From NCBI GenBank assembly GCA_964411255.1, contig CAYPKD010000005.1:5547-69546 (forward strand): a DNA stretch of 64,000 nucleotides, read 5' to 3'. Shown piece by piece: positions 1 through 64,000 of the stretch. Source of the stretch: an uncultured Gammaproteobacteria bacterium (GTDB lineage: Bacteria; Patescibacteriota; Patescibacteriia; UBA11705; DATKZF01). The notes beneath the pieces are model-generated. The model had not been told where the DNA came from, ran no database searches, and saw nothing but the letters and a program-made list of their open reading frames with translations. The first letter of the stretch is position 1, and each line of letters opens with the position of its first letter. Made by a program: the position numbers and the translations under genes.

Positions 1-1
1 T

Positions 2-3000
2 AATAAATGGAAGGAAACTCAATTGGAGGAATTAGAAGAAAGTTTTAGCCAAGTTCAAAAAGAGCTAAAAGATTTAGAACCAATGCAGATTTTACCTGAA
101 AATGTTTACCAGGATTTATCACTTAAATACGGTCATGTTTTTGATGCTGGAATCGGTGCTGATGCTCTTAGGAAATTGTTGCAAAAAGTTGATTTAGAAG
201 CATTAATAAAAAAGCTTGAAGTAGAAATAAAGAAAGAGAAGGTAACAAAAAAGAAAAAAGCAATTAATAGAGTAAAACTATTAAAAAGTTTGAGAAGAAC
301 AGGCATTAAGCCTGAATGGATGGTATTGACCTCAGTCCCAGTCATTCCTCCTGATTTGCGGCCAATGGTGCCATTAGATGGCGGACGGTTTGCCACATCT
401 GATTTAAATGATTTATATAGAAGAGTTATCAGTAGAAATAACCGTCTTAAAAGATTGGTGGATTTGCGTGCCCCAGAAGTTATCTGCAGAAATGAGAAGA
501 GGATGCTTCAGGAAGCAGTGGACGCTTTGATAGATAATTCTGCCAGAAAGGCGAAGACGACTACGGCTTCAACAGGCCAAAAGAGAAATTTAAAATCAAT
601 TGCTGATTATCTTAAAGGTAAGCAGGGGCGTTTTAGACAAAATTTATTAGGAAAAAGAATTGATTATTCTGGACGAAGCGTGATTGTAGTAGGTCCTCAC
701 TTAAAATTACATCAGTGTGGTCTGCCAAAGAAAATGGCTTTAGAATTATTTAAACCATTTATTATTTCTAGACTGATTAAGGAAGAATATGTCCATAATA
801 TTCGAAGCGCAAATCGGTTTATTGAAGCGGACAGATCTGAGGTGTGGGATATTTTAGAAGATATCGTAAAGGGCGCTCATGTATTATTAAATCGTGCGCC
901 GACTCTTCATCGTTTGGGTATCCAGGCTTTTCAACCAGTTTTAATTGAAGGTAAAGCAATTAAATTGCATCCTTTGGTTTGTTCTGCATTTAATGCGGAT
1001 TTTGATGGCGACCAAATGGCTGTGCACGTCCCATTAACTGAAGAAGCAAAAGCGGAAGCAAAGGAGAGAATGCTATCAATTAGAAATTTGTTAAAACCAG
1101 CTACTGGCATGCCAGTTACTCAACCATCAATGGATATGGTATGGGGAAGCTATTATTTAACTGAAATGATTGATAAAGAAAAACCAAAATATTTTAGTGA
1201 TAGTAAAGAAGCAAAATTAGCTTATGACTTGCGAAAAATCACATTACAAGAAAAAATATTGGTTAAAGTTACAACCTCTTCAGATTTGAAAGCAAAAGTA
1301 AAAGATAATATTCTTGAAACAAGTATTGGAAGGATAATTTTTAATAAAATATTTCCAGAAAAAATGCCATTTTATAATGAATTAGTTGATAAGAAAAAGC
1401 TAGCCTCTATCGTAAGTTATGCAATAGAAAAATATGGATTTGATGGTACGTCGAAGATTTTAGATAATATTAAGGAATTAGGTTTTATGCAGCTAACCAA
1501 GTCAGGGTATTCATGGGGTATGGATGATTTACCAAAACTGCAGGGAAAAGAAGAATTAATTAAGGAAGGGAATAAAAGAGTAGATGAAGTTCAGATGCAA
1601 TATGAATCTGGATTATTAACTGAAGATGAGCGATATAGCAAAGTAATTGAAATTTGGACTGAAATAAAGGAGAAAGTAATACAATTAAGTCAGAAAAGCT
1701 TAATTGAAGATGGGCCAGTATATACAATGATAACCTCAAATGCCAGAGGCTCATGGGGTCAGCTTACACAGATGATGGGCATGAAGGGATTGGTGACAAA
1801 CCCAGCAGGTCAAATTATTGAATTACCGGTTAAAGCGAACTTTAAGGAAGGTTTTTCTGTGTTGGAATATTATATTTCTACCCATGGTGCCCGTAAAGGT
1901 TTGTCAGATACTGCGTTAAGAACTGCGAACGCAGGATACTTGACCAGAAGATTAGTTGATGTTTCCCAGGACGTAGTAATTATTAAAGAAGATTGCGGTG
2001 AAAAAGAAGGTAAGTTATATACAAAGGAAGAAAGTGATAATATTGGCCAAAGTTTGGTTTCCAGAATTATTGGCCGATATTTATTAGAAGATATAAAGCA
2101 TCCGAAAACTAAAAAAGTGATTGTCAAAAAAGGAGAAGTAATATCTTTGTCAATTGCTAGAGAATTGGAAAAAATTGATTTGCAAGAGGCCCGGGTGAGA
2201 ACTGTTTTAAACTGCAAACTCAATCGTGGCTTATGTCAAAAATGCTATGGCTATGATTTATCTTATAACAAGCCGGTTGATTTAGGGTCTGCTGTAGGTA
2301 TTATTGCTGCGCAGAGTATTGGTGAACCAGGAACCCAGCTTACTATGAGAACTTTCCATACTGGTGGTGTAGCTGGTCAAGATATTACCCAAGGTTTGCC
2401 GAGGGTTGAAGAAATATTTGAAGCTCGTCCACCAAAGAAGAAAGCATTGTTAAGTGAGGCCACTGGAAAAGTATCTATTATTGAAAAACCTAGAGTCATC
2501 CAAGGACCAAAAGGTGAAATTATAGCTCAAACTGCATTTGGAGAAAGGACTATAAAAATTAAATATAGAGAGGAAGAAGTTGATACATATAATTTTAAAG
2601 ATTCTAAAAAAGTTGAATTAGTGGTAAAGGATAATGCTAAGGTAAAACAAGGCGATTTACTCTTCACTGAAGGCCGTAAAAAAATAAAGGCTGTAAGAGA
2701 CGGTGTATTAAATATCGAAGAGAAAGGTGTAAAGATAGTAAATGATATAAATAAGGAAAAGGAATATATTATTCCAGCAGGTGTTACAGTTTGGGTAAAA
2801 GACGGTGACAAAGTGCAAAAAGGTGATCAGCTGACTGAAGGAAGTATAAATCTTGAGGAATTATATAACCTTAAAGGCAAAGATGCTGTCCAGCAGTATA
2901 TATCAAATGAAATTCAGTACATTTATTCATCTCAGGGACAGAAATTAAATGATAAGCATGTTGAGGTTATTTGCCGTCAAATGTTTTCTAGGGTTTATAT

Positions 3001-3298
3001 CAAAGAACCAGGTGATACCTATTTGCTCGAAGGTGAAATAGTAGAAAAGTCTGAATTAGAAGAAGCTAATGAACAAGTGAAAAAAGGTGGCAGGCTGGCA
3101 GCAGTTGAAGAAAAGTTTTTGGGTATTTCAAAAGTATCGCTCTCAACAAAGAGTTTCTTATCTGCAGCCTCATTCCAGGAAACAGCAAGGGTTTTGATAA
3201 ATGCTGCTGTTACTGGAAAAATTGATAGATTAGAAGGCTTAAAAGAAAATGTTATTATTGGTAAATTGATTCCAGCTGGAACAGGATTTAAAAAGTAA
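2..3298 (+). CDS. rpoC: DNA-directed RNA polymerase subunit beta' (5'-truncated at window start)
   Basis: Reading frame is open from position 2. It contains the NADFDGD catalytic motif and conserved beta' C-terminal blocks, and ends at TAA 3296-3298. Confidence 0.93.
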   Translation, partial: NKWKETQLEELEESFSQVQKELKDLEPMQILPENVYQDLSLKYGHVFDAGIGADALRKLLQKVDLEALIKKLEVEIKKEKVTKKKKAINRVKLLKSLRRTGIKPEWMVLTSVPVIPPDLRPMVPLDGGRFATSDLNDLYRRVISRNNRLKRLVDLRAPEVICRNEKRMLQEAVDALIDNSARKAKTTTASTGQKRNLKSIADYLKGKQGRFRQNLLGKRIDYSGRSVIVVGPHLKLHQCGLPKKMALELFKPFIISRLIKEEYVHNIRSANRFIEADRSEVWDILEDIVKGAHVLLNRAPTLHRLGIQAFQPVLIEGKAIKLHPLVCSAFNADFDGDQMAVHVPLTEEAKAEAKERMLSIRNLLKPATGMPVTQPSMDMVWGSYYLTEMIDKEKPKYFSDSKEAKLAYDLRKITLQEKILVKVTTSSDLKAKVKDNILETSIGRIIFNKIFPEKMPFYNELVDKKKLASIVSYAIEKYGFDGTSKILDNIKELGFMQLTKSGYSWGMDDLPKLQGKEELIKEGNKRVDEVQMQYESGLLTEDERYSKVIEIWTEIKEKVIQLSQKSLIEDGPVYTMITSNARGSWGQLTQMMGMKGLVTNPAGQIIELPVKANFKEGFSVLEYYISTHGARKGLSDTALRTANAGYLTRRLVDVSQDVVIIKEDCGEKEGKLYTKEESDNIGQSLVSRIIGRYLLEDIKHPKTKKVIVKKGEVISLSIARELEKIDLQEARVRTVLNCKLNRGLCQKCYGYDLSYNKPVDLGSAVGIIAAQSIGEPGTQLTMRTFHTGGVAGQDITQGLPRVEEIFEARPPKKKALLSEATGKVSIIEKPRVIQGPKGEIIAQTAFGERTIKIKYREEEVDTYNFKDSKKVELVVKDNAKVKQGDLLFTEGRKKIKAVRDGVLNIEEKGVKIVNDINKEKEYIIPAGVTVWVKDGDKVQKGDQLTEGSINLEELYNLKGKDAVQQYISNEIQYIYSSQGQKLNDKHVEVICRQMFSRVYIKEPGDTYLLEGEIVEKSELEEANEQVKKGGRLAAVEEKFLGISKVSLSTKSFLSAASFQETARVLINAAVTGKIDRLEGLKENVIIGKLIPAGTGFKK

Positions 3299-3415
3299 TA
3301 TTACGAATACCCCGAATTATTGATCCGAATATCTGAAATATTTTATAATTCGTAGAGTATTCAGATTATTTGGGGTATTAGGATAGGAAATTCGGGTCAT
3401 TAGGATCAATAATTT

Positions 3416-5275
3416 ATGAAGAAAAATTTAACAAAAAATGTAATTATATTCATTGTCATCTTTTTTGTGATTGCTGCAATTTTCAGTACGTATAACCTGT
3501 CCAACAAGGAAAAAGAAACTATTGATGTTCAAAAAATGATTCAGGAAATAGATGAAGAGAAAATTAAGTCAATTGAAGTGGCAGGCAGTGAAATATCATT
3601 AATTTTAAAAGATGATTCATTGCAAACACTAAAAAAAGAGCCAAATGAAAATTTCTCAGATTTGGTGAATAATTATAATATTGATAGGGAAAAACTATCT
3701 TTAATTTCAATTGAAGTAACAGAAGAGAGAGGGATGTCTTTTTGGTTAACCAGCGTTTTACCCTTTTTATTGCCGATTTTATTGATTGTAGCATTTATTT
3801 GGTTTATGATGCGACAAGTTCAGGGTGCAAATACAAAGGCAATGTCTTTTGGTCAGAGCCAGGCAAAGCAGTTTGACAGTAAGGGGAAAAATAAAACCAG
3901 TTTCAAAGATGTTGCAGGTGTGAGGGAAGCAAAAGAAGAATTAAAAGAAGTGGTTGAGTTTTTACGCTATCCAAAAAAGTTTTTAGATTTAGGAGCAAAG
4001 ATTCCTAAGGGTGTATTGCTGATGGGCCCTCCGGGTACAGGGAAAACATTGCTAGCAAAAGCTGTCGCCGGAGAGGCAAAGGTTCCATTCTTTACTATAT
4101 CAGGATCTGAATTTGTTGAGATGTTTGTTGGTGTGGGTGCGTCCCGGGTAAGAGATTTATTTAAGAAAGCAAAAAAGAATGCACCCTGTATTATATTTAT
4201 TGATGAAATTGATGCCGTTGGCAGACAAAGGGGAGCTGGTCTGGGTGGTTCGCATGATGAAAGAGAACAGACATTGAACCAAATTTTGGTTGAGTTAGAC
4301 GGATTTGATGTCAATACAAATGTGATCGTTATGGCAGCTACCAACAGGCCTGATGTTTTAGACCCGGCTTTACTTCGGCCAGGAAGATTTGACCGCAGAG
4401 TTATTTTAGATATGCCAGATATTCGAGATAGAGAAGAAATATTAAAAGTTCATGCTAAAGGCAAGCCATTAACGAAAAAAGTTAACATGAGAAGAGTTGC
4501 AGAAAGAACTCCGGGATTTTCTGGCGCTGACTTATCAAATTTACTAAACGAAGCGGCTATTTTAACAGCCAGAAAGGACAAGCATGAGATTGGTATGGAT
4601 GAAATACTTGATAGTATTGAAAAGGTTCTGCTTGGTCCGGAAAGAAAAAGTAAAGTACTTACTGTGGAAGAGAAAAAAGTAACAGCTTATCATGAAGCTG
4701 GCCATGCTTTAGTTGCCCATATTCAGCCAGGAGTTGATCCGGTGCAAAAAGTATCTATAGTTTCCAGAGGCCATGCAGCTGGGTATACATTGAAATTACC
4801 AACAAAAGACCGAAGCCTGCACAAGAAATCAGAATTTATAAGTGATTTGGCTGTGTTATTGGCAGGTCATACTGTAGAAAAGATAATTTTTGGCGAGGTG
4901 ACTACTGGCGCATCCAATGATTTGCAAAAGGCAACCGATCTCGCAAGAAATATCGTCACCCGATATGGTATGAGCGAGCATTTGGTGCCAAGAATATATG
5001 GGGAAAAAGAAGAATTAGTATTTTTAGGCAGGGATATACGGGAACAGAGAAACTATAGTGAGAAAGTAGCTGAAGTTATTGATAAGGAAATTGATTATCT
5101 AATAAGCGAAGCAGTAAAAACCTCTACTAATATTATTAATGATGAAAAAGATAAGCTTGAAAAGATAGTTAAACATCTTTTGGAACATGAAACGCTCGAA
5201 CAAGATGAGTTTATAAAGTTAATAGGCAAAAAAAAAGAATTAAACAAGAATGATAATATTGAAAAAAAAGAATAA
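3416..5275 (+). CDS. ftsH: ATP-dependent zinc metalloprotease FtsH
   Basis: Two N-terminal TM helices, Walker [12 protein letters not shown] region, and HEAGHA zinc-binding motif. Confidence 0.95.
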
Positions 5276-5279
5276 AAGT

Positions 5280-5308
5280 AAAGCTGCTTTTCGCAGCTTT
5301 ATTTGTTT
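5280..5308 (+). terminator. rho-independent terminator after ftsH
   Basis: Hairpin aaagctgc-tttt-gcagcttt followed by atttgttt. Confidence 0.7.
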
Positions 5309-5310
5309 AT

Positions 5311-6105
5311 ATGAAAAAAATAATTATTCCCCTAATTTTTTTAATAATTCTCCTGTCAGGCTGTAGCGTGGAAGTCATAGAACAAGACGATCAGAATGTA
5401 GCGGAAACCACATTTGAATTGTCCAAAGTAGAGTTTACCAACTGGACTCAAATTGATATTGGATTAAACATAAAACAATTTATTGCTGATAATCAAAATA
5501 CAATCACAGTATTGAGGATAGATGAAGATAAATATGAATGGGCGCTAGCTCAGGATAGAAGCAATCCAAAAATTATCAGCCAATGGCAGCAGAAATTGAA
5601 AGCAGAAATTGTAATAAATGGAGGATATTTTGATGAGAATAATGAATCCACTGGATTTTTAAAGATTGAAGGAGAAAAATTTGGGAATTTATCGATTAAT
5701 GGTAAAAACGGATATACGGGAATGTTATTAATAAAAGACAATCAGCCTGAATTGAGATATTTACCTGCAGAAAATTATAAAAATGAAAAAGTCAATTTTG
5801 CATTGCAGACTTTTCCAACATTAATCTATAATAATAAAAGCTTAATAACCGAAGATAGTGGGAAAACTGCGAGAAGAACGGTTTTAGCCCAGACAAAAGA
5901 TAAAAAGACTTATATTATTATTTCAGAATCATTTATCAGTTTATACAAATTAGCTCAATGGCTGGAAAATTCAGAATTAGATATTTCAATTGCTATAAAC
6001 CTGGATGGCGGACCCTCAACAGGTTTGATTGTAAAAGATTATTATAAATCTGATTCGGCTTTAGTACCTAATGTTGTTTATTTAACGGCGGTCGGCAATA
6101 GGTAG
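5311..6105 (+). CDS. lipoprotein, phosphodiester glycosidase (NAGPA-domain)-like
   Basis: Lipobox LLSGCS; NGGYF and LDGGPSTG motifs resemble the NAGPA/phosphodiester glycosidase family. Confidence 0.45.
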   Translation: MKKIIIPLIFLIILLSGCSVEVIEQDDQNVAETTFELSKVEFTNWTQIDIGLNIKQFIADNQNTITVLRIDEDKYEWALAQDRSNPKIISQWQQKLKAEIVINGGYFDENNESTGFLKIEGEKFGNLSINGKNGYTGMLLIKDNQPELRYLPAENYKNEKVNFALQTFPTLIYNNKSLITEDSGKTARRTVLAQTKDKKTYIIISESFISLYKLAQWLENSELDISIAINLDGGPSTGLIVKDYYKSDSALVPNVVYLTAVGNR

Positions 6106-6139
6106 TAGGCCAGATGTTAATAAGTTTTCGCTATAAAAT

Positions 6140-6160
6140 TAAACTTTTGATATAATAAAA
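6140..6160 (+). promoter_or_regulatory. extended -10 promoter (TTTGATATAATAAAA)
   Basis: TGaTATAAT motif. A near-identical 15-mer recurs upstream of trxA at 11093. Confidence 0.4.
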
Positions 6161-6241
6161 GTAGCTTGATGTCAAGTTACTTTTTAATTACCAATATACA
6201 AATTAATATAAAATATTACAAATAATAACAAATATACAAAT

Positions 6242-7327
6242 ATGCCATTGTACAGAATTATTTTAAAAAAAGCATGGAAGATTAGTTTGAAAAATAAATG
6301 GCTTTGGTTTTTAGGATTTTTTGCTGCCTTTTTAAGTAATGAAAGTATTTATGAATCTATCATTGGTGGATTTACAAATAAGTTTCAGGGTCAGGATTTT
6401 GTTTTCCTGACTAAAGACTTTTTAGGTGTTGGGTTATTAGATATTTTTCAATGGTCATTTTTAAAATCATGGTGGACTTCAGGAAGTATTACTTTTACTT
6501 TTTTGTTATTGGTTACAATAGCTTTTATTTGTTTATTATTATTCTTTGTCTTTGTTTCAATTATTTCCCAGGCAGGATTGATCAAGTCAGCAATTGCCAT
6601 TGATGTAAAAAAAACATACAGCCTAAAAAAAGCTTTGCAGGATGGTATTGAGAAGTTTTGGTCTGTATTGGCGCTGAATGTGATTACAAAAGTCGTTTTA
6701 TTTGGAGTATTGGTGATTGTTGCATATTTATTTTCTGCATTAATAAAATTAAATCCAGTTAATTTTATTGATTACGTTTTGTATGTGATCTTTATTGCAT
6801 TATTGGTTTTTGGCGCATTGATAATATATTATTTAACAATTTATGGCACTGCTTTTATAATGCTCAGAGGAAAAAAAGTTTTTGATAGCTTAAGACTTTC
6901 ATGGCACATTTTTGTAAAAAATATATTGATAAATTTAGAAATGGCTTTGATTTTATTTGTGTTCGTAATATTGTTAACCATAGTATATTTAATTGTTCTG
7001 TTTGTATTAGGAACCCCATTAGTTCTGCTATACATGCTTTTAGGCTTTGCTGCAGCAGAAAAAGGGGTGATTATTGTCGCTGCTTTAGCTGTATTACTGT
7101 TTATTATTGTTACAGTATTTTTCGGAGCCTGGTATTCTACATTTCAAATCACATGCTGGGCTTTGCTATTTGAAGAATTGGTGTTGAAAAAAGGACGATC
7201 AAAGTTTCTAAGAGTTTTAGATGCGATTTTTGGTAAAAGTAAAAGGAAAAAATTAAACAAAGGGAAAATAAAAAAAATTGCCCGAAAGACTGTAAAGAAG
7301 GGTAAGAAAAGTTTAAGAAGAAGATAA
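6242..7327 (+). CDS. polytopic membrane protein with Lys/Arg-rich C-terminal tail
   Basis: Multiple hydrophobic helices; C-terminal KSKRKKLNKGKIKKIARKTVKKGKKSLRRR. Confidence 0.5.
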   Translation: MPLYRIILKKAWKISLKNKWLWFLGFFAAFLSNESIYESIIGGFTNKFQGQDFVFLTKDFLGVGLLDIFQWSFLKSWWTSGSITFTFLLLVTIAFICLLLFFVFVSIISQAGLIKSAIAIDVKKTYSLKKALQDGIEKFWSVLALNVITKVVLFGVLVIVAYLFSALIKLNPVNFIDYVLYVIFIALLVFGALIIYYLTIYGTAFIMLRGKKVFDSLRLSWHIFVKNILINLEMALILFVFVILLTIVYLIVLFVLGTPLVLLYMLLGFAAAEKGVIIVAALAVLLFIIVTVFFGAWYSTFQITCWALLFEELVLKKGRSKFLRVLDAIFGKSKRKKLNKGKIKKIARKTVKKGKKSLRRR

Positions 7328-7343
7328 ATTTATTTATATATAA

Positions 7344-7372
7344 AACAAGGCATAAAGCCTTGTTTTTGTTTT
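7344..7372 (+). terminator. rho-independent terminator
   Basis: Hairpin acaaggc-ataaa-gccttgt followed by ttttgtttt. Confidence 0.55.
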
Positions 7373-7373
7373 C

Positions 7374-7417
7374 GTCAAAAGGTAAAAACGAATTCGAATT
7401 CGTTTTTACCTTTTGAC
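7374..7417. repeat. perfect 22-bp-arm palindrome (gtcaaaaggtaaaaacgaattc|gaattcgtttttaccttttgac)
   Basis: Read directly from the sequence. It overlaps the last codons and the stop (7406-7408) of the minus-strand methyltransferase gene. Confidence 0.6.
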
Positions 7418-8554
7418 GGCTATTTTCCAAATTGTAATTCTTCGAACCAAATGTTGTCCTGGCCTTGAATAATCAAATTCATTGAGTAAATTATAGCCAA
7501 GCTGTTTTATATTTTCATCAATTGACGTATCGATTATTTGTTTTTTAGATTTTAATTTTGGAAAGATAAATACCACTATATGTTTAGATCCAAGCAATTT
7601 ACTAAATTTTTCAAAGGATTTTAAATATAAAAGCTGAAGTTCTTTTTTTATTTTATTTAAGTCTGCCTGATTTTCTTTACCAGTTAAGGGTTTGCCTAAA
7701 TATGGTTCAGTGACAATTGCTTGAGGTAAAAATTTTAAATCTTTTGCAGTTGCTTTGGTTATGTCTAGCGTTTTCATTTCAATATTTACAGTTAAATTAA
7801 AATTTTCAAGCAGCCAATCAATATTTTTTTGAGCTTTTAGAATAGTTGAAGCATTTATATCACTACCAAAGATGTTTTCATATCCTAATATTGCTGCTTG
7901 CTGCAAAATAGTGCCAAAACCGCAAAATGGATCCCAAATAGTTTTTGTTTTTTGTGGAATTAGATTAATCATCATTTGCGCCACTTTAGGCGGCAGCATA
8001 CCTATCTTGGGATCAAATTCTGGACGGCCATAGTCAAGCTTGTTCCAGAGCTCAAAGTCCTGAACGGCTAAGGTTTTACCAATTAAAAAAATTCCGCGTT
8101 GTTCAAAAATACAAAGCTCAATTCCCTGATCAATCAGCTTATTTTTTTTAACAACGACTGCGGTTAGGTTTTGCGTTTTCGGACTCACAAATCTACATGG
8201 CCGGCTTTGTTTAATAATTTTTTTTATTTCAATGCCCAGTTTGTTTATTTTAAGTTTTTGATTTGTATAGTCGCTTATTCCAAACTGGATCTTGTTTGTT
8301 TGTTTTAAATCAATCGTTTTGATGAGCTCGTTGGCATTGAGTCTCTGAATTTGGCCGATGATTTCACCGAATTTTATTTGACCGCCGAGTCTGTAAAAGA
8401 TTTTGTTATCTATTTTTTCTTTCGATTCAATAATAAAAAGCTCGTTTTGCTGCAAAATTTGCTTAAATTCAATTTTTGTTAAAAACAAAACGTTTTTTAT
8501 CTCAGCTAAAGATAATTGGGGTGTTTTTCCAAAAATAAAATAATATTTATGCAT
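7406..8554 (-). CDS. THUMP/Trm11-like RNA (guanine-N2 or adenine-N6) methyltransferase
   Basis: SAM-binding motif I WDPFCGFGTIL and DPPY-like motif TEPYLGKP. The likely start is the ATG at 8552-8554 (MHKYYFIFGK); the ORF-track N-terminal extension to 8704 is rejected. Confidence 0.65.
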   Translation of the reverse strand: MHKYYFIFGKTPQLSLAEIKNVLFLTKIEFKQILQQNELFIIESKEKIDNKIFYRLGGQIKFGEIIGQIQRLNANELIKTIDLKQTNKIQFGISDYTNQKLKINKLGIEIKKIIKQSRPCRFVSPKTQNLTAVVVKKNKLIDQGIELCIFEQRGIFLIGKTLAVQDFELWNKLDYGRPEFDPKIGMLPPKVAQMMINLIPQKTKTIWDPFCGFGTILQQAAILGYENIFGSDINASTILKAQKNIDWLLENFNLTVNIEMKTLDITKATAKDLKFLPQAIVTEPYLGKPLTGKENQADLNKIKKELQLLYLKSFEKFSKLLGSKHIVVFIFPKLKSKKQIIDTSIDENIKQLGYNLLNEFDYSRPGQHLVRRITIWKIAVKR

Positions 8555-8807
8555 ATATTTTATTGTATCATTTTTTTGATATTTTGATACTTTTATACAT
8601 ACAAATAAAAGTCTGCGCCTATGCCATTTTACAGCAGAATGTTGAGGAGAGAGAGATTTGGTTTTGAATACGTTGTTACGTACCCTAGCCAAAAACATTC
8701 GCACTGTTATAAATTGGCAAAAAGACGCAGACTTTTACAACCAATGTATTTATTATTGTAGCATATTTTTAAATTTTGTAAATACTTAAAAGTTAAATAC
8801 AGCAAAT

Positions 8808-8836
8808 TGACACTTTTCGAAAAAATTGCTAAACTA
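8808..8836 (+). promoter_or_regulatory. candidate sigma70-like promoter for infB
   Basis: TTGACA-17-TAAACT, followed by a roughly 185-nt leader. Confidence 0.35.
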
Positions 8837-9022
8837 AAAGCAATCTTTTTATTTAAGAAGGCCTAAGAAGGCACCAGATGGCTTAATAGATAAAGAGGAA
8901 AAGAGGTTGAGAAGGCAAGTATTAAAATTGGAATAGCCTTCTTTTCCCATATGCCTCATTTTCCTATCAATCCCGCTTAAGCCCTATCAAGCCTTCTTTA
9001 ATAATGAAAGGAGAATATTACC

Positions 9023-11005
9023 ATGAATGTAACAGAATTAGCTAGAATATTAAAAGTTCCGACAAGCGAGCTTTTGGATAAACTGCCAAAGCTTGGTTTT
9101 AGTATTGGGAAAAAAGCGATAAAGGTAAATGATAAATTAGCTCAGCAGATTATGATCGCCTGGCGAGCGCAGGAAAAGCAAAAGGTACAAGAAGAAAAAT
9201 ATTTATCAACAAAAGATCAGGAAGAAGAAAAGGAAGTGATTGAAAAAGGTGAGGTAAATATCCCACCTGTTTTAACGGTAAGAGATTTTTCAAAAATATT
9301 AAATATGCCTGTTACTGAAGTGATTGCAGAATTAATGAAAAATGGAGTCATGGCATCAGTAAACCAGCGTATTGATTATGATACAGCTGCAATTATTGCA
9401 GAAGAATTGGGATTCCAACCAACAGAAGAGGATGTGGAAGCCAAGTTTGAAGTCGATAAATCAGTAAGAGTTAAGGAAGTTTTAGAAAAAGAAAAAAAAT
9501 TATTAGACCGGGCGCCTGTTATTGTAGTTCTTGGCCATGTTGATCATGGAAAGACAAAGCTTTTGGATGCAATAAGAAAAACAAATGTTGTTGAAGGCGA
9601 GGCCGGAGGAATTACCCAACACATTGGTGCTTATCAAGTGAAAAAACAAGGAAGAAAAATTACTTTTATTGATACTCCAGGACATGAGGCATTTACAGCT
9701 ATGCGTTCCCGCGGAGCAAAAATAGCAGACATTGCCATTTTAATAATTGCTGCTGATGATGGCATTAAGCCACAGACCGTTGAAGCGTTAAAAATTGCCC
9801 AGGAAGCGGGTTTGACAATTGTAGTTGCTATCAATAAAATTGACAAGCCCGCTGCAAATGTTGAAAAAGTGAAGCAAGAGCTAACAAAATATAATTTATT
9901 ATCAGAAGAATGGGGAGGCAAAACAATTTGTGTTCCAATATCAGCGAAACAAAATATTGGCATTGATGAATTATTAGAACAGATTTTATTAGTGGCAGAC
10001 ATGGAAGCTGAAAAAATCGTAGCCAATCCGGAAGGACAATTTATTGGAAGTACGATTGAATCGCATGTTGATAAGAACGTAGGACCGGTAGCCACTGTTT
10101 TAGTGAAAAATGGAACGTTAACAAAAGGAGATTTGTTATCTGGTGATGGCGAGTATTTTGGAAAAGTAAGAGCAATGAAAAATTATAGAGGTGAAGAATT
10201 AGACGAGGCCGGCCCATCAGTCCCTGTTCAAATCATCGGTTTTAAGGTGGCGCCAAAAGTAGGAGATGTTATTGAAGTTGGTGGAGATATGAAAAAAGCT
10301 CGAAGAAAAACAGATTATTATAAATTAACAAAAGAAGAGGAATTTGTTAAAACGTCGCATGACTCAGAAGATAATGAAGAAAAAGAAGGCATTACAAAGC
10401 TGGCTATTGTTTTACGAACCGATGTTTTAGGCTCCCAGGAGGCGATTATTGAATCTTTAGAAAAAATTGAAACTGATGATATAAAAATAGACATTGTATC
10501 AAAAGGACTGGGCAGTGTAAATGAATCAGATGTGTTGGCTGCAGAAGCCAGTAATGCAATGCTTTTGGGTTTTAATGTTATTCCTTCAAACGCAGCTGAA
10601 GCACTGGCCAGAGATAAGGGTATTGAAATAAAAACATTTAAAATAATTTATGAAATAATTGATGAGGTGAAGGCACGGCTGAATGAACTTATTAAGGCTG
10701 AATTAATCAGGGAAGATTTAGGTAAATTGGAGGTTTTAGCGTTATTTAAAAAAACAGATAAAGGGCATATCATCGGGGGCAAAGTAATTGAAGGAAAAAT
10801 AGAGGCAAACACCAGTGCGGCAGTAATAAGAAATAAGGCATTTATAGGACTGGGTAAAATTACAGAGCTACAATCGGGAAAACAGGAGGTAAAAGATGTT
10901 CAAAAGGGCCAGGAAGCCGGACTTTCATTTGAAGGACAGGCTGATATTGAAATTGGCGATATTTTAGATATTTATCGTGAGCGGGAACAGAAGAAAGTCA
11001 TTTGA
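9023..11005 (+). CDS. infB: translation initiation factor IF-2
   Basis: GTPase motifs GHVDHGKTKLLD, DTPGHEAF and NKID; IF-2 C-terminal domains. Confidence 0.95.
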   Translation: MNVTELARILKVPTSELLDKLPKLGFSIGKKAIKVNDKLAQQIMIAWRAQEKQKVQEEKYLSTKDQEEEKEVIEKGEVNIPPVLTVRDFSKILNMPVTEVIAELMKNGVMASVNQRIDYDTAAIIAEELGFQPTEEDVEAKFEVDKSVRVKEVLEKEKKLLDRAPVIVVLGHVDHGKTKLLDAIRKTNVVEGEAGGITQHIGAYQVKKQGRKITFIDTPGHEAFTAMRSRGAKIADIAILIIAADDGIKPQTVEALKIAQEAGLTIVVAINKIDKPAANVEKVKQELTKYNLLSEEWGGKTICVPISAKQNIGIDELLEQILLVADMEAEKIVANPEGQFIGSTIESHVDKNVGPVATVLVKNGTLTKGDLLSGDGEYFGKVRAMKNYRGEELDEAGPSVPVQIIGFKVAPKVGDVIEVGGDMKKARRKTDYYKLTKEEEFVKTSHDSEDNEEKEGITKLAIVLRTDVLGSQEAIIESLEKIETDDIKIDIVSKGLGSVNESDVLAAEASNAMLLGFNVIPSNAAEALARDKGIEIKTFKIIYEIIDEVKARLNELIKAELIREDLGKLEVLALFKKTDKGHIIGGKVIEGKIEANTSAAVIRNKAFIGLGKITELQSGKQEVKDVQKGQEAGLSFEGQADIEIGDILDIYREREQKKVI

Positions 11006-11134
11006 TTAAGGTGGTAGGCCGGTAGGATGGTAGTTTAATTGAAGAAATATAAACTACTTGCTATTCTATTCTAACTTTTTTAATTTTCAATATTTTGATA
11101 TAATAAAATAGTCTCTAATAAATAAAATAAAAAT

Positions 11135-11458
11135 ATGGCAGAAATAATATTAACTGATGATAACTTCGAAGTTGAGGTTTTAAATTTTAATGGCCCAGTG
11201 TTGGTTGACTTTTATGCAGATTGGTGTGGACCATGCAAGATGCAAGGTCCGATTATTGATGATTTAGCTAAAGAGCTAGAAGGAAAAGAAGTAAAAGTTG
11301 GGAAACTGGATATTGATAAAAATCCAAGAACCGCGGAAAAGTATGAAGTGATGAGTATTCCTACCTTAGTTTTGTTCAAAGGCGGAGAAGTAAAAGAAAC
11401 TTTGCATGGAGTTCATAATAAAGATGATCTTAAAGCAAAATTAGAATCATTGATGTAA
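11135..11458 (+). CDS. trxA: thioredoxin
   Basis: WCGPCK active site, 107 aa. Confidence 0.92.
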   Translation: MAEIILTDDNFEVEVLNFNGPVLVDFYADWCGPCKMQGPIIDDLAKELEGKEVKVGKLDIDKNPRTAEKYEVMSIPTLVLFKGGEVKETLHGVHNKDDLKAKLESLM

Positions 11459-11462
11459 TCCT

Positions 11463-11490
11463 GAGGGCTTGTATAGCCCTTTTTTGTGTT
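11463..11490 (+). terminator. rho-independent terminator after trxA
   Basis: Hairpin agggcttgtatagccct followed by ttttttgtgtt. Confidence 0.7.
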
Positions 11491-11519
11491 GAAAATGTTT
11501 AATAATTCCCAATTTTCAT

Positions 11520-12509
11520 ATGACAGATAAAAATACAATTTATGATGTAATAATCATCGGTGCTGGCGCTGCAGGTTTGACAGCAGCCATTTATACTGGC
11601 CGAAGAGAATTGAAAACATTAATTTTGACAAAAGACATTGGCGGCCAGGCTGCGATGACTGATGAAATTGAAAATTGGCCTGGTGAAATTTCTATTTTAG
11701 GACCTGAACTAATGAATAAATTTAAAGCCCAAGCTGAAAAGTGGGGTGCAAAAATTGAATTTGCTGAAATAAAAGAGATTAAAAAAGAAAAAGATTATTT
11801 TGTACTACTTGCAGATGGAAAAGAATATAAAGCATTAACTATAATTTTAGGATTTGGACTTGAGCATAGGAAATTAGGAGTGAGCGGAGAGAAAGAATTT
11901 ACTGGAAAAGGAATATCATATTGCGCCACTTGTGATGGCCCATTATTTCGAGGGAAGACAATTGGTGTGGTTGGCGGAGGTAATTCAGCTTTGGATGCAG
12001 TTGAATATTTAGCAAAGCTGGCGGAAAAGGTTTATATGTTTATTAGAAAAGATACTTTTAGTCCAAATGCAGAGACAGTTCTTGTTGATACAATTCAGAA
12101 TTTGGAAAAACAAGGCAAAGTTGAAGTAATGTGGAACACAGAAGTAAAGGAAATAAAAGGAGAAAAATTAATGAATTCTGTGGAATTTGTTAATAATAAA
12201 ACGAATAAAACACAAGATTTAGAATTAAAGGGTTTATTTATTGAAATTGGCATGGTACCGCAGACAAAAGTGATTGAAGGCCTGGTTGATTTAGATGAAC
12301 GTGGACAAATAGTAATTGATCAGGGATGTAATACCAGCGTGCCTGGCATTTATGCTGCTGGTGATGTAACTATCAGTCCATATAAACAATTGGTCACTTC
12401 TGCTGGGGAAGGTGCAAAAGCAGCTTTATCAGCATATTCTCATATTCAGAAAACTCAGGGTAAAAAAGGCGGAGTTGGGAGTGATTTTACAAAAAAGAAA
12501 ATTATGTAA
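11520..12509 (+). CDS. trxB: thioredoxin-disulfide reductase
   Basis: FAD motif IIGAGAAGLTAAIY and redox-active CATCDG. Confidence 0.92.
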   Translation: MTDKNTIYDVIIIGAGAAGLTAAIYTGRRELKTLILTKDIGGQAAMTDEIENWPGEISILGPELMNKFKAQAEKWGAKIEFAEIKEIKKEKDYFVLLADGKEYKALTIILGFGLEHRKLGVSGEKEFTGKGISYCATCDGPLFRGKTIGVVGGGNSALDAVEYLAKLAEKVYMFIRKDTFSPNAETVLVDTIQNLEKQGKVEVMWNTEVKEIKGEKLMNSVEFVNNKTNKTQDLELKGLFIEIGMVPQTKVIEGLVDLDERGQIVIDQGCNTSVPGIYAAGDVTISPYKQLVTSAGEGAKAALSAYSHIQKTQGKKGGVGSDFTKKKIM

Positions 12510-12620
12510 AAACAGATCAACGGATAGCAACAGATACAACGGAAATCAATTAATATCCGTTTCATCTGTTGTAGATCTGCCAGTCCTGAGCTTGTCGAAG
12601 GGTTGATCCGTTTGAATAAT
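12510..12620 (+). repeat. MITE-like / leader repeat element, copy A
   Basis: About 110 bp with imperfect terminal inverted repeats aaacagatcaac...gttgatccgttt and internal CAAC(A/G)GATA direct repeats. It is homologous to 16540-16630 and 30090-30200 and ends at the gdh ATG. Confidence 0.6.
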
Positions 12621-13844
12621 ATGAATGCATTTGAAAACGCAATGCAGCAACTTGATAATGCTGCGAAAATAATTAATTTAGATGAAAAAGTGCTTCAGTC
12701 ATTAAAAAGGCCTCAAAAGATAATTGAGGTTTCTTTGCCTGTGAAAATGGATGACGGCTCGTTAAAGTTTTTTGAAGGTTATCGCGTTCAATATAATAAT
12801 TGGCGAGGGCCATTCAAAGGCGGCATTCGGTTCTTTCCAGAAGTTGACAAGGACGAAGTAAAAGCTTTATCGTTTTGGATGACCATAAAGTGCGCTGTTT
12901 TAGATTTGCCGCTTGGAGGCGGAAAAGGCGGTGTTACTGTAAACCCGAAAGAACTTTCAGAAAAAGAGTTGGAAAATTTAAGCCGCGTTTATACCCGGGC
13001 TTTATATAATGACATTGGACCAGACAAAGATGTACCAGCGCCAGATGTTTATACCACTCCTCAAATTATGTCCTGGATGGCTGATGAGTATTCAAAAATT
13101 AAGAAAAAAAAGACACCAGGCGTGATTACCGGAAAACCGCTTGAAGCTGGAGGCTCTGAAGGCAGAAGTACAGCTACGGCTCAGGGAGGATTTTATTTGC
13201 TAAAGCACATTATGGAAATTGAGCAGAGAAAGCCTGAAAATCAAACAGTGGCTATTCAGGGATTTGGCAATGCAGGCTCAGTAATGGCGCAGCTTTGTCA
13301 TCAGGATGGATTAAAAGTAGTGGCAGTTTCAGATTCAAAAGGAGGAATTTATAAAAAAGATGGGTTAGACATTAAAAAAGTTATTGAACATAAAAAAGAA
13401 ACTGGATCAGTGCAAAATTTTGAAAATGCAGAAAATATTTCAAATGAAAAATTATTAGAGCTTGATGTGCAGTTTTTAGTGCCTGCAGCTTTAGAAAATC
13501 AAATAACGCGAAATAACGCAAATAAAATTGACGCCAACATTATTATTGAGCTGGCTAATGGACCGATTACGCCTGAAGCAGACATTATTTTATTTGAAAA
13601 AGGAATAAATGTTGTTCCAGATGTGCTGGCAAATGCAGGTGGGGTGACAGTTTCATATTTTGAATGGTATCAGAATGTAAATAATGAAAAATGGACAGAA
13701 AAAAAGGTTTTTGAAAAATTAAAACCCAAAATGATTGAAAATTACGATCAGGTTTTTGAAAAACGAAATGAATTTCAGGTTGATATGAGGCGGGCAGCGT
13801 TTGTGTTGGCCTTGGAAAGACTAAAGCAAACCTTTCCTTTTTGA
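12621..13844 (+). CDS. gdhA: glutamate dehydrogenase (Glu/Leu/Phe/Val dehydrogenase family)
   Basis: KGGIRF and LPLGGGKGG signatures plus a Rossmann GFGNAGS motif. True start taken as ATG 12621; the ORF-track extension through the repeat is rejected. Confidence 0.9.
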   Translation: MNAFENAMQQLDNAAKIINLDEKVLQSLKRPQKIIEVSLPVKMDDGSLKFFEGYRVQYNNWRGPFKGGIRFFPEVDKDEVKALSFWMTIKCAVLDLPLGGGKGGVTVNPKELSEKELENLSRVYTRALYNDIGPDKDVPAPDVYTTPQIMSWMADEYSKIKKKKTPGVITGKPLEAGGSEGRSTATAQGGFYLLKHIMEIEQRKPENQTVAIQGFGNAGSVMAQLCHQDGLKVVAVSDSKGGIYKKDGLDIKKVIEHKKETGSVQNFENAENISNEKLLELDVQFLVPAALENQITRNNANKIDANIIIELANGPITPEADIILFEKGINVVPDVLANAGGVTVSYFEWYQNVNNEKWTEKKVFEKLKPKMIENYDQVFEKRNEFQVDMRRAAFVLALERLKQTFPF

Positions 13845-13871
13845 GTTTGGACACAATAATAACAATAAAAT

Positions 13872-14530
13872 ATGGATAATATAGCTAAAAAGAAAATTGA
13901 TGAGATTTACTCAACAGGTCAAGTTGTCTCAGAATTTGACAAGACCACACACACCATCTTTCCAGTTTCCATAGACCCAGTAGAAGGAAAAAGTTTACAA
14001 GAAGTTGTTAAGCAAGAGAATCCAAAGACAGTGATAGAAATAGGACTTGGTTATGGTTTCGCTGCGTTGAATGTTTTTGCAGGAATAAATATCTCAAAAG
14101 GAAAAGATTTTAGATACATAACCATTGATCCTAATCAAGAGAGTCGTTTTTCAAATATTGGACTTCAACTATTACAAGAAATTGAGGCATCTGATTGCGT
14201 TGAGTTTCATAACTCTCTATCTGAGCTTGTATTACCGCACCTTATTGAAGCAAATGAAAAAGCAGATTTCGCAATAGTGATGGTAATCACAGATTCGAAC
14301 ATGTTTTTGTAGATTTATTTTATCTGGATCGAATCTTAAAACCAGGTAGCATAATTTTTCTTGATGACTTTCAATTACCTGGAATTCAAAAAGTTGTTTC
14401 ATTTTTTGTAAATAATATTGAATGGAAAATTGAAGCAGAAGGAAGTATTTCAAAGGATCATCATTGGGTAACGTTACGAACTCGATCTGAAGTCTTGGAG
14501 CGAGATTATGATGCTTTTACTGATTTCTAA
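13872..14530 (+). pseudogene. class I SAM-dependent O-methyltransferase, frameshifted
   Basis: N-terminal part VIEIGLGYGFAALN...ADFAIV continues in another frame as DGNHRFEHVFVDLFYLDRILKPGSIIFLDDF. An apparent 1-nt deletion near 14279 separates the two frames. Confidence 0.55.
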
Positions 14531-14541
14531 AACGAATAAAT

Positions 14542-15081
14542 ATGCTTGGATTGAATCGTAAAAATGTGAAATTATCAAAATATCATCCGGGCTGGAAAAA
14601 GGCTTTTGAGGATGAAAAGACAGCTATCCAAAAGAAATTAGGAGAATCCGTATTAGATATTGAACATATCGGCTCAACATCAATTCCAGGAATGAGTGCA
14701 AAGCCTGTTCTTGATTTTATGATTGCAGTAAAATCAGTTGATGACTATGAAAAATTTGTTGAGCCTCTAAAAAAACTTGGATACAAATTTCGAAGAGACA
14801 ACAGAGAAATTCAGGAACACATTTTATTTGTAAAAGGTCCTGAGGATTTAAGAACCCACTATCTCAAACTAACTGAAAAAGACTCTGAATTCTGGAAAGA
14901 ACATATTTTGTTCCGTGATTATTTAAGAAATCATCCTAAAACGGCTAGGGAATATCAAGAACTAAAAGAAAACCTGCAGGAATCTCTTGGGTCAAGCAGG
15001 GCTACTTACACTGAAGCTAAAGCAGAATTTATCCAAAAGATACTTAGACTGGTAAAAGCTGAGGAAAAGGCTAAACAGTAA
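14542..15081 (+). CDS. GrpB family (UPF0157) protein
   Basis: HIGSTSIPGMSAKPVLD and the conserved C-terminal block typical of GrpB. Confidence 0.65.
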   Translation: MLGLNRKNVKLSKYHPGWKKAFEDEKTAIQKKLGESVLDIEHIGSTSIPGMSAKPVLDFMIAVKSVDDYEKFVEPLKKLGYKFRRDNREIQEHILFVKGPEDLRTHYLKLTEKDSEFWKEHILFRDYLRNHPKTAREYQELKENLQESLGSSRATYTEAKAEFIQKILRLVKAEEKAKQ

Positions 15082-15118
15082 CCGCAAACGGCATTTGCTG
15101 AAATTTCCTATATTAATT

Positions 15119-15736
15119 ATGCACTACGAAAGAAAATTATTTAAAGAAGGATTTAATTATATCGCCGGCATAGATGAAGCCGGCCGCGGGGCCTGGGCAG
15201 GGCCTTTATTTGTTGGTGCTGTTATTTTACCAATAAAGAACTTATCTGAATTTGGTAATATAAAAGATTCAAAAAAACTAACAGCAAAAACAAGGGAAAT
15301 ACTCGAGGATAATATAAAGCAAAATTGTGTGAGCTGGGCAGTGGGAAAAGCTGAGAGTTATGAAATTGACGAGCTGGGATTACAAAATGCGCATTTGCTT
15401 GCGGTCGAGCGTGCATTTTTAACATTAAAGCAATATCCGGATTATGTATTGGTCGATCGAATTGCCAAAGTTAAATTCCCAATACCTTTTGAAAATATTA
15501 TTAAAGCTGATGATAAGTTTTTATGCGTAGGGGCAGCATCAATTATTGCTAAAGTTGGCAGAGATAGAGAAATGATTCGATTGGCTAAAGAGTTCCCTGA
15601 ATTTAAATTTGAAGATCATAAGGGTTATGGCACAAAGCTGCATCAGGATTTAATTGATCAATATGGATTATGCAAAATTCACCGTAGATTATTTTCACCA
15701 ATCCGGCAGCTTGACAAGGATTTACATTTGTTATAA
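15119..15736 (+). CDS. rnhB: ribonuclease HII
   Basis: GIDEAGRGAWAGPLFVGAVIL signature; start taken at ATG 15119. Confidence 0.85.
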   Translation: MHYERKLFKEGFNYIAGIDEAGRGAWAGPLFVGAVILPIKNLSEFGNIKDSKKLTAKTREILEDNIKQNCVSWAVGKAESYEIDELGLQNAHLLAVERAFLTLKQYPDYVLVDRIAKVKFPIPFENIIKADDKFLCVGAASIIAKVGRDREMIRLAKEFPEFKFEDHKGYGTKLHQDLIDQYGLCKIHRRLFSPIRQLDKDLHLL

Positions 15737-15772
15737 TATTTTTTATTCATAATCAAAAAAGAGGGGGAGATC

Positions 15773-15892
15773 ATGGATTCACCATTTTGGCATCAAGTAA
15801 TTTGGATATTTGGTATTGTTGGAACATTATGTGTAGGTGCATTAATTTATTATTTAATTCGATGGTTAAAAGGGAAAAAAGAGATAAACTAA
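15773..15892 (+). CDS. small hydrophobic membrane peptide (39 aa)
   Basis: Strong RBS AGAGGGGGAG 7 nt upstream of the ATG, a single TM helix, and a terminator immediately downstream. Not in the ORF track (under 60 aa). Confidence 0.45.
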   Translation: MDSPFWHQVIWIFGIVGTLCVGALIYYLIRWLKGKKEIN

Positions 15893-15902
15893 TATGAATA
15901 GT

Positions 15903-15931
15903 GACAGAACTTCATAGAGTTCTGTTTTTTT
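15903..15931 (+). terminator. rho-independent terminator
   Basis: Hairpin acagaact-tcatag-agttctgt followed by ttttttt. Confidence 0.7.
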
Positions 15932-16059
15932 ATTATGAGATTACCACGATGTGGTCACTTCGTGACAAGATCCATAATACGAGATAATACAGATTACAGA
16001 TAGTACAAGATTAGCGGATTCCAAATAGTAATAAGCAATCAGCAATTAACAATCATTCC

Positions 16060-16088
16060 TTGACATAATTTTAAATAAATGATAACAT
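16060..16088 (+). promoter_or_regulatory. candidate promoter TTGACA-17-TAACAT
   Basis: Consensus -35 with a 17-nt spacer, about 45 nt upstream of ORF 16134. Confidence 0.4.
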
Positions 16089-16133
16089 TGATAAATGTTG
16101 GGTGAGGTCAGACATCTAAAAAAGGAGGGGTAG

Positions 16134-16454
16134 ATGTCGAGAAGAAAAGACAGAGAAGAATCCAAACCAGGCGGTACGTATGATATTCCACTTGAAAAAG
16201 TGGTTGTCACAGCTCCTGGGCAAAAACCAGATGAAGTTGCTGCAAAAAAGCAGATTGCTCAAAAGGTTTTGAGTAGCCTGCCGCCTGCAGTGGACCGGGG
16301 TTTGCGAGTGGCGTTTGGTATTCCAGTGCCATCGAGTATGCCACTTTCTCAAAAAGAGGGCGCCAGCCCAGAAACAAAAGTTGAAATTGCAAAAATTGAA
16401 CGCAGGGCCTTGGAGCGGCTTCAAACGCAACAAGCAGTTGATTCATTAAAATAA
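16134..16454 (+). CDS. hypothetical small protein, compositionally GC-rich
   Basis: RBS AAGGAGGGG, own promoter and terminator. GC content is visibly higher than the flanks, and both strands are open in this stretch. Confidence 0.5.
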   Translation: MSRRKDREESKPGGTYDIPLEKVVVTAPGQKPDEVAAKKQIAQKVLSSLPPAVDRGLRVAFGIPVPSSMPLSQKEGASPETKVEIAKIERRALERLQTQQAVDSLK

Positions 16455-16469
16455 ATTCATTAATTTATT

Positions 16470-16495
16470 AAGGACTCTTTTGGGTCCTTTTTTAC
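16470..16495 (+). terminator. rho-independent terminator
   Basis: Hairpin aaggactc-tttt-gggtcctt followed by tttttt. Confidence 0.7.
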
Positions 16496-16524
16496 TTGAT
16501 TTTTTGTAAAAATTCAGATAGAAT
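16496..16524 (+). promoter_or_regulatory. candidate promoter TTGATT-17-TAGAAT for leuS
   Basis: Direct motif match; places repeat copy B in the leuS 5' leader. Confidence 0.4.
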
Positions 16525-16539
16525 AGTAATAGTTTTTAG

Positions 16540-16630
16540 AAAAACAGATCAACAGATCAGCAACGGATACAACGGAAATCATTTGACATCTGTTTCATCT
16601 GTTGAATATCCGTTGATCCGTTTGAACAAT
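16540..16630 (+). repeat. MITE-like / leader repeat element, copy B
   Basis: Aligns with copy A over its full length except for a roughly 30-nt internal indel. Termini aaacagatcaac...gttgatccgttt; ends at the leuS ATG. Confidence 0.6.
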
Positions 16631-19036
16631 ATGAAGAAATATAATCACCAAAAATTAGAAAAAAAGTGGCAAGAGTATTGGGAAGAAAAAGAAATATACA
16701 AAGCTTTGGATTTTGATCAAACAGATAAGCCTAAATATTACAGTTTAATAGAATTCCCTTATCCATCTGGGGAAGGTCTTCATGTTGGCCATCCGCGAAG
16801 CTACACCGCCTTAGATGTTATTGCCAGAAAGAAAAGGATGCAAGGGTATAATGTTTTATTCCCAATTGGCTGGGATGCTTTTGGTTTACCCACGGAAAAT
16901 TATGCAATAAAAACCGGTATTCATCCAAAATTAGCTACTGCTCAAAATGTTAAAAGATTTACAAAGCAATTAAAGAGCCTGGGATTGAGTTTTGACTGGT
17001 CAAGGGAAATAAATACTACTGATCCTGAATATTATAAATGGACGCAATGGATATTTTTAAAATTGTATGAAAATGGTTTAGCATATAAAAAGAAAATGCC
17101 AATTAATTGGTGTCCTTCATGCAAAATTGGTTTAGCCAATGAAGAAGTGGTCAGTGGAGTTTGTGAGCGCTGCGGTCATGACGCAGAAAAAAGAGATATG
17201 AAACAATGGCTTTTAAAGATAACTGCATATGCAGATCGTTTGATTGAGGATTTGGAAACCGTTGATTATTCTGAGAATATTAAAACAGCGCAAATAAATT
17301 GGATTGGCCGGAGCGAAGGAGCTGATGTTGATTTTGAAATAAAAGGAACAGATAAAAAACTTAGTGTTTTTACCACCAGACCTGATACTTTATTTGGCGC
17401 AACGTACATGGCAATTGCTCCTGAACATGAATGGGTTGAAGAAATCACCACAAAAGACAATAAAGAAGCTGTTTTTAATTATCAAAAGCAGGCCAGGCAA
17501 AAATCAGATTTAGAAAGAACTGATTTGGCAAAAGAAAAGACCGGAGTGTTTACTGGCGCGTATGCAATTAATCCGGTCAATGGCCAGGAAATTCCAATTT
17601 GGGTTGCTGATTATGTTTTGTCAACTTATGGCAGTGGAGCAATTATGGCGGTACCAGCGCATGATGAGCGTGATTATGAATTTGCCAAAAAATATGATTT
17701 GCCAATTATTGAAGTTATTAAAGGCGGAGACATCGCAAAAGAAGCTTACACCGAAGATGGTGAGTTAATAAATTCAGAAATGCTTAATGGTTTAAATGTT
17801 AGTGATGCCATAAGTAAAATAAATAAATGGCTGGAGGAAAAAGAATTTGGTAAAGCAACTATTAATTATAAGCTTCGCGACTGGATTTTTTCCCGGCAAC
17901 ATTATTGGGGTGAGCCAATACCAATTGTTTTTTGTAAAAAATGCGGTACAGTACCTGTCCCATATGAAGAATTGCCACTGGAGTTGCCAAAAGTTGAAAA
18001 TTATAAGCCAACTGAAACGGGTGAATCACCTTTAGCAAATATTAAAAAGTGGGTTAATACAAAATGTCCAAAATGTAAGGGATCTGCAAAGAGAGAAACA
18101 GACACAATGCCAAACTGGGCTGGCAGTTCATGGTATTTCTTGCGATATTGCGATCCAAAGAACAGTGAAGAATTTGCAAATTCTGAGAAACTAAAATATT
18201 GGTTTCCAATAGATTTATACAATGGCGGAATGGAACACACAACATTGCATTTATTGTATTCCAGATTTTGGCATAAATTTTTATTTGATATAGATTTAGT
18301 GCCAACTTCAGAGCCTTACATGCAGCGGAGATCTCATGGCTTGATTATCGGAGAGGATGGACAGAAAATGTCAAAGTCTAGAGGTAATGTTATTAATCCG
18401 GACGATATTGTTAAGGAGCACGGAGCAGATGTTTTGAGAACATATGAGATGTTTATCGGTCCATATGATCAGTCTATCGCATGGTCAACAAACGGTATAA
18501 ATGGAATTCGGAGGTTTATTGATAGGATTTATAATTTTAAGGGTTTTAAAAATAATGGAACTAAGGATTCTGAGGAAGTTGAGATATTATTGCAAAAGAC
18601 AATAAAAAAAGTAACAGATGATATAGATAAAATGCATTTTAATACAGCTATTAGCGCTTTAATGATTTTATTGAACAAATTTGAAGAAGAAAAGATTATT
18701 TCAAAAGATACTTGGAAAATATTTTTAATAATGTTTTCTGTGTTCGCGCCACATATAACGGAAGAGCTTTGGCAGGCTCTGGGTGAAAAGACCAGCATAT
18801 GCCTAAAACCATGGCCCAAGTATGATGAGGGTAAAATTAAAGAAGAAAAAATTAAATTAGTAGTACAGGTTGATGGTAAGGTACGGGCAAATATCGAGGT
18901 AGAAAGCGGAATAATTGAAGACGAAGCAAAACAAATAGCATTGAAAGATGAAAAATTAAAAAAATCTATTGGGGATAAGGAAATTAAAAAAATTGTGTTT
19001 GTGAAGGATAAGCTGATTAATTTTGTGATAAAGTAA
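16631..19036 (+). CDS. leuS: leucyl-tRNA synthetase
   Basis: HIGH (HVGHPRSY) and KMSKS motifs and the editing domain. Start taken as ATG 16631 (MKKYNHQKLEKKWQEYW). Confidence 0.95.
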   Translation: MKKYNHQKLEKKWQEYWEEKEIYKALDFDQTDKPKYYSLIEFPYPSGEGLHVGHPRSYTALDVIARKKRMQGYNVLFPIGWDAFGLPTENYAIKTGIHPKLATAQNVKRFTKQLKSLGLSFDWSREINTTDPEYYKWTQWIFLKLYENGLAYKKKMPINWCPSCKIGLANEEVVSGVCERCGHDAEKRDMKQWLLKITAYADRLIEDLETVDYSENIKTAQINWIGRSEGADVDFEIKGTDKKLSVFTTRPDTLFGATYMAIAPEHEWVEEITTKDNKEAVFNYQKQARQKSDLERTDLAKEKTGVFTGAYAINPVNGQEIPIWVADYVLSTYGSGAIMAVPAHDERDYEFAKKYDLPIIEVIKGGDIAKEAYTEDGELINSEMLNGLNVSDAISKINKWLEEKEFGKATINYKLRDWIFSRQHYWGEPIPIVFCKKCGTVPVPYEELPLELPKVENYKPTETGESPLANIKKWVNTKCPKCKGSAKRETDTMPNWAGSSWYFLRYCDPKNSEEFANSEKLKYWFPIDLYNGGMEHTTLHLLYSRFWHKFLFDIDLVPTSEPYMQRRSHGLIIGEDGQKMSKSRGNVINPDDIVKEHGADVLRTYEMFIGPYDQSIAWSTNGINGIRRFIDRIYNFKGFKNNGTKDSEEVEILLQKTIKKVTDDIDKMHFNTAISALMILLNKFEEEKIISKDTWKIFLIMFSVFAPHITEELWQALGEKTSICLKPWPKYDEGKIKEEKIKLVVQVDGKVRANIEVESGIIEDEAKQIALKDEKLKKSIGDKEIKKIVFVKDKLINFVIK

Positions 19037-19037
19037 A

Positions 19038-19166
19038 ACCAGCATTTCTGCTGTACGCCTGCCAGTTTCGTGGTCAGCGGCAGAGATGCCGCTTGATTCA
19101 GTGCAGGCGCTTACAAGCACCATTTCTGGTGCTACCCAAAATGACAGCAGAAATGCTGGTTTTTTG
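19038..19166 (+). terminator. complex terminator-like structured element after leuS
   Basis: Perfect 17-bp outer stem accagcatttctgctgt / acagcagaaatgctggt followed by a T-run. It encloses about 86 nt of GC-rich sequence with at least two inner hairpins. Confidence 0.55.
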
Positions 19167-19215
19167 ATATTTCGATAAGGTGTGATAAGATAATATATGA
19201 TTATCTAGGATAAAT

Positions 19216-19974
19216 ATGCAACTTATTCACGATTTACAAGCAATAGGTTTAAATGACAAGGAGGCAAAAGTCTATATTTCCACTTTACAGCTGGGGTTTG
19301 CCAGTGTACAGGATATTGCTGAAAACTCTGAAATAAATAGAACAACGACCTATACTCATGTAAAGAATTTAATTGAACGCGGAATGATTTTAGCACAAGA
19401 AAAAGAGGGAAAGGTTTTTTATATTGCTGAAAAGCCTGAAAAAATTCAAATATTATTAGTTGCCAAAGAAGAGGAAATAAAAAGACAGCATCAGATATAT
19501 GAAGAGGTTTTGCCAGAGCTAAAAGCACTGTATAATGTTTCTATTGAAAAACCAAAAGTGAGATTTTTTGAAGGGAAAAGCGGACTTGAAGAAATGCAGG
19601 AAGACATGCTGTATAGCAGGGAGCCGATAATGTACGGATTTTACTGTTTGGATTTTGTCTATGATGTTTTTCCAAATATTTATAAAAATTATTCCCAACG
19701 CAGAGTAAAGACAGGAATAAGAACAAAAATTATCTACACCCGTAAATCAGGTCAAATGTATTTTGAAGATGATTCTGACAGGCTGAGAGAAAGAAGGTTT
19801 GTGCCTTATGATAATTTTCCCTTTCAGAGTGATGTCACAATTTATGGGAAAAAGGTGGCAATTGCTTCTTTGAAAGATTCTCTTTCGGGAATAATTATTT
19901 CAAACAAAAAAATCGCAGAGAGCTTTAAGCTATTATTTGAATTAGCTTGGCAGGGAGCGAAAAAATATAATTGA
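19216..19974 (+). CDS. TrmB-family transcriptional regulator
   Basis: N-terminal wHTH resembling TrmB (LGL..EAKVY..L...G.ASVQDIAE). Confidence 0.55.
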   Translation: MQLIHDLQAIGLNDKEAKVYISTLQLGFASVQDIAENSEINRTTTYTHVKNLIERGMILAQEKEGKVFYIAEKPEKIQILLVAKEEEIKRQHQIYEEVLPELKALYNVSIEKPKVRFFEGKSGLEEMQEDMLYSREPIMYGFYCLDFVYDVFPNIYKNYSQRRVKTGIRTKIIYTRKSGQMYFEDDSDRLRERRFVPYDNFPFQSDVTIYGKKVAIASLKDSLSGIIISNKKIAESFKLLFELAWQGAKKYN

Positions 19975-20012
19975 AAATATGGGATGTGAATAAAAGTGCA
20001 AAGCCTAGAACT

Positions 20013-20774
20013 ATGGATAACGTAAAACAAAAACTTATTGATTTTGGTTTGTTTGAGCAAGAAGCTGAGGCATATATTGAGTTATTAAAAAAAGGAGAAG
20101 CAAAGGCTGACGATTTAATTTATGGAACAAAAGACCATAATGATTTAATAGTGGCTTTGGATTCCTTAGCTGACCGGAATTTAATTAAAAAAATTGTTGG
20201 CAATGGCTCAGTTTATTATAAAGCAGAAGATCCGGAAAAAATTTTTAAAAATTTGAGTATAAAAAAAGCTCAGGCAGCTTCAAGCAAAGAAAAAATTGAT
20301 CAAGTAGTGGTAAATCTGGATTGGATTTATAATCAGACAGAACGGCCGACAATGGCAAATTCATATAGGGGATATCAAGGTCTTTTGGAAGCTAGAAAAA
20401 AAATTCTCAGCCAAAAATACGATAAAATTTATAATATTACTGCATTAAACAAATATCTTCCGAGAAATCATGTACAATCTTTGCTGAGTCAGGTGAAAAA
20501 TGGATTTTATGCAATTATTCCAAAATCAGATATTGAATATTTAGAAAAGATTAAAGATTTGATTGACAATGAACCAAAATTAAAGATTAAAATTATTGAA
20601 GATGATTTGTGGCAGGAAAAAATGGAAATTTTGATATTTGGAGATTGCGTATCATTTGGTAATAATGAAGATGAACAGCTTTATACAATGATTGAGGATA
20701 AAATCGTTGCGGTGGCAATGAAAAATATGTTTTTTAGCATTTGGAATGGTATTGAAGATGAATTTAAAAAGTAA
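20013..20774 (+). CDS. TrmB-like regulator paralog
   Basis: N-terminal LIDFGLFEQEAEAYIELLKKGEAKADDLI resembles the TrmB HTH. Tandem with the previous gene; start could also be TTG 19971. Confidence 0.45.
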   Translation: MDNVKQKLIDFGLFEQEAEAYIELLKKGEAKADDLIYGTKDHNDLIVALDSLADRNLIKKIVGNGSVYYKAEDPEKIFKNLSIKKAQAASSKEKIDQVVVNLDWIYNQTERPTMANSYRGYQGLLEARKKILSQKYDKIYNITALNKYLPRNHVQSLLSQVKNGFYAIIPKSDIEYLEKIKDLIDNEPKLKIKIIEDDLWQEKMEILIFGDCVSFGNNEDEQLYTMIEDKIVAVAMKNMFFSIWNGIEDEFKK

Positions 20775-21138
20775 AAACCGGACATGAAGATGCCCGGGTA
20801 ACCCTGCTAGTGGAAGTTTTTTAATCACAACCAATATTAGCGCGCAGAAGAGTATGTATTCATCCTGGCTGAGTCCGTTTCCTCCAGCTTTAAGCACAGT
20901 ACATCTGTACAGAGCCAATAGAAGCAGAATCTGCGTTTGGTAAATTATCTCTCTGCACACAGCTGGCTTTGACCGATTACTGCTCAGAAGGGAAATAACT
21001 TGCACAATACACTCTCCTTATGCTATTTTGTTCGCTTTGAAGTTTTACCCTCAAAGGTACTATCAAATAGATCATAAAGAAAAGCATACGCAGGGTAATA
21101 CTATTATATATCAAAGAAATAAAAATGGAAATAGGTTA

Positions 21139-21167
21139 TTGACAAAACGGTAAAAATGTGATAGTAT
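21139..21167 (+). promoter_or_regulatory. candidate promoter TTGACA-17-TAGTAT (extended TG)
   Basis: Direct motif match upstream of ORF 21204. Confidence 0.4.
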
Positions 21168-21203
21168 TAAATATAATATATTATTTTATAAGGAGGTGCT
21201 ATT

Positions 21204-21398
21204 ATGGCCAGAAAAAAGACAAAGATTACCATTAAAATGAAGGAAACTGAGCAAGAGAAAGCTAAAAGGCGGCGTCGATCTGCCAGACGGGCAGGAGAGA
21301 CAGTTCATAAGCCTACCAGAGCTCATGAACCAAAAACCCGCTATAAGCGATCTCGAGCCAAACAGCAGCTTCGCAATCGACTGCAAAAGGAGGGCTAA
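21204..21398 (+). CDS. small highly basic protein (64 aa)
   Basis: Strong RBS TAAGGAGGTG, Lys/Arg-rich sequence, GC-richer than flanks. Function unknown; possibly a nucleic-acid-binding or ribosomal-like protein. Confidence 0.45.
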   Translation: MARKKTKITIKMKETEQEKAKRRRRSARRAGETVHKPTRAHEPKTRYKRSRAKQQLRNRLQKEG

Positions 21399-21420
21399 GC
21401 ATGGCTTGCCAAACTAAAAA

Positions 21421-21455
21421 AACCCTGATTCAATTTCAGGGTCTTTCTTTTTTAA
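21421..21455. terminator. bidirectional terminator
   Basis: Hairpin aaccctgattcaatttcagggt flanked by an A-run and a T-run, between convergent genes. Confidence 0.7.
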
Positions 21456-21464
21456 AATATTAAT

Positions 21465-23537
21465 TTAATCTTCTACTTGCTGAGTAATTACGCCCTTTTC
21501 TTTTCCTTCTTCATCAAATTCTAAATTTGTAGAAATCGGATTTAAGGATATTATCAATGAATCACCGGTAATTGAGTCTTTTGCTTCTAAGCTGGTGTTT
21601 TCAGTTAGCTTCATTAGTTTGCCAATGTCATCGTTAGTTGGTTCCAGACTGAGCTCAAAGTTTGTATGAGCTTCATTTACTGACTGAGGAAGCCTGTTAA
21701 TTTCCCAGGTTATTTGATTTGTATCAGAATTATAATTAATTTGCCCAGTCGTTATTTGTTCATTTCCTGACCAGCTTACTTTATCAGCCAGAGTAGCTTT
21801 TATTTTTACATCTGTTATTTCATGCAGATTATTTGAAATATCCCAGAAAATTTTATAGGTTGTCTTTTCATTTGCTTGCGGTGGAAGAGGACCAGAGCCG
21901 ATTTCATTCCCATCCTGATCATAATATAATGCTTTTATACCTAAAGCAATGTCTGTATTTAATTTGATTTCAATTGTCGAACTGTCAATTGTCGGCTCTT
22001 CTTCATTAATGGTTAATTGCAAATATAATTTTATGTTTTGCTCAGCTAAGCTTTCGTTTGAAAAGTCCTGCAAGGCAGCCAGTTTTTTTATTGGAATTGA
22101 AAATTCAATAACATTTTCTGAATAGGCATTTAAATTGCTTATATTCCAGCTTATTTGAGAGCCTTCTTCTGTATCCTCCAAATCACCGCCGCTCAGATCA
22201 CTGTTTTTCCAATCTAACACCTCTAACGGCCATTCAGTAATATTGGCAATTAGCCCGGCATCTTCAACATCCTGATCGCTTGTGTTTTTTATCACTGCAG
22301 TACAATTTATATTTTCACCATAGCTGGTATTACTATTTTCAGTTTTTCCATTTATTATTAAGTAAGCCAAAAGTTCTTGATCAGAAAGCTCTATAGTAAA
22401 TTGTTCTGATTTTTGGACAAAATTTTGGTCAAATTCTCCAGGATATAAAATTTGGAATTCAAATGGCTGATTTTTTTCAATTGTCGCTAAGTCAATGTCT
22501 TCGGAAAATATGCCTTCAACAGTTATTTCCTGTTCATTATTATCTGCTTTAATATTTTCAATTACCCATTCATTATTTTCAGATTTTGGCTGGCTTTGAA
22601 TAATTGAAAAATCAGCAGGAGATACTAATTTGATGATTAATTTTTCATAATCGATTTCTGTCGGGTTGCTATATGATAATGTCAAATTGAATTTTTGTCC
22701 TGGTATGGCATTTTGAGGATTAGTAATCAGTGCTTCAAGCTCAAGCGGCAAAACCTGGGTTGAATGCGTCTCTATTTTACTGAACTCAGAATTAAAATTT
22801 TCCGGGTTATAGGAAATAGTGGCATTAATTTTTTGAGTTGTGTCAACCTGTGTTATTAATTTACCTTTTATTTTTATTTGTCCAGATTCATTGATTTTAA
22901 TTTTATCAAAATTCCAGGTGCTATTTTCTGTTTCCGGAACTTGTTCAGTTAAGGAAAATCCTTTTGGCATTCTTACAAATAATTTAACATCTTTTAACGC
23001 CACCTGACCTTCATTTTCATAATTTATCAGATATGTGACCTCCTCGCCAATTTGGGTCTCGTCAGGTCCGATTATGCTAATTTTAATTTTATCCTCAGCA
23101 AACTGTTTTCTTTTATTAAAAACAATAAATCCAAATATACTGGCAGCAGCGATAATAAAAAGAAAAATAAGGGCTGATATTATAATAGTGCGTTTCCTCC
23201 TTTTTTGTCTTTTATCCATGATATGAGCCAGTATAGTTTCTTCTTCTTTCGCCTCTTTTTCAACATCTGAATTTGTCTGAAATAACTCTGCGGCCTGCTT
23301 ATATATAGAAGCAATTGATTCAGTATTTTTTGTTTTCTTTTTAAATAAGCTGAATTTACTTTTTTTCTTTTTTTGGGGTTTGTTTTTCTTCTGCTCTTTC
23401 TTCTTACCAGGTTTTTTCTCAGTTTTTTTATTAGTTATGGTTGTCTCTTTTTTTGAATCAGAATTTTTCTTTTCTTGATCAGAAAGATTTTTTTGTTCTG
23501 TATTTTTTTCTTCTTGGTTTGTGTTTTTATTTGACAT
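21465..23537 (-). CDS. membrane-anchored surface protein with Lys-rich cytoplasmic N-tail
   Basis: N-terminal K-rich tail, one TM helix, and a large repetitive extracytoplasmic region. No recognisable catalytic motifs. Confidence 0.5.
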   Translation of the reverse strand: MSNKNTNQEEKNTEQKNLSDQEKKNSDSKKETTITNKKTEKKPGKKKEQKKNKPQKKKKSKFSLFKKKTKNTESIASIYKQAAELFQTNSDVEKEAKEEETILAHIMDKRQKRRKRTIIISALIFLFIIAAASIFGFIVFNKRKQFAEDKIKISIIGPDETQIGEEVTYLINYENEGQVALKDVKLFVRMPKGFSLTEQVPETENSTWNFDKIKINESGQIKIKGKLITQVDTTQKINATISYNPENFNSEFSKIETHSTQVLPLELEALITNPQNAIPGQKFNLTLSYSNPTEIDYEKLIIKLVSPADFSIIQSQPKSENNEWVIENIKADNNEQEITVEGIFSEDIDLATIEKNQPFEFQILYPGEFDQNFVQKSEQFTIELSDQELLAYLIINGKTENSNTSYGENINCTAVIKNTSDQDVEDAGLIANITEWPLEVLDWKNSDLSGGDLEDTEEGSQISWNISNLNAYSENVIEFSIPIKKLAALQDFSNESLAEQNIKLYLQLTINEEEPTIDSSTIEIKLNTDIALGIKALYYDQDGNEIGSGPLPPQANEKTTYKIFWDISNNLHEITDVKIKATLADKVSWSGNEQITTGQINYNSDTNQITWEINRLPQSVNEAHTNFELSLEPTNDDIGKLMKLTENTSLEAKDSITGDSLIISLNPISTNLEFDEEGKEKGVITQQVED

Positions 23538-26070
23538 AATCTTTTAGTTCAAAAATTAATCCGATTAATTCATCAGTATTTAATACTGTTTGCCCCACAG
23601 CTTTATTTCTATCTTTAATTTTTGCATCTTCAGGATAGAGCCATTTTATTTTATAATTATCAGGCAGAATAATGTTTGTTTTCAAGTCAATATTTTGCAT
23701 TCCTGGCTGTTTTTGAATAAACAGAGAATAAAATTGTGAGGAATTATTATTGTCAAAAACTGAATCAATTAATTTTTCTAACCATGAATTATCTTCTGGC
23801 AAGCTCAATCGAAAAGGCAAGGCATATGAGAGTTCTATTGTGCTTTTTTCATTTATTGGTGTTTGTATCCAATTGGCAAAAACCGTTTTACCTGATTCAG
23901 TATAAATTTCTGTTTTTGAAAGAGGATGAACTGAAACTGGAGTGATTATTTTTGACAGGGTTTGATCAGGCATTGCATTATTTAAAGGTTGATAAAAATT
24001 TGCTTCCTTCATGCTAGAAAAACCAGTAGCCTTTATTAGCTGGCTGCCCTGTGGAACAAATATTTTTAAATATGAGGTATTGGTCATGTTTTCAAAAATA
24101 TCATCAGGATCGCCTTTGTGTTCTCTTTCTATTCGCAAATTATTTATAATAGTACCGTTTTCATCGATATTGGTTGTTAATTCAACTTTTTGATGCATCA
24201 CATGGCTGGTTTTTCCACCCATCATGTTTATATCAACAATTGCCAGATAATCTTTTGATGTTTGCTTGACCTCGCCAGCCCAATTATATTCAACCACCAT
24301 TTTTTGCAGTTCTGGGTCATTTAAATACATTAATATTTCTTTTTTGCTAAAGCTGGTATTTAAGGTTTTTAGGATATTCGTTAAAGTAGCATCCTTGGCA
24401 GAGAAAATTGATTCAAGAATTTGAGGCGTAATATCAGCAATGAACTGTTTTGGCTTATTTTCTTCCCGGTCATATTCCAATTCCACAGATTTTTGGGTTT
24501 CTTCAATAAAATTTTCTGCTGTAATAATTTTTCCATATTGAGCTGCTTCAATTGGCGGTATATGATCAAGCAGTTGCTCTATTAGGCTGGCATTTATTGC
24601 TATTATGCCATCAACAGTTGCACCGCCGGCTTTTTGAAAAAACCATTCTATTTTCTGGGCTGAAGTAGGGAAGTCAAAAAACCAGTTTGAATCCTGCATT
24701 TCCCATTTATTATTCACTAATAGCAAAGGCTGCGGCGGAATTAAGCTTTCATACAAAGTTCCCTGAAAATCATAAGTACCGCCGCCAGGAATTTCAATAT
24801 TTTTTATTTCTCCTTTGTAAAAATCAACTAAAGCGACACTGCCCATAAAACCGCCGGTTGGCCGAAGCTCCCGGTTGTTTTGGAAAATTATCAGATATCT
24901 TTTTTTCTTTTTATGACCCAATACTTCCATCATAAATTTAGTAAATGAATCCAGCGTGTGAAAATCAGAATTAAATTGATGGATTTGCGACTTGACCTGA
25001 ACGAATTGATCTGCAAATTCCTCTGGAATGGCATTGGGGCTTATTAGATTTATTTTTTCAGTTGATTGATCGACTAAAGGAAGCGCTTCCTGTATTTGTA
25101 TTTGAATGTATGAAATTTTGTCAGTAATTTTTGAATTATCATTATAAAAATAATTTAGGCTTTCACTGAATATTTGCCCTAAAAGTGAAATGTTTTCTCC
25201 GACTTCAAGCAAATTTTGGGCATCAGATAAAGTTTTTCCTTCATATGGAACTATTTTTAGTATTGGTTGAAGTAAACTGCTGATTTCATCCAGCTGATTT
25301 TTTGCATTGTCAAAATTTCTTTCTGCTTTATTAAAATGTTTTTGTGCTGATGAAGGATTTTTTTCTGAAATTGCAGAGCTGGCAATTTTTAAGTCGCTAT
25401 ATGCGTCTTTTGTCAAATCAAGGACCTTGTCTTTTGTTTGATTTAATTTATAAAAGTGGCTGAAAGCATGAATCGGCCCAGCTAATAGAAGACAAACAAT
25501 TATAAAAACCGTTAATGCCCTGGCCCAGCCAACGGGTAAGACAAAAAGTCTTGGTTTAGTATATTGGCATTTAATTTCTTCATCAGATAATTTTATTTTT
25601 TTAAAATATGTTTCATTAAATTCTGAATTTAAACTGTCTGATCCTTCATCTACAATCTCAGCCTTTTGGGAAAGATCGAGCAGGTGAGGTGATATTTTTG
25701 GTTTGGCCTTTTTATATGAGGATTTGTTGGCAGTGTTTTTATTTAATAAAAAAGCAATATCTGCTTCATCTGAAGCATTGCTTTTTAAAATATTATCTAA
25801 TTTATTTTTCGACTTAACACCTTTTTTTCTTTTTGGAACAGCTTTTACTTTCTTTCTGGCTTTTTTTGTTATTGAACTCTTTTTTTTAACAAATTTTTTC
25901 TTTGTCGTTTTGTTTTTTGATTTTGGTTTTGCTTTTTTTATAATTTTTTTCTTTGCAGCAACTCTAACAGCCTTCTTAGCTTTTTTGTTAGAAGTTTTTT
26001 TCCTCACCACCTTTTTTTTAATGGTTTTCTTTTTTGCAGGTTTTTTGATTTTTGTTTTCTTTATTGCCAT
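23527..26070 (-). CDS. DUF4012-like membrane protein with Lys/Arg-rich N-tail
   Basis: Basic N-terminal tail, a TM helix, and an RELRPTGGFMGS block reminiscent of DUF4012. It overlaps the downstream gene by 11 nt. Confidence 0.5.
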   Translation of the reverse strand: MAIKKTKIKKPAKKKTIKKKVVRKKTSNKKAKKAVRVAAKKKIIKKAKPKSKNKTTKKKFVKKKSSITKKARKKVKAVPKRKKGVKSKNKLDNILKSNASDEADIAFLLNKNTANKSSYKKAKPKISPHLLDLSQKAEIVDEGSDSLNSEFNETYFKKIKLSDEEIKCQYTKPRLFVLPVGWARALTVFIIVCLLLAGPIHAFSHFYKLNQTKDKVLDLTKDAYSDLKIASSAISEKNPSSAQKHFNKAERNFDNAKNQLDEISSLLQPILKIVPYEGKTLSDAQNLLEVGENISLLGQIFSESLNYFYNDNSKITDKISYIQIQIQEALPLVDQSTEKINLISPNAIPEEFADQFVQVKSQIHQFNSDFHTLDSFTKFMMEVLGHKKKKRYLIIFQNNRELRPTGGFMGSVALVDFYKGEIKNIEIPGGGTYDFQGTLYESLIPPQPLLLVNNKWEMQDSNWFFDFPTSAQKIEWFFQKAGGATVDGIIAINASLIEQLLDHIPPIEAAQYGKIITAENFIEETQKSVELEYDREENKPKQFIADITPQILESIFSAKDATLTNILKTLNTSFSKKEILMYLNDPELQKMVVEYNWAGEVKQTSKDYLAIVDINMMGGKTSHVMHQKVELTTNIDENGTIINNLRIEREHKGDPDDIFENMTNTSYLKIFVPQGSQLIKATGFSSMKEANFYQPLNNAMPDQTLSKIITPVSVHPLSKTEIYTESGKTVFANWIQTPINEKSTIELSYALPFRLSLPEDNSWLEKLIDSVFDNNNSSQFYSLFIQKQPGMQNIDLKTNIILPDNYKIKWLYPEDAKIKDRNKAVGQTVLNTDELIGLIFELKDYVK

Positions 26071-26094
26071 AATTTACTAGAAGATTGAAAATGG

Positions 26095-27213
26095 TTAATT
26101 CAGAAGAGAATTATATATTTGCAATGTCCTTTCCGCGCATTTTTGCCAGGAATATTTTTTTGTTTGCTCAAATCCTTTGTTAATCAGATTCTGTTTTTTA
26201 TTTTCATCTGAAATAACCTGATACATTTTATCAGCCATTTCATTTGGGTTTTTAGGATCAAAATATTCTGCTGCATTTCCTAATACTTCTGGCAGACTTG
26301 AGGTATTTGATGAAACTACTGGTGTGCCGCAAGCCATTGCTTCAATACCGATTAGGCCAAAGCCTTCAATAAAAGAAGGAATGACATAAATGTCTGCTGC
26401 ATTATAAAATACCGGTAAATCCTTATTAGAAATAAATCCTGGTCTAATAATATCTTTTTCTAAGCCAAGCTTTTCCCAGGTTTGGCGCACTTCAGGATAA
26501 TGAGGATCTTCATTGCCGCCAATAACCAGTTGATAGTCCAGATTATACTTGTTTTTCAAAACATGAAAAGCACGGATTAGGCCAGGTAGATTTTTATGAT
26601 TGCGCCAAACGCCAACATAAAAAATAAAAGGCTTGGATATCCCGTATTTTGCTTTTACTTTATTAATTATACCATAATCTTCTATAACCCGGAAGTCTGA
26701 TTTTACCCCCAAATAAGTCACAGTTATCTTTTTAGCTGGTACTTTAAAATACTTAATTACATCGTTTTTTGTACTTTCTGAAACAGTGATAACTTTTTTG
26801 GCCCGAGTGACTGAATTTTTAAAAACAAAACGAAATCCATGTCTTCTTACCCATGATGACATTCGATGACCTGGAAAATGATGTGGAGTGACATCATGAA
26901 TAGTGACAACTGATGGCTTAAAATAAAAAAATGGCGAATTAAAATGCGGATAATGAATAATATCAATTTCTTCCTTTAAAAATTGGAGTGGCAATAATAC
27001 TTGCTCAGCATAGCTATACCAGCGGGGAGTTACTTTTACTTTTGTTACATTTTCGTTAAAAACCTGAAATTCAGAAAATTGCGGTTCTCGCAAATACAAA
27101 ATATATTGATTATTCTTATCAATTTTAAAAAGATTGTCTGTTAGATTTTTAATATAATTGCCAATGCCAGTTTGGGCTGAGCCATACATTCTGGCATCGA
27201 TTCCTATTTTCAT
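26095..27213 (-). CDS. glycosyltransferase family 4 (GT-B)
   Basis: EGFGLIGIEAMACGTPVV motif and GT4 architecture. Confidence 0.85.
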   Translation of the reverse strand: MKIGIDARMYGSAQTGIGNYIKNLTDNLFKIDKNNQYILYLREPQFSEFQVFNENVTKVKVTPRWYSYAEQVLLPLQFLKEEIDIIHYPHFNSPFFYFKPSVVTIHDVTPHHFPGHRMSSWVRRHGFRFVFKNSVTRAKKVITVSESTKNDVIKYFKVPAKKITVTYLGVKSDFRVIEDYGIINKVKAKYGISKPFIFYVGVWRNHKNLPGLIRAFHVLKNKYNLDYQLVIGGNEDPHYPEVRQTWEKLGLEKDIIRPGFISNKDLPVFYNAADIYVIPSFIEGFGLIGIEAMACGTPVVSSNTSSLPEVLGNAAEYFDPKNPNEMADKMYQVISDENKKQNLINKGFEQTKKYSWQKCAERTLQIYNSLLN

Positions 27214-27420
27214 AAAATTATGAATAATTATAAATGAAATGAATGCTTATTTATTACAAATAATTATGAATTATCTATTACGAAACTACAAATCAACTAC
27301 ATAAACTACGAAAGCCAGGGTTTGTAACTGCGAAAGATAAATTATAGATTGATTTGTAAATTTATTGCTAGTATGTTAATTTTACCAAAAAGAGGATCTT
27401 TATAAAAGGAGAGTAGGAAA

Positions 27421-27753
27421 ATGAGACAGATGCCCTGGGAAAAAGTGAAAGGAAATTTGTTTTTTTTATTAAAACCTGATACTGAACCAACCTATGTTAT
27501 GAGAAATGGTGTACCAACAGCTATTATAATGGGCATTAATTATTTTAAACGATTAGAAATAGCCGAGGTGACAAGATTATCTTTGATAGAGTTGAGAGAA
27601 TATTTTAGCAAATGGTCGCAAAGATCATCAAAGGCAGCGATTGTATCTGTAAATAAAAAGGAAATGATGGCTATTATGGGAATTAATTTTTACAGGATGA
27701 AAACAAGAGCTTTTAAGGTAATAGATGGTGGAAAAAATAAAACTTCTGGATAA
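27421..27753 (+). CDS. Phd/YefM antitoxin-like protein with internal duplication
   Basis: The N-terminal half matches the Phd/YefM pattern (NL...RNGVPTAIIMGINYFKRLE). The second half repeats the motif (AAIVSVNKKEMMAIMGINFYRMK). RBS AAAGGAGAG. Confidence 0.4.
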   Translation: MRQMPWEKVKGNLFFLLKPDTEPTYVMRNGVPTAIIMGINYFKRLEIAEVTRLSLIELREYFSKWSQRSSKAAIVSVNKKEMMAIMGINFYRMKTRAFKVIDGGKNKTSG

Positions 27754-27767
27754 AATCTGGGAGTTTT

Positions 27768-28907
27768 TTATTCATTGATTGTTTTAAAAAAATTTTCTGC
27801 TGTTTGTTGCCAATTGAATTTTTGCACCTGGACAGATCCTTTGCCAATCAGATTTGCCCGTAAATTATTGTCACCTAAAATTTCTTTAATTGCCCAAAAA
27901 ATTTCATTAATATTATACGGATCAATAAACAGAGCTGTATTTTCGCAAATTTCAGTCAGTGATGAAGTGTGGCTGGTAATTACCGGTGTTCTGCAAGCCA
28001 TTGCTTCAAGTGGTGGAAATCCAAATCCTTCATAATATGAGGGATAGATAAAAATATCTGACAAATTATAAATATAAGGCTTGTCTTCAATGTCAATATA
28101 GCCTGGGAAAAAGATTTCGTTTTCCAATTTTAATGTTTGAATTAAATTAAATATTTCATTATATTTCCAGCCTTTGGCACCGGCGATTACCAGTTTATGG
28201 GGGAAATTTGTTTTTTTCTTTAATAATGCAAATGCTTCAACTAGTGACTCAATGTTTTTTCTTGGCTCAAGCGTGCCCAGGCTTAGAATAAATTTGTCAG
28301 GTAAATTGTATTTTTGTTTTATTTCTCCTTTTTTATCTTTTGAAAAATTAATATTTACACCAGAATAGACAACTTCTATTTTATTTGGATTAATATTATA
28401 TAAATCTATTAAATCGCGTTTAGTATTTTCTGAAACAGCAATTATTTTATGTGCATTTTTAAAAATTTGCCTGCAATCAATTGATTTATGCCAGATTCTT
28501 CTTTTTAAAGAATAAAAATATGGAAATATTTCAAAAGACAGATCATGGGCGGTTATAATATACTTTCCAATGGGTGATATTGATAAAAAGTTAATGTTTG
28601 GGAAAAAAAACATATCAACTTTTTTATTATATTTGGACAGAATCAGAGAGTCTAAAAAAGGACGTTCAAAAATCTTAATACAAGCATTTAATATTTTATT
28701 TGGGTAAGTAAATTCACACAAAGTTATATTATCCTGGCAGAGGCCGTTAATATGTTTCAGATAAGGTTCTCTTTTATTATAAAATAAAAAATATTGATTT
28801 TGAGAATCAATATTAAAAAGATATTTTAATAAATTAAAAGTATATTCGCCAACTCCAGTCAGTTTTTTTTCCATTAATGATCGAACATCAATGGCAATGT
28901 TTTTCAT
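27768..28907 (-). CDS. glycosyltransferase family 4
   Basis: EGFGFPPLEAMACRTPVITS motif. Confidence 0.85.
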   Translation of the reverse strand: MKNIAIDVRSLMEKKLTGVGEYTFNLLKYLFNIDSQNQYFLFYNKREPYLKHINGLCQDNITLCEFTYPNKILNACIKIFERPFLDSLILSKYNKKVDMFFFPNINFLSISPIGKYIITAHDLSFEIFPYFYSLKRRIWHKSIDCRQIFKNAHKIIAVSENTKRDLIDLYNINPNKIEVVYSGVNINFSKDKKGEIKQKYNLPDKFILSLGTLEPRKNIESLVEAFALLKKKTNFPHKLVIAGAKGWKYNEIFNLIQTLKLENEIFFPGYIDIEDKPYIYNLSDIFIYPSYYEGFGFPPLEAMACRTPVITSHTSSLTEICENTALFIDPYNINEIFWAIKEILGDNNLRANLIGKGSVQVQKFNWQQTAENFFKTINE

Positions 28908-28911
28908 ACTT

Positions 28912-30015
28912 TTATCTGCTAGAAATAAAATAGTTATCCTGTTTTATGACTTCTTTTATTTTTTTCTTAAATTGCTCAGTATCAAACTGCAGGGCATGAT
29001 TTCGGATCTGCTCTGAATCAAAATGAAATTTTTTAAAATGCAAAATTTGATAAGCTAAATCTTCCCAATTTTGCTCTTTGAAAAAAAGTCCGGTCTGGGC
29101 ATCAATAATTGTATCTAAAGCGCCGCCAGCCTGATAAGCTATAACTGGCCGGCCAGAGGCCATTGCTTCAACAGCAGTGATGCCAAAGTCTTCTTCCTGC
29201 GGATTAATAAACGCCTGGCAGCTGGCATAGAGTTCAGCTTTTTTAGCATCAGTTACATTTCCTAAAAATTCAACATTTTTCTTTGCCATTTTTTTTAATC
29301 TGCTGTAATCAGGACCAGTACCAAAAATTTTTAAGGGCATATTTAATCGATTAAAAGCCGTAACAGTTAAATCAAATCGTTTATAAGGCACAAGTCTGCC
29401 GCCAGTTAAAAAATAATTTTTCGGAGTATTATTTATATAAAATTTTGAGGTTTCAACTGGTGGATATATCACCAGGCTATCCTGTCCATAGTATTTTTTA
29501 ATTCTTTTTCTGACTGTATTTGAATTTGCAATAAACAAATCAACCCGGTCAGCTGCCAGTTTATCCCACATGCGCAGTTTGCTTAAAGCTAATGGCAGGA
29601 ATTTTTTTATCAATCGGTTTTGTTTCAGGTTTTCAACATAAGTCTGGCTGTCAGTCCAGAGGTAGCGGGTGGGAGTATGGCAATAGCAAATATGTTTTGT
29701 GTTTGGTTTGGTGATAATCCCTTTAGCAAAGGCTGAGGAGCTGGAAATTACAGTATCAAAATTTGATAAATCATAATTTTCAGTAGCTGCTGGCATCCAC
29801 AAAAGAAACCATTGGTATTTTCTAATGCCTAAGGGCAGTTTTTGCAAAAATGACGGATTAACCTGCTTTTCTTTCATGTCATCATTCATTTTTTTCTTAT
29901 CATAAACCAGGGTATATATTGGACTTTGCGGAAAAACATCATGTAAAGTACGCAAAACTTTTTCAGCTCCGCCTTCTTGGGTCAGGTGATCATGTACTAA
30001 TGCAATTTTTGCCAT
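28912..30015 (-). CDS. glycosyltransferase family 4
   Basis: ITAVEAMASGRPVIA motif; tandem with the previous GT. Confidence 0.85.
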   Translation of the reverse strand: MAKIALVHDHLTQEGGAEKVLRTLHDVFPQSPIYTLVYDKKKMNDDMKEKQVNPSFLQKLPLGIRKYQWFLLWMPAATENYDLSNFDTVISSSSAFAKGIITKPNTKHICYCHTPTRYLWTDSQTYVENLKQNRLIKKFLPLALSKLRMWDKLAADRVDLFIANSNTVRKRIKKYYGQDSLVIYPPVETSKFYINNTPKNYFLTGGRLVPYKRFDLTVTAFNRLNMPLKIFGTGPDYSRLKKMAKKNVEFLGNVTDAKKAELYASCQAFINPQEEDFGITAVEAMASGRPVIAYQAGGALDTIIDAQTGLFFKEQNWEDLAYQILHFKKFHFDSEQIRNHALQFDTEQFKKKIKEVIKQDNYFISSR

Positions 30016-30089
30016 AAAAAGTCAAATTTTTGTGTAAAATAAGAGAATTTCTACTGATAGTATAGCTGAAAATTGATAATTTTGGAAGA

Positions 30090-30200
30090 AAACAGATATT
30101 AATTTGTTTCCGTTTTATATCTGTTGCTATCCGCTTGCCCCGAGCGACCTGTCCTGAGCGAAGTCGAAGGAAGTTGAGGCGTTGATCCGTTTCTATTAAA
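30090..30200 (+). repeat. MITE-like repeat element, degenerate copy C
   Basis: Shares gaaaacagat..., cctgtcctgagcgaagtcgaagg and gttgatccgttt blocks with copy A. The 5' half is degenerate. Confidence 0.5.
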
Positions 30201-30227
30201 AAACTCTGCATTATTGTAATACAGAGT
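30198..30227 (-). terminator. rho-independent terminator for the 30231-31943 gene
   Basis: Hairpin ctctgcattattgtaatacagag followed by a T-run on the minus strand. Confidence 0.65.
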
Positions 30228-30230
30228 TAA

Positions 30231-31943
30231 TTATCGGCGTTCACACATGATCCTTGCTTCTTCATAGACTGGTGAATCAGATGGCAATTGCTGTAAGATT
30301 TTTTCAATTTTGCCATCACCATAAGCAGACATTTCAGCTAATTCTCCTAGTGCCCAAATTCTATTATTATTATCTAATTTTTCATTTAATATTAACTGTT
30401 CAAAAGCTTGCTCATCATCAAATTGTCCAATTCTACTGAGAACATCAGTTAATAAATCATTGTCAAATCCACCTAATTCAACATTTTCATTTAGAATTTT
30501 ATCTAATAATATTAAGAATATTTTAACATTTGAGCAATGCTCAATCAATGAAAATTTATACTGATATTCTTCAGTAAGATCTATATCTTCATCATCATCA
30601 TGTAATTGTAGATCTAAGATATCTTTTAATAATTCAAGATCAGTAATATGTTCAGTAACAACCACAGGACGCAAATTACATTCTTCGGTTAAAGCTTTTT
30701 TTAACCATTTAAATAAAATATTTTGGTCTATAAATTGAGCCCTATCCAGCATTTGCTCAAAAAGCCAATCATCATTTTGATCTAATGAATGAGAACAAAG
30801 AGTATCTATATTTTTAGATTTTTTTATTCTTTTTATAGCTAATTGACGCAGATCCTGTTCTTCATCCTGATCTGCAGCAATATCGATAAGCAAATCTTCA
30901 TCTTTTACTTTAGCAATTATAAATCTTTTTGCTTTGATTACATCTTCGTTTTCTTCATCTCCACTTTCATTTTCAAATTTTTTGAAAAATTGATAGCAAT
31001 CAGCAAGTACTTCTGGATCTCTGATTTCTATTAAAGCACGATGTCTTACTTTTACGTGCAATTTCATTTTTGATACTAATTCAAATAATTCTTCATCATT
31101 CAAATCTAATCGAGTTATAGCTTCTATTTTGTGTACAATGTTAATACCCTGAGTAAAAATCATTCTTTTGACTAAATCTGGATCTTTAATCCGATACATA
31201 ACATCTCTGAATAAATATCCACTTTCTGCCCCAAAGTGTTCGAGGATTGTGAAAAGCAGTTCTTCATCTTGAATTTTGTTCATTGCTACGTTAACATACC
31301 CAGATTTAGTAAATGGAGGTTTTTGCTCTGTCACAAATCGAATAAGAAATAGTTCATCATTGATTTTTTCTATTGCTCTTTTTGTAATATCCTCATCAGT
31401 TGAGTTTTGTGCAATTTCTTTTAGAATATTTTCGTATTCATCATCAATAAAGTCCATTGCCTCACAATTTGCCTGTTCAATTGCCAAATATTTAAATAAA
31501 CCTTGAATTCCATGATAATCCAACATTGCAGTAATTTTTCTATCCCAGGGAATGAAAACAAAAGTTAATTTTCTGTCTTGCAATACTTGTAATTTTAATC
31601 CGCGAGAGGTTTCTCCTAATACCAGACCAATAGTGTAATCATCTTTTTCTGCTGTATCCTGAAAGGACACTATTGTATCAGGTGGAAATAAATAATCATC
31701 AAATCCCAGATCTTCCAGAGTTCTGCTACACATACTTTGAAAAAGTTTAATTGCCACCTTTTTTTGTCTGGGAGTCATTTGTTGATCTGCTTGCAGATCA
31801 ACTCTAACCTGAAGTCCAACATCTGTGTTTGAGATATCGCTTGGTCTATAGCGTTTAATAATTTTTCTGCCAGATTTAGCGACTACTACGGTTCGCCAGA
31901 TTGTATTATCTGAATCTGATGTCCAGAACTGTCGTTCGCTCAT
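30231..31943 (-). CDS. hypothetical acidic protein (570 aa)
   Basis: Long ORF with RBS AAGGAGA. No recognisable motifs. Confidence 0.5.
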   Translation of the reverse strand: MSERQFWTSDSDNTIWRTVVVAKSGRKIIKRYRPSDISNTDVGLQVRVDLQADQQMTPRQKKVAIKLFQSMCSRTLEDLGFDDYLFPPDTIVSFQDTAEKDDYTIGLVLGETSRGLKLQVLQDRKLTFVFIPWDRKITAMLDYHGIQGLFKYLAIEQANCEAMDFIDDEYENILKEIAQNSTDEDITKRAIEKINDELFLIRFVTEQKPPFTKSGYVNVAMNKIQDEELLFTILEHFGAESGYLFRDVMYRIKDPDLVKRMIFTQGINIVHKIEAITRLDLNDEELFELVSKMKLHVKVRHRALIEIRDPEVLADCYQFFKKFENESGDEENEDVIKAKRFIIAKVKDEDLLIDIAADQDEEQDLRQLAIKRIKKSKNIDTLCSHSLDQNDDWLFEQMLDRAQFIDQNILFKWLKKALTEECNLRPVVVTEHITDLELLKDILDLQLHDDDEDIDLTEEYQYKFSLIEHCSNVKIFLILLDKILNENVELGGFDNDLLTDVLSRIGQFDDEQAFEQLILNEKLDNNNRIWALGELAEMSAYGDGKIEKILQQLPSDSPVYEEARIMCERR

Positions 31944-32191
31944 TAGCTTCTCCTTATGGCAGGTTTGTTATTAAGCAAGCGTCCTTGCAAAGCAGGGCTG
32001 TCCAGCAGAGATGACTGGATAGCAAAATACAGGTCCCAAAAGGGAAAATTGTAAATGTGCAGGCCTTCTTGACGTCTCAAGAAAAGGCAAAAATAAATGA
32101 AAAATCACTTGCTTTTGCCTTTTCTTGTTTGAGTAAAGTTAACATTTAATATTGCTAGTGTCAAGCATGTATATAAATAAAATAGCCTTTT

Positions 32192-32385
32192 AAAAAACAG
32201 GCCCGTTAGGCCTGATTTAATCTTTTTCAATTTCGGCTTGTGCCGACCTACTTTTTGCTGCCAAAAAGTAGGCAAAAAGCACTGGGGGGCTTCAAATGCG
32301 AAGCAACGATTAAGTTTGAGGATCGCCCCAAGGGCAATCAGCCCCCCAGACCCCCGATTCTATTGACGAATTATTTTTTACAAAA
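32192..32385. ncRNA. candidate structured small RNA (unclassified)
   Basis: GC-rich segment with four or more hairpins, including a 10-bp stem ctggggggct/agccccccag. It is bracketed by terminator-like hairpins at both ends (32198-32222 and 32386-32410); orientation unresolved. Confidence 0.25.
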
Positions 32386-32408
32386 GACCACCAGTTTCCT
32401 GGTGGCTT

Positions 32409-32744
32409 TTATTCTAATTCCTTTCTCAATTTTTTTATTTCTGCTTCAGTATCTTTTGATTTATCTTGTTTTTTTACATCTATTATTCTTTGAGTTAACA
32501 TTTGTTGTGATTTTGCCAGAGCTGCTTGACGATTTGTTTTTATTTGTTCATGCATTTTTTTAGCTTCTGCTACTTGTTTTTGAGCCAGTTCTTCAAGTTC
32601 TTGAGGAGTTTTTGTTTGCATTTCAATAATTAAGTTTAATTCATCTTCAGTCAGATCTTTAGCCATTGAAAGCAACTTGTCTTTTTTTGCTTTTGGCAAA
32701 TTTGATTTTTTTATTTGAGTAATTATTTTCTTTTTTTTATCCAT
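32409..32744 (-). CDS. hypothetical coiled-coil protein
   Basis: Lys/Glu-rich heptad-like sequence. Confidence 0.45.
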   Translation of the reverse strand: MDKKKKIITQIKKSNLPKAKKDKLLSMAKDLTEDELNLIIEMQTKTPQELEELAQKQVAEAKKMHEQIKTNRQAALAKSQQMLTQRIIDVKKQDKSKDTEAEIKKLRKELE

Positions 32745-32745
32745 A

Positions 32746-33111
32746 TTAAATTGCTTGGGCTATTCTCATAAGCTGACCAGTAATATAAATTGCTTTTGAC
32801 AATCTTTTATGCTCTCGAACCCAGTTGTTAAATTTAGCTCTGTTGGCATTGGCTTCATCTCTTATGTTCTCTTCGGCTAACTGGGATATTTCCAAAACGC
32901 GCTCATCGTCTTCATCTACACCCAGATCTTCAGCCAGTTGAGCAGGATCTCCTTCCCATATGTTACTCTCTTCAAATTTTTTTAATTCTTCTTCTGATAA
33001 TTCTTCAAGCTCGCCGCTTTCCAGCATTTCAAAAAAATTCTGCTCTTCTTCAGGAGTAGATATTTGTTCTGGAGCTTCAAGCTCAGGTTGTAATTGTTCT
33101 ATATCAACCAT
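32746..33111 (-). CDS. hypothetical acidic protein
   Basis: Highly acidic N-terminal half; likely operonic with the downstream gene (1-nt spacing). Confidence 0.45.
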   Translation of the reverse strand: MVDIEQLQPELEAPEQISTPEEEQNFFEMLESGELEELSEEELKKFEESNIWEGDPAQLAEDLGVDEDDERVLEISQLAEENIRDEANANRAKFNNWVREHKRLSKAIYITGQLMRIAQAI

Positions 33112-33353
33112 ACGATATTAGTATAACATATTACATTTTACAAACAAAAAACAGCCTGCCAAAGAGACTGTTTTTTGATATTATCATTGGGATTACTGAT
33201 TTGATATTACTCTAACATCACACTGTTGCCAAGAAAAGATAGTTGGAGAGAGGTTTAAAGAACATCTATCTCTTTTGGCAAGCAGTGTGATGCCAAAGTT
33301 TGTTTACAAACTCCAGAGGAATTAGGAGCAGATGAGTGCTCCTAAAGGAAAGA

Positions 33354-34199
33354 TTAGGAAAAGAGAGAATTGGCAGTTTCTGCCAGTTTGACAGGATCTA
33401 CGTTGGAAGGACTGGTAGCCGGAGCCTTTCTGGTACCGCGACTGAAAAGAAATCCTGAAGAATGGGCAAACCATTGATCCAGTTCACCCTGCTGTTCAAC
33501 TATTTCTCGAAGCTGGGGATGATCCATGCGCAAAGTCTGTGATCCCTCGCGGAAAATACCCAGACTATGGCCGTCTACGTAGACAATGGCTTTTACACCA
33601 CGCTCAAACAAAACATATGAGGTGGCGCAGTGTCGCATGTTTCTGAGAATAGCCACATTGTCTCCAGGCAAAATTTCAGCCTCATTAGCTTCAATCTTAG
33701 CCATTTGACGGGATCGGCCAGCTTTCAGCATACCATCAAAGATTTCTGACATGCATTCGATAACAGTATCGTCCCGGCCAGGAAAAATAGACTGGAAAGC
33801 ACGAAGTACTGAATTGATGCCGGTCAGCGAGAAGATTTGCTGCGCTTCATCATTGATTTCAGGCGCCAGGAATTTGACAGCAGAGCCATGAGCATCCTGG
33901 GCATCAATGAATGTAACCAGCGGAGCAAGAGCTTCCTGGTCATTTTTTGAAGCCAGTTTTGAAATGATAGTGGCAAAACAGGAATGTACTGTGCCATCAT
34001 CATCTTTTTTGCCTTTTACTCCTTTGCCGCCAGCTTCAATGTCAACGGCAACAGCTTTATCCTCATTGAGTCCAGTCCCGTCCCAGTTAGCTGGGCGGAA
34101 ACAAACTTCAGCATCCATGTATGCTTCAGCAAAAGTACGGATAGCCCATACAGATGCCACCGCATCAAGGTCCACGTTCATGTGGGTAAAAATTTTCAT
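33354..34199 (-). CDS. DHH-superfamily phosphoesterase-like protein (GC-rich)
   Basis: HMNVDLDAVAS (DHH motif I-like) and IDAQDAHGS (motif III-like). GC content is much higher than the genome background. Confidence 0.4.
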   Translation of the reverse strand: MKIFTHMNVDLDAVASVWAIRTFAEAYMDAEVCFRPANWDGTGLNEDKAVAVDIEAGGKGVKGKKDDDGTVHSCFATIISKLASKNDQEALAPLVTFIDAQDAHGSAVKFLAPEINDEAQQIFSLTGINSVLRAFQSIFPGRDDTVIECMSEIFDGMLKAGRSRQMAKIEANEAEILPGDNVAILRNMRHCATSYVLFERGVKAIVYVDGHSLGIFREGSQTLRMDHPQLREIVEQQGELDQWFAHSSGFLFSRGTRKAPATSPSNVDPVKLAETANSLFS

Positions 34200-34317
34200 T
34201 TTCGCCTCTCTTTGTTGTGAAAAATTTCCTCTGGAATTTGCAAATTTTTAATTAACACTCTTCGAAATTTATTAAAAGTTAATAAATTTTGGAGAGCGAA
34301 GGAATTTTGTAATTCCT

Positions 34318-34635
34318 TCAGATTTGAGGTAGCGGCCAAAGCTGACGAAGCTGTTTGTCAAAGAATTCGTAAGCTTCAAAATCAGCACCGCAAAGTGTGA
34401 GTTTTGCAATTACTGGTATGAGTTGATTGTGCTCTGCTTTATTGGTGATTACGACATATGAATGGTAAGCAGAGGGATTGAAGTCATTGATTATGACATA
34501 GTCCAGTTTATCTGGCGGGGTCATCCAGTGTGAATCAATGGTAATAACCTGATCAAACTGAAAGCCTTCTTGTCTGGCTAGATCAATGATTTCAGTTGTG
34601 ATTGAACCGAACCAGAACTGGATCAGTATTTTCAC
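34318..34635 (-). CDS. hypothetical protein (GC-rich island)
   Basis: RBS AAGGAG plus a GTG start at about 34635; the ORF-track extension to 34698 is less likely. Confidence 0.4.
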   Translation of the reverse strand: MKILIQFWFGSITTEIIDLARQEGFQFDQVITIDSHWMTPPDKLDYVIINDFNPSAYHSYVVITNKAEHNQLIPVIAKLTLCGADFEAYEFFDKQLRQLWPLPQI

Positions 34636-35126
34636 TGAAAGCTCCTTTTTAAAAAAATTTGAAAAAAAACACTCGAATCTAACAAGAGATCCAAGCATTT
34701 TTTCGTACGAAAGTCCGCTTAAGACTCTCTTTCAAAATTTCCAAATAAGTTTTAGAAACTTTGAGAGATCGGAGAGTGCAGTGCTCACTCTCCGATGTCC
34801 GTTGCTTTAACCCGTAGGAGGCAGCTTTAGGTGCCTATGCGTTTTAAGGATGCAAGCGTTAAAGATCTCGGCTTGTTCATCCTGTTACCCATCCCCACTA
34901 GAGGATGTATTGGGTGGTTAGCAGAATTTTATACAGGCGCCTCTGCCAGGGCGCAGATGTAAACACATTGATGACAGATTATTATCTCTTGCCACCAAAT
35001 TAATGTTGTGAAGAGCCTTGTTGCTCTTCTCTGAATTCTGAAAATAAATTTCAGAACTCGGAGAAGCTGAGGATGGTTTGACGCATCCTCAGATATTTCC
35101 TTTCTTAAAATTTGGAGGTGAATAAC

Positions 35127-35567
35127 CTAGGCCTCTTTGTTTTGGCTCTGAGCTTCAGCTTCTGCCTGGGCCTTGGCCTGCTTGAGTGCAGCCTTGGCTT
35201 TGGCTTCAGCTTCGGCCTGCTTGCGCTTTTCAGCGTCAAGTTTGGCCAGACCACCGAGGCCTGTGTTGGGCGCACCACCAGCGCGGCTGGAGCCCTGCCG
35301 TCGGCGCTTGATTTCCAAGCGCTTGAAGCGGGGATCACCATGCTGATGCTTTGCCTGGCGGCGGCGCTGGTTGCGGCGCTGGCGGCGCAGATTACGCTTG
35401 GCGCGAAGTTCATCACGCTCAACCTTGACCTGCGCACGTCGCTCAGCATTCTCAGCTTTGCGAACCAGCTCCTGCCATTTCTTCAGGCCACCATGACGGC
35501 CGCAGAAACCGCGGCCAGCCAGGACATCAGCCGTACACCCGTCATGCTTACACTTTTCCACCTTCAT
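35127..35567 (-). CDS. Arg/Lys-rich protein with N-terminal C2CH zinc-binding motif
   Basis: RBS GGGAGG; CKHDGC...CGRH motif then an R/K/A-rich low-complexity region. About 60% GC with all frames open; coding status less certain. Confidence 0.4.
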   Translation of the reverse strand: MKVEKCKHDGCTADVLAGRGFCGRHGGLKKWQELVRKAENAERRAQVKVERDELRAKRNLRRQRRNQRRRQAKHQHGDPRFKRLEIKRRRQGSSRAGGAPNTGLGGLAKLDAEKRKQAEAEAKAKAALKQAKAQAEAEAQSQNKEA

Positions 35568-36110
35568 GTGGGCCTCCCTATATAAAAAGATTAATAGACA
35601 TTTTTGTCAAAATTGCTGAAAGGACGATGTAGGTGAGATGCCAAAGAGATTTGAAGGGACTTAAATAGATTTATTTCCCTTATCTCAATATGGGCAAAAT
35701 ATGCTCAGCCAATCTAATCGCAAGCGAATAGATCAGCATGAACTTCTCTCTCCTCTACATCGTTCTGTTCAGAAATTAGACATATAAAAACAGACTGAGA
35801 GAACCATGTCTGTTTAAAATACAGCTTTATAATCTAGCTGACTCTCTCTCCATGAAATTTGTTAGATTTCAATTTTCGATTTTGATTTAGTATTATAGCA
35901 TATTTTTTTAAAAAAGTCAAGACGAGAGCATAATTTAAGTCGTTTTTTGTCTAAATTTACGGAAATTACAAATTTGCTAAACTGGTAAATTAATTAAAAT
36001 TTTAGTAAAAATATTACGAATAATTACGAATTAGCAAGGCTGTTATTGAAAAGCATATATTTAATTGGTAATATGATAGAGCCTGTTTTCATGCGGAAAA
36101 GGAGAAAACC

Positions 36111-36545
36111 ATGCAATCATCACCAGAGCTTGGTGTATATGTGGTATTAAAAGACGGTGTAGAAATTGCACGACATCAAAGTGTGGAAAGATTACATGAA
36201 CAATTTCCAGATTGGAATGATGATGAATCAATTAGCATTGTTTATAAGCCATCTGAGGCAGAAAAAGAAATATTACGTGAACTTAAATTATTTCGATCTG
36301 GTGGGAATGTATTAGCAGAGCATGTAGATCCTTTTATTTTACATAGACAATTATTGGAAAAGCATGGAGATAAATGGATAAAAGAATATGAAGGACAATG
36401 GCTGGCAGTTGATGTTGAAAGTGAGCTGGTTATTGATCATGATTGGATGTTGGCTGATTTAGCTGATCGAATTCATGCAAGCAATAAAGATAATAGTAGA
36501 CTAGTCTTATTGTTAGGGATTTCAGATAATGATTTTATAATTTAA
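36111..36545 (+). CDS. hypothetical protein
   Basis: RBS AAGGAGAAA; no recognised motifs. Confidence 0.5.
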   Translation: MQSSPELGVYVVLKDGVEIARHQSVERLHEQFPDWNDDESISIVYKPSEAEKEILRELKLFRSGGNVLAEHVDPFILHRQLLEKHGDKWIKEYEGQWLAVDVESELVIDHDWMLADLADRIHASNKDNSRLVLLLGISDNDFII

Positions 36546-36546
36546 A

Positions 36547-36582
36547 AAGCACTAATATTCAAAATATAGTGCTTTTTTATTT
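36547..36582. terminator. bidirectional terminator
   Basis: Hairpin agcactaatattcaaaatatagtgct followed by a T-run. Confidence 0.6.
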
Positions 36583-36595
36583 ATTTTCAATTTAA

Positions 36596-38023
36596 TTAAA
36601 TAGCATTTTTACCTTTAATCACTGCCCATGGAGTTTTTAATAATATCCAAAAATCAAGTTTTAGCGACCAGTTTTCAATATAGAAAATATCCATTTTTGC
36701 TTCTTCATCAAATGGCAAATCGCTTCGACCACTGATTTGAGCAATACCAGTTATTCCAGGTTTTATATCTAAGGTTCGTAATTGCTCTGGCGTATATCTT
36801 TCAACTTCTCTTGGCTGGTGAGGCCGAGGGCCAACTATGCTCATATTTCCGATAAAGACATTGAAAAATTGAGGCAGCTCATCAATGCTGATTTTTCGGA
36901 TAAATCTGCCAACAGCAGTTACGCGGGGATCTTTTTTTATTTTATATAAAGCACCTCTGGACGCCCCTTGTTCTTTTATTAATTTTTTTTCAAGTTCCAA
37001 TGCTTGTTTACTTGATGGTGCATCTGGCCCTGTACTCATATCCCAATACATTGATCTGAATTTGTATACATTGAATTTTTTTCCATTTTGGCCAACTCTT
37101 TCATTCTTATATATAATTGGCCCTTTTGAATTAATTTTTATGGCAATAGCTGTAAATAGCATTATTGGTGAAGATAAGATTATAAAAATAATTGAACTAA
37201 ATAAATCAGAAAATCTTTTAATAATTTTTTTCCAGCCGTCCAGTGGTGTCTTTTTTATTTCAATTACTGGCAGACCAGCAATCATGTGCGTTTCAATGTT
37301 GGTAGCCCTGGCTTCAAAAGGACCGGCAACATATTTAAAAATAATATGATTATATTTGGCAAAATTGATCAATGAAATTGTATCTTTTCTTGAGATATTT
37401 GGATCAGTTTGAATGATTTCATCAATAAATGTTTTTTTATGAAGAGCTTGAATTTTCATTAATGTGTCTTGATTAAACTGTTCAAAATGTTTGAGAATTT
37501 TTAATCCTAATGAAGGTTGTTTTAAGATTGCATTTTTTACAGCATTAGTATTTGAATTTTTTCCAATAATTATAATTTTATGAGTTCCCCAGCCAGTTTT
37601 ATATAAACTATTTTGAACGATTCTAATTATCATTCTGCCAACAATTATGAAAAGGATGCTGAAAAGCCAGGCAAACAAAATAATAAATCTTGATTCAAAA
37701 AGTTCTCTGACAAAGAACATATATAGAATAATTGCAGTCATGCCAGTAGAGCAGGCTAATATAATCCTGGCCATTTCATCAGTGACTTTTGTTTTTTTAA
37801 ATTTATAAAGAGATGACCAAAAAAAGAAAATCAGCCATATTGCAGCCATTACAATTAGTACACCTAAATATTTATTAAATTCCAGATCAAATACAACCGG
37901 CCTTATTTCAGTAACTGATTCAATAAAACGCAGAGAATAAGCGGTAATACCAGCCAATATTAAAAGAAAGTAGTCAGTGACCAGTTTTATAAGTACAAAT
38001 ATTAATTCTGATTTTTTTATCAT
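36596..38023 (-). CDS. polyprenyl-phosphate sugar phosphotransferase (WbaP/bacterial sugar transferase family)
   Basis: N-terminal TM helices; C-terminal sugar-transferase block IVGPRPHQPREVERYTPEQLRTLDIKPGITG. Confidence 0.85.
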   Translation of the reverse strand: MIKKSELIFVLIKLVTDYFLLILAGITAYSLRFIESVTEIRPVVFDLEFNKYLGVLIVMAAIWLIFFFWSSLYKFKKTKVTDEMARIILACSTGMTAIILYMFFVRELFESRFIILFAWLFSILFIIVGRMIIRIVQNSLYKTGWGTHKIIIIGKNSNTNAVKNAILKQPSLGLKILKHFEQFNQDTLMKIQALHKKTFIDEIIQTDPNISRKDTISLINFAKYNHIIFKYVAGPFEARATNIETHMIAGLPVIEIKKTPLDGWKKIIKRFSDLFSSIIFIILSSPIMLFTAIAIKINSKGPIIYKNERVGQNGKKFNVYKFRSMYWDMSTGPDAPSSKQALELEKKLIKEQGASRGALYKIKKDPRVTAVGRFIRKISIDELPQFFNVFIGNMSIVGPRPHQPREVERYTPEQLRTLDIKPGITGIAQISGRSDLPFDEEAKMDIFYIENWSLKLDFWILLKTPWAVIKGKNAI

Positions 38024-38150
38024 AAATTTGTTAGGCTGGTAGATCGGTAGGTTAGTAGGTTGGTAGATTTAAAAAAAATTGGAAGAAGGACGCTACTAAT
38101 ATTATTGCAATTTTTTGTAAAAATTTCAATAATAACATCCACCTTCCAAT

Positions 38151-38760
38151 TGATCCAAACAGGTCTATAAGCCGAATTCTGTCCCACCAGAGGCGGGGAT
38201 GATCATCTATCTAGTCCCGAGATTACTCTCGGGATCAAGCGAGCTACCAAACTTGCTCTTGCACCAGATAAGGTTTACCACCACCTAATGTTACCATTAG
38301 GCAAGAGAAGTATAAATTAAATAGTCACGTGAACCATTTAACTTTTTTCCTTCTCACTTTTCACCTTTCACCACTGCTACGCAGTGGAATTTCTAAATCC
38401 TAATTTTTTAAACTCTGAACAATTTTCAAATTTTCGAAAGGTTTTAAACATTAGAACATTTGAATTTCGAATTTGTTTAGAATTTCGTATTTCGAATTTA
38501 GCGCTTCCATTGCGCAACAATGGCTAGTATAGTCTCTGTGGCACTGGCTGTCGTCTAGGTTTATTAATTATCCTAGAATCGCCTGGGAGTTACCCAGTAT
38601 CATACCGCAGATTACGCTGATTAGCCGATTACGCAGATTGCAGGACTTTTTTTTATCAGCGTAATCAGCGTAATCTACGGTCAGGTGTTCGGACTTTCCT
38701 CCGGCCTACGCTTTTCACTTTGTTCAAAGCTTCGGCTGGCGATCATCCAACCTATTTGGA
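38151..38760 (-). ncRNA. rnpB: RNase P RNA (bacterial type A-like) with large insertions
   Basis: On the minus strand: GGAGGAAAGUCCGAACACC (P4 5' strand), CUGGGUAACUCCCAGG (P8-like), CCAGUGCCACAGAGAC, GGUGAAAGGUGAAAAGUGAGAAGG (P13/14-like), CUAGAUAGAUGAUCAUCC...GACAGAAUUCGGCUUAUAGACC (P4 3' strand, P2). The 5' and 3' ends pair as P1. Confidence 0.8.
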
Positions 38761-38808
38761 TCATAACAATTATATCAAAAATATTGTAAATTGTCAATAG
38801 GTATGCAC

Positions 38809-38837
38809 TTGACAGATTTTCAAAAATAAGCTAAATT
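38809..38837 (+). promoter_or_regulatory. candidate promoter TTGACA-17-TAAATT
   Basis: Direct motif match upstream of ORF 38887. Confidence 0.4.
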
Positions 38838-38886
38838 AGATTATCCAATGCTCGCACTCAATTGGCTAAAATAAGGAGGAAACGCA

Positions 38887-39660
38887 ATGAGACGAGTAAG
38901 GCAATTGACATATTTTGTTGTAATTTCGTTTATTCTCATGTATGTCAATGGATGTTCTTTATATTCTGAAAATGATCGTTCTTTTTTAGATGATCAGAAT
39001 AGACAGTCTGCTCGAAGAACAGTTCGTTCAGATGATTCTATAGATCAAAATCCTAATCAGCTAAAGCGGGAAAAGATTATTCAAGTAGCTCAGGCAAAAC
39101 TTTCTTTGGAAGAATTTGCTCAGGCTGAACCTTTGAAAAGATATTGTGATATTACTGGCACCAGCTTTGAAGTAGAAAAGATGCCAGTTACTATTTCTCA
39201 TGCTGGAAGAGAAGTATATGTGGAAACTGAATTAAAGGATTCAACTCTTTTTAAAGAAAATGCAACAAAAGTGCTGGGCTGGTGGAAGCGAAATTACCGG
39301 GTAAGAAAAGTAGAAGATAAGGGTCTGCGCTTGGTCACCATGCTGAAAATTCCAAGAGCAGCCAAATATGATGATGTTGCCAAGGCAATATTTGAATTCT
39401 ATCAAAAGAATTTTCAAAATATTGTTATTTCAGTTATTTGTCGGGAAATGAATAACTGGGCAGTTGATGAATATCCAAATGATTTTTCTGTGGTGATTGA
39501 AAAAAAACAGGAAAATCAGACCCAAAAAGAAGACAAGGCTGCTGCGAAAAAGGCAGCAAGGGCTGCTGCGAGAAGGGCGGCAAGGGCTGCTGCGAGAAAG
39601 GCAGCAAAGGCTGATGCAAAAGAACCAGCCAAACCTCCTGCAAAAAAAGCAGATGAATAA
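38887..39660 (+). CDS. lipoprotein with C-terminal Ala/Lys/Arg repeat tail
   Basis: RBS AAGGAGGA, lipobox VNGCS, C-terminal KAAAKKAARAAARRAARAAARKAAKADAK. Confidence 0.5.
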   Translation: MRRVRQLTYFVVISFILMYVNGCSLYSENDRSFLDDQNRQSARRTVRSDDSIDQNPNQLKREKIIQVAQAKLSLEEFAQAEPLKRYCDITGTSFEVEKMPVTISHAGREVYVETELKDSTLFKENATKVLGWWKRNYRVRKVEDKGLRLVTMLKIPRAAKYDDVAKAIFEFYQKNFQNIVISVICREMNNWAVDEYPNDFSVVIEKKQENQTQKEDKAAAKKAARAAARRAARAAARKAAKADAKEPAKPPAKKADE

Positions 39661-39723
39661 TACTATATAAAGCTCTCAAAGAGGGCTTTTTTTTAATTAA
39701 AAACTGCTTTGTGTAAAAAGCAG

Positions 39724-41076
39724 TTAAACTCCGAGTTGCTTAAGTAAGGGCTTCATGGCAATCATTTGATCCAGTTTTTCACCAACGGTAACCATACCGA
39801 CTTTGGTTTGAAAGCATAATCTTTTCCATTCGTCTTCAATTCTATTTACATAATCCCGTGCATTTGTTGGCAGTTCGATAAATTCCCTACATTTGCCAGT
39901 TGGTTTGAACCAACCAGGAACAGTGAGATTTACTGGCTGGCATTCATACCATTTTTGAATATCAGCTGGCGGGAATTCTAAACTTTTTCCTTCATAATTC
40001 CAGTTATACGTGACTGGAATTTTTTCAAGACCTCCCAAGACATCCAGCTTAGTAAAAGCGACTAAGTCTGGTTGAGCCATTCTGAGCGCATGACGCAAAA
40101 GTACATGATCAAGAGGACCACATCGACGCGGTCTTCTAGTAGTTACACCAAATTCATCACCATTTTTTCTAACTTGCTTTCCGAAGAATTCCAAATCTTC
40201 ACCTGGAATTGGTCCGCTGCCCACTCTGGTTGTGTAAAGCTTGGCAATACCTAAGGTAAAAGCAATATCTTTTAATGACAGACCAGCGTGACCCAAAAGA
40301 CCGCCGGGTGTGGTTAAAGAAGAAGTGACAAATGGATAAGTTCCGACAATTCTATCCAGTAAAAGACCTTGGCCTGGTTCGATGATTCCTATTTCGCCGT
40401 TTTTCCTAATTTTCTCAAAAAGCTCAATAGTATCGCCAACATTATTTGAAAAACCATGTGCCATCTCCAGAATTAAATCAAGATCAAACTTTTCTTCAGG
40501 CAGATTGCAGCCTTTAAGGAAAGCATTGGCCAGTTTATAAGCCATTTCGATTTTTTGTTCAGCTCTTTTTCGACTATCAAGCAAATCACTGAAAGTCGGC
40601 CCGAACCGGAATGCTTGCATGGCATATGTTGGCCCAATGGCATTGGCTGTGGTACCAATGTTATCTTTGCCTTTTAATTCCTCAAGCGCTTTTTCAAGGG
40701 TTTTATATACTGGCAGAATGATTTGAGCCCGGCAGTCAATTACAGTTCGATTGACATCAACGTCTTGTTGGCTTAGAACATCCATTTCTAATTGTAATTT
40801 TTCAAGATCAATTACTGTGCCAGCACCAATGATAGCAGTGATGTCAGGATCAAAAACTGCCAGCGGCATATTATGACTTTTGCAAAAAATACCATTGTCG
40901 TCTCTATAGCTATGACCAGAATTTCCGCCGCCATTAGGCTTGATTGCCCACCTGATTTTTAGACCATTTTGTTTTAGGAATTTTGCCAGCCTAAGAGCAA
41001 TTGATCCCTTGGCATTATCTCCCCATAATAAATCAACTAGTTGTATAAATTTACCTGCCAGGTTATTTGGTGGCAT
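39724..41076 (-). CDS. purA: adenylosuccinate synthetase (divergent)
   Basis: LWGDNAKGS (P-loop-like), GGNSGHS, and TTRRPRRCGPLDHVLLRHA...TKLDVL blocks. The P-loop deviates from canonical GDEGKGK. Confidence 0.75.
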   Translation of the reverse strand: MPPNNLAGKFIQLVDLLWGDNAKGSIALRLAKFLKQNGLKIRWAIKPNGGGNSGHSYRDDNGIFCKSHNMPLAVFDPDITAIIGAGTVIDLEKLQLEMDVLSQQDVDVNRTVIDCRAQIILPVYKTLEKALEELKGKDNIGTTANAIGPTYAMQAFRFGPTFSDLLDSRKRAEQKIEMAYKLANAFLKGCNLPEEKFDLDLILEMAHGFSNNVGDTIELFEKIRKNGEIGIIEPGQGLLLDRIVGTYPFVTSSLTTPGGLLGHAGLSLKDIAFTLGIAKLYTTRVGSGPIPGEDLEFFGKQVRKNGDEFGVTTRRPRRCGPLDHVLLRHALRMAQPDLVAFTKLDVLGGLEKIPVTYNWNYEGKSLEFPPADIQKWYECQPVNLTVPGWFKPTGKCREFIELPTNARDYVNRIEDEWKRLCFQTKVGMVTVGEKLDQMIAMKPLLKQLGV

Positions 41077-41179
41077 TAGATGCCCTCCTTTCCCTTTTTC
41101 AAGGAACTTGAGCCCCTGTATATCTTAGTCAAATAAGGGGATTTGGTCAAGGGCTTTTCAGGTAACATGTAGCATGTAT

Positions 41180-41212
41180 CAAAAAACCGACAGGCAAGCT
41201 GTTCGGTTTTTA
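41180..41212. terminator. bidirectional terminator after trpS
   Basis: Hairpin aaccgacaggcaagctgttcggtt flanked by an A-run and a T-run. Confidence 0.7.
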
Positions 41213-41220
41213 AATTCGTT

Positions 41221-42198
41221 TTATTTTACTAATCCGATTTGTTCTTTTACCCGTTCCAATGTTTGTGAAGCAACTTTTTGTGCGTTTTCTGCTCCTTTTT
41301 CTAAAATTTTTAAAACCTTTTTATCATCAAGTTCATTTATTTTATCTTGAATAGGATTTAGAAATTCAATAATTTTTTCAGCTAAGTCTTTTTTAAAATT
41401 ACCATAACCTTTGCCTGCATATTTTTTTTCAATTGATTTGATTTCTTCGCCAGTTACTAAGTGGTAAATGGTTAACAGATTGGAAACCGCAGGTTTATCA
41501 TCAGCATATTTTATTTCAGATCCAGAATCAGTGACTGCTTTCATTATTTTTTTGCGAATTAAATCTGGCTGATCTGTTATTGCAATATAATTATATTCTG
41601 AAGCGGCAGATTTGCTCATCTTTTGTGTTGGGTCATCGAGCCCCATCAAGCGGGCACCATGTTCTGGCACAAAAGTTTTCGGTACTTTTAGAGCATCCCC
41701 ATACAAATTATTAAACTTCTTGGCAACTGTTCTGGTTAATTCAACATGCTGCATCTGATCTTCACCTACTGGGACAACATCAGTGTCATAAAGCAAAATA
41801 TCTGCAGCCATTAGTACTGGATAGGTGAAAAGACCGGCATTGATATTTTCCTTATGTTTTTGTGCCTTGTCTTTAAATTGAGTCATCCGCTCTAATTCAG
41901 CAATCGGAGTAATAGTGCTTAGGATCCAGGACAGCTCAGTATGTTCAGATAAATGTGATTGAATAAATAACGTGCATTTTTTTGGATCAAGTCCAGCAGC
42001 AATAAATATTTTTGCCAGATTCAAAGTATTTTGTCTTAATATTTCAGGTTGCTGATAAACTGTTAAGGCATGGAGATCAACTATACAAAAATAAGAATCA
42101 TATTCATTTATGAAGTTAAGCCAGTTTTTTATTGCGCCAAAGTAATTTCCGAGATGAATTATACCGCTTGGCTGGATTCCACTTAAAATTCTTTTCAT
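41221..42198 (-). CDS. trpS: tryptophanyl-tRNA synthetase
   Basis: HIGH-type motif PSGIIHLGNY and KMSKS. Confidence 0.9.
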   Translation of the reverse strand: MKRILSGIQPSGIIHLGNYFGAIKNWLNFINEYDSYFCIVDLHALTVYQQPEILRQNTLNLAKIFIAAGLDPKKCTLFIQSHLSEHTELSWILSTITPIAELERMTQFKDKAQKHKENINAGLFTYPVLMAADILLYDTDVVPVGEDQMQHVELTRTVAKKFNNLYGDALKVPKTFVPEHGARLMGLDDPTQKMSKSAASEYNYIAITDQPDLIRKKIMKAVTDSGSEIKYADDKPAVSNLLTIYHLVTGEEIKSIEKKYAGKGYGNFKKDLAEKIIEFLNPIQDKINELDDKKVLKILEKGAENAQKVASQTLERVKEQIGLVK

Positions 42199-42207
42199 AT
42201 ATTTTTA

Positions 42208-42244
42208 GATTGGTAGATCGGTAGATTTGTAGATTGGTAGTTAG
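42208..42244. repeat. GGTAGAT-unit repeat block (left inverted repeat of 4HB cassette)
   Basis: gattggtagatcggtagatttgtagattggtagttag; its reverse complement recurs at 42674-42710. Confidence 0.55.
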
Positions 42245-42246
42245 AA

Positions 42247-42647
42247 TTATTTATTATTTAATTCTTTAGTTTTTGAATTTGTCATTTTATTCAACATTCG
42301 CATGACTTCATTTAATAAATTATCAACTTTTAAAAAATTTAATTTTTTTCCAAATGGTAGACGATTGGCAATTTCTATTTGAGTTTCTAATTCTGCCCCG
42401 GAAGCATATGCTACTATTAAAAAGTGACGATATTCTTTTATTGTTAGTCGTTTTTTTCCTTCAGCGATATTCGAGGGGATAGATATAGCTGTTTTTCGTG
42501 TATGTTGAATTAATCCAAATGATTCAATTTTCGGATATTATTCTGTTAATTCATAGACCGCGACAACTAAATCCATTGCTTTTTGCCAAACAATTAATTT
42601 CCGGTAATCCCCAGGTTGATTAATTTCATTTTAAAATAATTTCCCAT
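42247..42647 (-). pseudogene. four-helix-bundle protein (Avd / 23S rRNA IVS protein, TIGR02436-like), disrupted
   Basis: The minus strand encodes MGNYFKMKLI..VWQKAMDLVVAVYELTE*YPKIESFGLIQHTRKTAISIPSNIAEGKKRLTIKEYRHFLIVAYASGAELETQIEIANRL.... A 26-nt duplication-type insertion (direct repeat attaatttc at 42594/42620) shifts the frame. There is an in-frame TAA at 42538-42540. Not in the ORF track. Confidence 0.6.
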
Positions 42648-42673
42648 GTACTTTTATCCTATCATTTAAATCT

Positions 42674-42710
42674 CTACTGATCTACCAATCTACCGCCCTA
42701 CCGAACTAAC
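42674..42710. repeat. inverted copy of GGTAGAT-unit repeat block (right IR)
   Basis: ctactgatctaccaatctaccgccctaccgaactaac is the reverse complement of the block at 42208-42244. Confidence 0.55.
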
Positions 42711-42713
42711 TTA

Positions 42714-44444
42714 TTAAATTTCAATAACTACAGGCAAGACCATTGGTCTTCTTTTAGTTTTCTTAAATAAGAATGAGCCTACTTCATTTCGTAGCCTATT
42801 TTTTATGTTATTTGGATCTGACGGGCATTTTGGATTTTTATCTTTGATAATTTTTCGGACAAGGCTGCGGGCGTTTTCAACTAATTCCCGGCTTTCTTTC
42901 ATATATATAAATCCTCTGGAAATAATGTCCGGACTTCCGATTAATTCTCCGGTTTTTCGGCTAATAGTGGCAATGACCACAAACATGCCATCTTCTGACA
43001 TCTGCCTTCTGTCTCTTAACACAATATTACTGATATCGCCGACACCCAGTCCATCAACCATTACGTATTCGGTTGGTACTCGTTTTTTTGTCAAGGTACC
43101 TCTTGCTGTTTTGCCGCGCTTTGTAAATTCAATAATTTGTCCATTATCAGCAATAAAAATATTAGATGCAGGAATGCCCATACTTTCTGCTACCTCTGCA
43201 TTTCCGCGTAACATAAAATGATTGGCTTCAATCGGGATGTAGTATTGTGGTTTTAGCAATCTGATAAGCATTTTTACATCTTCTTGTTTGGCATGTCCGC
43301 CAGCATGAACGTCCATTAGCTTATTATGAAATAATTTTGCTCCCTGGCGGGTTAGCGTGTCTTTAAGGCTTTGAATTGTTCGTTCATTACCTGGAATTAC
43401 TGAAGACGAAAATATAACAGTGTCGCCTTTTGCAATACTTAAAAATCGATGATCATTATTTGCAATTCTCATTAGAACAGCATTATTTTCGCCTTGAGCA
43501 CCTGTTCCAATAACCACTTGTTTGTTTGCAGGCAGTCGCAAAAACGGTCCTTGTTCGACAATTGTACCAGGCTTAATTTTTAAATAACCTAATTTATGAG
43601 CAATTTCAACATTAGAAACCATACTCCGGCCATCTAAATAAACTTTTTTGCCATATCTTTCAGATATGCTGATTAATTGCTGCACTCGATTTAGTGACGA
43701 GGCAAATGTCCCGACAATAATTCTACCCGGAGCCACTTTGAAAATTTTATCAATATCTTCGCCAACTGTACTTTCAGATATTTGATAACCCGGCTGCATG
43801 GCGTTTGTACTGTCAGACATTAAAGCCAATACTCCGCTTGCTCCTATTTGTGCAATTCTGTTTAAATCAGCAGGTTTATCATTGACTGGATTAAAGTCGA
43901 TTTTAAAGTCACCTGTATGAACAATATTTCCGACAGGGGAGTTAATAACGACTCCAAAACTGTCCGGAATGTTATGATTAACCCTGAAAAAGTTGACTCG
44001 GAGTTTCCCAAGCTGGATATTGTCTTTTTCCGGATCAATAATCTGAATGTTTAGTTTTTGAGTTTTGAATTCCTCATGCCGTTTTTGGATCATTCCTGCC
44101 GTTAGTTTTGCAGTGTAAATTGGTGGGAAGCTAAGCTTTGGCATTAAGTATGAAATTGCACCAATATGGTCAAGGTGACCATGAGTGATAATTACACCTT
44201 TAATTTTTTTGAGCTTGTCTTCCAGGTAAGTGATGTCTGGGATAATAAAATCAATACCAGGCATGTGTTCTTCTGGAAATTGAAGTCCCATATCGATTAA
44301 GACAATGTCATTGCCATATTCGATCAGGGTCATGTTCCGGCCGACTTCTTCCAGTCCGCCTAAAACAATGATTTTTAGTTTGTTAGAAGATTCTCTGCTA
44401 GTCCATTTTCGTCTAACAGGTCTTTTTGTTTGTTTTCGAATCAT
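42714..44444 (-). CDS. rnj: ribonuclease J
   Basis: Metallo-beta-lactamase HGHLDH motif, beta-CASP and C-terminal domains. Confidence 0.85.
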   Translation of the reverse strand: MIRKQTKRPVRRKWTSRESSNKLKIIVLGGLEEVGRNMTLIEYGNDIVLIDMGLQFPEEHMPGIDFIIPDITYLEDKLKKIKGVIITHGHLDHIGAISYLMPKLSFPPIYTAKLTAGMIQKRHEEFKTQKLNIQIIDPEKDNIQLGKLRVNFFRVNHNIPDSFGVVINSPVGNIVHTGDFKIDFNPVNDKPADLNRIAQIGASGVLALMSDSTNAMQPGYQISESTVGEDIDKIFKVAPGRIIVGTFASSLNRVQQLISISERYGKKVYLDGRSMVSNVEIAHKLGYLKIKPGTIVEQGPFLRLPANKQVVIGTGAQGENNAVLMRIANNDHRFLSIAKGDTVIFSSSVIPGNERTIQSLKDTLTRQGAKLFHNKLMDVHAGGHAKQEDVKMLIRLLKPQYYIPIEANHFMLRGNAEVAESMGIPASNIFIADNGQIIEFTKRGKTARGTLTKKRVPTEYVMVDGLGVGDISNIVLRDRRQMSEDGMFVVIATISRKTGELIGSPDIISRGFIYMKESRELVENARSLVRKIIKDKNPKCPSDPNNIKNRLRNEVGSFLFKKTKRRPMVLPVVIEI

Positions 44445-44550
44445 ATTCTAAAGTTTTTTTCGTGGCATGTTGATAAGGTTTTTTGAAAATAAAAAATATT
44501 ATTTGCCACCATTTGTTGATTAATTTATTAATATTGAAGCAAGTAAAGTT

Positions 44551-46395
44551 TTACTTAGACCAAGCTCTTTTTGTTTTAATATACCAATTTGAGATATTAG
44601 CAAAACGATGAGCAGGAGTAATTATTTGATGAGATCCTGAACCATTAATTTTTTTAGTAACAGGATATGTATAGGTAGGATTAAATAGAAAAATAGCTGG
44701 AATTTCTTCACTGATAATTTTTTGAAATTCAATATATTTTTTTCCTCTTTCTTCATTTGAAGTGGTGTTTCTGGCTTCTTCAAGCAATTTATCAGCTTTG
44801 GCATTTCTAAAACAAGACAGGTTCAAACCTGGATGTTGGCATTGGCTGGAATGCCAAAATGGATAGGGATCAGGGTCGTAACCCAGTATTTCTCCGTAAA
44901 GCAAAATTTCATAATTTCTTTCTTTTATTAAACTTCGCTGAATTTCATTAGCATCTAAAATATTTAGATTTGTTTTTACTCCGATCTGCTGCCAGAACTG
45001 CTGAATTCCTTTGGCTATTTTTTCAAATTCTGCCTGATTAGGGGCGGTAATTGTTAATTCTAAAAATTTATCATCTTTTTTTCTAACTTTAAAAGGATAT
45101 AGTTCGTCTGAATTTTCATTAGAATAGTCAGTCGATTTCCAGCCGGCTTCATCAAGTATTTTTTTTGCTTCTTCGACATTAAAATTATATTTTTTTATAT
45201 CATCAGAAAATCCGATGTAGCCTGGTAAAATAGGACTCTCAATAGTAGAAGCAGATTCCTCATAGACAGAATTTTTTATTTGCTCTTTATTAATGGCAAA
45301 AGCAAGGCTTTGTCTGACTGCTTTGTTTTTCAAAAGATCGTTTTTATTTTGATTTAAAAACAATGCAATGTATTGAGGCAGGGAGAACTGCTGGAAGTTA
45401 ACGCTTCTGTTATTAAATATTTTTTCTTTAAATTGCCCAGGCAGATAACTAATGCTTTCAATGTTCTTATTATTCAAAGCATCAATGGCGCTGTTAAAGT
45501 CTGGATAAAATTTAAAAGTCAATTGATCAATAAAAGGTTGGTCGCCATGATATAAATCATTTTTTACTAAGGTAATGCTTTTTATTGCACCATTTCTTTC
45601 TTTGGTAAGAGATTTTATCTTATATCGGCCGTTGCCAATTGGCTTTAAATTATATTCAGCCAAATTCATGTTTTCAGCGGGAATGTCTATCAGTATATGT
45701 TCTGGCAGAATGCCAAATGACAATGACTCAATGAACAGAGCAAAAGGTTTTTCCAAAGTGAATTTGACAGTATAATCATCCAGCTTTTCTGTTTGCACGC
45801 CACTGAAATTAAAAATTAAAGGACTTTTCGTATTTGGATCCTTAATTCTATCTATGGTGAATAAAATATCATCTGCATTTATTTTTTCATTATCATCCCA
45901 GAAAAGGTCTTCTCTTAGATGAAATGTATACACTTTCTGATCTTCACTAATATCGTATGACGCGGCCATATCATTGACCAGGCCCTTGTCTGGCTCAAAC
46001 TTTAATAAGCCAGAAAATAAAAGATAGCTTAAATCCAGATCAACATCATTTGTCTGCGCCAAAATAGGATTTATATATTGAGGCGATCCGATCAATCCTT
46101 CAGTATATTCTCCGCCGGAAGCTGCGATTACATTTGAATTTATCCAATAAAAATTTATCCCAATACTGACGATGCTTAAAATAATAACGGTAGAAAGAAT
46201 TTTAATTAATATTGATTCTTTTTTTGAAAAGAATTTTTTTAGGTATTTAAGTTGCTTAAAAGATGGTAATTTTTTTTGTTTACTTAAATCCTGAACCAAT
46301 CTTTGATCCATTTTCATTTGCATTTGAACCTTTTTTAATCTAGATTGTTTCTTAGTGTTTGTTCTACTTAAAAAATTGTGAAAAGGATTATTCAC
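44551..46395 (-). CDS. ABC transporter substrate-binding protein, family 5 (peptide/nickel type)
   Basis: N-terminal TM anchor and SBP_bac_5-like architecture. Confidence 0.65.
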   Translation of the reverse strand: MNNPFHNFLSRTNTKKQSRLKKVQMQMKMDQRLVQDLSKQKKLPSFKQLKYLKKFFSKKESILIKILSTVIILSIVSIGINFYWINSNVIAASGGEYTEGLIGSPQYINPILAQTNDVDLDLSYLLFSGLLKFEPDKGLVNDMAASYDISEDQKVYTFHLREDLFWDDNEKINADDILFTIDRIKDPNTKSPLIFNFSGVQTEKLDDYTVKFTLEKPFALFIESLSFGILPEHILIDIPAENMNLAEYNLKPIGNGRYKIKSLTKERNGAIKSITLVKNDLYHGDQPFIDQLTFKFYPDFNSAIDALNNKNIESISYLPGQFKEKIFNNRSVNFQQFSLPQYIALFLNQNKNDLLKNKAVRQSLAFAINKEQIKNSVYEESASTIESPILPGYIGFSDDIKKYNFNVEEAKKILDEAGWKSTDYSNENSDELYPFKVRKKDDKFLELTITAPNQAEFEKIAKGIQQFWQQIGVKTNLNILDANEIQRSLIKERNYEILLYGEILGYDPDPYPFWHSSQCQHPGLNLSCFRNAKADKLLEEARNTTSNEERGKKYIEFQKIISEEIPAIFLFNPTYTYPVTKKINGSGSHQIITPAHRFANISNWYIKTKRAWSK

Positions 46396-46413
46396 ACAGT
46401 TTATTATTAGATT

Positions 46414-46629
46414 TTAAATAATAATTTGAAGTAATGAAATACCTAAAAATAATATAGAGAGGATTATAGTTAGAGAAAATAATGTTTTTTCAATTCCTCG
46501 TTTTGTCCTATAAACAGCGCTTGTACCGCCAAAAACACCGCTTAATCCAGATCCGCGGTTTTGAAGCAAGATGGTTACTGACAGTAAAACAGCAATAGCC
46601 AACTGTACAATTGTAATTATATTTTTCAT
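46414..46629 (-). CDS. secG: preprotein translocase subunit SecG
   Basis: 71 aa, two TM helices, central LLQNRGSGLSGVFGG resembling SecG's LLQQGKG...FGG. Confidence 0.65.
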   Translation of the reverse strand: MKNIITIVQLAIAVLLSVTILLQNRGSGLSGVFGGTSAVYRTKRGIEKTLFSLTIILSILFLGISLLQIII

Positions 46630-46769
46630 AAGTTTTTTGTAAGAAACGTCAAATGATATTTACATTATAATTGATAAGGACATATTTGTCAATCCCTGTG
46701 TTGTTAGAAAATTTTTTTGTACTCAGTTTCATTTTTCTATGCAGTAAAAAAATGCTATAATATAAATCA

Positions 46770-47465
46770 ATGAAAGAAGCTAATAAATTGTATAAAAACT
46801 GGTGGTTTAAGCCAACAATAGTTATTATTGGCATTCTTTTGATTATAATAATGATAAACGTAAAAGTCAATAGGCCATTTGAGGATTTTATAAAAAAAAT
46901 AAAACAGGCAGCAGTGCCAATTGAAAGCACTTATAATATGGATGAGATACGAACTGACAATGATCCGTATTTGGGGATTAAAGAAGCACCTGTTCAGATT
47001 GTGGAATTCGGAGATTTTAATTGTCCGTATTGCAAGGCTTCTGTATCAATAATGAGAGAAGTACTGCTAGAGTATGAAGATGAAGTTTTTTATCAGTTCA
47101 GAGATTTTCCAGTAGTATCTGAACAATCAATATTTTTGGCAATGGCAGGCAGCTGCGCTCATGAGCAAAATAAATTTTGGGCATTACATGATTTGCTCTT
47201 TCAAAGACAGGGAGAAATTAATGAACTCAATATTAATCAGTATGCGCAAAGCGTGGGCTTGAACACCAATCAGTTTAGTGAATGTATAAGTAGTGAAAAA
47301 TTTAAAAATGAAGCAATGGAAGATTTTTTAGCTGGAGATAAATTGCAGGTCAAGGGCACGCCAACATTTTTCGTTAATGGGAACAAATTCCAGGGCGTAC
47401 CAACAAAGGAAAATTTAAAAAGAATAATTGATCAGCTTATTTTAATAGAAGAAAAAAAACAATAG
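46770..47465 (+). CDS. DsbA-like thiol:disulfide oxidoreductase (membrane-anchored)
   Basis: TM anchor and FGDFNCPYCK CxxC thioredoxin-fold motif. Confidence 0.7.
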   Translation: MKEANKLYKNWWFKPTIVIIGILLIIIMINVKVNRPFEDFIKKIKQAAVPIESTYNMDEIRTDNDPYLGIKEAPVQIVEFGDFNCPYCKASVSIMREVLLEYEDEVFYQFRDFPVVSEQSIFLAMAGSCAHEQNKFWALHDLLFQRQGEINELNINQYAQSVGLNTNQFSECISSEKFKNEAMEDFLAGDKLQVKGTPTFFVNGNKFQGVPTKENLKRIIDQLILIEEKKQ

Positions 47466-47472
47466 TTTATAT

Positions 47473-48024
47473 ATGAAAGAAATAAGAATACATGGGCGAG
47501 GTGGTCAAGGCACAGTTACTGCAGCTGAACTTTTAGCAATGGCAATTTTTTTTGATGGCAAATATTCTCAAGCTTTTCCAAACTTTGGAGTAGAAAGAAG
47601 GGGTGCGCCTGTAGAATCATATGTTAGAATTGGCAAAAAGCCAATCAGGCTGCGTTCCCAGATTTATAAGCCAGACTTTTTAATCATTATGGATTTAAGT
47701 TTATTAGATTTGCAGCAGGTTTTAGCAGGTACAAATAAGGATACGATTGCGCTGGTTAATAGCGAGGTAAAACGAAAATTAAAGGGAATGAAATCGTATC
47801 ATATACCTGCCACTTCTGTTGCCCTAGAAGCGATTGGCAGTCCATTGCTTATCAATACGGCATTAATGGCAGCCTTTATTACAATAACTAAATTGGTTGA
47901 TTTTGATTCATTGATAAAGGCAGTACAAGAAAGATTTTTATATAAGGGAGAAGAAGTAGTTAAAAAAAATATTATTGCAATGAAAGTGGCGAAAAAATTT
48001 ATGGAAGAAGAATACAGCTTGTAA
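47473..48024 (+). CDS. porG: pyruvate/2-oxoacid:ferredoxin oxidoreductase gamma subunit
   Basis: MKEIRIHGRGGQGTVTAAELLA N-terminus typical of POR gamma. Confidence 0.85.
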   Translation: MKEIRIHGRGGQGTVTAAELLAMAIFFDGKYSQAFPNFGVERRGAPVESYVRIGKKPIRLRSQIYKPDFLIIMDLSLLDLQQVLAGTNKDTIALVNSEVKRKLKGMKSYHIPATSVALEAIGSPLLINTALMAAFITITKLVDFDSLIKAVQERFLYKGEEVVKKNIIAMKVAKKFMEEEYSL

Positions 48025-48034
48025 TAACAAAATT

Positions 48035-48313
48035 ATGAAAAAACCATTACATACCAAATCAGGTACAACCAAAGATAATAAAACAGGTTCATGGCGGACA
48101 TATGTGCCAGTTGTTGATCATGATAAATGCATTGCCTGCGGAATTTGCGCTCGCGTATGCCCTGAAGGATGTGTTTTTCCGGTGGGAGAAAGAGTGTTAC
48201 AGAAAAATGCTAAAATTTTTTATGAACATGACTTGGATTATTGCAAGGGCTGCGGAGTTTGCGTTGAAGAATGCCCGGTTAAGTGTATAAAAATGGTTAG
48301 AGAGGAAAAGTAA
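48035..48313 (+). CDS. porD: POR delta subunit (2x[4Fe-4S] ferredoxin)
   Basis: Two CxxCxxCxxxCP clusters. Confidence 0.85.
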   Translation: MKKPLHTKSGTTKDNKTGSWRTYVPVVDHDKCIACGICARVCPEGCVFPVGERVLQKNAKIFYEHDLDYCKGCGVCVEECPVKCIKMVREEK

Positions 48314-48436
48314 TTTAAATTTGAGAATAGTTATTTAGAAATCAGTATTAGAAATAAGATAATAAAAATAGTTTTTAAATACTAATTTCAAATTTCCATT
48401 TTCCATTACCAATTTTGATTTTCTATAAACTAATTT

Positions 48437-49539
48437 CTATGAGAAAAAACATTGAGGGATCAGAAGCAATAGCTGAGGTGGTTAAATTAATACAACCAGA
48501 AGTGGTAGCCACTTTTCCAATTACACCTCAGACTCATATAATAGAACATCTGGCTAAATATAAAGCAGATGGTGAGGTTGGTTTTGAATATATAAAAACT
48601 GAAAGTGAGTTTGCAGCAGCCTCAGTTGTTTTGGGTGCCAGCGCGATGGGGGTACGGGTATACACCGCTTCCAGCTCACAAGGATTGCTTTTAATGGGCG
48701 AGGTTTTATATGACATTGCTGGCATGAGATTGCCCGTGGTTATAACTGCAGCTAATAGGGCGATTTCCGCGCCATTAAATATTTGGAATGACCATCAGGA
48801 TGTAATGCCTTTTCGTGATGCTGGCTGGATAATGCTTTTTGCTGAGACTAATCAGGAGGCGATGGATCTGCATCTTTTGGCTTTCAAGTTGGCTGAAAAA
48901 TTATCGCTCCCAGCAATGGTTTGCATGGATGGTTTTGTCTTAACCCACACTTATGAGCCGGTTGACATTCCAAAGTTAAGCGAAGTTAAAAAGTTTTTAC
49001 CTAAATACAGGCCAAAGAAAAATACATATTTAGATGTGATTAATCCGGTTAGCCTGGGTTGTTTTGCCACCCCAGCTGATTATCAGGAAATAAGACTGGA
49101 ATTACATGAGGATTTATTAAAATCAAAAAATCTATTCATTCAGGAAGCAAAGAAATTTAAAAAGATTTTTAAACGGAATTTAAATATTATTGATTATTAC
49201 GGCCCAAAAAATGCAAAAACTGTAATTGTCGCGATGGGAGCAGCTTTAGGCACCATTAAAGAAGCTGCAGATCAGTTAAATGAAAAAGGATCAAAGGTGG
49301 GAGTATTAAAAATATCAATGCTGCGGCCTTTTCCAAAAATGGAAATAAAACATTTATTAAAAGATAAAAAAAACGTGATTGTTCTGGATCGGGCAATATC
49401 ACTGGGTTCTGGTGGTATATTATATAATGAGGTTAGAAATGCTTTATGCAATACCAATGCCAAGGTTAGCGGAGCAGTAAACGGCTTGGGTGGAAGGGAT
49501 ATTACAATTGATTTTATTAAAAAACTTATTGTAGCGTGA
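48437..49539 (+). CDS. porA: POR alpha subunit
   Basis: EGSEAIAEVVKLIQPEVVATFPITPQT N-terminus; start at ATG 48437. Confidence 0.85.
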
Positions 49540-49552
49540 TAATTTTGAGAAT

Positions 49553-49631
49553 TGGAGGTTACGGAATTACGGAAGGTTACTGATATTACGGATATCCGTA
49601 GTATCCGTAATAATCAGTAAATCCGTAATCC
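49553..49631. promoter_or_regulatory. palindromic array of TTACGGA / TCCGTAA repeats (operator-like)
   Basis: ggttacggaattacggaaggttactgatattacggatatccgtagtatccgtaataatcagtaaatccgtaatcc: three direct TTACGGA on the left and three TCCGTAA on the right, around a perfect 14-bp palindrome tacggatatccgta. Confidence 0.55.
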
Positions 49632-49640
49632 CTAATAAAT

Positions 49641-52118
49641 ATGAAAAAAATAATATTACTTACAATTCTTCTGGCATTAATTTGCACGTCTTTTTTAGTT
49701 GCTGCCAAGGTTAGTGCGTTTGAGCCTTTGGAAGAATTAATTCCAAGAATGAAAATCCCGATCCCGCAGCTTGAACCATTTCAAAAGCCTACTTATGTGG
49801 AAGAAGGAGGCAAGGGCTATATTTTCATTCCATGGATAGCCCAATATGTAAGTGCAATGTATAAATATGCTTTGGCTATTGGATCAATCATTGCTGTGAT
49901 TGCAGTTATGGTAGGAGGAATTTTATATTTAACCTCTGGCGGTGCGCCTGGCAGAATAGATCAGGGTAAAAATATTATTATTGGTGCTATTACCGGACTT
50001 TTAATTATAATTTTTTCTTATATCTTTTTAAATACAATTAATCCTGAACTGGTGAATCTTAAGGCTATTAGAATTCAAGCTGTAAAACAAGAAGCATTAG
50101 TGGTTGGAAATAATTGTAAGGATTTGGGAGCTGGATTTATAGTCAGAACTCCAAGCGGAGAAAAAGAAGGAACAACAGGTAATGCCCAGTATTTTGCATG
50201 CGGCAGTTCATATCCAGTAAGGTCAGGGGCAGCAGATGTGATTGTTCCCGAAGGTCAGAATTGCGATGGGGCGTATTGCCAAAAGGGTGCTTGCGAGACT
50301 GTTGATGGTAAACCACAGTGTGTGAATGCTTTGTTTACAGGAGAAATTACAGGAACGATGTTGTCCGGAGGAAGATATATTGATGAAGAATTTGAGCTTT
50401 GGGGCATGCCGGGAAATGGTCTTCTCGCAGCATTTCCAGTTCCATCTAAAGGACGATATGTTATTCCTTTAACAGCTGAATTAGAAAACAAACTAAATCT
50501 TGTAGACAAAGTGTATTTTCATCTACAGATAAATACCACAGGTGCTTATCCTTATTGGGCCTATAAAATTGGAAAGGAAGGAGTTGTTGATGTGGATTTG
50601 ATAAAAGAAACGGTAAAAAGTTATTTTAAAACTACAATAGATAGTGAATTTTATGCAGTAAAAAGTTATAAGGATCCAGAAAAAGCAATATGGGGATTCC
50701 CATACTCTCTAGATCAGATGTCCCCACTCAATCCTAGTTATGGTAATACCCCTTGTGATCCATGTTTTGTGATGCCTAGGAACGCTGAATGGCGATTTGA
50801 ACAGAGATTGCCTTGGTGTCAATTTTGGGAACCGACTGATCTTTTAGTAGCAGCAAAAAGTGGATCTGGAACAGTTGTAAATTTTAATATTGATGATTTT
50901 CCAGAATATCCTCAGTGGCCTCCACCGGTTCTAGTAAAAGAACTTCTATTAGATAATATTTCTGGATTACCTACGCCTGAATTTTTAAAGGGTGTTAAAT
51001 ACGAAGATATAGATTGGAATAATTTGGCTACAATCAATCCAGATTTATATCCTTATATGACTGATCCTGCTGAATTTTGTGTGGCTTCGAGTCAGTTAAC
51101 ATCTGCCTCTCCATTTCCTGGGACTCCATGTACTAGTCCGTTTGAGACAGCATTTGTTGCAGCTGATGATGCGAATGCGCCAGATGATTTAAAGGGGAAA
51201 ACATTATATTGTCGGCCTGCTGGTTATCAAGTCGGTTCAGGCACAGCAGTAGCAAAGTTTGAATGGACATTGGAAGATGCTAGGAAAGGAGATACGTGTG
51301 ATAATTTAAGTGTTGCTCAGAGTTTTCCAGGACAATTTTCAGCTGGACAAACAGCAAAAAACGATGGACAGCCATTTGTTAATTGTGAATCTGGCGTTAG
51401 TTGCCAATGGGTTAGCGGTGATGTAGGAGAATGTATAAATGGTTTAACATATTGTTTTGGGTTTTGTGAAGATGATGAAGCAGTATTGTCTATGGGAATT
51501 GGAGATCCATGCAGAGATGGCACCTGCCTTCCATATAAAGGATCAATAGAATTAAAATGCGTTTTAAATGGAAATGCCAGGGAATGTTTATTAGGCACAT
51601 GGGGATCATTTTGCAATACTGATAACGACTGTAAAGACGGTTTTGAATGTATTAAGCATGACACTACAACTACTGATGAAGTTCAATTTTGTGCAAAAAA
51701 GAATGCAGGAAGATGGCAGGCATGTGGAGATAAAATTAGCGGTAGTGGTACGAATTGTTCTTCTGGATTGGATTGTGAGCAAGTAGAATACGGAGAAGAA
51801 GGTGATAGTGACGCACAGTGTGATACAGGCCATTGGTCTGGAGCAGATACTAATAATTTGAAATTTTGTCTTGAAAGTACTTATGATGATAATAATCATG
51901 GGATCTGCTCCTGTTCAAATAATAGTAATTGTGCCAATACTTATGGTTGGGATTCTGGTGCAAATTATTGTAATTTAGCAGGTTATGAATATTGTTCTCA
52001 AAAAGTTGAAGGCGCATGGTGTAAAGTAGAGGGAAAAACAACACCAGACAATTATTTTTGCCATGGTGTAGGAGGTGAGTATGGAGTTTTACATCAAAAG
52101 ATTTCAACTAGTCAATAA
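49641..52118 (+). CDS. large Cys-rich secreted/membrane-anchored protein inserted in the por operon
   Basis: Signal peptide, then two hydrophobic helices separated by a short Gly-rich loop, then a roughly 680-aa domain with dozens of Cys. No catalytic motifs recognised. Confidence 0.55.
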   Translation: MKKIILLTILLALICTSFLVAAKVSAFEPLEELIPRMKIPIPQLEPFQKPTYVEEGGKGYIFIPWIAQYVSAMYKYALAIGSIIAVIAVMVGGILYLTSGGAPGRIDQGKNIIIGAITGLLIIIFSYIFLNTINPELVNLKAIRIQAVKQEALVVGNNCKDLGAGFIVRTPSGEKEGTTGNAQYFACGSSYPVRSGAADVIVPEGQNCDGAYCQKGACETVDGKPQCVNALFTGEITGTMLSGGRYIDEEFELWGMPGNGLLAAFPVPSKGRYVIPLTAELENKLNLVDKVYFHLQINTTGAYPYWAYKIGKEGVVDVDLIKETVKSYFKTTIDSEFYAVKSYKDPEKAIWGFPYSLDQMSPLNPSYGNTPCDPCFVMPRNAEWRFEQRLPWCQFWEPTDLLVAAKSGSGTVVNFNIDDFPEYPQWPPPVLVKELLLDNISGLPTPEFLKGVKYEDIDWNNLATINPDLYPYMTDPAEFCVASSQLTSASPFPGTPCTSPFETAFVAADDANAPDDLKGKTLYCRPAGYQVGSGTAVAKFEWTLEDARKGDTCDNLSVAQSFPGQFSAGQTAKNDGQPFVNCESGVSCQWVSGDVGECINGLTYCFGFCEDDEAVLSMGIGDPCRDGTCLPYKGSIELKCVLNGNARECLLGTWGSFCNTDNDCKDGFECIKHDTTTTDEVQFCAKKNAGRWQACGDKISGSGTNCSSGLDCEQVEYGEEGDSDAQCDTGHWSGADTNNLKFCLESTYDDNNHGICSCSNNSNCANTYGWDSGANYCNLAGYEYCSQKVEGAWCKVEGKTTPDNYFCHGVGGEYGVLHQKISTSQ

Positions 52119-52124
52119 ATTTCT

Positions 52125-53039
52125 ATGCCAATAAAAAATAAATACCACACACCATATCAGCATTTAATAAATCCAGGACACACAGCCTGCTCTGGGTGTG
52201 GTTTGATTGTGGCAATGATTAATATTTTAGATGCGCTAGGTCCGAACACGATTGTTGCCAATGCCACTGGCTGCAGCGAGGTGACGACCAGCAAATATCC
52301 TCAGACTGCTTTTAAGGTGCCGTGGATCCATTCTATTTTTGAAAATACAGTGGCAGTGGCTGCAGGTATTGAAGCTGTGCTCAGAAAACAAGGAAAGGAC
52401 GATAATATAAATGTATTAGCCTGGGGCGGAGATGGCGCTATGTTTGATATTGGCCTTGGGTTTATGTCAGCCTCCTGGGAAAGAGAAGAAAATATTTTAA
52501 CAGTTTGTCTGGACAATGAAGCTTATATGAATACTGGAATTCAATCTAGCAGTGCCACACCAATAGATGCATATACCATGACCACTCCATCTGGAAGGAA
52601 ATCATGCGGTAAAAAATTAACTAAAAAAGATATGATAAAAGTGGCATTGGCTCATGATGTTCCCTATGTGGCTACAGCAACAATTGGAGATTTAGTTGAT
52701 TTATCTAATAAAATTAAAAAAGCATCCAAGGTTAAGGGGCCGAAGTACATTCAGGTTTTGACTACTTGTATTCCCGGCTGGAATGTTGAATCACATCTGA
52801 CAATTAAATTAGCCAGGCTTGCTCAGCAGACTGGCATTTATCCGGTTTTAGAATATGAGAAGGGCAAATTGATTTCTGCTAAAAAAGTAACAAAGGACAG
52901 GCCAAAAGTTGAAGAATATTTGAAACCGCAGGGAAGGTATAAACATTTGTTTAGCAAAAGCGGCAAGTGCAGAGGAGGAGTTGATATTATTCAAAAGCTG
53001 GCTGATGAGAATATTGAGAAATTCGGACTTCTCAAATAA
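52125..53039 (+). CDS. porB: POR beta subunit (TPP-binding)
   Basis: CSGCGL...GGDG TPP-binding blocks; starts 7 nt after the previous stop. Confidence 0.85.
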   Translation: MPIKNKYHTPYQHLINPGHTACSGCGLIVAMINILDALGPNTIVANATGCSEVTTSKYPQTAFKVPWIHSIFENTVAVAAGIEAVLRKQGKDDNINVLAWGGDGAMFDIGLGFMSASWEREENILTVCLDNEAYMNTGIQSSSATPIDAYTMTTPSGRKSCGKKLTKKDMIKVALAHDVPYVATATIGDLVDLSNKIKKASKVKGPKYIQVLTTCIPGWNVESHLTIKLARLAQQTGIYPVLEYEKGKLISAKKVTKDRPKVEEYLKPQGRYKHLFSKSGKCRGGVDIIQKLADENIEKFGLLK

Positions 53040-53205
53040 CAAATCATTTTTTTGGTGGTCGTTGGTTGTTAGGCATGGCAGCCAGTATGATTTTTTGTTG
53101 TTAGTCATTAGACTTTCTAACCAATGACCTAGGCCCATAGACCAAACTGGCAGTCAAGACTTAAAACTAATTACCTAAAATAAATTTTTTTAAATTTACT
53201 AATTT

Positions 53206-53232
53206 GGGGTTCATCCCCTTTTTTTATTTTTT
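53206..53232 (+). terminator. rho-independent terminator
   Basis: Hairpin ggggttcatcccc followed by a long T-run. Confidence 0.6.
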
Positions 53233-53258
53233 CTTTTTGCTTTTTGATTTCTTACCTC

Positions 53259-53287
53259 TTGCCACTTCCCAAAAAGTGTGATAAACT
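53259..53287 (+). promoter_or_regulatory. candidate promoter TTGCCA-17-TAAACT for uvrA
   Basis: Direct motif match. Confidence 0.35.
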
Positions 53288-53314
53288 CTTTAGCAAGGTG
53301 TTTAAAGAATATTT

Positions 53315-56191
53315 ATGAATAATAATATCAAAATAAAAGGAGCTCGGGTCAATAATTTAAAAAATATTGATGTAGAGATACCCCGTAATAAGCTTGTAGT
53401 TATAACAGGACTGTCTGGTTCTGGCAAATCTTCACTTGCCTTTGACACAATCTATGCTGAAGGCCAAAGGCGTTATGTGGAGAGCTTGTCATCTTATGCT
53501 AGGCAGTTTTTAGATGTCCAAGATAAGCCTGATGTTGATGGCATTGACGGTCTTTCTCCTGCAGTAGCCATTGACCAGCGGTCAACATCCAGAAACCCGC
53601 GTTCCACAGTTGGTACAGTGACAGAAACCTATGATTTACTTCGATTATTATATGCCAGAATAGGTGTCCCTCATTGTCCAAAGTGTGGCAAAGAAGTTAA
53701 GAGACAGACGGTCGAGCAGATTGTAGATAAGATTTGGGCAATTGATAATAATGTCAATGTTACAGTTTTAGCACCAGTGATAAAGGAACAAAAAGGCAGG
53801 CATCATAAAATTTTTGAAGAATTACAAAAAGCAAATTTTTATCAGGTTCGTTTTGATGGCATTGTTTATAATTTAGAGGAGGTTTTAGAAATGCCGATTG
53901 ATAAGCAAAAAAAACATATAATTGAGGTTGTCATTGACAGGGTAATGCTTGATGGAGATAAAGAAGTAAAAAATCAGCTGCTTGAATCGGTGAAGATAGC
54001 CTTGGATCTGGGTAATGGCCTGTCAATAATCCAAAGGTCTGACAAGGATGAAGACCAGCTTTTTAGCCAATATTACAATTGTCCTGATTGCGGTATAAGC
54101 TTGCCGGAAATTGATTTAAGGAGCTTTTCATTTAATTCTCCAAATGGCGCTTGCCCAGAATGCAGTGGCTTGGGAACAAAGCAGGAAGTTGATCCGGAAT
54201 TAGTGATTTCAAATCCAAGGCTGACTTTAGCTGAAGGGGCAATCAAGCCATGGACGAAAATTTTTTCAACCCAGACAACAAATTGGCAGCTGTTGGAGGC
54301 AGTGGCTAAAAAATATAAATTTTCTGTAAATATTGCTGCAGAAAAATTGTCAAAAAAAGCAAAAGAAATTATTTTATACGGCACTGATGGAGATCTCTAC
54401 CAAATAGGAAGCAAATCTTTGCCATTTGAGGGTGTCATTCCATTTTTAGAAAAAAAATATAAATCAACAGACTCTGATTATATTCGAAAAGAAATTGAAA
54501 AGTACATGCGCATGCATATTTGTCCTCTGTGCGAAGGAAGAAGATTAAAACCAGAATCTCTTGCTGTAACAGTGGGCGGTTTGTCTATTTCTGAATTATC
54601 GAGCCTGCCAATTGAAAAAATTAAAATATTTTGTGATGAGGCTGTTCGCAGCGTAAAGGAAAAAGCAAAAAGACTACCAAAGGGGTATTCAATAATAAAA
54701 GAATCAGTTAATGAAAAAGCATTAAATATTGGACGGCAGATTTTTACAGAACTTGAGAGAAGATTGTTATATATTGAGGATGTGGGTTTAAGCTATTTAA
54801 CTTTAGACCGGAGCTCTGTTACTTTATCAGGCGGTGAAGCTCAAAGAATACGATTAGCCACTCAGATGGGTTCAAAGCTGGCAGAAGTAATTTATGTTTT
54901 GGACGAGCCAACAATTGGTTTACATCAGGCTGATATAAATAAATTAATACAAGCACTAAAAAAATTAAAAGCACAAAATAATAGCGTAATTGTAGTTGAA
55001 CATGATGAGACTACAATGCTTGAAGCTGATCAAATTATTGATATAGGGCCAGGTGCTGGAATTTACGGCGGAGAAGTAATTGCTCAGGGGTCTCCTGAGC
55101 AGATAAAAAAAGACAGCAATTCTTTAACAGGTAAATATTTATCTGGTAAATATAAAATTGAAGTACCAAAGATTGACAGAAAAAAAAGAGGCAATGGCAA
55201 AAGCATATCAATCAAGGGCGCATCTGCTAACAATTTAAAAAACATTAATGTTGATATTCCTCTGGGAAATTTCGTTTGTATTACTGGGGTATCAGGATCT
55301 GGAAAGTCAACTTTGATGACTGATATTTTATCAAAGGCACTGGCTAGAAAATTTTATCGGTCAAAAGAAATTCCATCTGATCATAAAAGCATTAATGGTA
55401 TCCAGCATTTAGATAAAGTTATTTCAATAGATCAAACTCCAATTGGCAGAACTCCACGTTCAAACCCGGCTACCTATACTGGGATTTTTACATATATCAG
55501 GGATTTATTTACACAAGTGCCTGAATCAAAGATTAAAGGTTTTGATGCCGGCAAGTTTAGTTTTAATGTAAAAGGCGGCAGATGTGAAGAATGTGGTGGA
55601 GATGGTTTTGTGAAAATAGAAATGCAGTTTTTGCCTGATGTTTATGTGACTTGTGATGAATGCAAGGGGAAAAGATATAAAAAAGAAGTTTTGGAAATAC
55701 ATTATCGGGGAAAAAATATTGCTGATGTTTTAGAAATGACTGTATCAGAGGCGAGAGAATTTTTTAATGACACGCCAATACTAAAGGAAAAATTAACCAC
55801 CTTAGAAGAAGTGGGACTTGGATATTTACAGCTTGGCCAGCCAGCCACTACTTTATCTGGCGGTGAAGCTCAGAGGATTAAACTGGCCACAGAACTTTCA
55901 AGGTATTCAACCGGTAAAACTTTATATATTTTAGATGAACCGACAACTGGCTTGCATTTTGATGATATAAAAAGATTATTGATAATTTTGAATCGATTGG
56001 TTGATAAAGGTAATTCAGTTTTAATTATTGAGCATAATTTAGATGTAATAAAGCAGGCAGATTGGATAATTGACTTAGGCCCTGAGGGAGGAGAAAAAGG
56101 CGGATATTTAGTGGCTGAAGGCAGCCCTGAGCAGATAGTGAAAATAAAAAAGTCTGCGACCAGCCAATATTTGAAAAAAGTTTTGAAATAG
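53315..56191 (+). CDS. uvrA: excinuclease ABC subunit A
   Basis: Two ABC ATPase modules ([20 protein letters not shown]) and zinc-finger Cys pairs. Confidence 0.95.
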
Positions 56192-56230
56192 AACTATATT
56201 GACGAATATATAGATTTATAATATACTAAA

Positions 56231-56254
56231 AAATGCCTTTAATGGCATTTTTTG
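56231..56254 (+). terminator. rho-independent terminator after uvrA
   Basis: Hairpin aatgcc-ttta-atggcatt followed by ttttt. Confidence 0.7.
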
Positions 56255-56310
56255 AATTTATTTAACCGCGCTTGCAGTAAACTTTGCTCTTTGAGGAGGG
56301 GAAAAAGAGC

Positions 56311-56622
56311 ATGACAATGACTGTTTCAACAGCAGAGGCCGAGCCTGGCAAGGCTCCATCAGAATTAATGGCTTGTCCGCATTGCGGAGCAATTGCCCAG
56401 AAAGGGGAAGATGGGCAATTAAAGCAGCCGTTAGATATGGATGAATTAGGTGATGAAGTTTTAAATCAACTTGATTTATTGTCTTTGGAAGATAAAGTAT
56501 ATATGCTGAATAATCGGCGAAATACCCGAATCTGGCAGGATTGGCTGGATAAGAATGGTTTTGACTATATTGCCTGCATTGCCTGCGGACATTTCTACCA
56601 GCCAGAGCAGGAGGAAAGCTGA
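56311..56622 (+). CDS. small zinc-ribbon protein (GC-rich)
   Basis: RBS GGAGGGG with 8-nt spacing; CPHCG...CIACG Cys pairs. The overlapping minus ORF 56258-56722 is rejected. Confidence 0.45.
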   Translation: MTMTVSTAEAEPGKAPSELMACPHCGAIAQKGEDGQLKQPLDMDELGDEVLNQLDLLSLEDKVYMLNNRRNTRIWQDWLDKNGFDYIACIACGHFYQPEQEES

Positions 56623-56654
56623 AGGGTACTGAATATGAATCTAGGGAGTAGAAA

Positions 56655-56918
56655 ATGGTTGCCCGTGTCATTCCGTTAAACCGTGCTCCGCCTAAAGTGC
56701 AGCAAAAGCACTTGACGCACAAAATGAATCAGGCTTTGAGCAAATTGCCAACAAAAGTTGTAGATCAGCTTTTCAATGAGCAGGATGTTTCAAAGTTTAA
56801 TTCAATTGCCTTTGTTTGTGGCAGTTGGCGCTGCTCAAAATGCCACTTTTTTTCTGATATACATCGAATTGATTCGTCGTATTGCAGGAATTGTGGCAAA
56901 TATTTGTTTGGACTTTAA
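56655..56918 (+). CDS. small zinc-ribbon protein
   Basis: RBS GGGAG; CGSWRCSKC...CRNCG Cys pairs. Confidence 0.45.
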   Translation: MVARVIPLNRAPPKVQQKHLTHKMNQALSKLPTKVVDQLFNEQDVSKFNSIAFVCGSWRCSKCHFFSDIHRIDSSYCRNCGKYLFGL

Positions 56919-56983
56919 CCGTCATCATTGTGGCGGTTTTTTTATTGAAGTTAGAAAATAGAATTTAAAACCAATTTTTATTT

Positions 56984-57017
56984 TAAAAAACTGTCTAGGT
57001 TCAGACAGTTTATTTTT
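56984..57017. terminator. bidirectional terminator
   Basis: Hairpin aactgtctaggttcagacagtt with an A-run and a T-run. Confidence 0.6.
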
Positions 57018-57414
57018 TATTTTCGAGAAGATGTTTCATTCTGTTAAATAATGCTTTTTTTTCTAATGGCTTATCCATATAATCATCCGCTCCATATAGC
57101 GGCGAAGTCATTTCGTTCAGCTGTGGTCCAATTCCGCTTACAATTAAAATTATTGATGGGGGAAATTTTGGATGAGTTTGTTCATAATATCTAATTCTCC
57201 GGCATGTTTCCCAACCATTTTGGACTGGCATCATTACATCCAGTATGACAAAATTTGGTTTTACTTTTTCAAAAACCTCAAAGGCCTCACATCCATCGTA
57301 TGCTTCAAAAATTTCTACTTCTTGCCCCTCTTCTGCAAATCTTTTACAAAGTTCTTTGTGCCAAAGATTACAGATTTCCATGTCATCATCAGCTATCAAA
57401 ATTCTTAATAGCAT
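57010..57414 (-). CDS. stand-alone response-regulator receiver (REC) domain protein
   Basis: Acidic pocket ADDD, phospho-acceptor Asp in VILDVMMP, conserved Ser/Thr and Lys (YMDKP). Confidence 0.8.
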   Translation of the reverse strand: MLLRILIADDDMEICNLWHKELCKRFAEEGQEVEIFEAYDGCEAFEVFEKVKPNFVILDVMMPVQNGWETCRRIRYYEQTHPKFPPSIILIVSGIGPQLNEMTSPLYGADDYMDKPLEKKALFNRMKHLLENKK

Positions 57415-57503
57415 GACCCCTCCTTATGTTGCCTACAGGCATAAAAAAAATGGTACACTAAATGAGGAAAAAGATCAAGATTTTTTTAAAAAACCACCTA
57501 AAT

Positions 57504-57875
57504 TTAGGCGGTTTGATGTTGGGGGTCTTTCAGGATTATTTTTTTTAAATCAGATTCCTGAATTGGTTTGGGAATGGTGTAATCTGGTCCCCAACCTTTG
57601 ACCGGATTTTTTGAAAATTCTGTATCTGGTTTTACTCTGATTAAAGTAAATTTTAGAAAACGAGTAGCCTGCAATATTGGTTCTAATCTTTGCCTAGTAT
57701 TATCATCTACTAAAACAAATGATGGCTCTTGGGTTCTCAAAAACTCCATTGCTTTTTCTAAAACATCAGTGTTACACATTACTATGTTTCGAGGTTGATA
57801 GGTTGGATACAAAAATTTTTGCATGGCCTTAAAAATATCAAAGTCAGCTGAAATAATTAAAATTTTAAGTTTCAT
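57504..57875 (-). CDS. divergent receiver-like domain protein
   Basis: REC-like pattern (ILIISADFD ... FVLVDDN ... RVKPD) with non-canonical residues. Confidence 0.45.
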   Translation of the reverse strand: MKLKILIISADFDIFKAMQKFLYPTYQPRNIVMCNTDVLEKAMEFLRTQEPSFVLVDDNTRQRLEPILQATRFLKFTLIRVKPDTEFSKNPVKGWGPDYTIPKPIQESDLKKIILKDPQHQTA

Positions 57876-57921
57876 GCCTCCTCCATTTATCCTCAGTTTA
57901 GATATTATCTTATATCAAAAA

Positions 57922-57950
57922 TAAAAAATTGGCAATAGTAGCCAATTTTT
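57922..57950 (-). terminator. rho-independent terminator after rplS
   Basis: Hairpin aattggcaatagtagccaatt followed by a T-run on the minus strand. Confidence 0.6.
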
Positions 57951-57958
57951 AGAAGAAT

Positions 57959-58285
57959 TTATTTTATCTCTTTTAATCTAGTATGAGATGTTCTTAAATA
58001 TCCCAATTTTGCCCGCCTGACTCTGTATGTTTTTGCTACTTCGATTTTTTCCAAAGTAGGCATGTGCAACGGAAATATTTTTTCAACTCCAACACCATCA
58101 GAAATTTTTCTGACTGTAATGGTCGCCCCGGGTTCTGATCCATGTCTTCTGGCTAAAACCATTCCTTCAAAAACCTGGATTCTTTCTTTTTCCTCGCCTT
58201 TTGGGTTTAGCTCCTTAATTTTTTGGTGAACACGAACAACCTTGCCTGGTTGAATTTCTGGATATAATTGTTTTTTTTCTGACAT
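57959..58285 (-). CDS. rplS: 50S ribosomal protein L19
   Basis: bL19 signature; C-terminal YRVRRAKLGYLR. Confidence 0.9.
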   Translation of the reverse strand: MSEKKQLYPEIQPGKVVRVHQKIKELNPKGEEKERIQVFEGMVLARRHGSEPGATITVRKISDGVGVEKIFPLHMPTLEKIEVAKTYRVRRAKLGYLRTSHTRLKEIK

Positions 58286-58374
58286 AGAATTGTAGATTGA
58301 TAGTCTTTAGACTGTTTTTATTGTTTATGAGTAACACGCTAAAGTTTGTCATACTGGAAAAGAATTGTCAAGTT

Positions 58375-58923
58375 TTATGTAAATATGATTTTCTCACATT
58401 CTAACATTGTTTGATCTATTTTATTTTCTTTATTATATACACTGTAATCTGCCTGAGAAGCCAGTTTAAGCTCTTTTGGTATGAAGCTTTTTCTTTTTTC
58501 AAATATCTCTTTTGGCAGATTTCTTTTTTTAAGCCTTTTTTCAATATTTTCCGGCTTGGCAGTTAAAAATATTTTTGAAATGAAATCCTTTTTATATTCT
58601 TTTTTATTAATTGACAAAGGATCAATGGTGGTGATAGCAATTTTACCTTGCTGCCAGATTTTTTCAAGTTCAGGCATTGGTTTTCCATAATAATTTCCAT
58701 AAACTTGTTCCCATTCAATTAAATTGTGCTGCGCAATTAATTTTTTAAAATCTTTTTCAGTTAAAAAAATATATTCACCGCTTGTTTCATCTTTTTTTCT
58801 TGGTAGTCTGGTAGTGTAGGTGATTAGGCGCTTAATTTTATCAGAATGTTTTTCTAAAATTTTATTAACGATTGTAGTTTTTCCTACACCAGACGGTCCT
58901 GAAAAAATTATTAATTTATTCAT
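58375..58923 (-). CDS. gmk: guanylate kinase
   Basis: P-loop SGPSGVGKTT and the TTR.PR..E..G..Y.F motif. Confidence 0.9.
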   Translation of the reverse strand: MNKLIIFSGPSGVGKTTIVNKILEKHSDKIKRLITYTTRLPRKKDETSGEYIFLTEKDFKKLIAQHNLIEWEQVYGNYYGKPMPELEKIWQQGKIAITTIDPLSINKKEYKKDFISKIFLTAKPENIEKRLKKRNLPKEIFEKRKSFIPKELKLASQADYSVYNKENKIDQTMLECEKIIFT

Positions 58924-59036
58924 ATATATAGAAAGCTTAATGGGCTTGATAAGGCTTAAGAAGGTAAAGAGGGCAATTTCATTGCTTCATTATTTAACAT
59001 ATAATAACATCATAACCTCGTAACTTCATAACTTTT

Positions 59037-60635
59037 TTATCTCTTTTTACCTTTTTTCTTCTTTTTCCTAGATTCAATAATCTGTTTTTCTTGATCCAAA
59101 ATTTCTTGCTTATGATTTTGAAGATATTTCATTGCCTGTTTTTTTGAATTTATTTCTCCATTTAGCCAAGCATCCTGAACTGCTGTTAAAGCTAAGCCAA
59201 AATAAATTCCCCCACGTCTTTCAAAAAATATTTCATTAATATCATCACTTGAAAGAATGGTCTTTGGTAATTTTTGCTCTTGCCTTGCTTCAATTCTCTT
59301 CCTTACTTTTTCAATTTTGGTCATCAGCTCATCATAACGCTTAGTATTTGGCTGGCCATCAGATTTAATTGAGCTTAATGAATCTAAATAGGTAAGCATT
59401 AATAATTCATTGCCATGTTTTCCGAAAAAAGCATTTTCAATATCTTTAAAAGAAAATTGTCCTGGATCTTCCAGCAGATTTCTTATTAAAAAAGTGATTT
59501 CCTTAATTTGCTTATTGGAAAATTTTAAACGACGAGTGATTTTTTCAGACAGTTGAGCGCTTTGCTCGTTAGGATGTTTAAATTTGATTTTTTCATCTCC
59601 ATCTTCAATTACAATTTCCTGTGATTTTGGTTTCCCAATTTGCGAAAGCATAATAGCGACAGTAAATTCTGGAGATATTTTGGCATTTGGGAATTTTGAT
59701 TTGAATTCTGGAGAATTGATTTTTTCCAGCATTAATTTAGTATGCTGCCAGACATCTCCTTCCTGATGAGATTCAGCTGGTTGAGTGCAATTTTTGAGTT
59801 TATTTAATTCAGGAATAATCTGCTGCCAGAGACTTGCTTTATCATATAAATCAAAAGCGCGTTCTGAATTTTCTTTAAGGCTTTTTAATAATTCTTTTCT
59901 AATGGTGTCTTCTGGTACTTTTCTTTCTTTTTTACCTTTTTCACCCACCACAGTATCATTGATGTGCTGGGCATTTTCAATAATTGCTTTCCAGGTATTT
60001 TTTTCAATTTGAAAATCAAACCGGCAGGCAAAGCGGATAGCGCGCAGCATCCTGGAATAATCTTCTTTGAATCTGTCTTCAGGTTTGCCAACAGCACGGA
60101 TAAGCTTGTTTTCTAAATCTTTTTTTCCATCATAAGGATCAACCAATTTTCCTTCTCTGACATCATAGGCCATGGCATTTATAGTCAAATCCCTTCGGCC
60201 CAAATCTTCTTCGACCGGCATGTTTGGATCAGACTGAACTTCAAAATCTTTTTTGCCACCGCCGCCAGTTGAAAATTCTGTGCGTGGAAAAGCAATATCA
60301 ATTGGTTCATCTAAACTTTTGTCTTCTGGCATGAATTTATAAACGCCAAAATGCTTTCCAACCAGATCTAAGCTGCCCTTTTCTTCAGTTAAAGCCTTTT
60401 CAAGGTCCTGGCCAGATATTTTTCTAAATATAAAATCAAAATCTTTTGATTTAAGCTTGTCTAAAAGGGTATCGCGCACAATTCCACCGACCATGTACAT
60501 TTCCAAATTTTCAAGATTAGGGTTGGTAATAAAATCATCTAAAAATCGCTTGACAGCTGGTTCAGTTAATATTCTTTTTCGCAGCTTGTCTTCTGGAGCC
60601 TCTTCCTTTAGTAATATTTTTTCAAAAAATTTCAT
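59037..60635 (-). CDS. cca: CCA tRNA nucleotidyltransferase / poly(A) polymerase family with HD domain
   Basis: GGIVRD...DFD nucleotidyltransferase motif plus a C-terminal HD-like region. Confidence 0.8.
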   Translation of the reverse strand: MKFFEKILLKEEAPEDKLRKRILTEPAVKRFLDDFITNPNLENLEMYMVGGIVRDTLLDKLKSKDFDFIFRKISGQDLEKALTEEKGSLDLVGKHFGVYKFMPEDKSLDEPIDIAFPRTEFSTGGGGKKDFEVQSDPNMPVEEDLGRRDLTINAMAYDVREGKLVDPYDGKKDLENKLIRAVGKPEDRFKEDYSRMLRAIRFACRFDFQIEKNTWKAIIENAQHINDTVVGEKGKKERKVPEDTIRKELLKSLKENSERAFDLYDKASLWQQIIPELNKLKNCTQPAESHQEGDVWQHTKLMLEKINSPEFKSKFPNAKISPEFTVAIMLSQIGKPKSQEIVIEDGDEKIKFKHPNEQSAQLSEKITRRLKFSNKQIKEITFLIRNLLEDPGQFSFKDIENAFFGKHGNELLMLTYLDSLSSIKSDGQPNTKRYDELMTKIEKVRKRIEARQEQKLPKTILSSDDINEIFFERRGGIYFGLALTAVQDAWLNGEINSKKQAMKYLQNHKQEILDQEKQIIESRKKKKKGKKR

Positions 60636-60647
60636 ATTACCAATTGA

Positions 60648-61544
60648 TTATTTGTAAAGGGATCTTTTATATTCATCTAAAACATCTTTTATAAGGCTAT
60701 GGATGATTGTTTTTACAACTTGCTCTTGTTCTCCTTTTTTCCCATAACCAATGAATTTTTTAATTTCAAATTTTTTTGTCCCACCTCCAGAGAATTTTTT
60801 TATATTTATTTTTAAAAATTGTTCAGCCAGAGTTTGTAGTTCTTCTCTTATTTGGGGAATTTTTTGGTCTGCCAATTCTCTTAATTTTGCTTCGAGTATT
60901 GCCTTTAGTCCGATTTTAGTCAGATTTCTGATAATTGCTGGATCCTGATATAAAAATAAGGATTGGTTATCAAAAAAAAGTTCAGCCTGCTCAAGATCCT
61001 GAAATTGAGATGCTTTGCTGAATAGTTTAGTATAGTGATTTTCTTCTAATTTTTGTGTAATGAATTCTGCGATTTGTTCATTATTTGTATAATCTAAATT
61101 TTCTAGGTCTTCTTCGTCATTAGGCTCTATTAATCTTCCAGTAAAATACATTGGATAAGCTCCTTTCATTGCAGTGTACCATCTTGTAGTATCATATGAA
61201 TTATCTTCTTTGAGGTGAATAAAAAACACAACTTCATCATCTGAACCTTTGAATCGTTTACCTTCTTTTTCCTCACTCGATTGGACAAACTCTGGGTTTA
61301 GTCTAATTGAAAAGCGAAGTACTTTGCTATGAGTTTTTTTCGTACTATATGGCAAATTTGCTTGATCAAGTTTTTTTTGGAGCAATTTATTTATTTCCTT
61401 ACTTCTTTCTGCCAGTTCTTTTATTCTTTTTTCATGTTTCGAACCATAATCAACAACAATCTGCTCATGTTTTCGCCATCGAAGTTTTTCAGTTGGCTTT
61501 AATGATTTTTGGCCGAGTGATTCTTCTATTGTTGGTTTTCTCAT
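60648..61544 (-). CDS. hypothetical protein
   Basis: 298-aa ORF with no recognised motif. Confidence 0.45.
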   Translation of the reverse strand: MRKPTIEESLGQKSLKPTEKLRWRKHEQIVVDYGSKHEKRIKELAERSKEINKLLQKKLDQANLPYSTKKTHSKVLRFSIRLNPEFVQSSEEKEGKRFKGSDDEVVFFIHLKEDNSYDTTRWYTAMKGAYPMYFTGRLIEPNDEEDLENLDYTNNEQIAEFITQKLEENHYTKLFSKASQFQDLEQAELFFDNQSLFLYQDPAIIRNLTKIGLKAILEAKLRELADQKIPQIREELQTLAEQFLKINIKKFSGGGTKKFEIKKFIGYGKKGEQEQVVKTIIHSLIKDVLDEYKRSLYK

Positions 61545-61549
61545 ATTAA

Positions 61550-62491
61550 TTATGTAAGATTTTTTATAAAATTATTTAAATTTTCCTTTAAATCAATTTC
61601 ATATTCCATTTCATTACTCTGCAAGTCTGTGAATTTTAAATAATATGCTTGTAAAAACATGTTTTCAATTTTAACTGGTTTGATTTTTTTTGATTTGTAT
61701 AAAGGATCGCCGACTACTGGATTGCCCAGAGCAAAAAAGTGAACTCTGATTTGATGAGTGCGGCCGGATTTTGGCATTACATCTACAAATGAAAATTTTT
61801 TAAATTCTTTAATAACATCATACTGGGTTAAAGCTTCTTTTCCCCGACGTGAATTAAACGGGTGAGCAGCCAGCGCACCAGTTTGCGAGCTTCTGCCAAT
61901 TCGAAATGATATTGAATCTTCTTTTGTGTCTAAGTGCCCGTAAACCAATGCATAGTATTTTTTTTCAATCAATCTTTTTTTAAATTGAGATTTGAGATGC
62001 TCAAACATGTCCTGAGTTTTTGGGATTATCATCAGGCCTGACGTTTCTTTATCTAATCGATGAACAATTGCTGGTCTTTGCGGATCTTCACCTATTTTTT
62101 TTAGTTCTGGATATTTTTTTATCAGCCAATGTACTAATGTATTTGGTTCATTTTTATCAGTTGGATGAACTAAAACATTTGCTGGCTTATTGATAATTAA
62201 ATACTTATCTTTATCATCAATTACTTTAATTTGTTTTAAAAGTTCTTTATTTTCATCTTTTTTAAATACTCGTTTTACTTTGGAGACTGCTTTTTTTATT
62301 TTTTCTTCTTTGACAATGACAATATCTCCGGTTTTTAAAAAGTGATGAACAGTCGGCACTTTTTCATTTATTAAAACCAAGCCAGATTGAATCTGTTTTT
62401 TAATTTGGCTTCTGGTGATTTCTGGCATCATTTGAGCCAGAAATTTATCAAGTCGTGATTTATCAAATTCTTTAATAACTTTATATTTCAT
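61550..62491 (-). CDS. rluD: RluA/RluD-family 23S rRNA pseudouridine synthase
   Basis: N-terminal S4 domain (RLDKFLAQ) and catalytic HRLDKETSGLMII motif. Confidence 0.85.
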   Translation of the reverse strand: MKYKVIKEFDKSRLDKFLAQMMPEITRSQIKKQIQSGLVLINEKVPTVHHFLKTGDIVIVKEEKIKKAVSKVKRVFKKDENKELLKQIKVIDDKDKYLIINKPANVLVHPTDKNEPNTLVHWLIKKYPELKKIGEDPQRPAIVHRLDKETSGLMIIPKTQDMFEHLKSQFKKRLIEKKYYALVYGHLDTKEDSISFRIGRSSQTGALAAHPFNSRRGKEALTQYDVIKEFKKFSFVDVMPKSGRTHQIRVHFFALGNPVVGDPLYKSKKIKPVKIENMFLQAYYLKFTDLQSNEMEYEIDLKENLNNFIKNLT

Positions 62492-62549
62492 GAGTTTATT
62501 CTATCATTTTTTACCTAAACAAACAATAAAAATAGAGGAAAGGAAATAT

Positions 62550-62578
62550 TTGACAAATTAAAGCAAATATGTTAAATT
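62550..62578 (+). promoter_or_regulatory. candidate promoter TTGACA-17-TAAATT upstream of the RT gene
   Basis: Direct motif match, about 50 nt before the ATG. Confidence 0.4.
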
Positions 62579-62626
62579 GAATTACCGTGTTCTTTGAATA
62601 AAACCTCTTTGGGAAAGGGAAAAATC

Positions 62627-64000
62627 ATGCTTGATCTGAAGCGAAAAAAGCGCCGTAAGCCAAGAACTGAATTTAAGTATGAAGATTTTCGTGTTGTGAC
62701 TGAGCTTGATGTTCATCTGGCTCAGTACCTGCGGACTTTTCTTCACATTGACATTAGTCAATGGAATTTTTGCATGGATATTATCCGCCAGGGCCGGGCT
62801 TATACAACTGAGCTGCGGTCAAAAGGCAAAGGCAAAGGTACTCGAAAAATCTATAAGCCGCACAATGCGCTTAAAGTAGTGCAGCGGGCAATTAAGAACC
62901 GGATTCTAAAGCAGATCCCTGTTCATTTTGCCAGACATGGCGGGCCAGACGGCACCAGTACGATGACCAATGTGGCTCAGCATGCTGGATTTGCCAAAGC
63001 AGTTTTTTCTGTTGATCTGGTCAATGCCTATCCGTCAGTAACCCGTTATCGGGTAAAAAGAAATTTGGAAAAGCCGATTTCTTTTCTGCTAAAGCAGTTT
63101 ATGGGAGTGGAATTTTCAAAAGACGATGTTGAAAAAATGATTGAAGCAATTTGCGATTTGACATGTTACCATGATCGGGTGCAGCAGGGATTGCCATCTT
63201 CAGCAAGAATGTTGGACATTTGTTGCATGAAGCTGGATATGGACATTTTCAAGCTTCTTCATGACCAATCTTCTGCATTGCAGAAGTATCGGTATACTGC
63301 TTTTGTAGATGATCTGACAATTTCATCAAATGATGAAATTACAATTGAACTGATGCAGCAAATCATCGATACGATTGAAGCCAATGGCTTTATTCCCCAC
63401 ATAAGAAAAGATAAGACAAAGTATTTCAGCCGAAAAAGTGGTGAAGTGCCAGAGGTAACTGGCTTGGTAGTTAATGATGATGGCCGTATCACTATGGCTA
63501 AGGGAAAAGTCAACCAGATCAGGGGTACGCTTTTCAATATTTGCAAGCAAGTCAAATGGACAGAAGAAGACTTGAATAGAGTTAGGGGCCTGATCGCCTA
63601 TGTTAATATGGTTTACCCTGACAAGTTGCCCAGCAAGCTGAAAAAGATTGTTGATGCAGCGCAATTGCGAGTCAAAGCTGAACAGCTTGCCAGATTTAGC
63701 AGTTCTAAACCTGTTGAATTTTCAGCAGCGCAGGACGATGATGAAAAAGAAGTTGTCTCAGGTATTCTGTACACTGACGGCGCTTCTAAAAAGGGAATCG
63801 GAACTGTCGGAGTGGTGCTGCAAAAAGAAGGCAGAGTGGTGCGTGAGATTTCCAGTGTGATTGGCGCTGCCACAAATAATCAGGCTGAATATCAAGCCTT
63901 GATTACTGGTATGGAAGCAGCGCTTGAAGAAAATGTTACTGCTCTTGATTGTTTTTTTGACAGCAAGCTGATCTATAATCAGTTGAGCAAGAGTAATAAA
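62627..64000 (+). CDS. retron-type reverse transcriptase fused to C-terminal RNase HI domain (3'-truncated by window end)
   Basis: Open frame from ATG 62627 to the window end (not in the ORF track because there is no stop). RT domains match retron Ec86: TRKIYKPHNALKVVQRAIKNRIL (d1), FSVDLVNAYPSVT (d2), GLPSSARMLDICCMKLD (d4), YTAFVDDLTIS (d5, YxDD), and the retron-hallmark VTGLVVN after d7. It is followed by an RNase H fold with ILYTDGAS, ATNNQAEYQAL and FDSKLI (the D/E/D catalytic residues). GC is markedly higher than the flanks. Confidence 0.8.
   Translation, partial: MLDLKRKKRRKPRTEFKYEDFRVVTELDVHLAQYLRTFLHIDISQWNFCMDIIRQGRAYTTELRSKGKGKGTRKIYKPHNALKVVQRAIKNRILKQIPVHFARHGGPDGTSTMTNVAQHAGFAKAVFSVDLVNAYPSVTRYRVKRNLEKPISFLLKQFMGVEFSKDDVEKMIEAICDLTCYHDRVQQGLPSSARMLDICCMKLDMDIFKLLHDQSSALQKYRYTAFVDDLTISSNDEITIELMQQIIDTIEANGFIPHIRKDKTKYFSRKSGEVPEVTGLVVNDDGRITMAKGKVNQIRGTLFNICKQVKWTEEDLNRVRGLIAYVNMVYPDKLPSKLKKIVDAAQLRVKAEQLARFSSSKPVEFSAAQDDDEKEVVSGILYTDGASKKGIGTVGVVLQKEGRVVREISSVIGAATNNQAEYQALITGMEAALEENVTALDCFFDSKLIYNQLSKSNK

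Follow-up and report, generated by a model that had tools for sequence, protein, structure and literature searches.

Retron reverse transcriptases (RTs), as a class, copy an adjacent ncRNA. This RNA consists of paired terminal a1/a2 repeats enclosing one to three msr hairpins and a long msd stem-loop. Synthesis of the product, msDNA, starts at the 2'-OH of a conserved branching G, which leaves RNA and DNA joined by a 2'-5' linkage. In the Patescibacteria, most reported RTs are DGRs. The hallmarks of retron RTs are the NAXXH motif of region X, in which H is the most conserved residue, and the VTG triplet of RT7, in which G is the most conserved (PMC7736814, Mestre 2020). According to PMC8989520, these enzymes have no RNase H of their own and rely on that of the host, RNase H1. 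In type VII retrons, the RNase H2-like DUF3800, with its DEED residues, is regarded as a putative effector (PMC7736814). The hyRNA of the type VI retron Retron-Vpa2 couples the template to effector translation (bioRxiv 10.1101/2025.10.22.683967), and engineered tandem msr-msd arrays, as well as msd arrays with the msr supplied in trans, are processed by one retron RT (PMC10370050). In MoxR-vWA conflict systems, the link with RTs takes the form of DGRs diversifying effectors (Kaur et al. 2020, PMC7159879).

The locus considered here begins at the end of a 64,000-nucleotide stretch of DNA (the window) from an uncultured member of the Patescibacteria (Table 1). An earlier note, made from the window, had read its last gene as a retron-type RT covalently fused to a C-terminal RNase HI fold, GC-richer than its surroundings, with its own promoter and without an msr/msd-like RNA in the 135-nt upstream spacer. 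The final 11,392 nt of the window are identical to positions 1-11392 of the source contig (L001; window position = L001 position + 52,608), and the open reading frame therefore continues for 201 nt past the window to its stop codon. Extended in this way, it is intact and uninterrupted, and its product is 524 aa long from the ATG, or 530 aa as called (P0001); TTG codons at 62609 and 62594 are alternative starts. Most of the earlier reading holds: GC content is 0.41-0.44 in the RT gene and 0.29-0.33 upstream, the spacer does not fold better than shuffled sequence and contains no match to the module models described below (CM R1, CM R2) or to the hairpin-1 motif, and the two fused domains are confirmed by the comparisons that follow. 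The promoter fares less well. The site is present, but it is to be taken as a consensus match only, because such sites are no commoner in the region than in shuffles.

Table 1. Position of the features of the locus (window coordinates, except those marked L001)
Feature	Coordinates	Strand	Basis or remark
Spacer between divergent rluD-like gene and RT gene	62492..62626	+	without structured RNA, z = +1.0 (200 shuffles)
Promoter-like site TTGACA-17-TAAATT	62550..62578	+	best of scan, 10/12 positions; TG before -10 hexamer
RT-RNase HI gene, first 458 codons	62627..64000	+	ATG at 62627; runs off window end
Basic stretch KRKKRRKPR, N-terminal	62639..62665	+	family alignment has basic stretch at same position
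RVT_1 core RT domain, aa 68-268	62828..63430	+	Pfam 6.5e-11, above cut-off
TNVAQH, retron NAXXH region-X motif	62966..62983	+	family alignment, H invariant
FVDD catalytic box (YxDD equivalent)	63302..63313	+	family alignment; first D invariant
VTG triplet, RT7/region Y	63455..63463	+	family alignment, G invariant
Linker RT/RNase H, first part	63725..63763	+	low AF2 confidence; sequence and length vary among fusions
RNase HI, N-terminal two thirds	63764..64000	+	Pfam; PDB; catalytic-residue alignment
RNase HI motif TDGAS	63773-63787	+	located in window protein
RNase HI motif QAEY	63881-63892	+	located in window protein
RNase HI motif FDSK	63956-63967	+	located in window protein
RNase HI catalytic codons D, E, D	63776-63778, 63887-63889, 63959-63961		
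B-like element far from cassette	34713-34808		
GC-richer cassette, 7.4 kb	L001 10,000-17,400		RT-RNase H is the first gene
RNA-module array, 2.9 kb	L001 11657-14461		gene-free, after RT gene; 8 tandem modules
B without A-V1	L001 15595-15702		directly upstream of vWA gene

The RT core is modelled by AF2 with pLDDT mostly 80-97 and carries the counterparts of both retron hallmarks. H125 of the NAXXH motif and G285 of the VTG triplet (P0001 numbering) are invariant across 18 relatives, and the second D of the catalytic box is replaced by N (xxDN) in 13 of 30 relatives. The N-terminal basic stretch may contact nucleic acid. The best 25 of the 36 PADLOC models matched by the RT are all retron RT models, every RT match in a PDB sequence search is a retron RT, and the 18 best Foldseek matches of the AF2 model are again retron RTs (7.5e-16 to 7e-12). 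RTs of other classes follow, with G2L4/group II at about 1e-10, Abi-P2 at 3e-8, DGR at 6e-8 and DRT2 at 9e-7, the best retron match being at least five orders of magnitude ahead of them. The profile placement suggested earlier as a check brings the enzyme nearer to retron RTs than to group II, DGR, Abi/UG or CRISPR enzymes. Among the retron types defined in NCBIfam, none reaches its cut-off (St85_RT 141 against 235, Ec67 82 against 450, TIR 64 against 600), the top PADLOC scores are flat (132 to 116 bits over the first four models), and the nearest relatives are likewise unassigned. Judged by these profiles and motifs, the protein is a retron-clade RT that is a member of no defined type.

This RT is joined to RNase HI through a linker of about 30 aa which is predicted to be disordered or flexible (AF2 pLDDT below 50 at P0001 residues 367-399, a segment extending into the start of the RNase H match). 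Within the window product the RNase H domain is truncated by the window end, and it still scores above the Pfam cut-offs over aa 380-456 (RVT_3 3.5e-9, 37.1 against 21.6; RNase_H 5.7e-7, 30.2 against 25.8). The top PDB matches are RNase HI structures (3hst at 5e-16, 3u3g, 4e19 and 2ehg), and AF2 pLDDT is 74-96 in the core of the domain. The catalytic D-E-D-D set is kept: D390, E427 and D451 never vary, and D501 occurs in five of six fusions (P0001 numbering), the fourth carboxylate (the D of ADKL) falling beyond the window. RNase H is fused to the RT in L001/L017 and L004. In the two Uhrbacteria-type loci L008/L016, RNase H has a gene of its own (141 aa) immediately upstream of the RT, and most relatives have no RNase H within 8 kb. 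This history of fusion and fission with the RT implies that an RNA-DNA hybrid is made.

The earlier note had placed the ncRNA and any partner genes downstream, beyond the window. Indeed, the RT gene is followed there by an array of RNA modules and then by two genes. Its proposed search for an ncRNA bounded by a1/a2 repeats was borne out in part: structured RNA lies downstream, but the canonical a1-msr-msd-a2 layout is absent. Three elements make up each module: a hairpin resembling a K-turn (A), a GC-rich segment that varies (V1) and a domain of three helices (B). The number of modules between the genes ranges from one to about 12 across related loci. In element A, a hairpin of 9-10 bp sits on a tandem G.A internal loop, and the stem outside this loop covaries. 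A plain MAFFT alignment of 26 copies, drawn from 8 loci, shows the hairpin 97% paired with five compensatory pairs, and GA is conserved on both strands flanking it, the A being invariant and the G invariant or nearly so. The outer stem, of 4-6 bp, covaries (AGCU/GGCU, CUUC/GAAG, UGCU/AGCA, GCGGCC/GGCCGC). A K-turn consists of a canonical stem, a 3-nt bulge, tandem sheared G.A/A.G pairs and a non-canonical stem; in element A the bulge is 4-6 nt instead of 3, and the element is best described, from its sequence, as K-turn-like.

V1 is a variable GC-rich hairpin segment of 80-165 nt. Domain B is formed by a closing stem around a conserved hairpin 1 and a variable hairpin 2. The 21-25 copies of B that the models CM R1 and CM R2 find, spread over 9 loci, all lie downstream of the RT and on its strand. 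In the GC-rich loci L007, L008 and L012, CM R2 performs poorly (E = 0.17-3, even with filters off), and units there were counted from each locus's own repeat families. In an alignment of B fitted to its own model, 91% of cells pair and compensatory changes occur at 34 of the 35 pairs, a level reached in 0 of 500 shuffles, with slid controls at 42-60%. The 3' strand of B ends in a conserved G (..CUUG, followed by AYC), for which pairing is predicted. The modules showed neither a canonical a1/a2 duplex around an msr and an msd nor a clearly unpaired conserved branching G. A B-like element also occurs in the window far from the cassette.

Pairing between the elements of a module was also considered. 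No conserved pairing enclosing both V1 and B was found across loci. A GCUGU/ACAGC helix between the 5' flank of A and the 3' end of V1 was rejected as a conserved helix, only some units being able to form it, as was a GGUC/GACC helix between the sequences after A and after B, which is possible in L001 and L010 and not in L007, L005 or L004. Pairing of the 5' strand of B with the 5' flank of A was likewise set aside, covariation supporting the B-internal stem alone. A search of Rfam at a permissive threshold with the RT, array and flanks returned only two chance miRNA matches.

The elements of the module differ in the strand on which they fold. A and B covary as plus-strand RNA: G.U accounts for 24% of the pairs of A and 13% of those of B, and for either element all 14 cases compared give a better fold on the sense strand than on the antisense. 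The share of G.U pairs is only 3.9% in V1, and there it is the complement that folds better: RNA parameters give this result for 20 of 25 segments (mean -6.6 kcal/mol, p = 3e-5) and DNA parameters for 22 of 25. No more than -1.5 kcal/mol of this bias is explained by base composition (p = 1e-4). The L001/L017 lineage shows the asymmetry most strongly; its units form homologous pairs and are therefore not independent in this signal. In L009 and L010 the asymmetry is near zero. A cDNA of V1 would be its complement, the strand that folds better, and V1 is therefore probably the template of the RT. Many V1 segments hold several copies of a short motif, and one motif, CGTAACG, recurs in three genomes. 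V1 is 76-93% identical between strains whose genes differ by 11-14%; being inherited in this way, it is not acquired in a CRISPR-like manner, and this possibility was rejected.

Together with the array, the RT-RNase H gene belongs to a cassette in which the eight modules are followed by a gene for an AAA_5/MoxR-like ATPase, a B-only leader and a gene for a 564-aa protein with HExGH and vWA motifs. The first of these two products matches AAA_5 with 47.6 bits against a cut-off of 22 (2e-12) and has a Walker A motif (GPSGTGKT) and a Walker B motif (the DE of VIFDEI). Its relatives include NorQ, midasin and GvpN, the nearest solved structures being those of midasin AAA domains, NorQ and McrB, and it is accordingly predicted to be a MoxR-like AAA+ ATPase (AAA_5). 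The second product has an invariant HExGH motif (H91, E92, G94, H95), an invariant DRKDD motif and, in a putative C-terminal vWA domain, a MIDAS motif (D401xS403xS405) invariant in 10 orthologues. Its Pfam VWA score is 21.3 bits, under the cut-off of 23.8, with weak matches in 7 of 10 members, and profile matches to the TRAP and CobT vWA domains in the PDB have E values of only 0.04-0.08. Apart from a faint match to DUF2201_N (E = 0.08), its N-terminal half found no family in PADLOC, NCBIfam, Pfam or PDB searches and no structure match. From its HExGH motif, the protein is a putative zincin-type metallopeptidase. Neither partner matched a PADLOC defence model.

Related loci, sought with a 9-sequence alignment as seed, are all from Patescibacteria. 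The RT is found in 14 of them, and its partners, the ATPase (12 loci) and the vWA protein (10 loci), in every locus with enough sequence. The genes flanking the cassette differ from locus to locus. A metagenome scan added only three loci. IMG/VR contained none, and the INPHARED phages gave no match to the array and only remote matches to the RT (23% identity).

The most likely explanation is that the cassette represents a new retron-like type with natural multiplexed ncRNA modules. The term "retron-like" is safer than "retron" because no type cut-off is reached and the RNA lacks the a1-msr-msd-a2 layout. The cassette would be transcribed, probably from the promoter upstream of the RT. The RT would dock on B, with hairpin 1 as a handle, and copy the adjacent V1 into cDNA. 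The closing stem of B would stand in for the a1/a2 duplex of retrons, the order being circularly permuted, with the template first, then the a2-like strand, the handle hairpins, the a1-like strand and a conserved tail, ...GUUUGCUUG followed by AYC; the A hairpin would mark the far boundary of the template. RNase HI would remove the RNA template, the host perhaps supplying RNase H where none is fused or adjacent. The outcome would be a set of different ssDNA hairpins, many with several copies of a short motif, which could hold in check or trigger the ATPase and vWA-metallopeptidase pair. The role of this pair would most likely be phage defence of the abortive-infection type. Translational coupling is also possible, since at every locus examined the final B stops 3-37 nt short of the start codon of the ATPase or vWA gene. 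Taken as a whole, the proposal that the RT copies V1 into cDNA, that RNase HI frees ssDNA and that the ATPase/vWA pair is gated seems to us to have slightly better than an even chance of being correct; the priming mode, DNA product and defence role are what we infer within it. A narrower version, in which a natural multiplexed retron with a permuted ncRNA turns its 8-12 modules into ssDNA baits or sensors for phage DNA-binding or DNA-modifying proteins and so gates a MoxR-ATPase/vWA-metallopeptidase effector in genome-reduced Patescibacteria, is offered only tentatively.

A more conventional arrangement would make each B a small canonical retron RNA, with the closing stem as a1/a2, hairpin 1 as msr and hairpin 2 as an msd of about 40 nt, A and V1 being accessory RNA for processing, stability or insulation between units. 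The topology of B is a textbook one for this, with terminal inverted repeats around one conserved and one variable hairpin; hairpin 2 (helix 3) varies with compensatory changes, and B is found without A-V1 directly upstream of the vWA gene. However, the sense strand of hairpin 2 forms many G.U pairs (for example GU 9, UG 8 and UG 4 at three positions), which, with the better sense fold of B in every comparison, points to a function at the RNA level rather than to a DNA hairpin product. Moreover, the few G.U pairs of V1, its better folding as the complement and its motif arrays would be left unexplained. We regard this arrangement as unlikely.

From the closeness of the terminal B elements to the start codons of the ATPase and vWA genes, it might be supposed that the modules are cis-regulatory leaders or protein-binding scaffolds for the ATPase and vWA protein, the RT using another substrate or no template at all, as some Abi/UG RTs do. 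The B-like element distant from the cassette and the frequent xxDN replacement in the RTs would agree with such a role. Nevertheless, the RT is structurally a retron RT, of the class that copies an adjacent ncRNA, and the internal modules of arrays of 8-12 units are distant from any start codon. The hybrid implied by RNase HI and the antisense folding bias of V1 also argue against a purely regulatory role, which we consider distinctly unlikely. A mobile retroelement or a DGR-like diversifier, with the repeats as cis elements or template repeats, would suit the retroviral/LTR order of RT then RNase H and a GC-richer island in varying genomic contexts, but is very improbable, there being no conserved integrase or endonuclease, no retroviral, group II or DGR enzyme nearer than the retron RTs by sequence or fold, no further V1-like sequence within 74 kb of this genome (best E = 0.12, 13 nt), and in the sister strain a cassette at the same site whose array is altered only by unit duplication and transposition.

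Under the retron-like explanation, the cassette can be compared with several known systems. It shares with canonical retrons (Ec86/Eco1, Ec78, Ec83, Eco8, Mx162) the NAXXH and VTG motifs, the RT fold, a structured ncRNA beside the RT on the same strand, strictly co-occurring accessory genes and a variable stem-loop region next to conserved hairpins that the RT would use as a handle. It differs in that the RNA lies downstream of the RT in one to about 12 tandem copies, in that the probable template is outside and 5' of the closing stem, in permuted order, and in the K-turn-like hairpin and fused RNase HI. Its MoxR-like ATPase and HExxH-vWA partners fall outside the 13 types (I-XIII) of Mestre 2020. 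Type VII retrons also link a retron RT to an RNase H-superfamily domain, in fused and separate variants, but here the domain is a type 1 RNase HI (RVT_3/RNase_H, DEDD) and the effector candidates are separate. As with the type VI hyRNA, the template and an effector coding sequence may share one structured transcript, and cDNA could control translation; type VI, however, has one ncRNA, an HTH partner and a small toxic peptide, whereas this cassette, known from sequence alone, has arrays and two large enzymes.

The engineered multitrons (PMC10370050) resemble the array in having one RT serve tandem units on one transcript. Those are synthetic, whereas the array described here is apparently their counterpart in nature, shared by inheritance among strains and altered as units duplicate and transpose. 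Retroviruses and LTR retrotransposons likewise place polymerase and then RNase H on one polypeptide, but their RT is of another clade, and the protein described here has only its short disordered linker in place of a connection domain. Its RNase H is closest to bacterial and archaeal RNase HI (the N-domain of Rv2228c and the enzymes of Halobacterium and Sulfolobus tokodaii). The order of an AAA_5 gene followed by a larger gene for a MIDAS-vWA protein is that of NorQ/NorD, CbbQ/CbbO, CobS/CobT and RavA/ViaA, from which the present pair is set apart by its invariant N-terminal HExGH and its strict link to a retron-like RT and RNA modules; the DGR link of the MoxR-vWA systems of Kaur et al. is a relationship unlike this one.

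In the literature searched, no retron-type RT-RNase HI fusion, natural retron array or RT-MoxR-vWA link was found to match, and the cassette looks like an undescribed type of retron-like system. Tandem ncRNA arrays have been built synthetically for multiplex editing; if the present reading holds, a natural array served by one RT would show how such an enzyme selects and terminates on many templates. The lineage with RT-linked RNase HI would offer a natural handle on the dependence of retrons on host RNase H1, and the fused protein could be a self-contained ssDNA-making enzyme, usable in retron-based editing. Finally, a module with a K-turn-like boundary and its template outside the closing stem, together with the MoxR/vWA-peptidase partners, would extend the 13 known types by a further, retron-like one, and it would come from the Patescibacteria, a group whose reported RTs are mostly of the DGR kind.

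The cassette consists of a retron-like reverse transcriptase (RT) with RNase HI fused, adjacent or absent, arrays of A-V1-B RNA modules, a MoxR-like ATPase and an HExxH-vWA protein. The earlier note, made from the sequence alone, had described a retron-type RT fused to RNase HI; its observation and interpretation hold overall, in a system richer than foreseen. The ORF starting at ATG 62627 (+) leaves the window at its end. An identical protein of 530 aa (P0001, whose residue numbering is used here) was found by a search of a large protein collection and is encoded on a 388-kb ENA contig, from which a 21.6-kb stretch (L001) was taken. The final 11,392 nt of the window equal L001 1-11392 with 0 mismatches (window position = L001 position + 52,608). 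In this downstream extension, a check proposed by the note, the ORF continues uninterrupted to its stop at L001 11593, 201 nt beyond the window. The motifs the note quoted all occur in the window ORF (Table), and Pfam places RVT_1 at aa 68-268 and RVT_3/RNase_H at aa 380-456, all over curated cut-offs. The gene is indeed GC-richer than its surroundings (0.41-0.44 vs 0.29-0.33 upstream); over L001 10,000-17,400 GC content is 0.37-0.46, vs 0.28-0.34 in both flanks. The top promoter-like match in the region is TTGACA-17-TAAATT at 62550-62578, the count of such sites in the region as a whole being not above that of shuffles, and the 135-nt upstream spacer holds no structured RNA (z = +1.0), as the note had stated. 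Housekeeping genes on the opposite strand adjoin the cassette insertion.

Features of the cassette and its surroundings (window coordinates unless a locus is named; L004, L008, L009 and L016 are related loci)
Feature	Position or length	Strand	Remarks
Housekeeping run	57959-62491	-	ribosomal protein L19, guanylate kinase, PolyA_pol-family (CCA-adding-type) nucleotidyltransferase, 298-aa ORF without Pfam match, RluD-type pseudouridine synthase
TNVAQH	62966-62983		
FVDD	63302-63313		
VTG	63455-63463		
TDGAS, QAEY, FDSK	63773-63967		
A			conserved segment ..GCUGUUUGAGC-[9-10-bp hairpin]-GUGAGGCUGCGGUC
V1	80-165 nt		GC-rich, unlike in each unit, strongly self-complementary
B	~105 nt		closing stem (CAAUCAAAGCUGAAAAC / UUUUCAGCUUUCUUG) around hairpin 1 (GGGGAAGUGAAAUCAUUUCCCC) and variable hairpin 2
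V2	20-150 nt		linker
CGTAACG/CGTTACG repeats in V1	L001 12400-12520 (u3), 12030-12190 (u2); L004 10185-10345; L009 8915-9066		3-6 copies per V1
AAA_5 ATPase	L001 14470-15609		after array
564-aa vWA protein	L001 15705-17399		after ATPase
Separate RNase HI gene	L008 7980-8405; L016 7950-8405		upstream of RT at 8616; two Uhrbacteria-type loci

The RT belongs to the retron clade, outside every defined type, as follows from the PADLOC, NCBIfam, PDB and Foldseek results and from its NAXXH and VTG hallmarks. Among the PADLOC matches, the best 25 shown all represent retron RTs, with flat scores (RT_XIII 132, II-A 120, VI 116 bits), and the NCBIfam retron models remain far under their cut-offs (141 vs 235). 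In a PDB sequence search, the RT matches retron RTs only (Kva2, Ec86, Ec78, Ec83, Ec67). An AF2 model built with 18 relatives has pLDDT values mostly of 80-97 in the RT core and of 74-96 in the RNase H core, with a disordered linker (residues 367-399). Foldseek against the PDB places retron RTs at ranks 1-18 (7.5e-16 to 7e-12), followed by G2L4 and group II (~1e-10), Abi-P2 (3e-8), DGR (6e-8) and DRT2 (9e-7). The histidine of NAXXH and the glycine of VTG, hallmarks of retron RTs (Mestre 2020, PMC7736814), are invariant across the family. Profile searches, which the note had proposed as a check on both domains, sided with retron RTs for the first and with RNase H for the C-terminal region. The family is small, with 42 clusters (50% identity) at E <= 1e-30 among 1.84 billion representatives, 5 of them containing full-length RT-RNase H fusions, and the closest relatives of the RT likewise fit no defined retron type. 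In 13 of 30 family RTs, 4 of the 6 RNase H fusions among them, Asn replaces the second Asp of the YxDD catalytic box, giving xxDN instead of xxDD (e.g. YADN, WTDN); the box of the window protein is FVDD. A DN box need not mean inactivity, because mononegavirus L polymerases, which are active, have GDN.

Comparison of six fused proteins shows that RNase H residues D390, E427 and D451 are invariant, D501 being present in 5/6. The nearest solved sequences to this domain in the PDB search are RNase HI structures: the Rv2228c N-terminal domain (3hst, E = 5e-16), 3u3g, and the Halobacterium (4e19) and Sulfolobus tokodaii (2ehg) enzymes. RNase HI is fused to the RT in the lineage of L001 and its sister strain (L017) and in L004; in L008 and L016 it is a stand-alone 141-aa gene ending ~210 nt upstream of the RT. 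The separate and fused forms are a fusion/fission pair. That RT and RNase HI are fused in some genomes and neighbours in others is classical evidence of their functional linkage, and implies an RNA-DNA hybrid as intermediate. The self-contained RT-RNase H enzyme envisaged in the note is reasonable for the L001/L017 lineage but is not required family-wide, since no RNase H was found within 8 kb in the remaining loci.

The ncRNA and partners had been expected downstream, past the window, which is where an RNA array and two genes were found. The interval L001 11594-14469, with no called gene and no long ORF, is an array of 8 tandem units (u1-u8, period 317-446 nt). Searching with a covariance model of B from L001 (R1) turned up copies in further loci, and R2, its version rebuilt on 21 copies, recovers 25, each downstream of an RT and on the RT strand. 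In L001 the 95 nt separating the ATPase and vWA genes also form a B-like element (R2 E = 3e-13). In related loci, the gene-free gaps between the three cassette genes carry A and B on the RT strand, in approximate numbers of at least 11 A hairpins (L007), 3 + 1 units (L004), 1 + 3 units (L006), at least 4 (L010) and 4-5 (L011), and the terminal B ends 3-37 nt ahead of the ATPase or vWA start codon in ten cases. The long V2 linkers between units 5-8 (L001 13290-13430, 13680-13820 and 14067-14215) are composed of GCGAAAGC-, GCGAAAACGC- and GCGAAATCGC-type mini-hairpins with GNRA-like loops on the + strand, 70-95% alike across linkers.

In the 21-copy alignment of B, which was fitted to the covariance model, 91% of cells are paired and both-side changes occur in 34/35 pairs; this pairing is reached by 0/500 shuffles, and slid 3' partners give 42-60%. 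When 26 copies of A from 8 loci are aligned with plain MAFFT, the hairpin is 97% paired and 5 of its pairs are compensatory. It is flanked by conserved GA on both strands (each A invariant, the G invariant or nearly so), with a U-rich bulge of 4-6 nt, and the outer stem covaries (AGCU/GGCU in L001, CUUC/GAAG in L010, UGCU/AGCA in L004, GCGGCC/GGCCGC in L007). Save for the length of the bulge this is the layout of a K-turn, and A is probably K-turn-like. G.U pairs make up 24% of pairs in A and 13% in B, and sense folds better than antisense in 14/14 cases for each. Judged from these sequence patterns, elements A and B are real RNA of the + strand. R2 also matches 34713-34808 (-) (E = 9e-5) and 35003-35103 (-) (E = 0.05), 28 kb from the cassette, in a gene-poor region between ORFs without Pfam match. 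The first of these elements ends ~15 nt ahead of ATG 34698 (126-aa ORF) and may be either a stray B-like leader or a structural false positive.

Among the predicted pairs of V1, 40 of 1032 (3.9%) are G.U. With RNA parameters the V1 reverse complement outfolds the sense strand in 20/25 segments (p = 3e-5, Wilcoxon; mean -6.6 kcal/mol), and with DNA parameters in 22/25. The units of L001 and L017 in this test are paired homologues and hence lack independence, and L009 and L010 show no such effect. Base composition explains just -1.5 kcal/mol of this bias (shuffles; p = 1e-4). V1 would lie in + strand RNA with the fold of its complement under selection, the expected look of a reverse-transcription template with functional cDNA. 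About half of the V1 segments carry a short motif 3-7 times on both arms, and in the strongest cases 0/500 shuffles reach the count. CGTAAC/GTTACG repeats occur in three genomes (L001 u2 and u3, L004 c, L009 b); other V1 segments repeat CGGTAC(C) (L001 u5), GGTACCG, GGATAGT (L006) or CCAAGC (L005).

The sister strain (L017-L020), whose genes are 86-89% identical in nucleotide sequence, shares the insertion site of the cassette. Its array (L017 6800-9239) comprises 7 units vs 8, in the order u1, u2, u4, u5, u6, u8, u3: the u6/u7 duplicate is absent and u3 is relocated to the array end. This order, together with V1 identities of 76-93% between strains, indicates that arrays change by unit duplication and transposition, the V1 repertoire being inherited, which rules out CRISPR-like acquisition of V1. 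No second copy of any V1 was found in 74 kb of genome, which argues against a template/target pair of DGR type.

A further 14 loci, three of them metagenomic, came from scanning GTDB genomes and JGI metagenomes. The GTDB-genome loci with plausible names are labelled as Patescibacteria (Andersen-, Uhr-, Falkow- and Parcubacteria), and five MAG titles reading 'uncultured Gammaproteobacteria' are suspected mislabels; as far as is seen, the cassette is confined to Patescibacteria. An ORF map and all-against-all BLASTP identify three shared gene families only, RT (14 loci), ATPase (12) and vWA protein (10), which are all the loci with enough downstream sequence; other neighbours differ. Past the cassette, L001 17530-18504 (-) encodes a 324-aa protein of ~30-aa repeats (..W.D..IVKAL..) with no significant Pfam match, conserved in the corresponding place of the sister strain but not in other loci. 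The ATPase (AAA_5, 2e-12; Walker A GPSGTGKT) has midasin AAA domains, NorQ and McrB as nearest solved relatives and GvpN as nearest NCBIfam model. In ten orthologues of the vWA protein, HExGH, DRKDD and the MIDAS DxSxS are invariant; Pfam VWA is slightly below cut-off, and there are weak profile matches to the vWA domains of TRAP and CobT. Neither protein matched any PADLOC model. The pair resembles the remodelling pairs NorQ/NorD, CbbQ/CbbO and CobS/CobT, from which it differs by an added putative metallopeptidase, the N-terminal part of the vWA protein being so named from a single motif, HExGH.

A possible mechanism starts at the promoter at 62550-62578, from which the whole cassette would be transcribed as a single unit. 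The RT would dock on B and cDNA synthesis would cross V1. In a canonical retron, one end of the a1/a2 duplex carries both the template, which begins directly 5' of a2, and the priming G, which lies directly 3' of a1. Here, V1 stops directly 5' of the B 5' strand, and at that same duplex end the B 3' strand leads into a conserved tail (..GUUUGCUUG|AYC), so that the module can be read as a circular permutation of the canonical retron ncRNA. Its order would be template, a2-like strand, handle hairpins, a1-like strand and G, with A as the far boundary of the template. Such an order is at least feasible, since one RT serves engineered msd arrays with msr encoded separately (PMC10370050). RNase HI would free ssDNA hairpins. 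In the least certain step, these V1 ssDNAs could serve as antitoxin scaffolds, bait phage proteins or derepress translation, the last as in type VI retrons (bioRxiv 10.1101/2025.10.22.683967). Only analogy and the island-like character of the cassette, with its variable contexts, hint at a defence role.

The cassette is retron-like, belongs to no defined retron type and has a non-canonical RNA layout. The searched literature holds 13 retron types, none with MoxR/vWA partners, and no natural retron array was found in it; none of the cassette's features come up in a metagenome survey of retrons from 2026. Retron RTs are described as lacking RNase H as a rule (PMC8989520), and a large review of prokaryotic RTs, according to which DGRs represent ~80% of RTs in CPR bacteria, makes no mention of RNase H. 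Type VII retrons have DUF3800, an RNase H2-like DEED domain (PMC7736814). The known MoxR-vWA conflict systems are tied to DGRs, not to retron-like RTs (PMC7159879).
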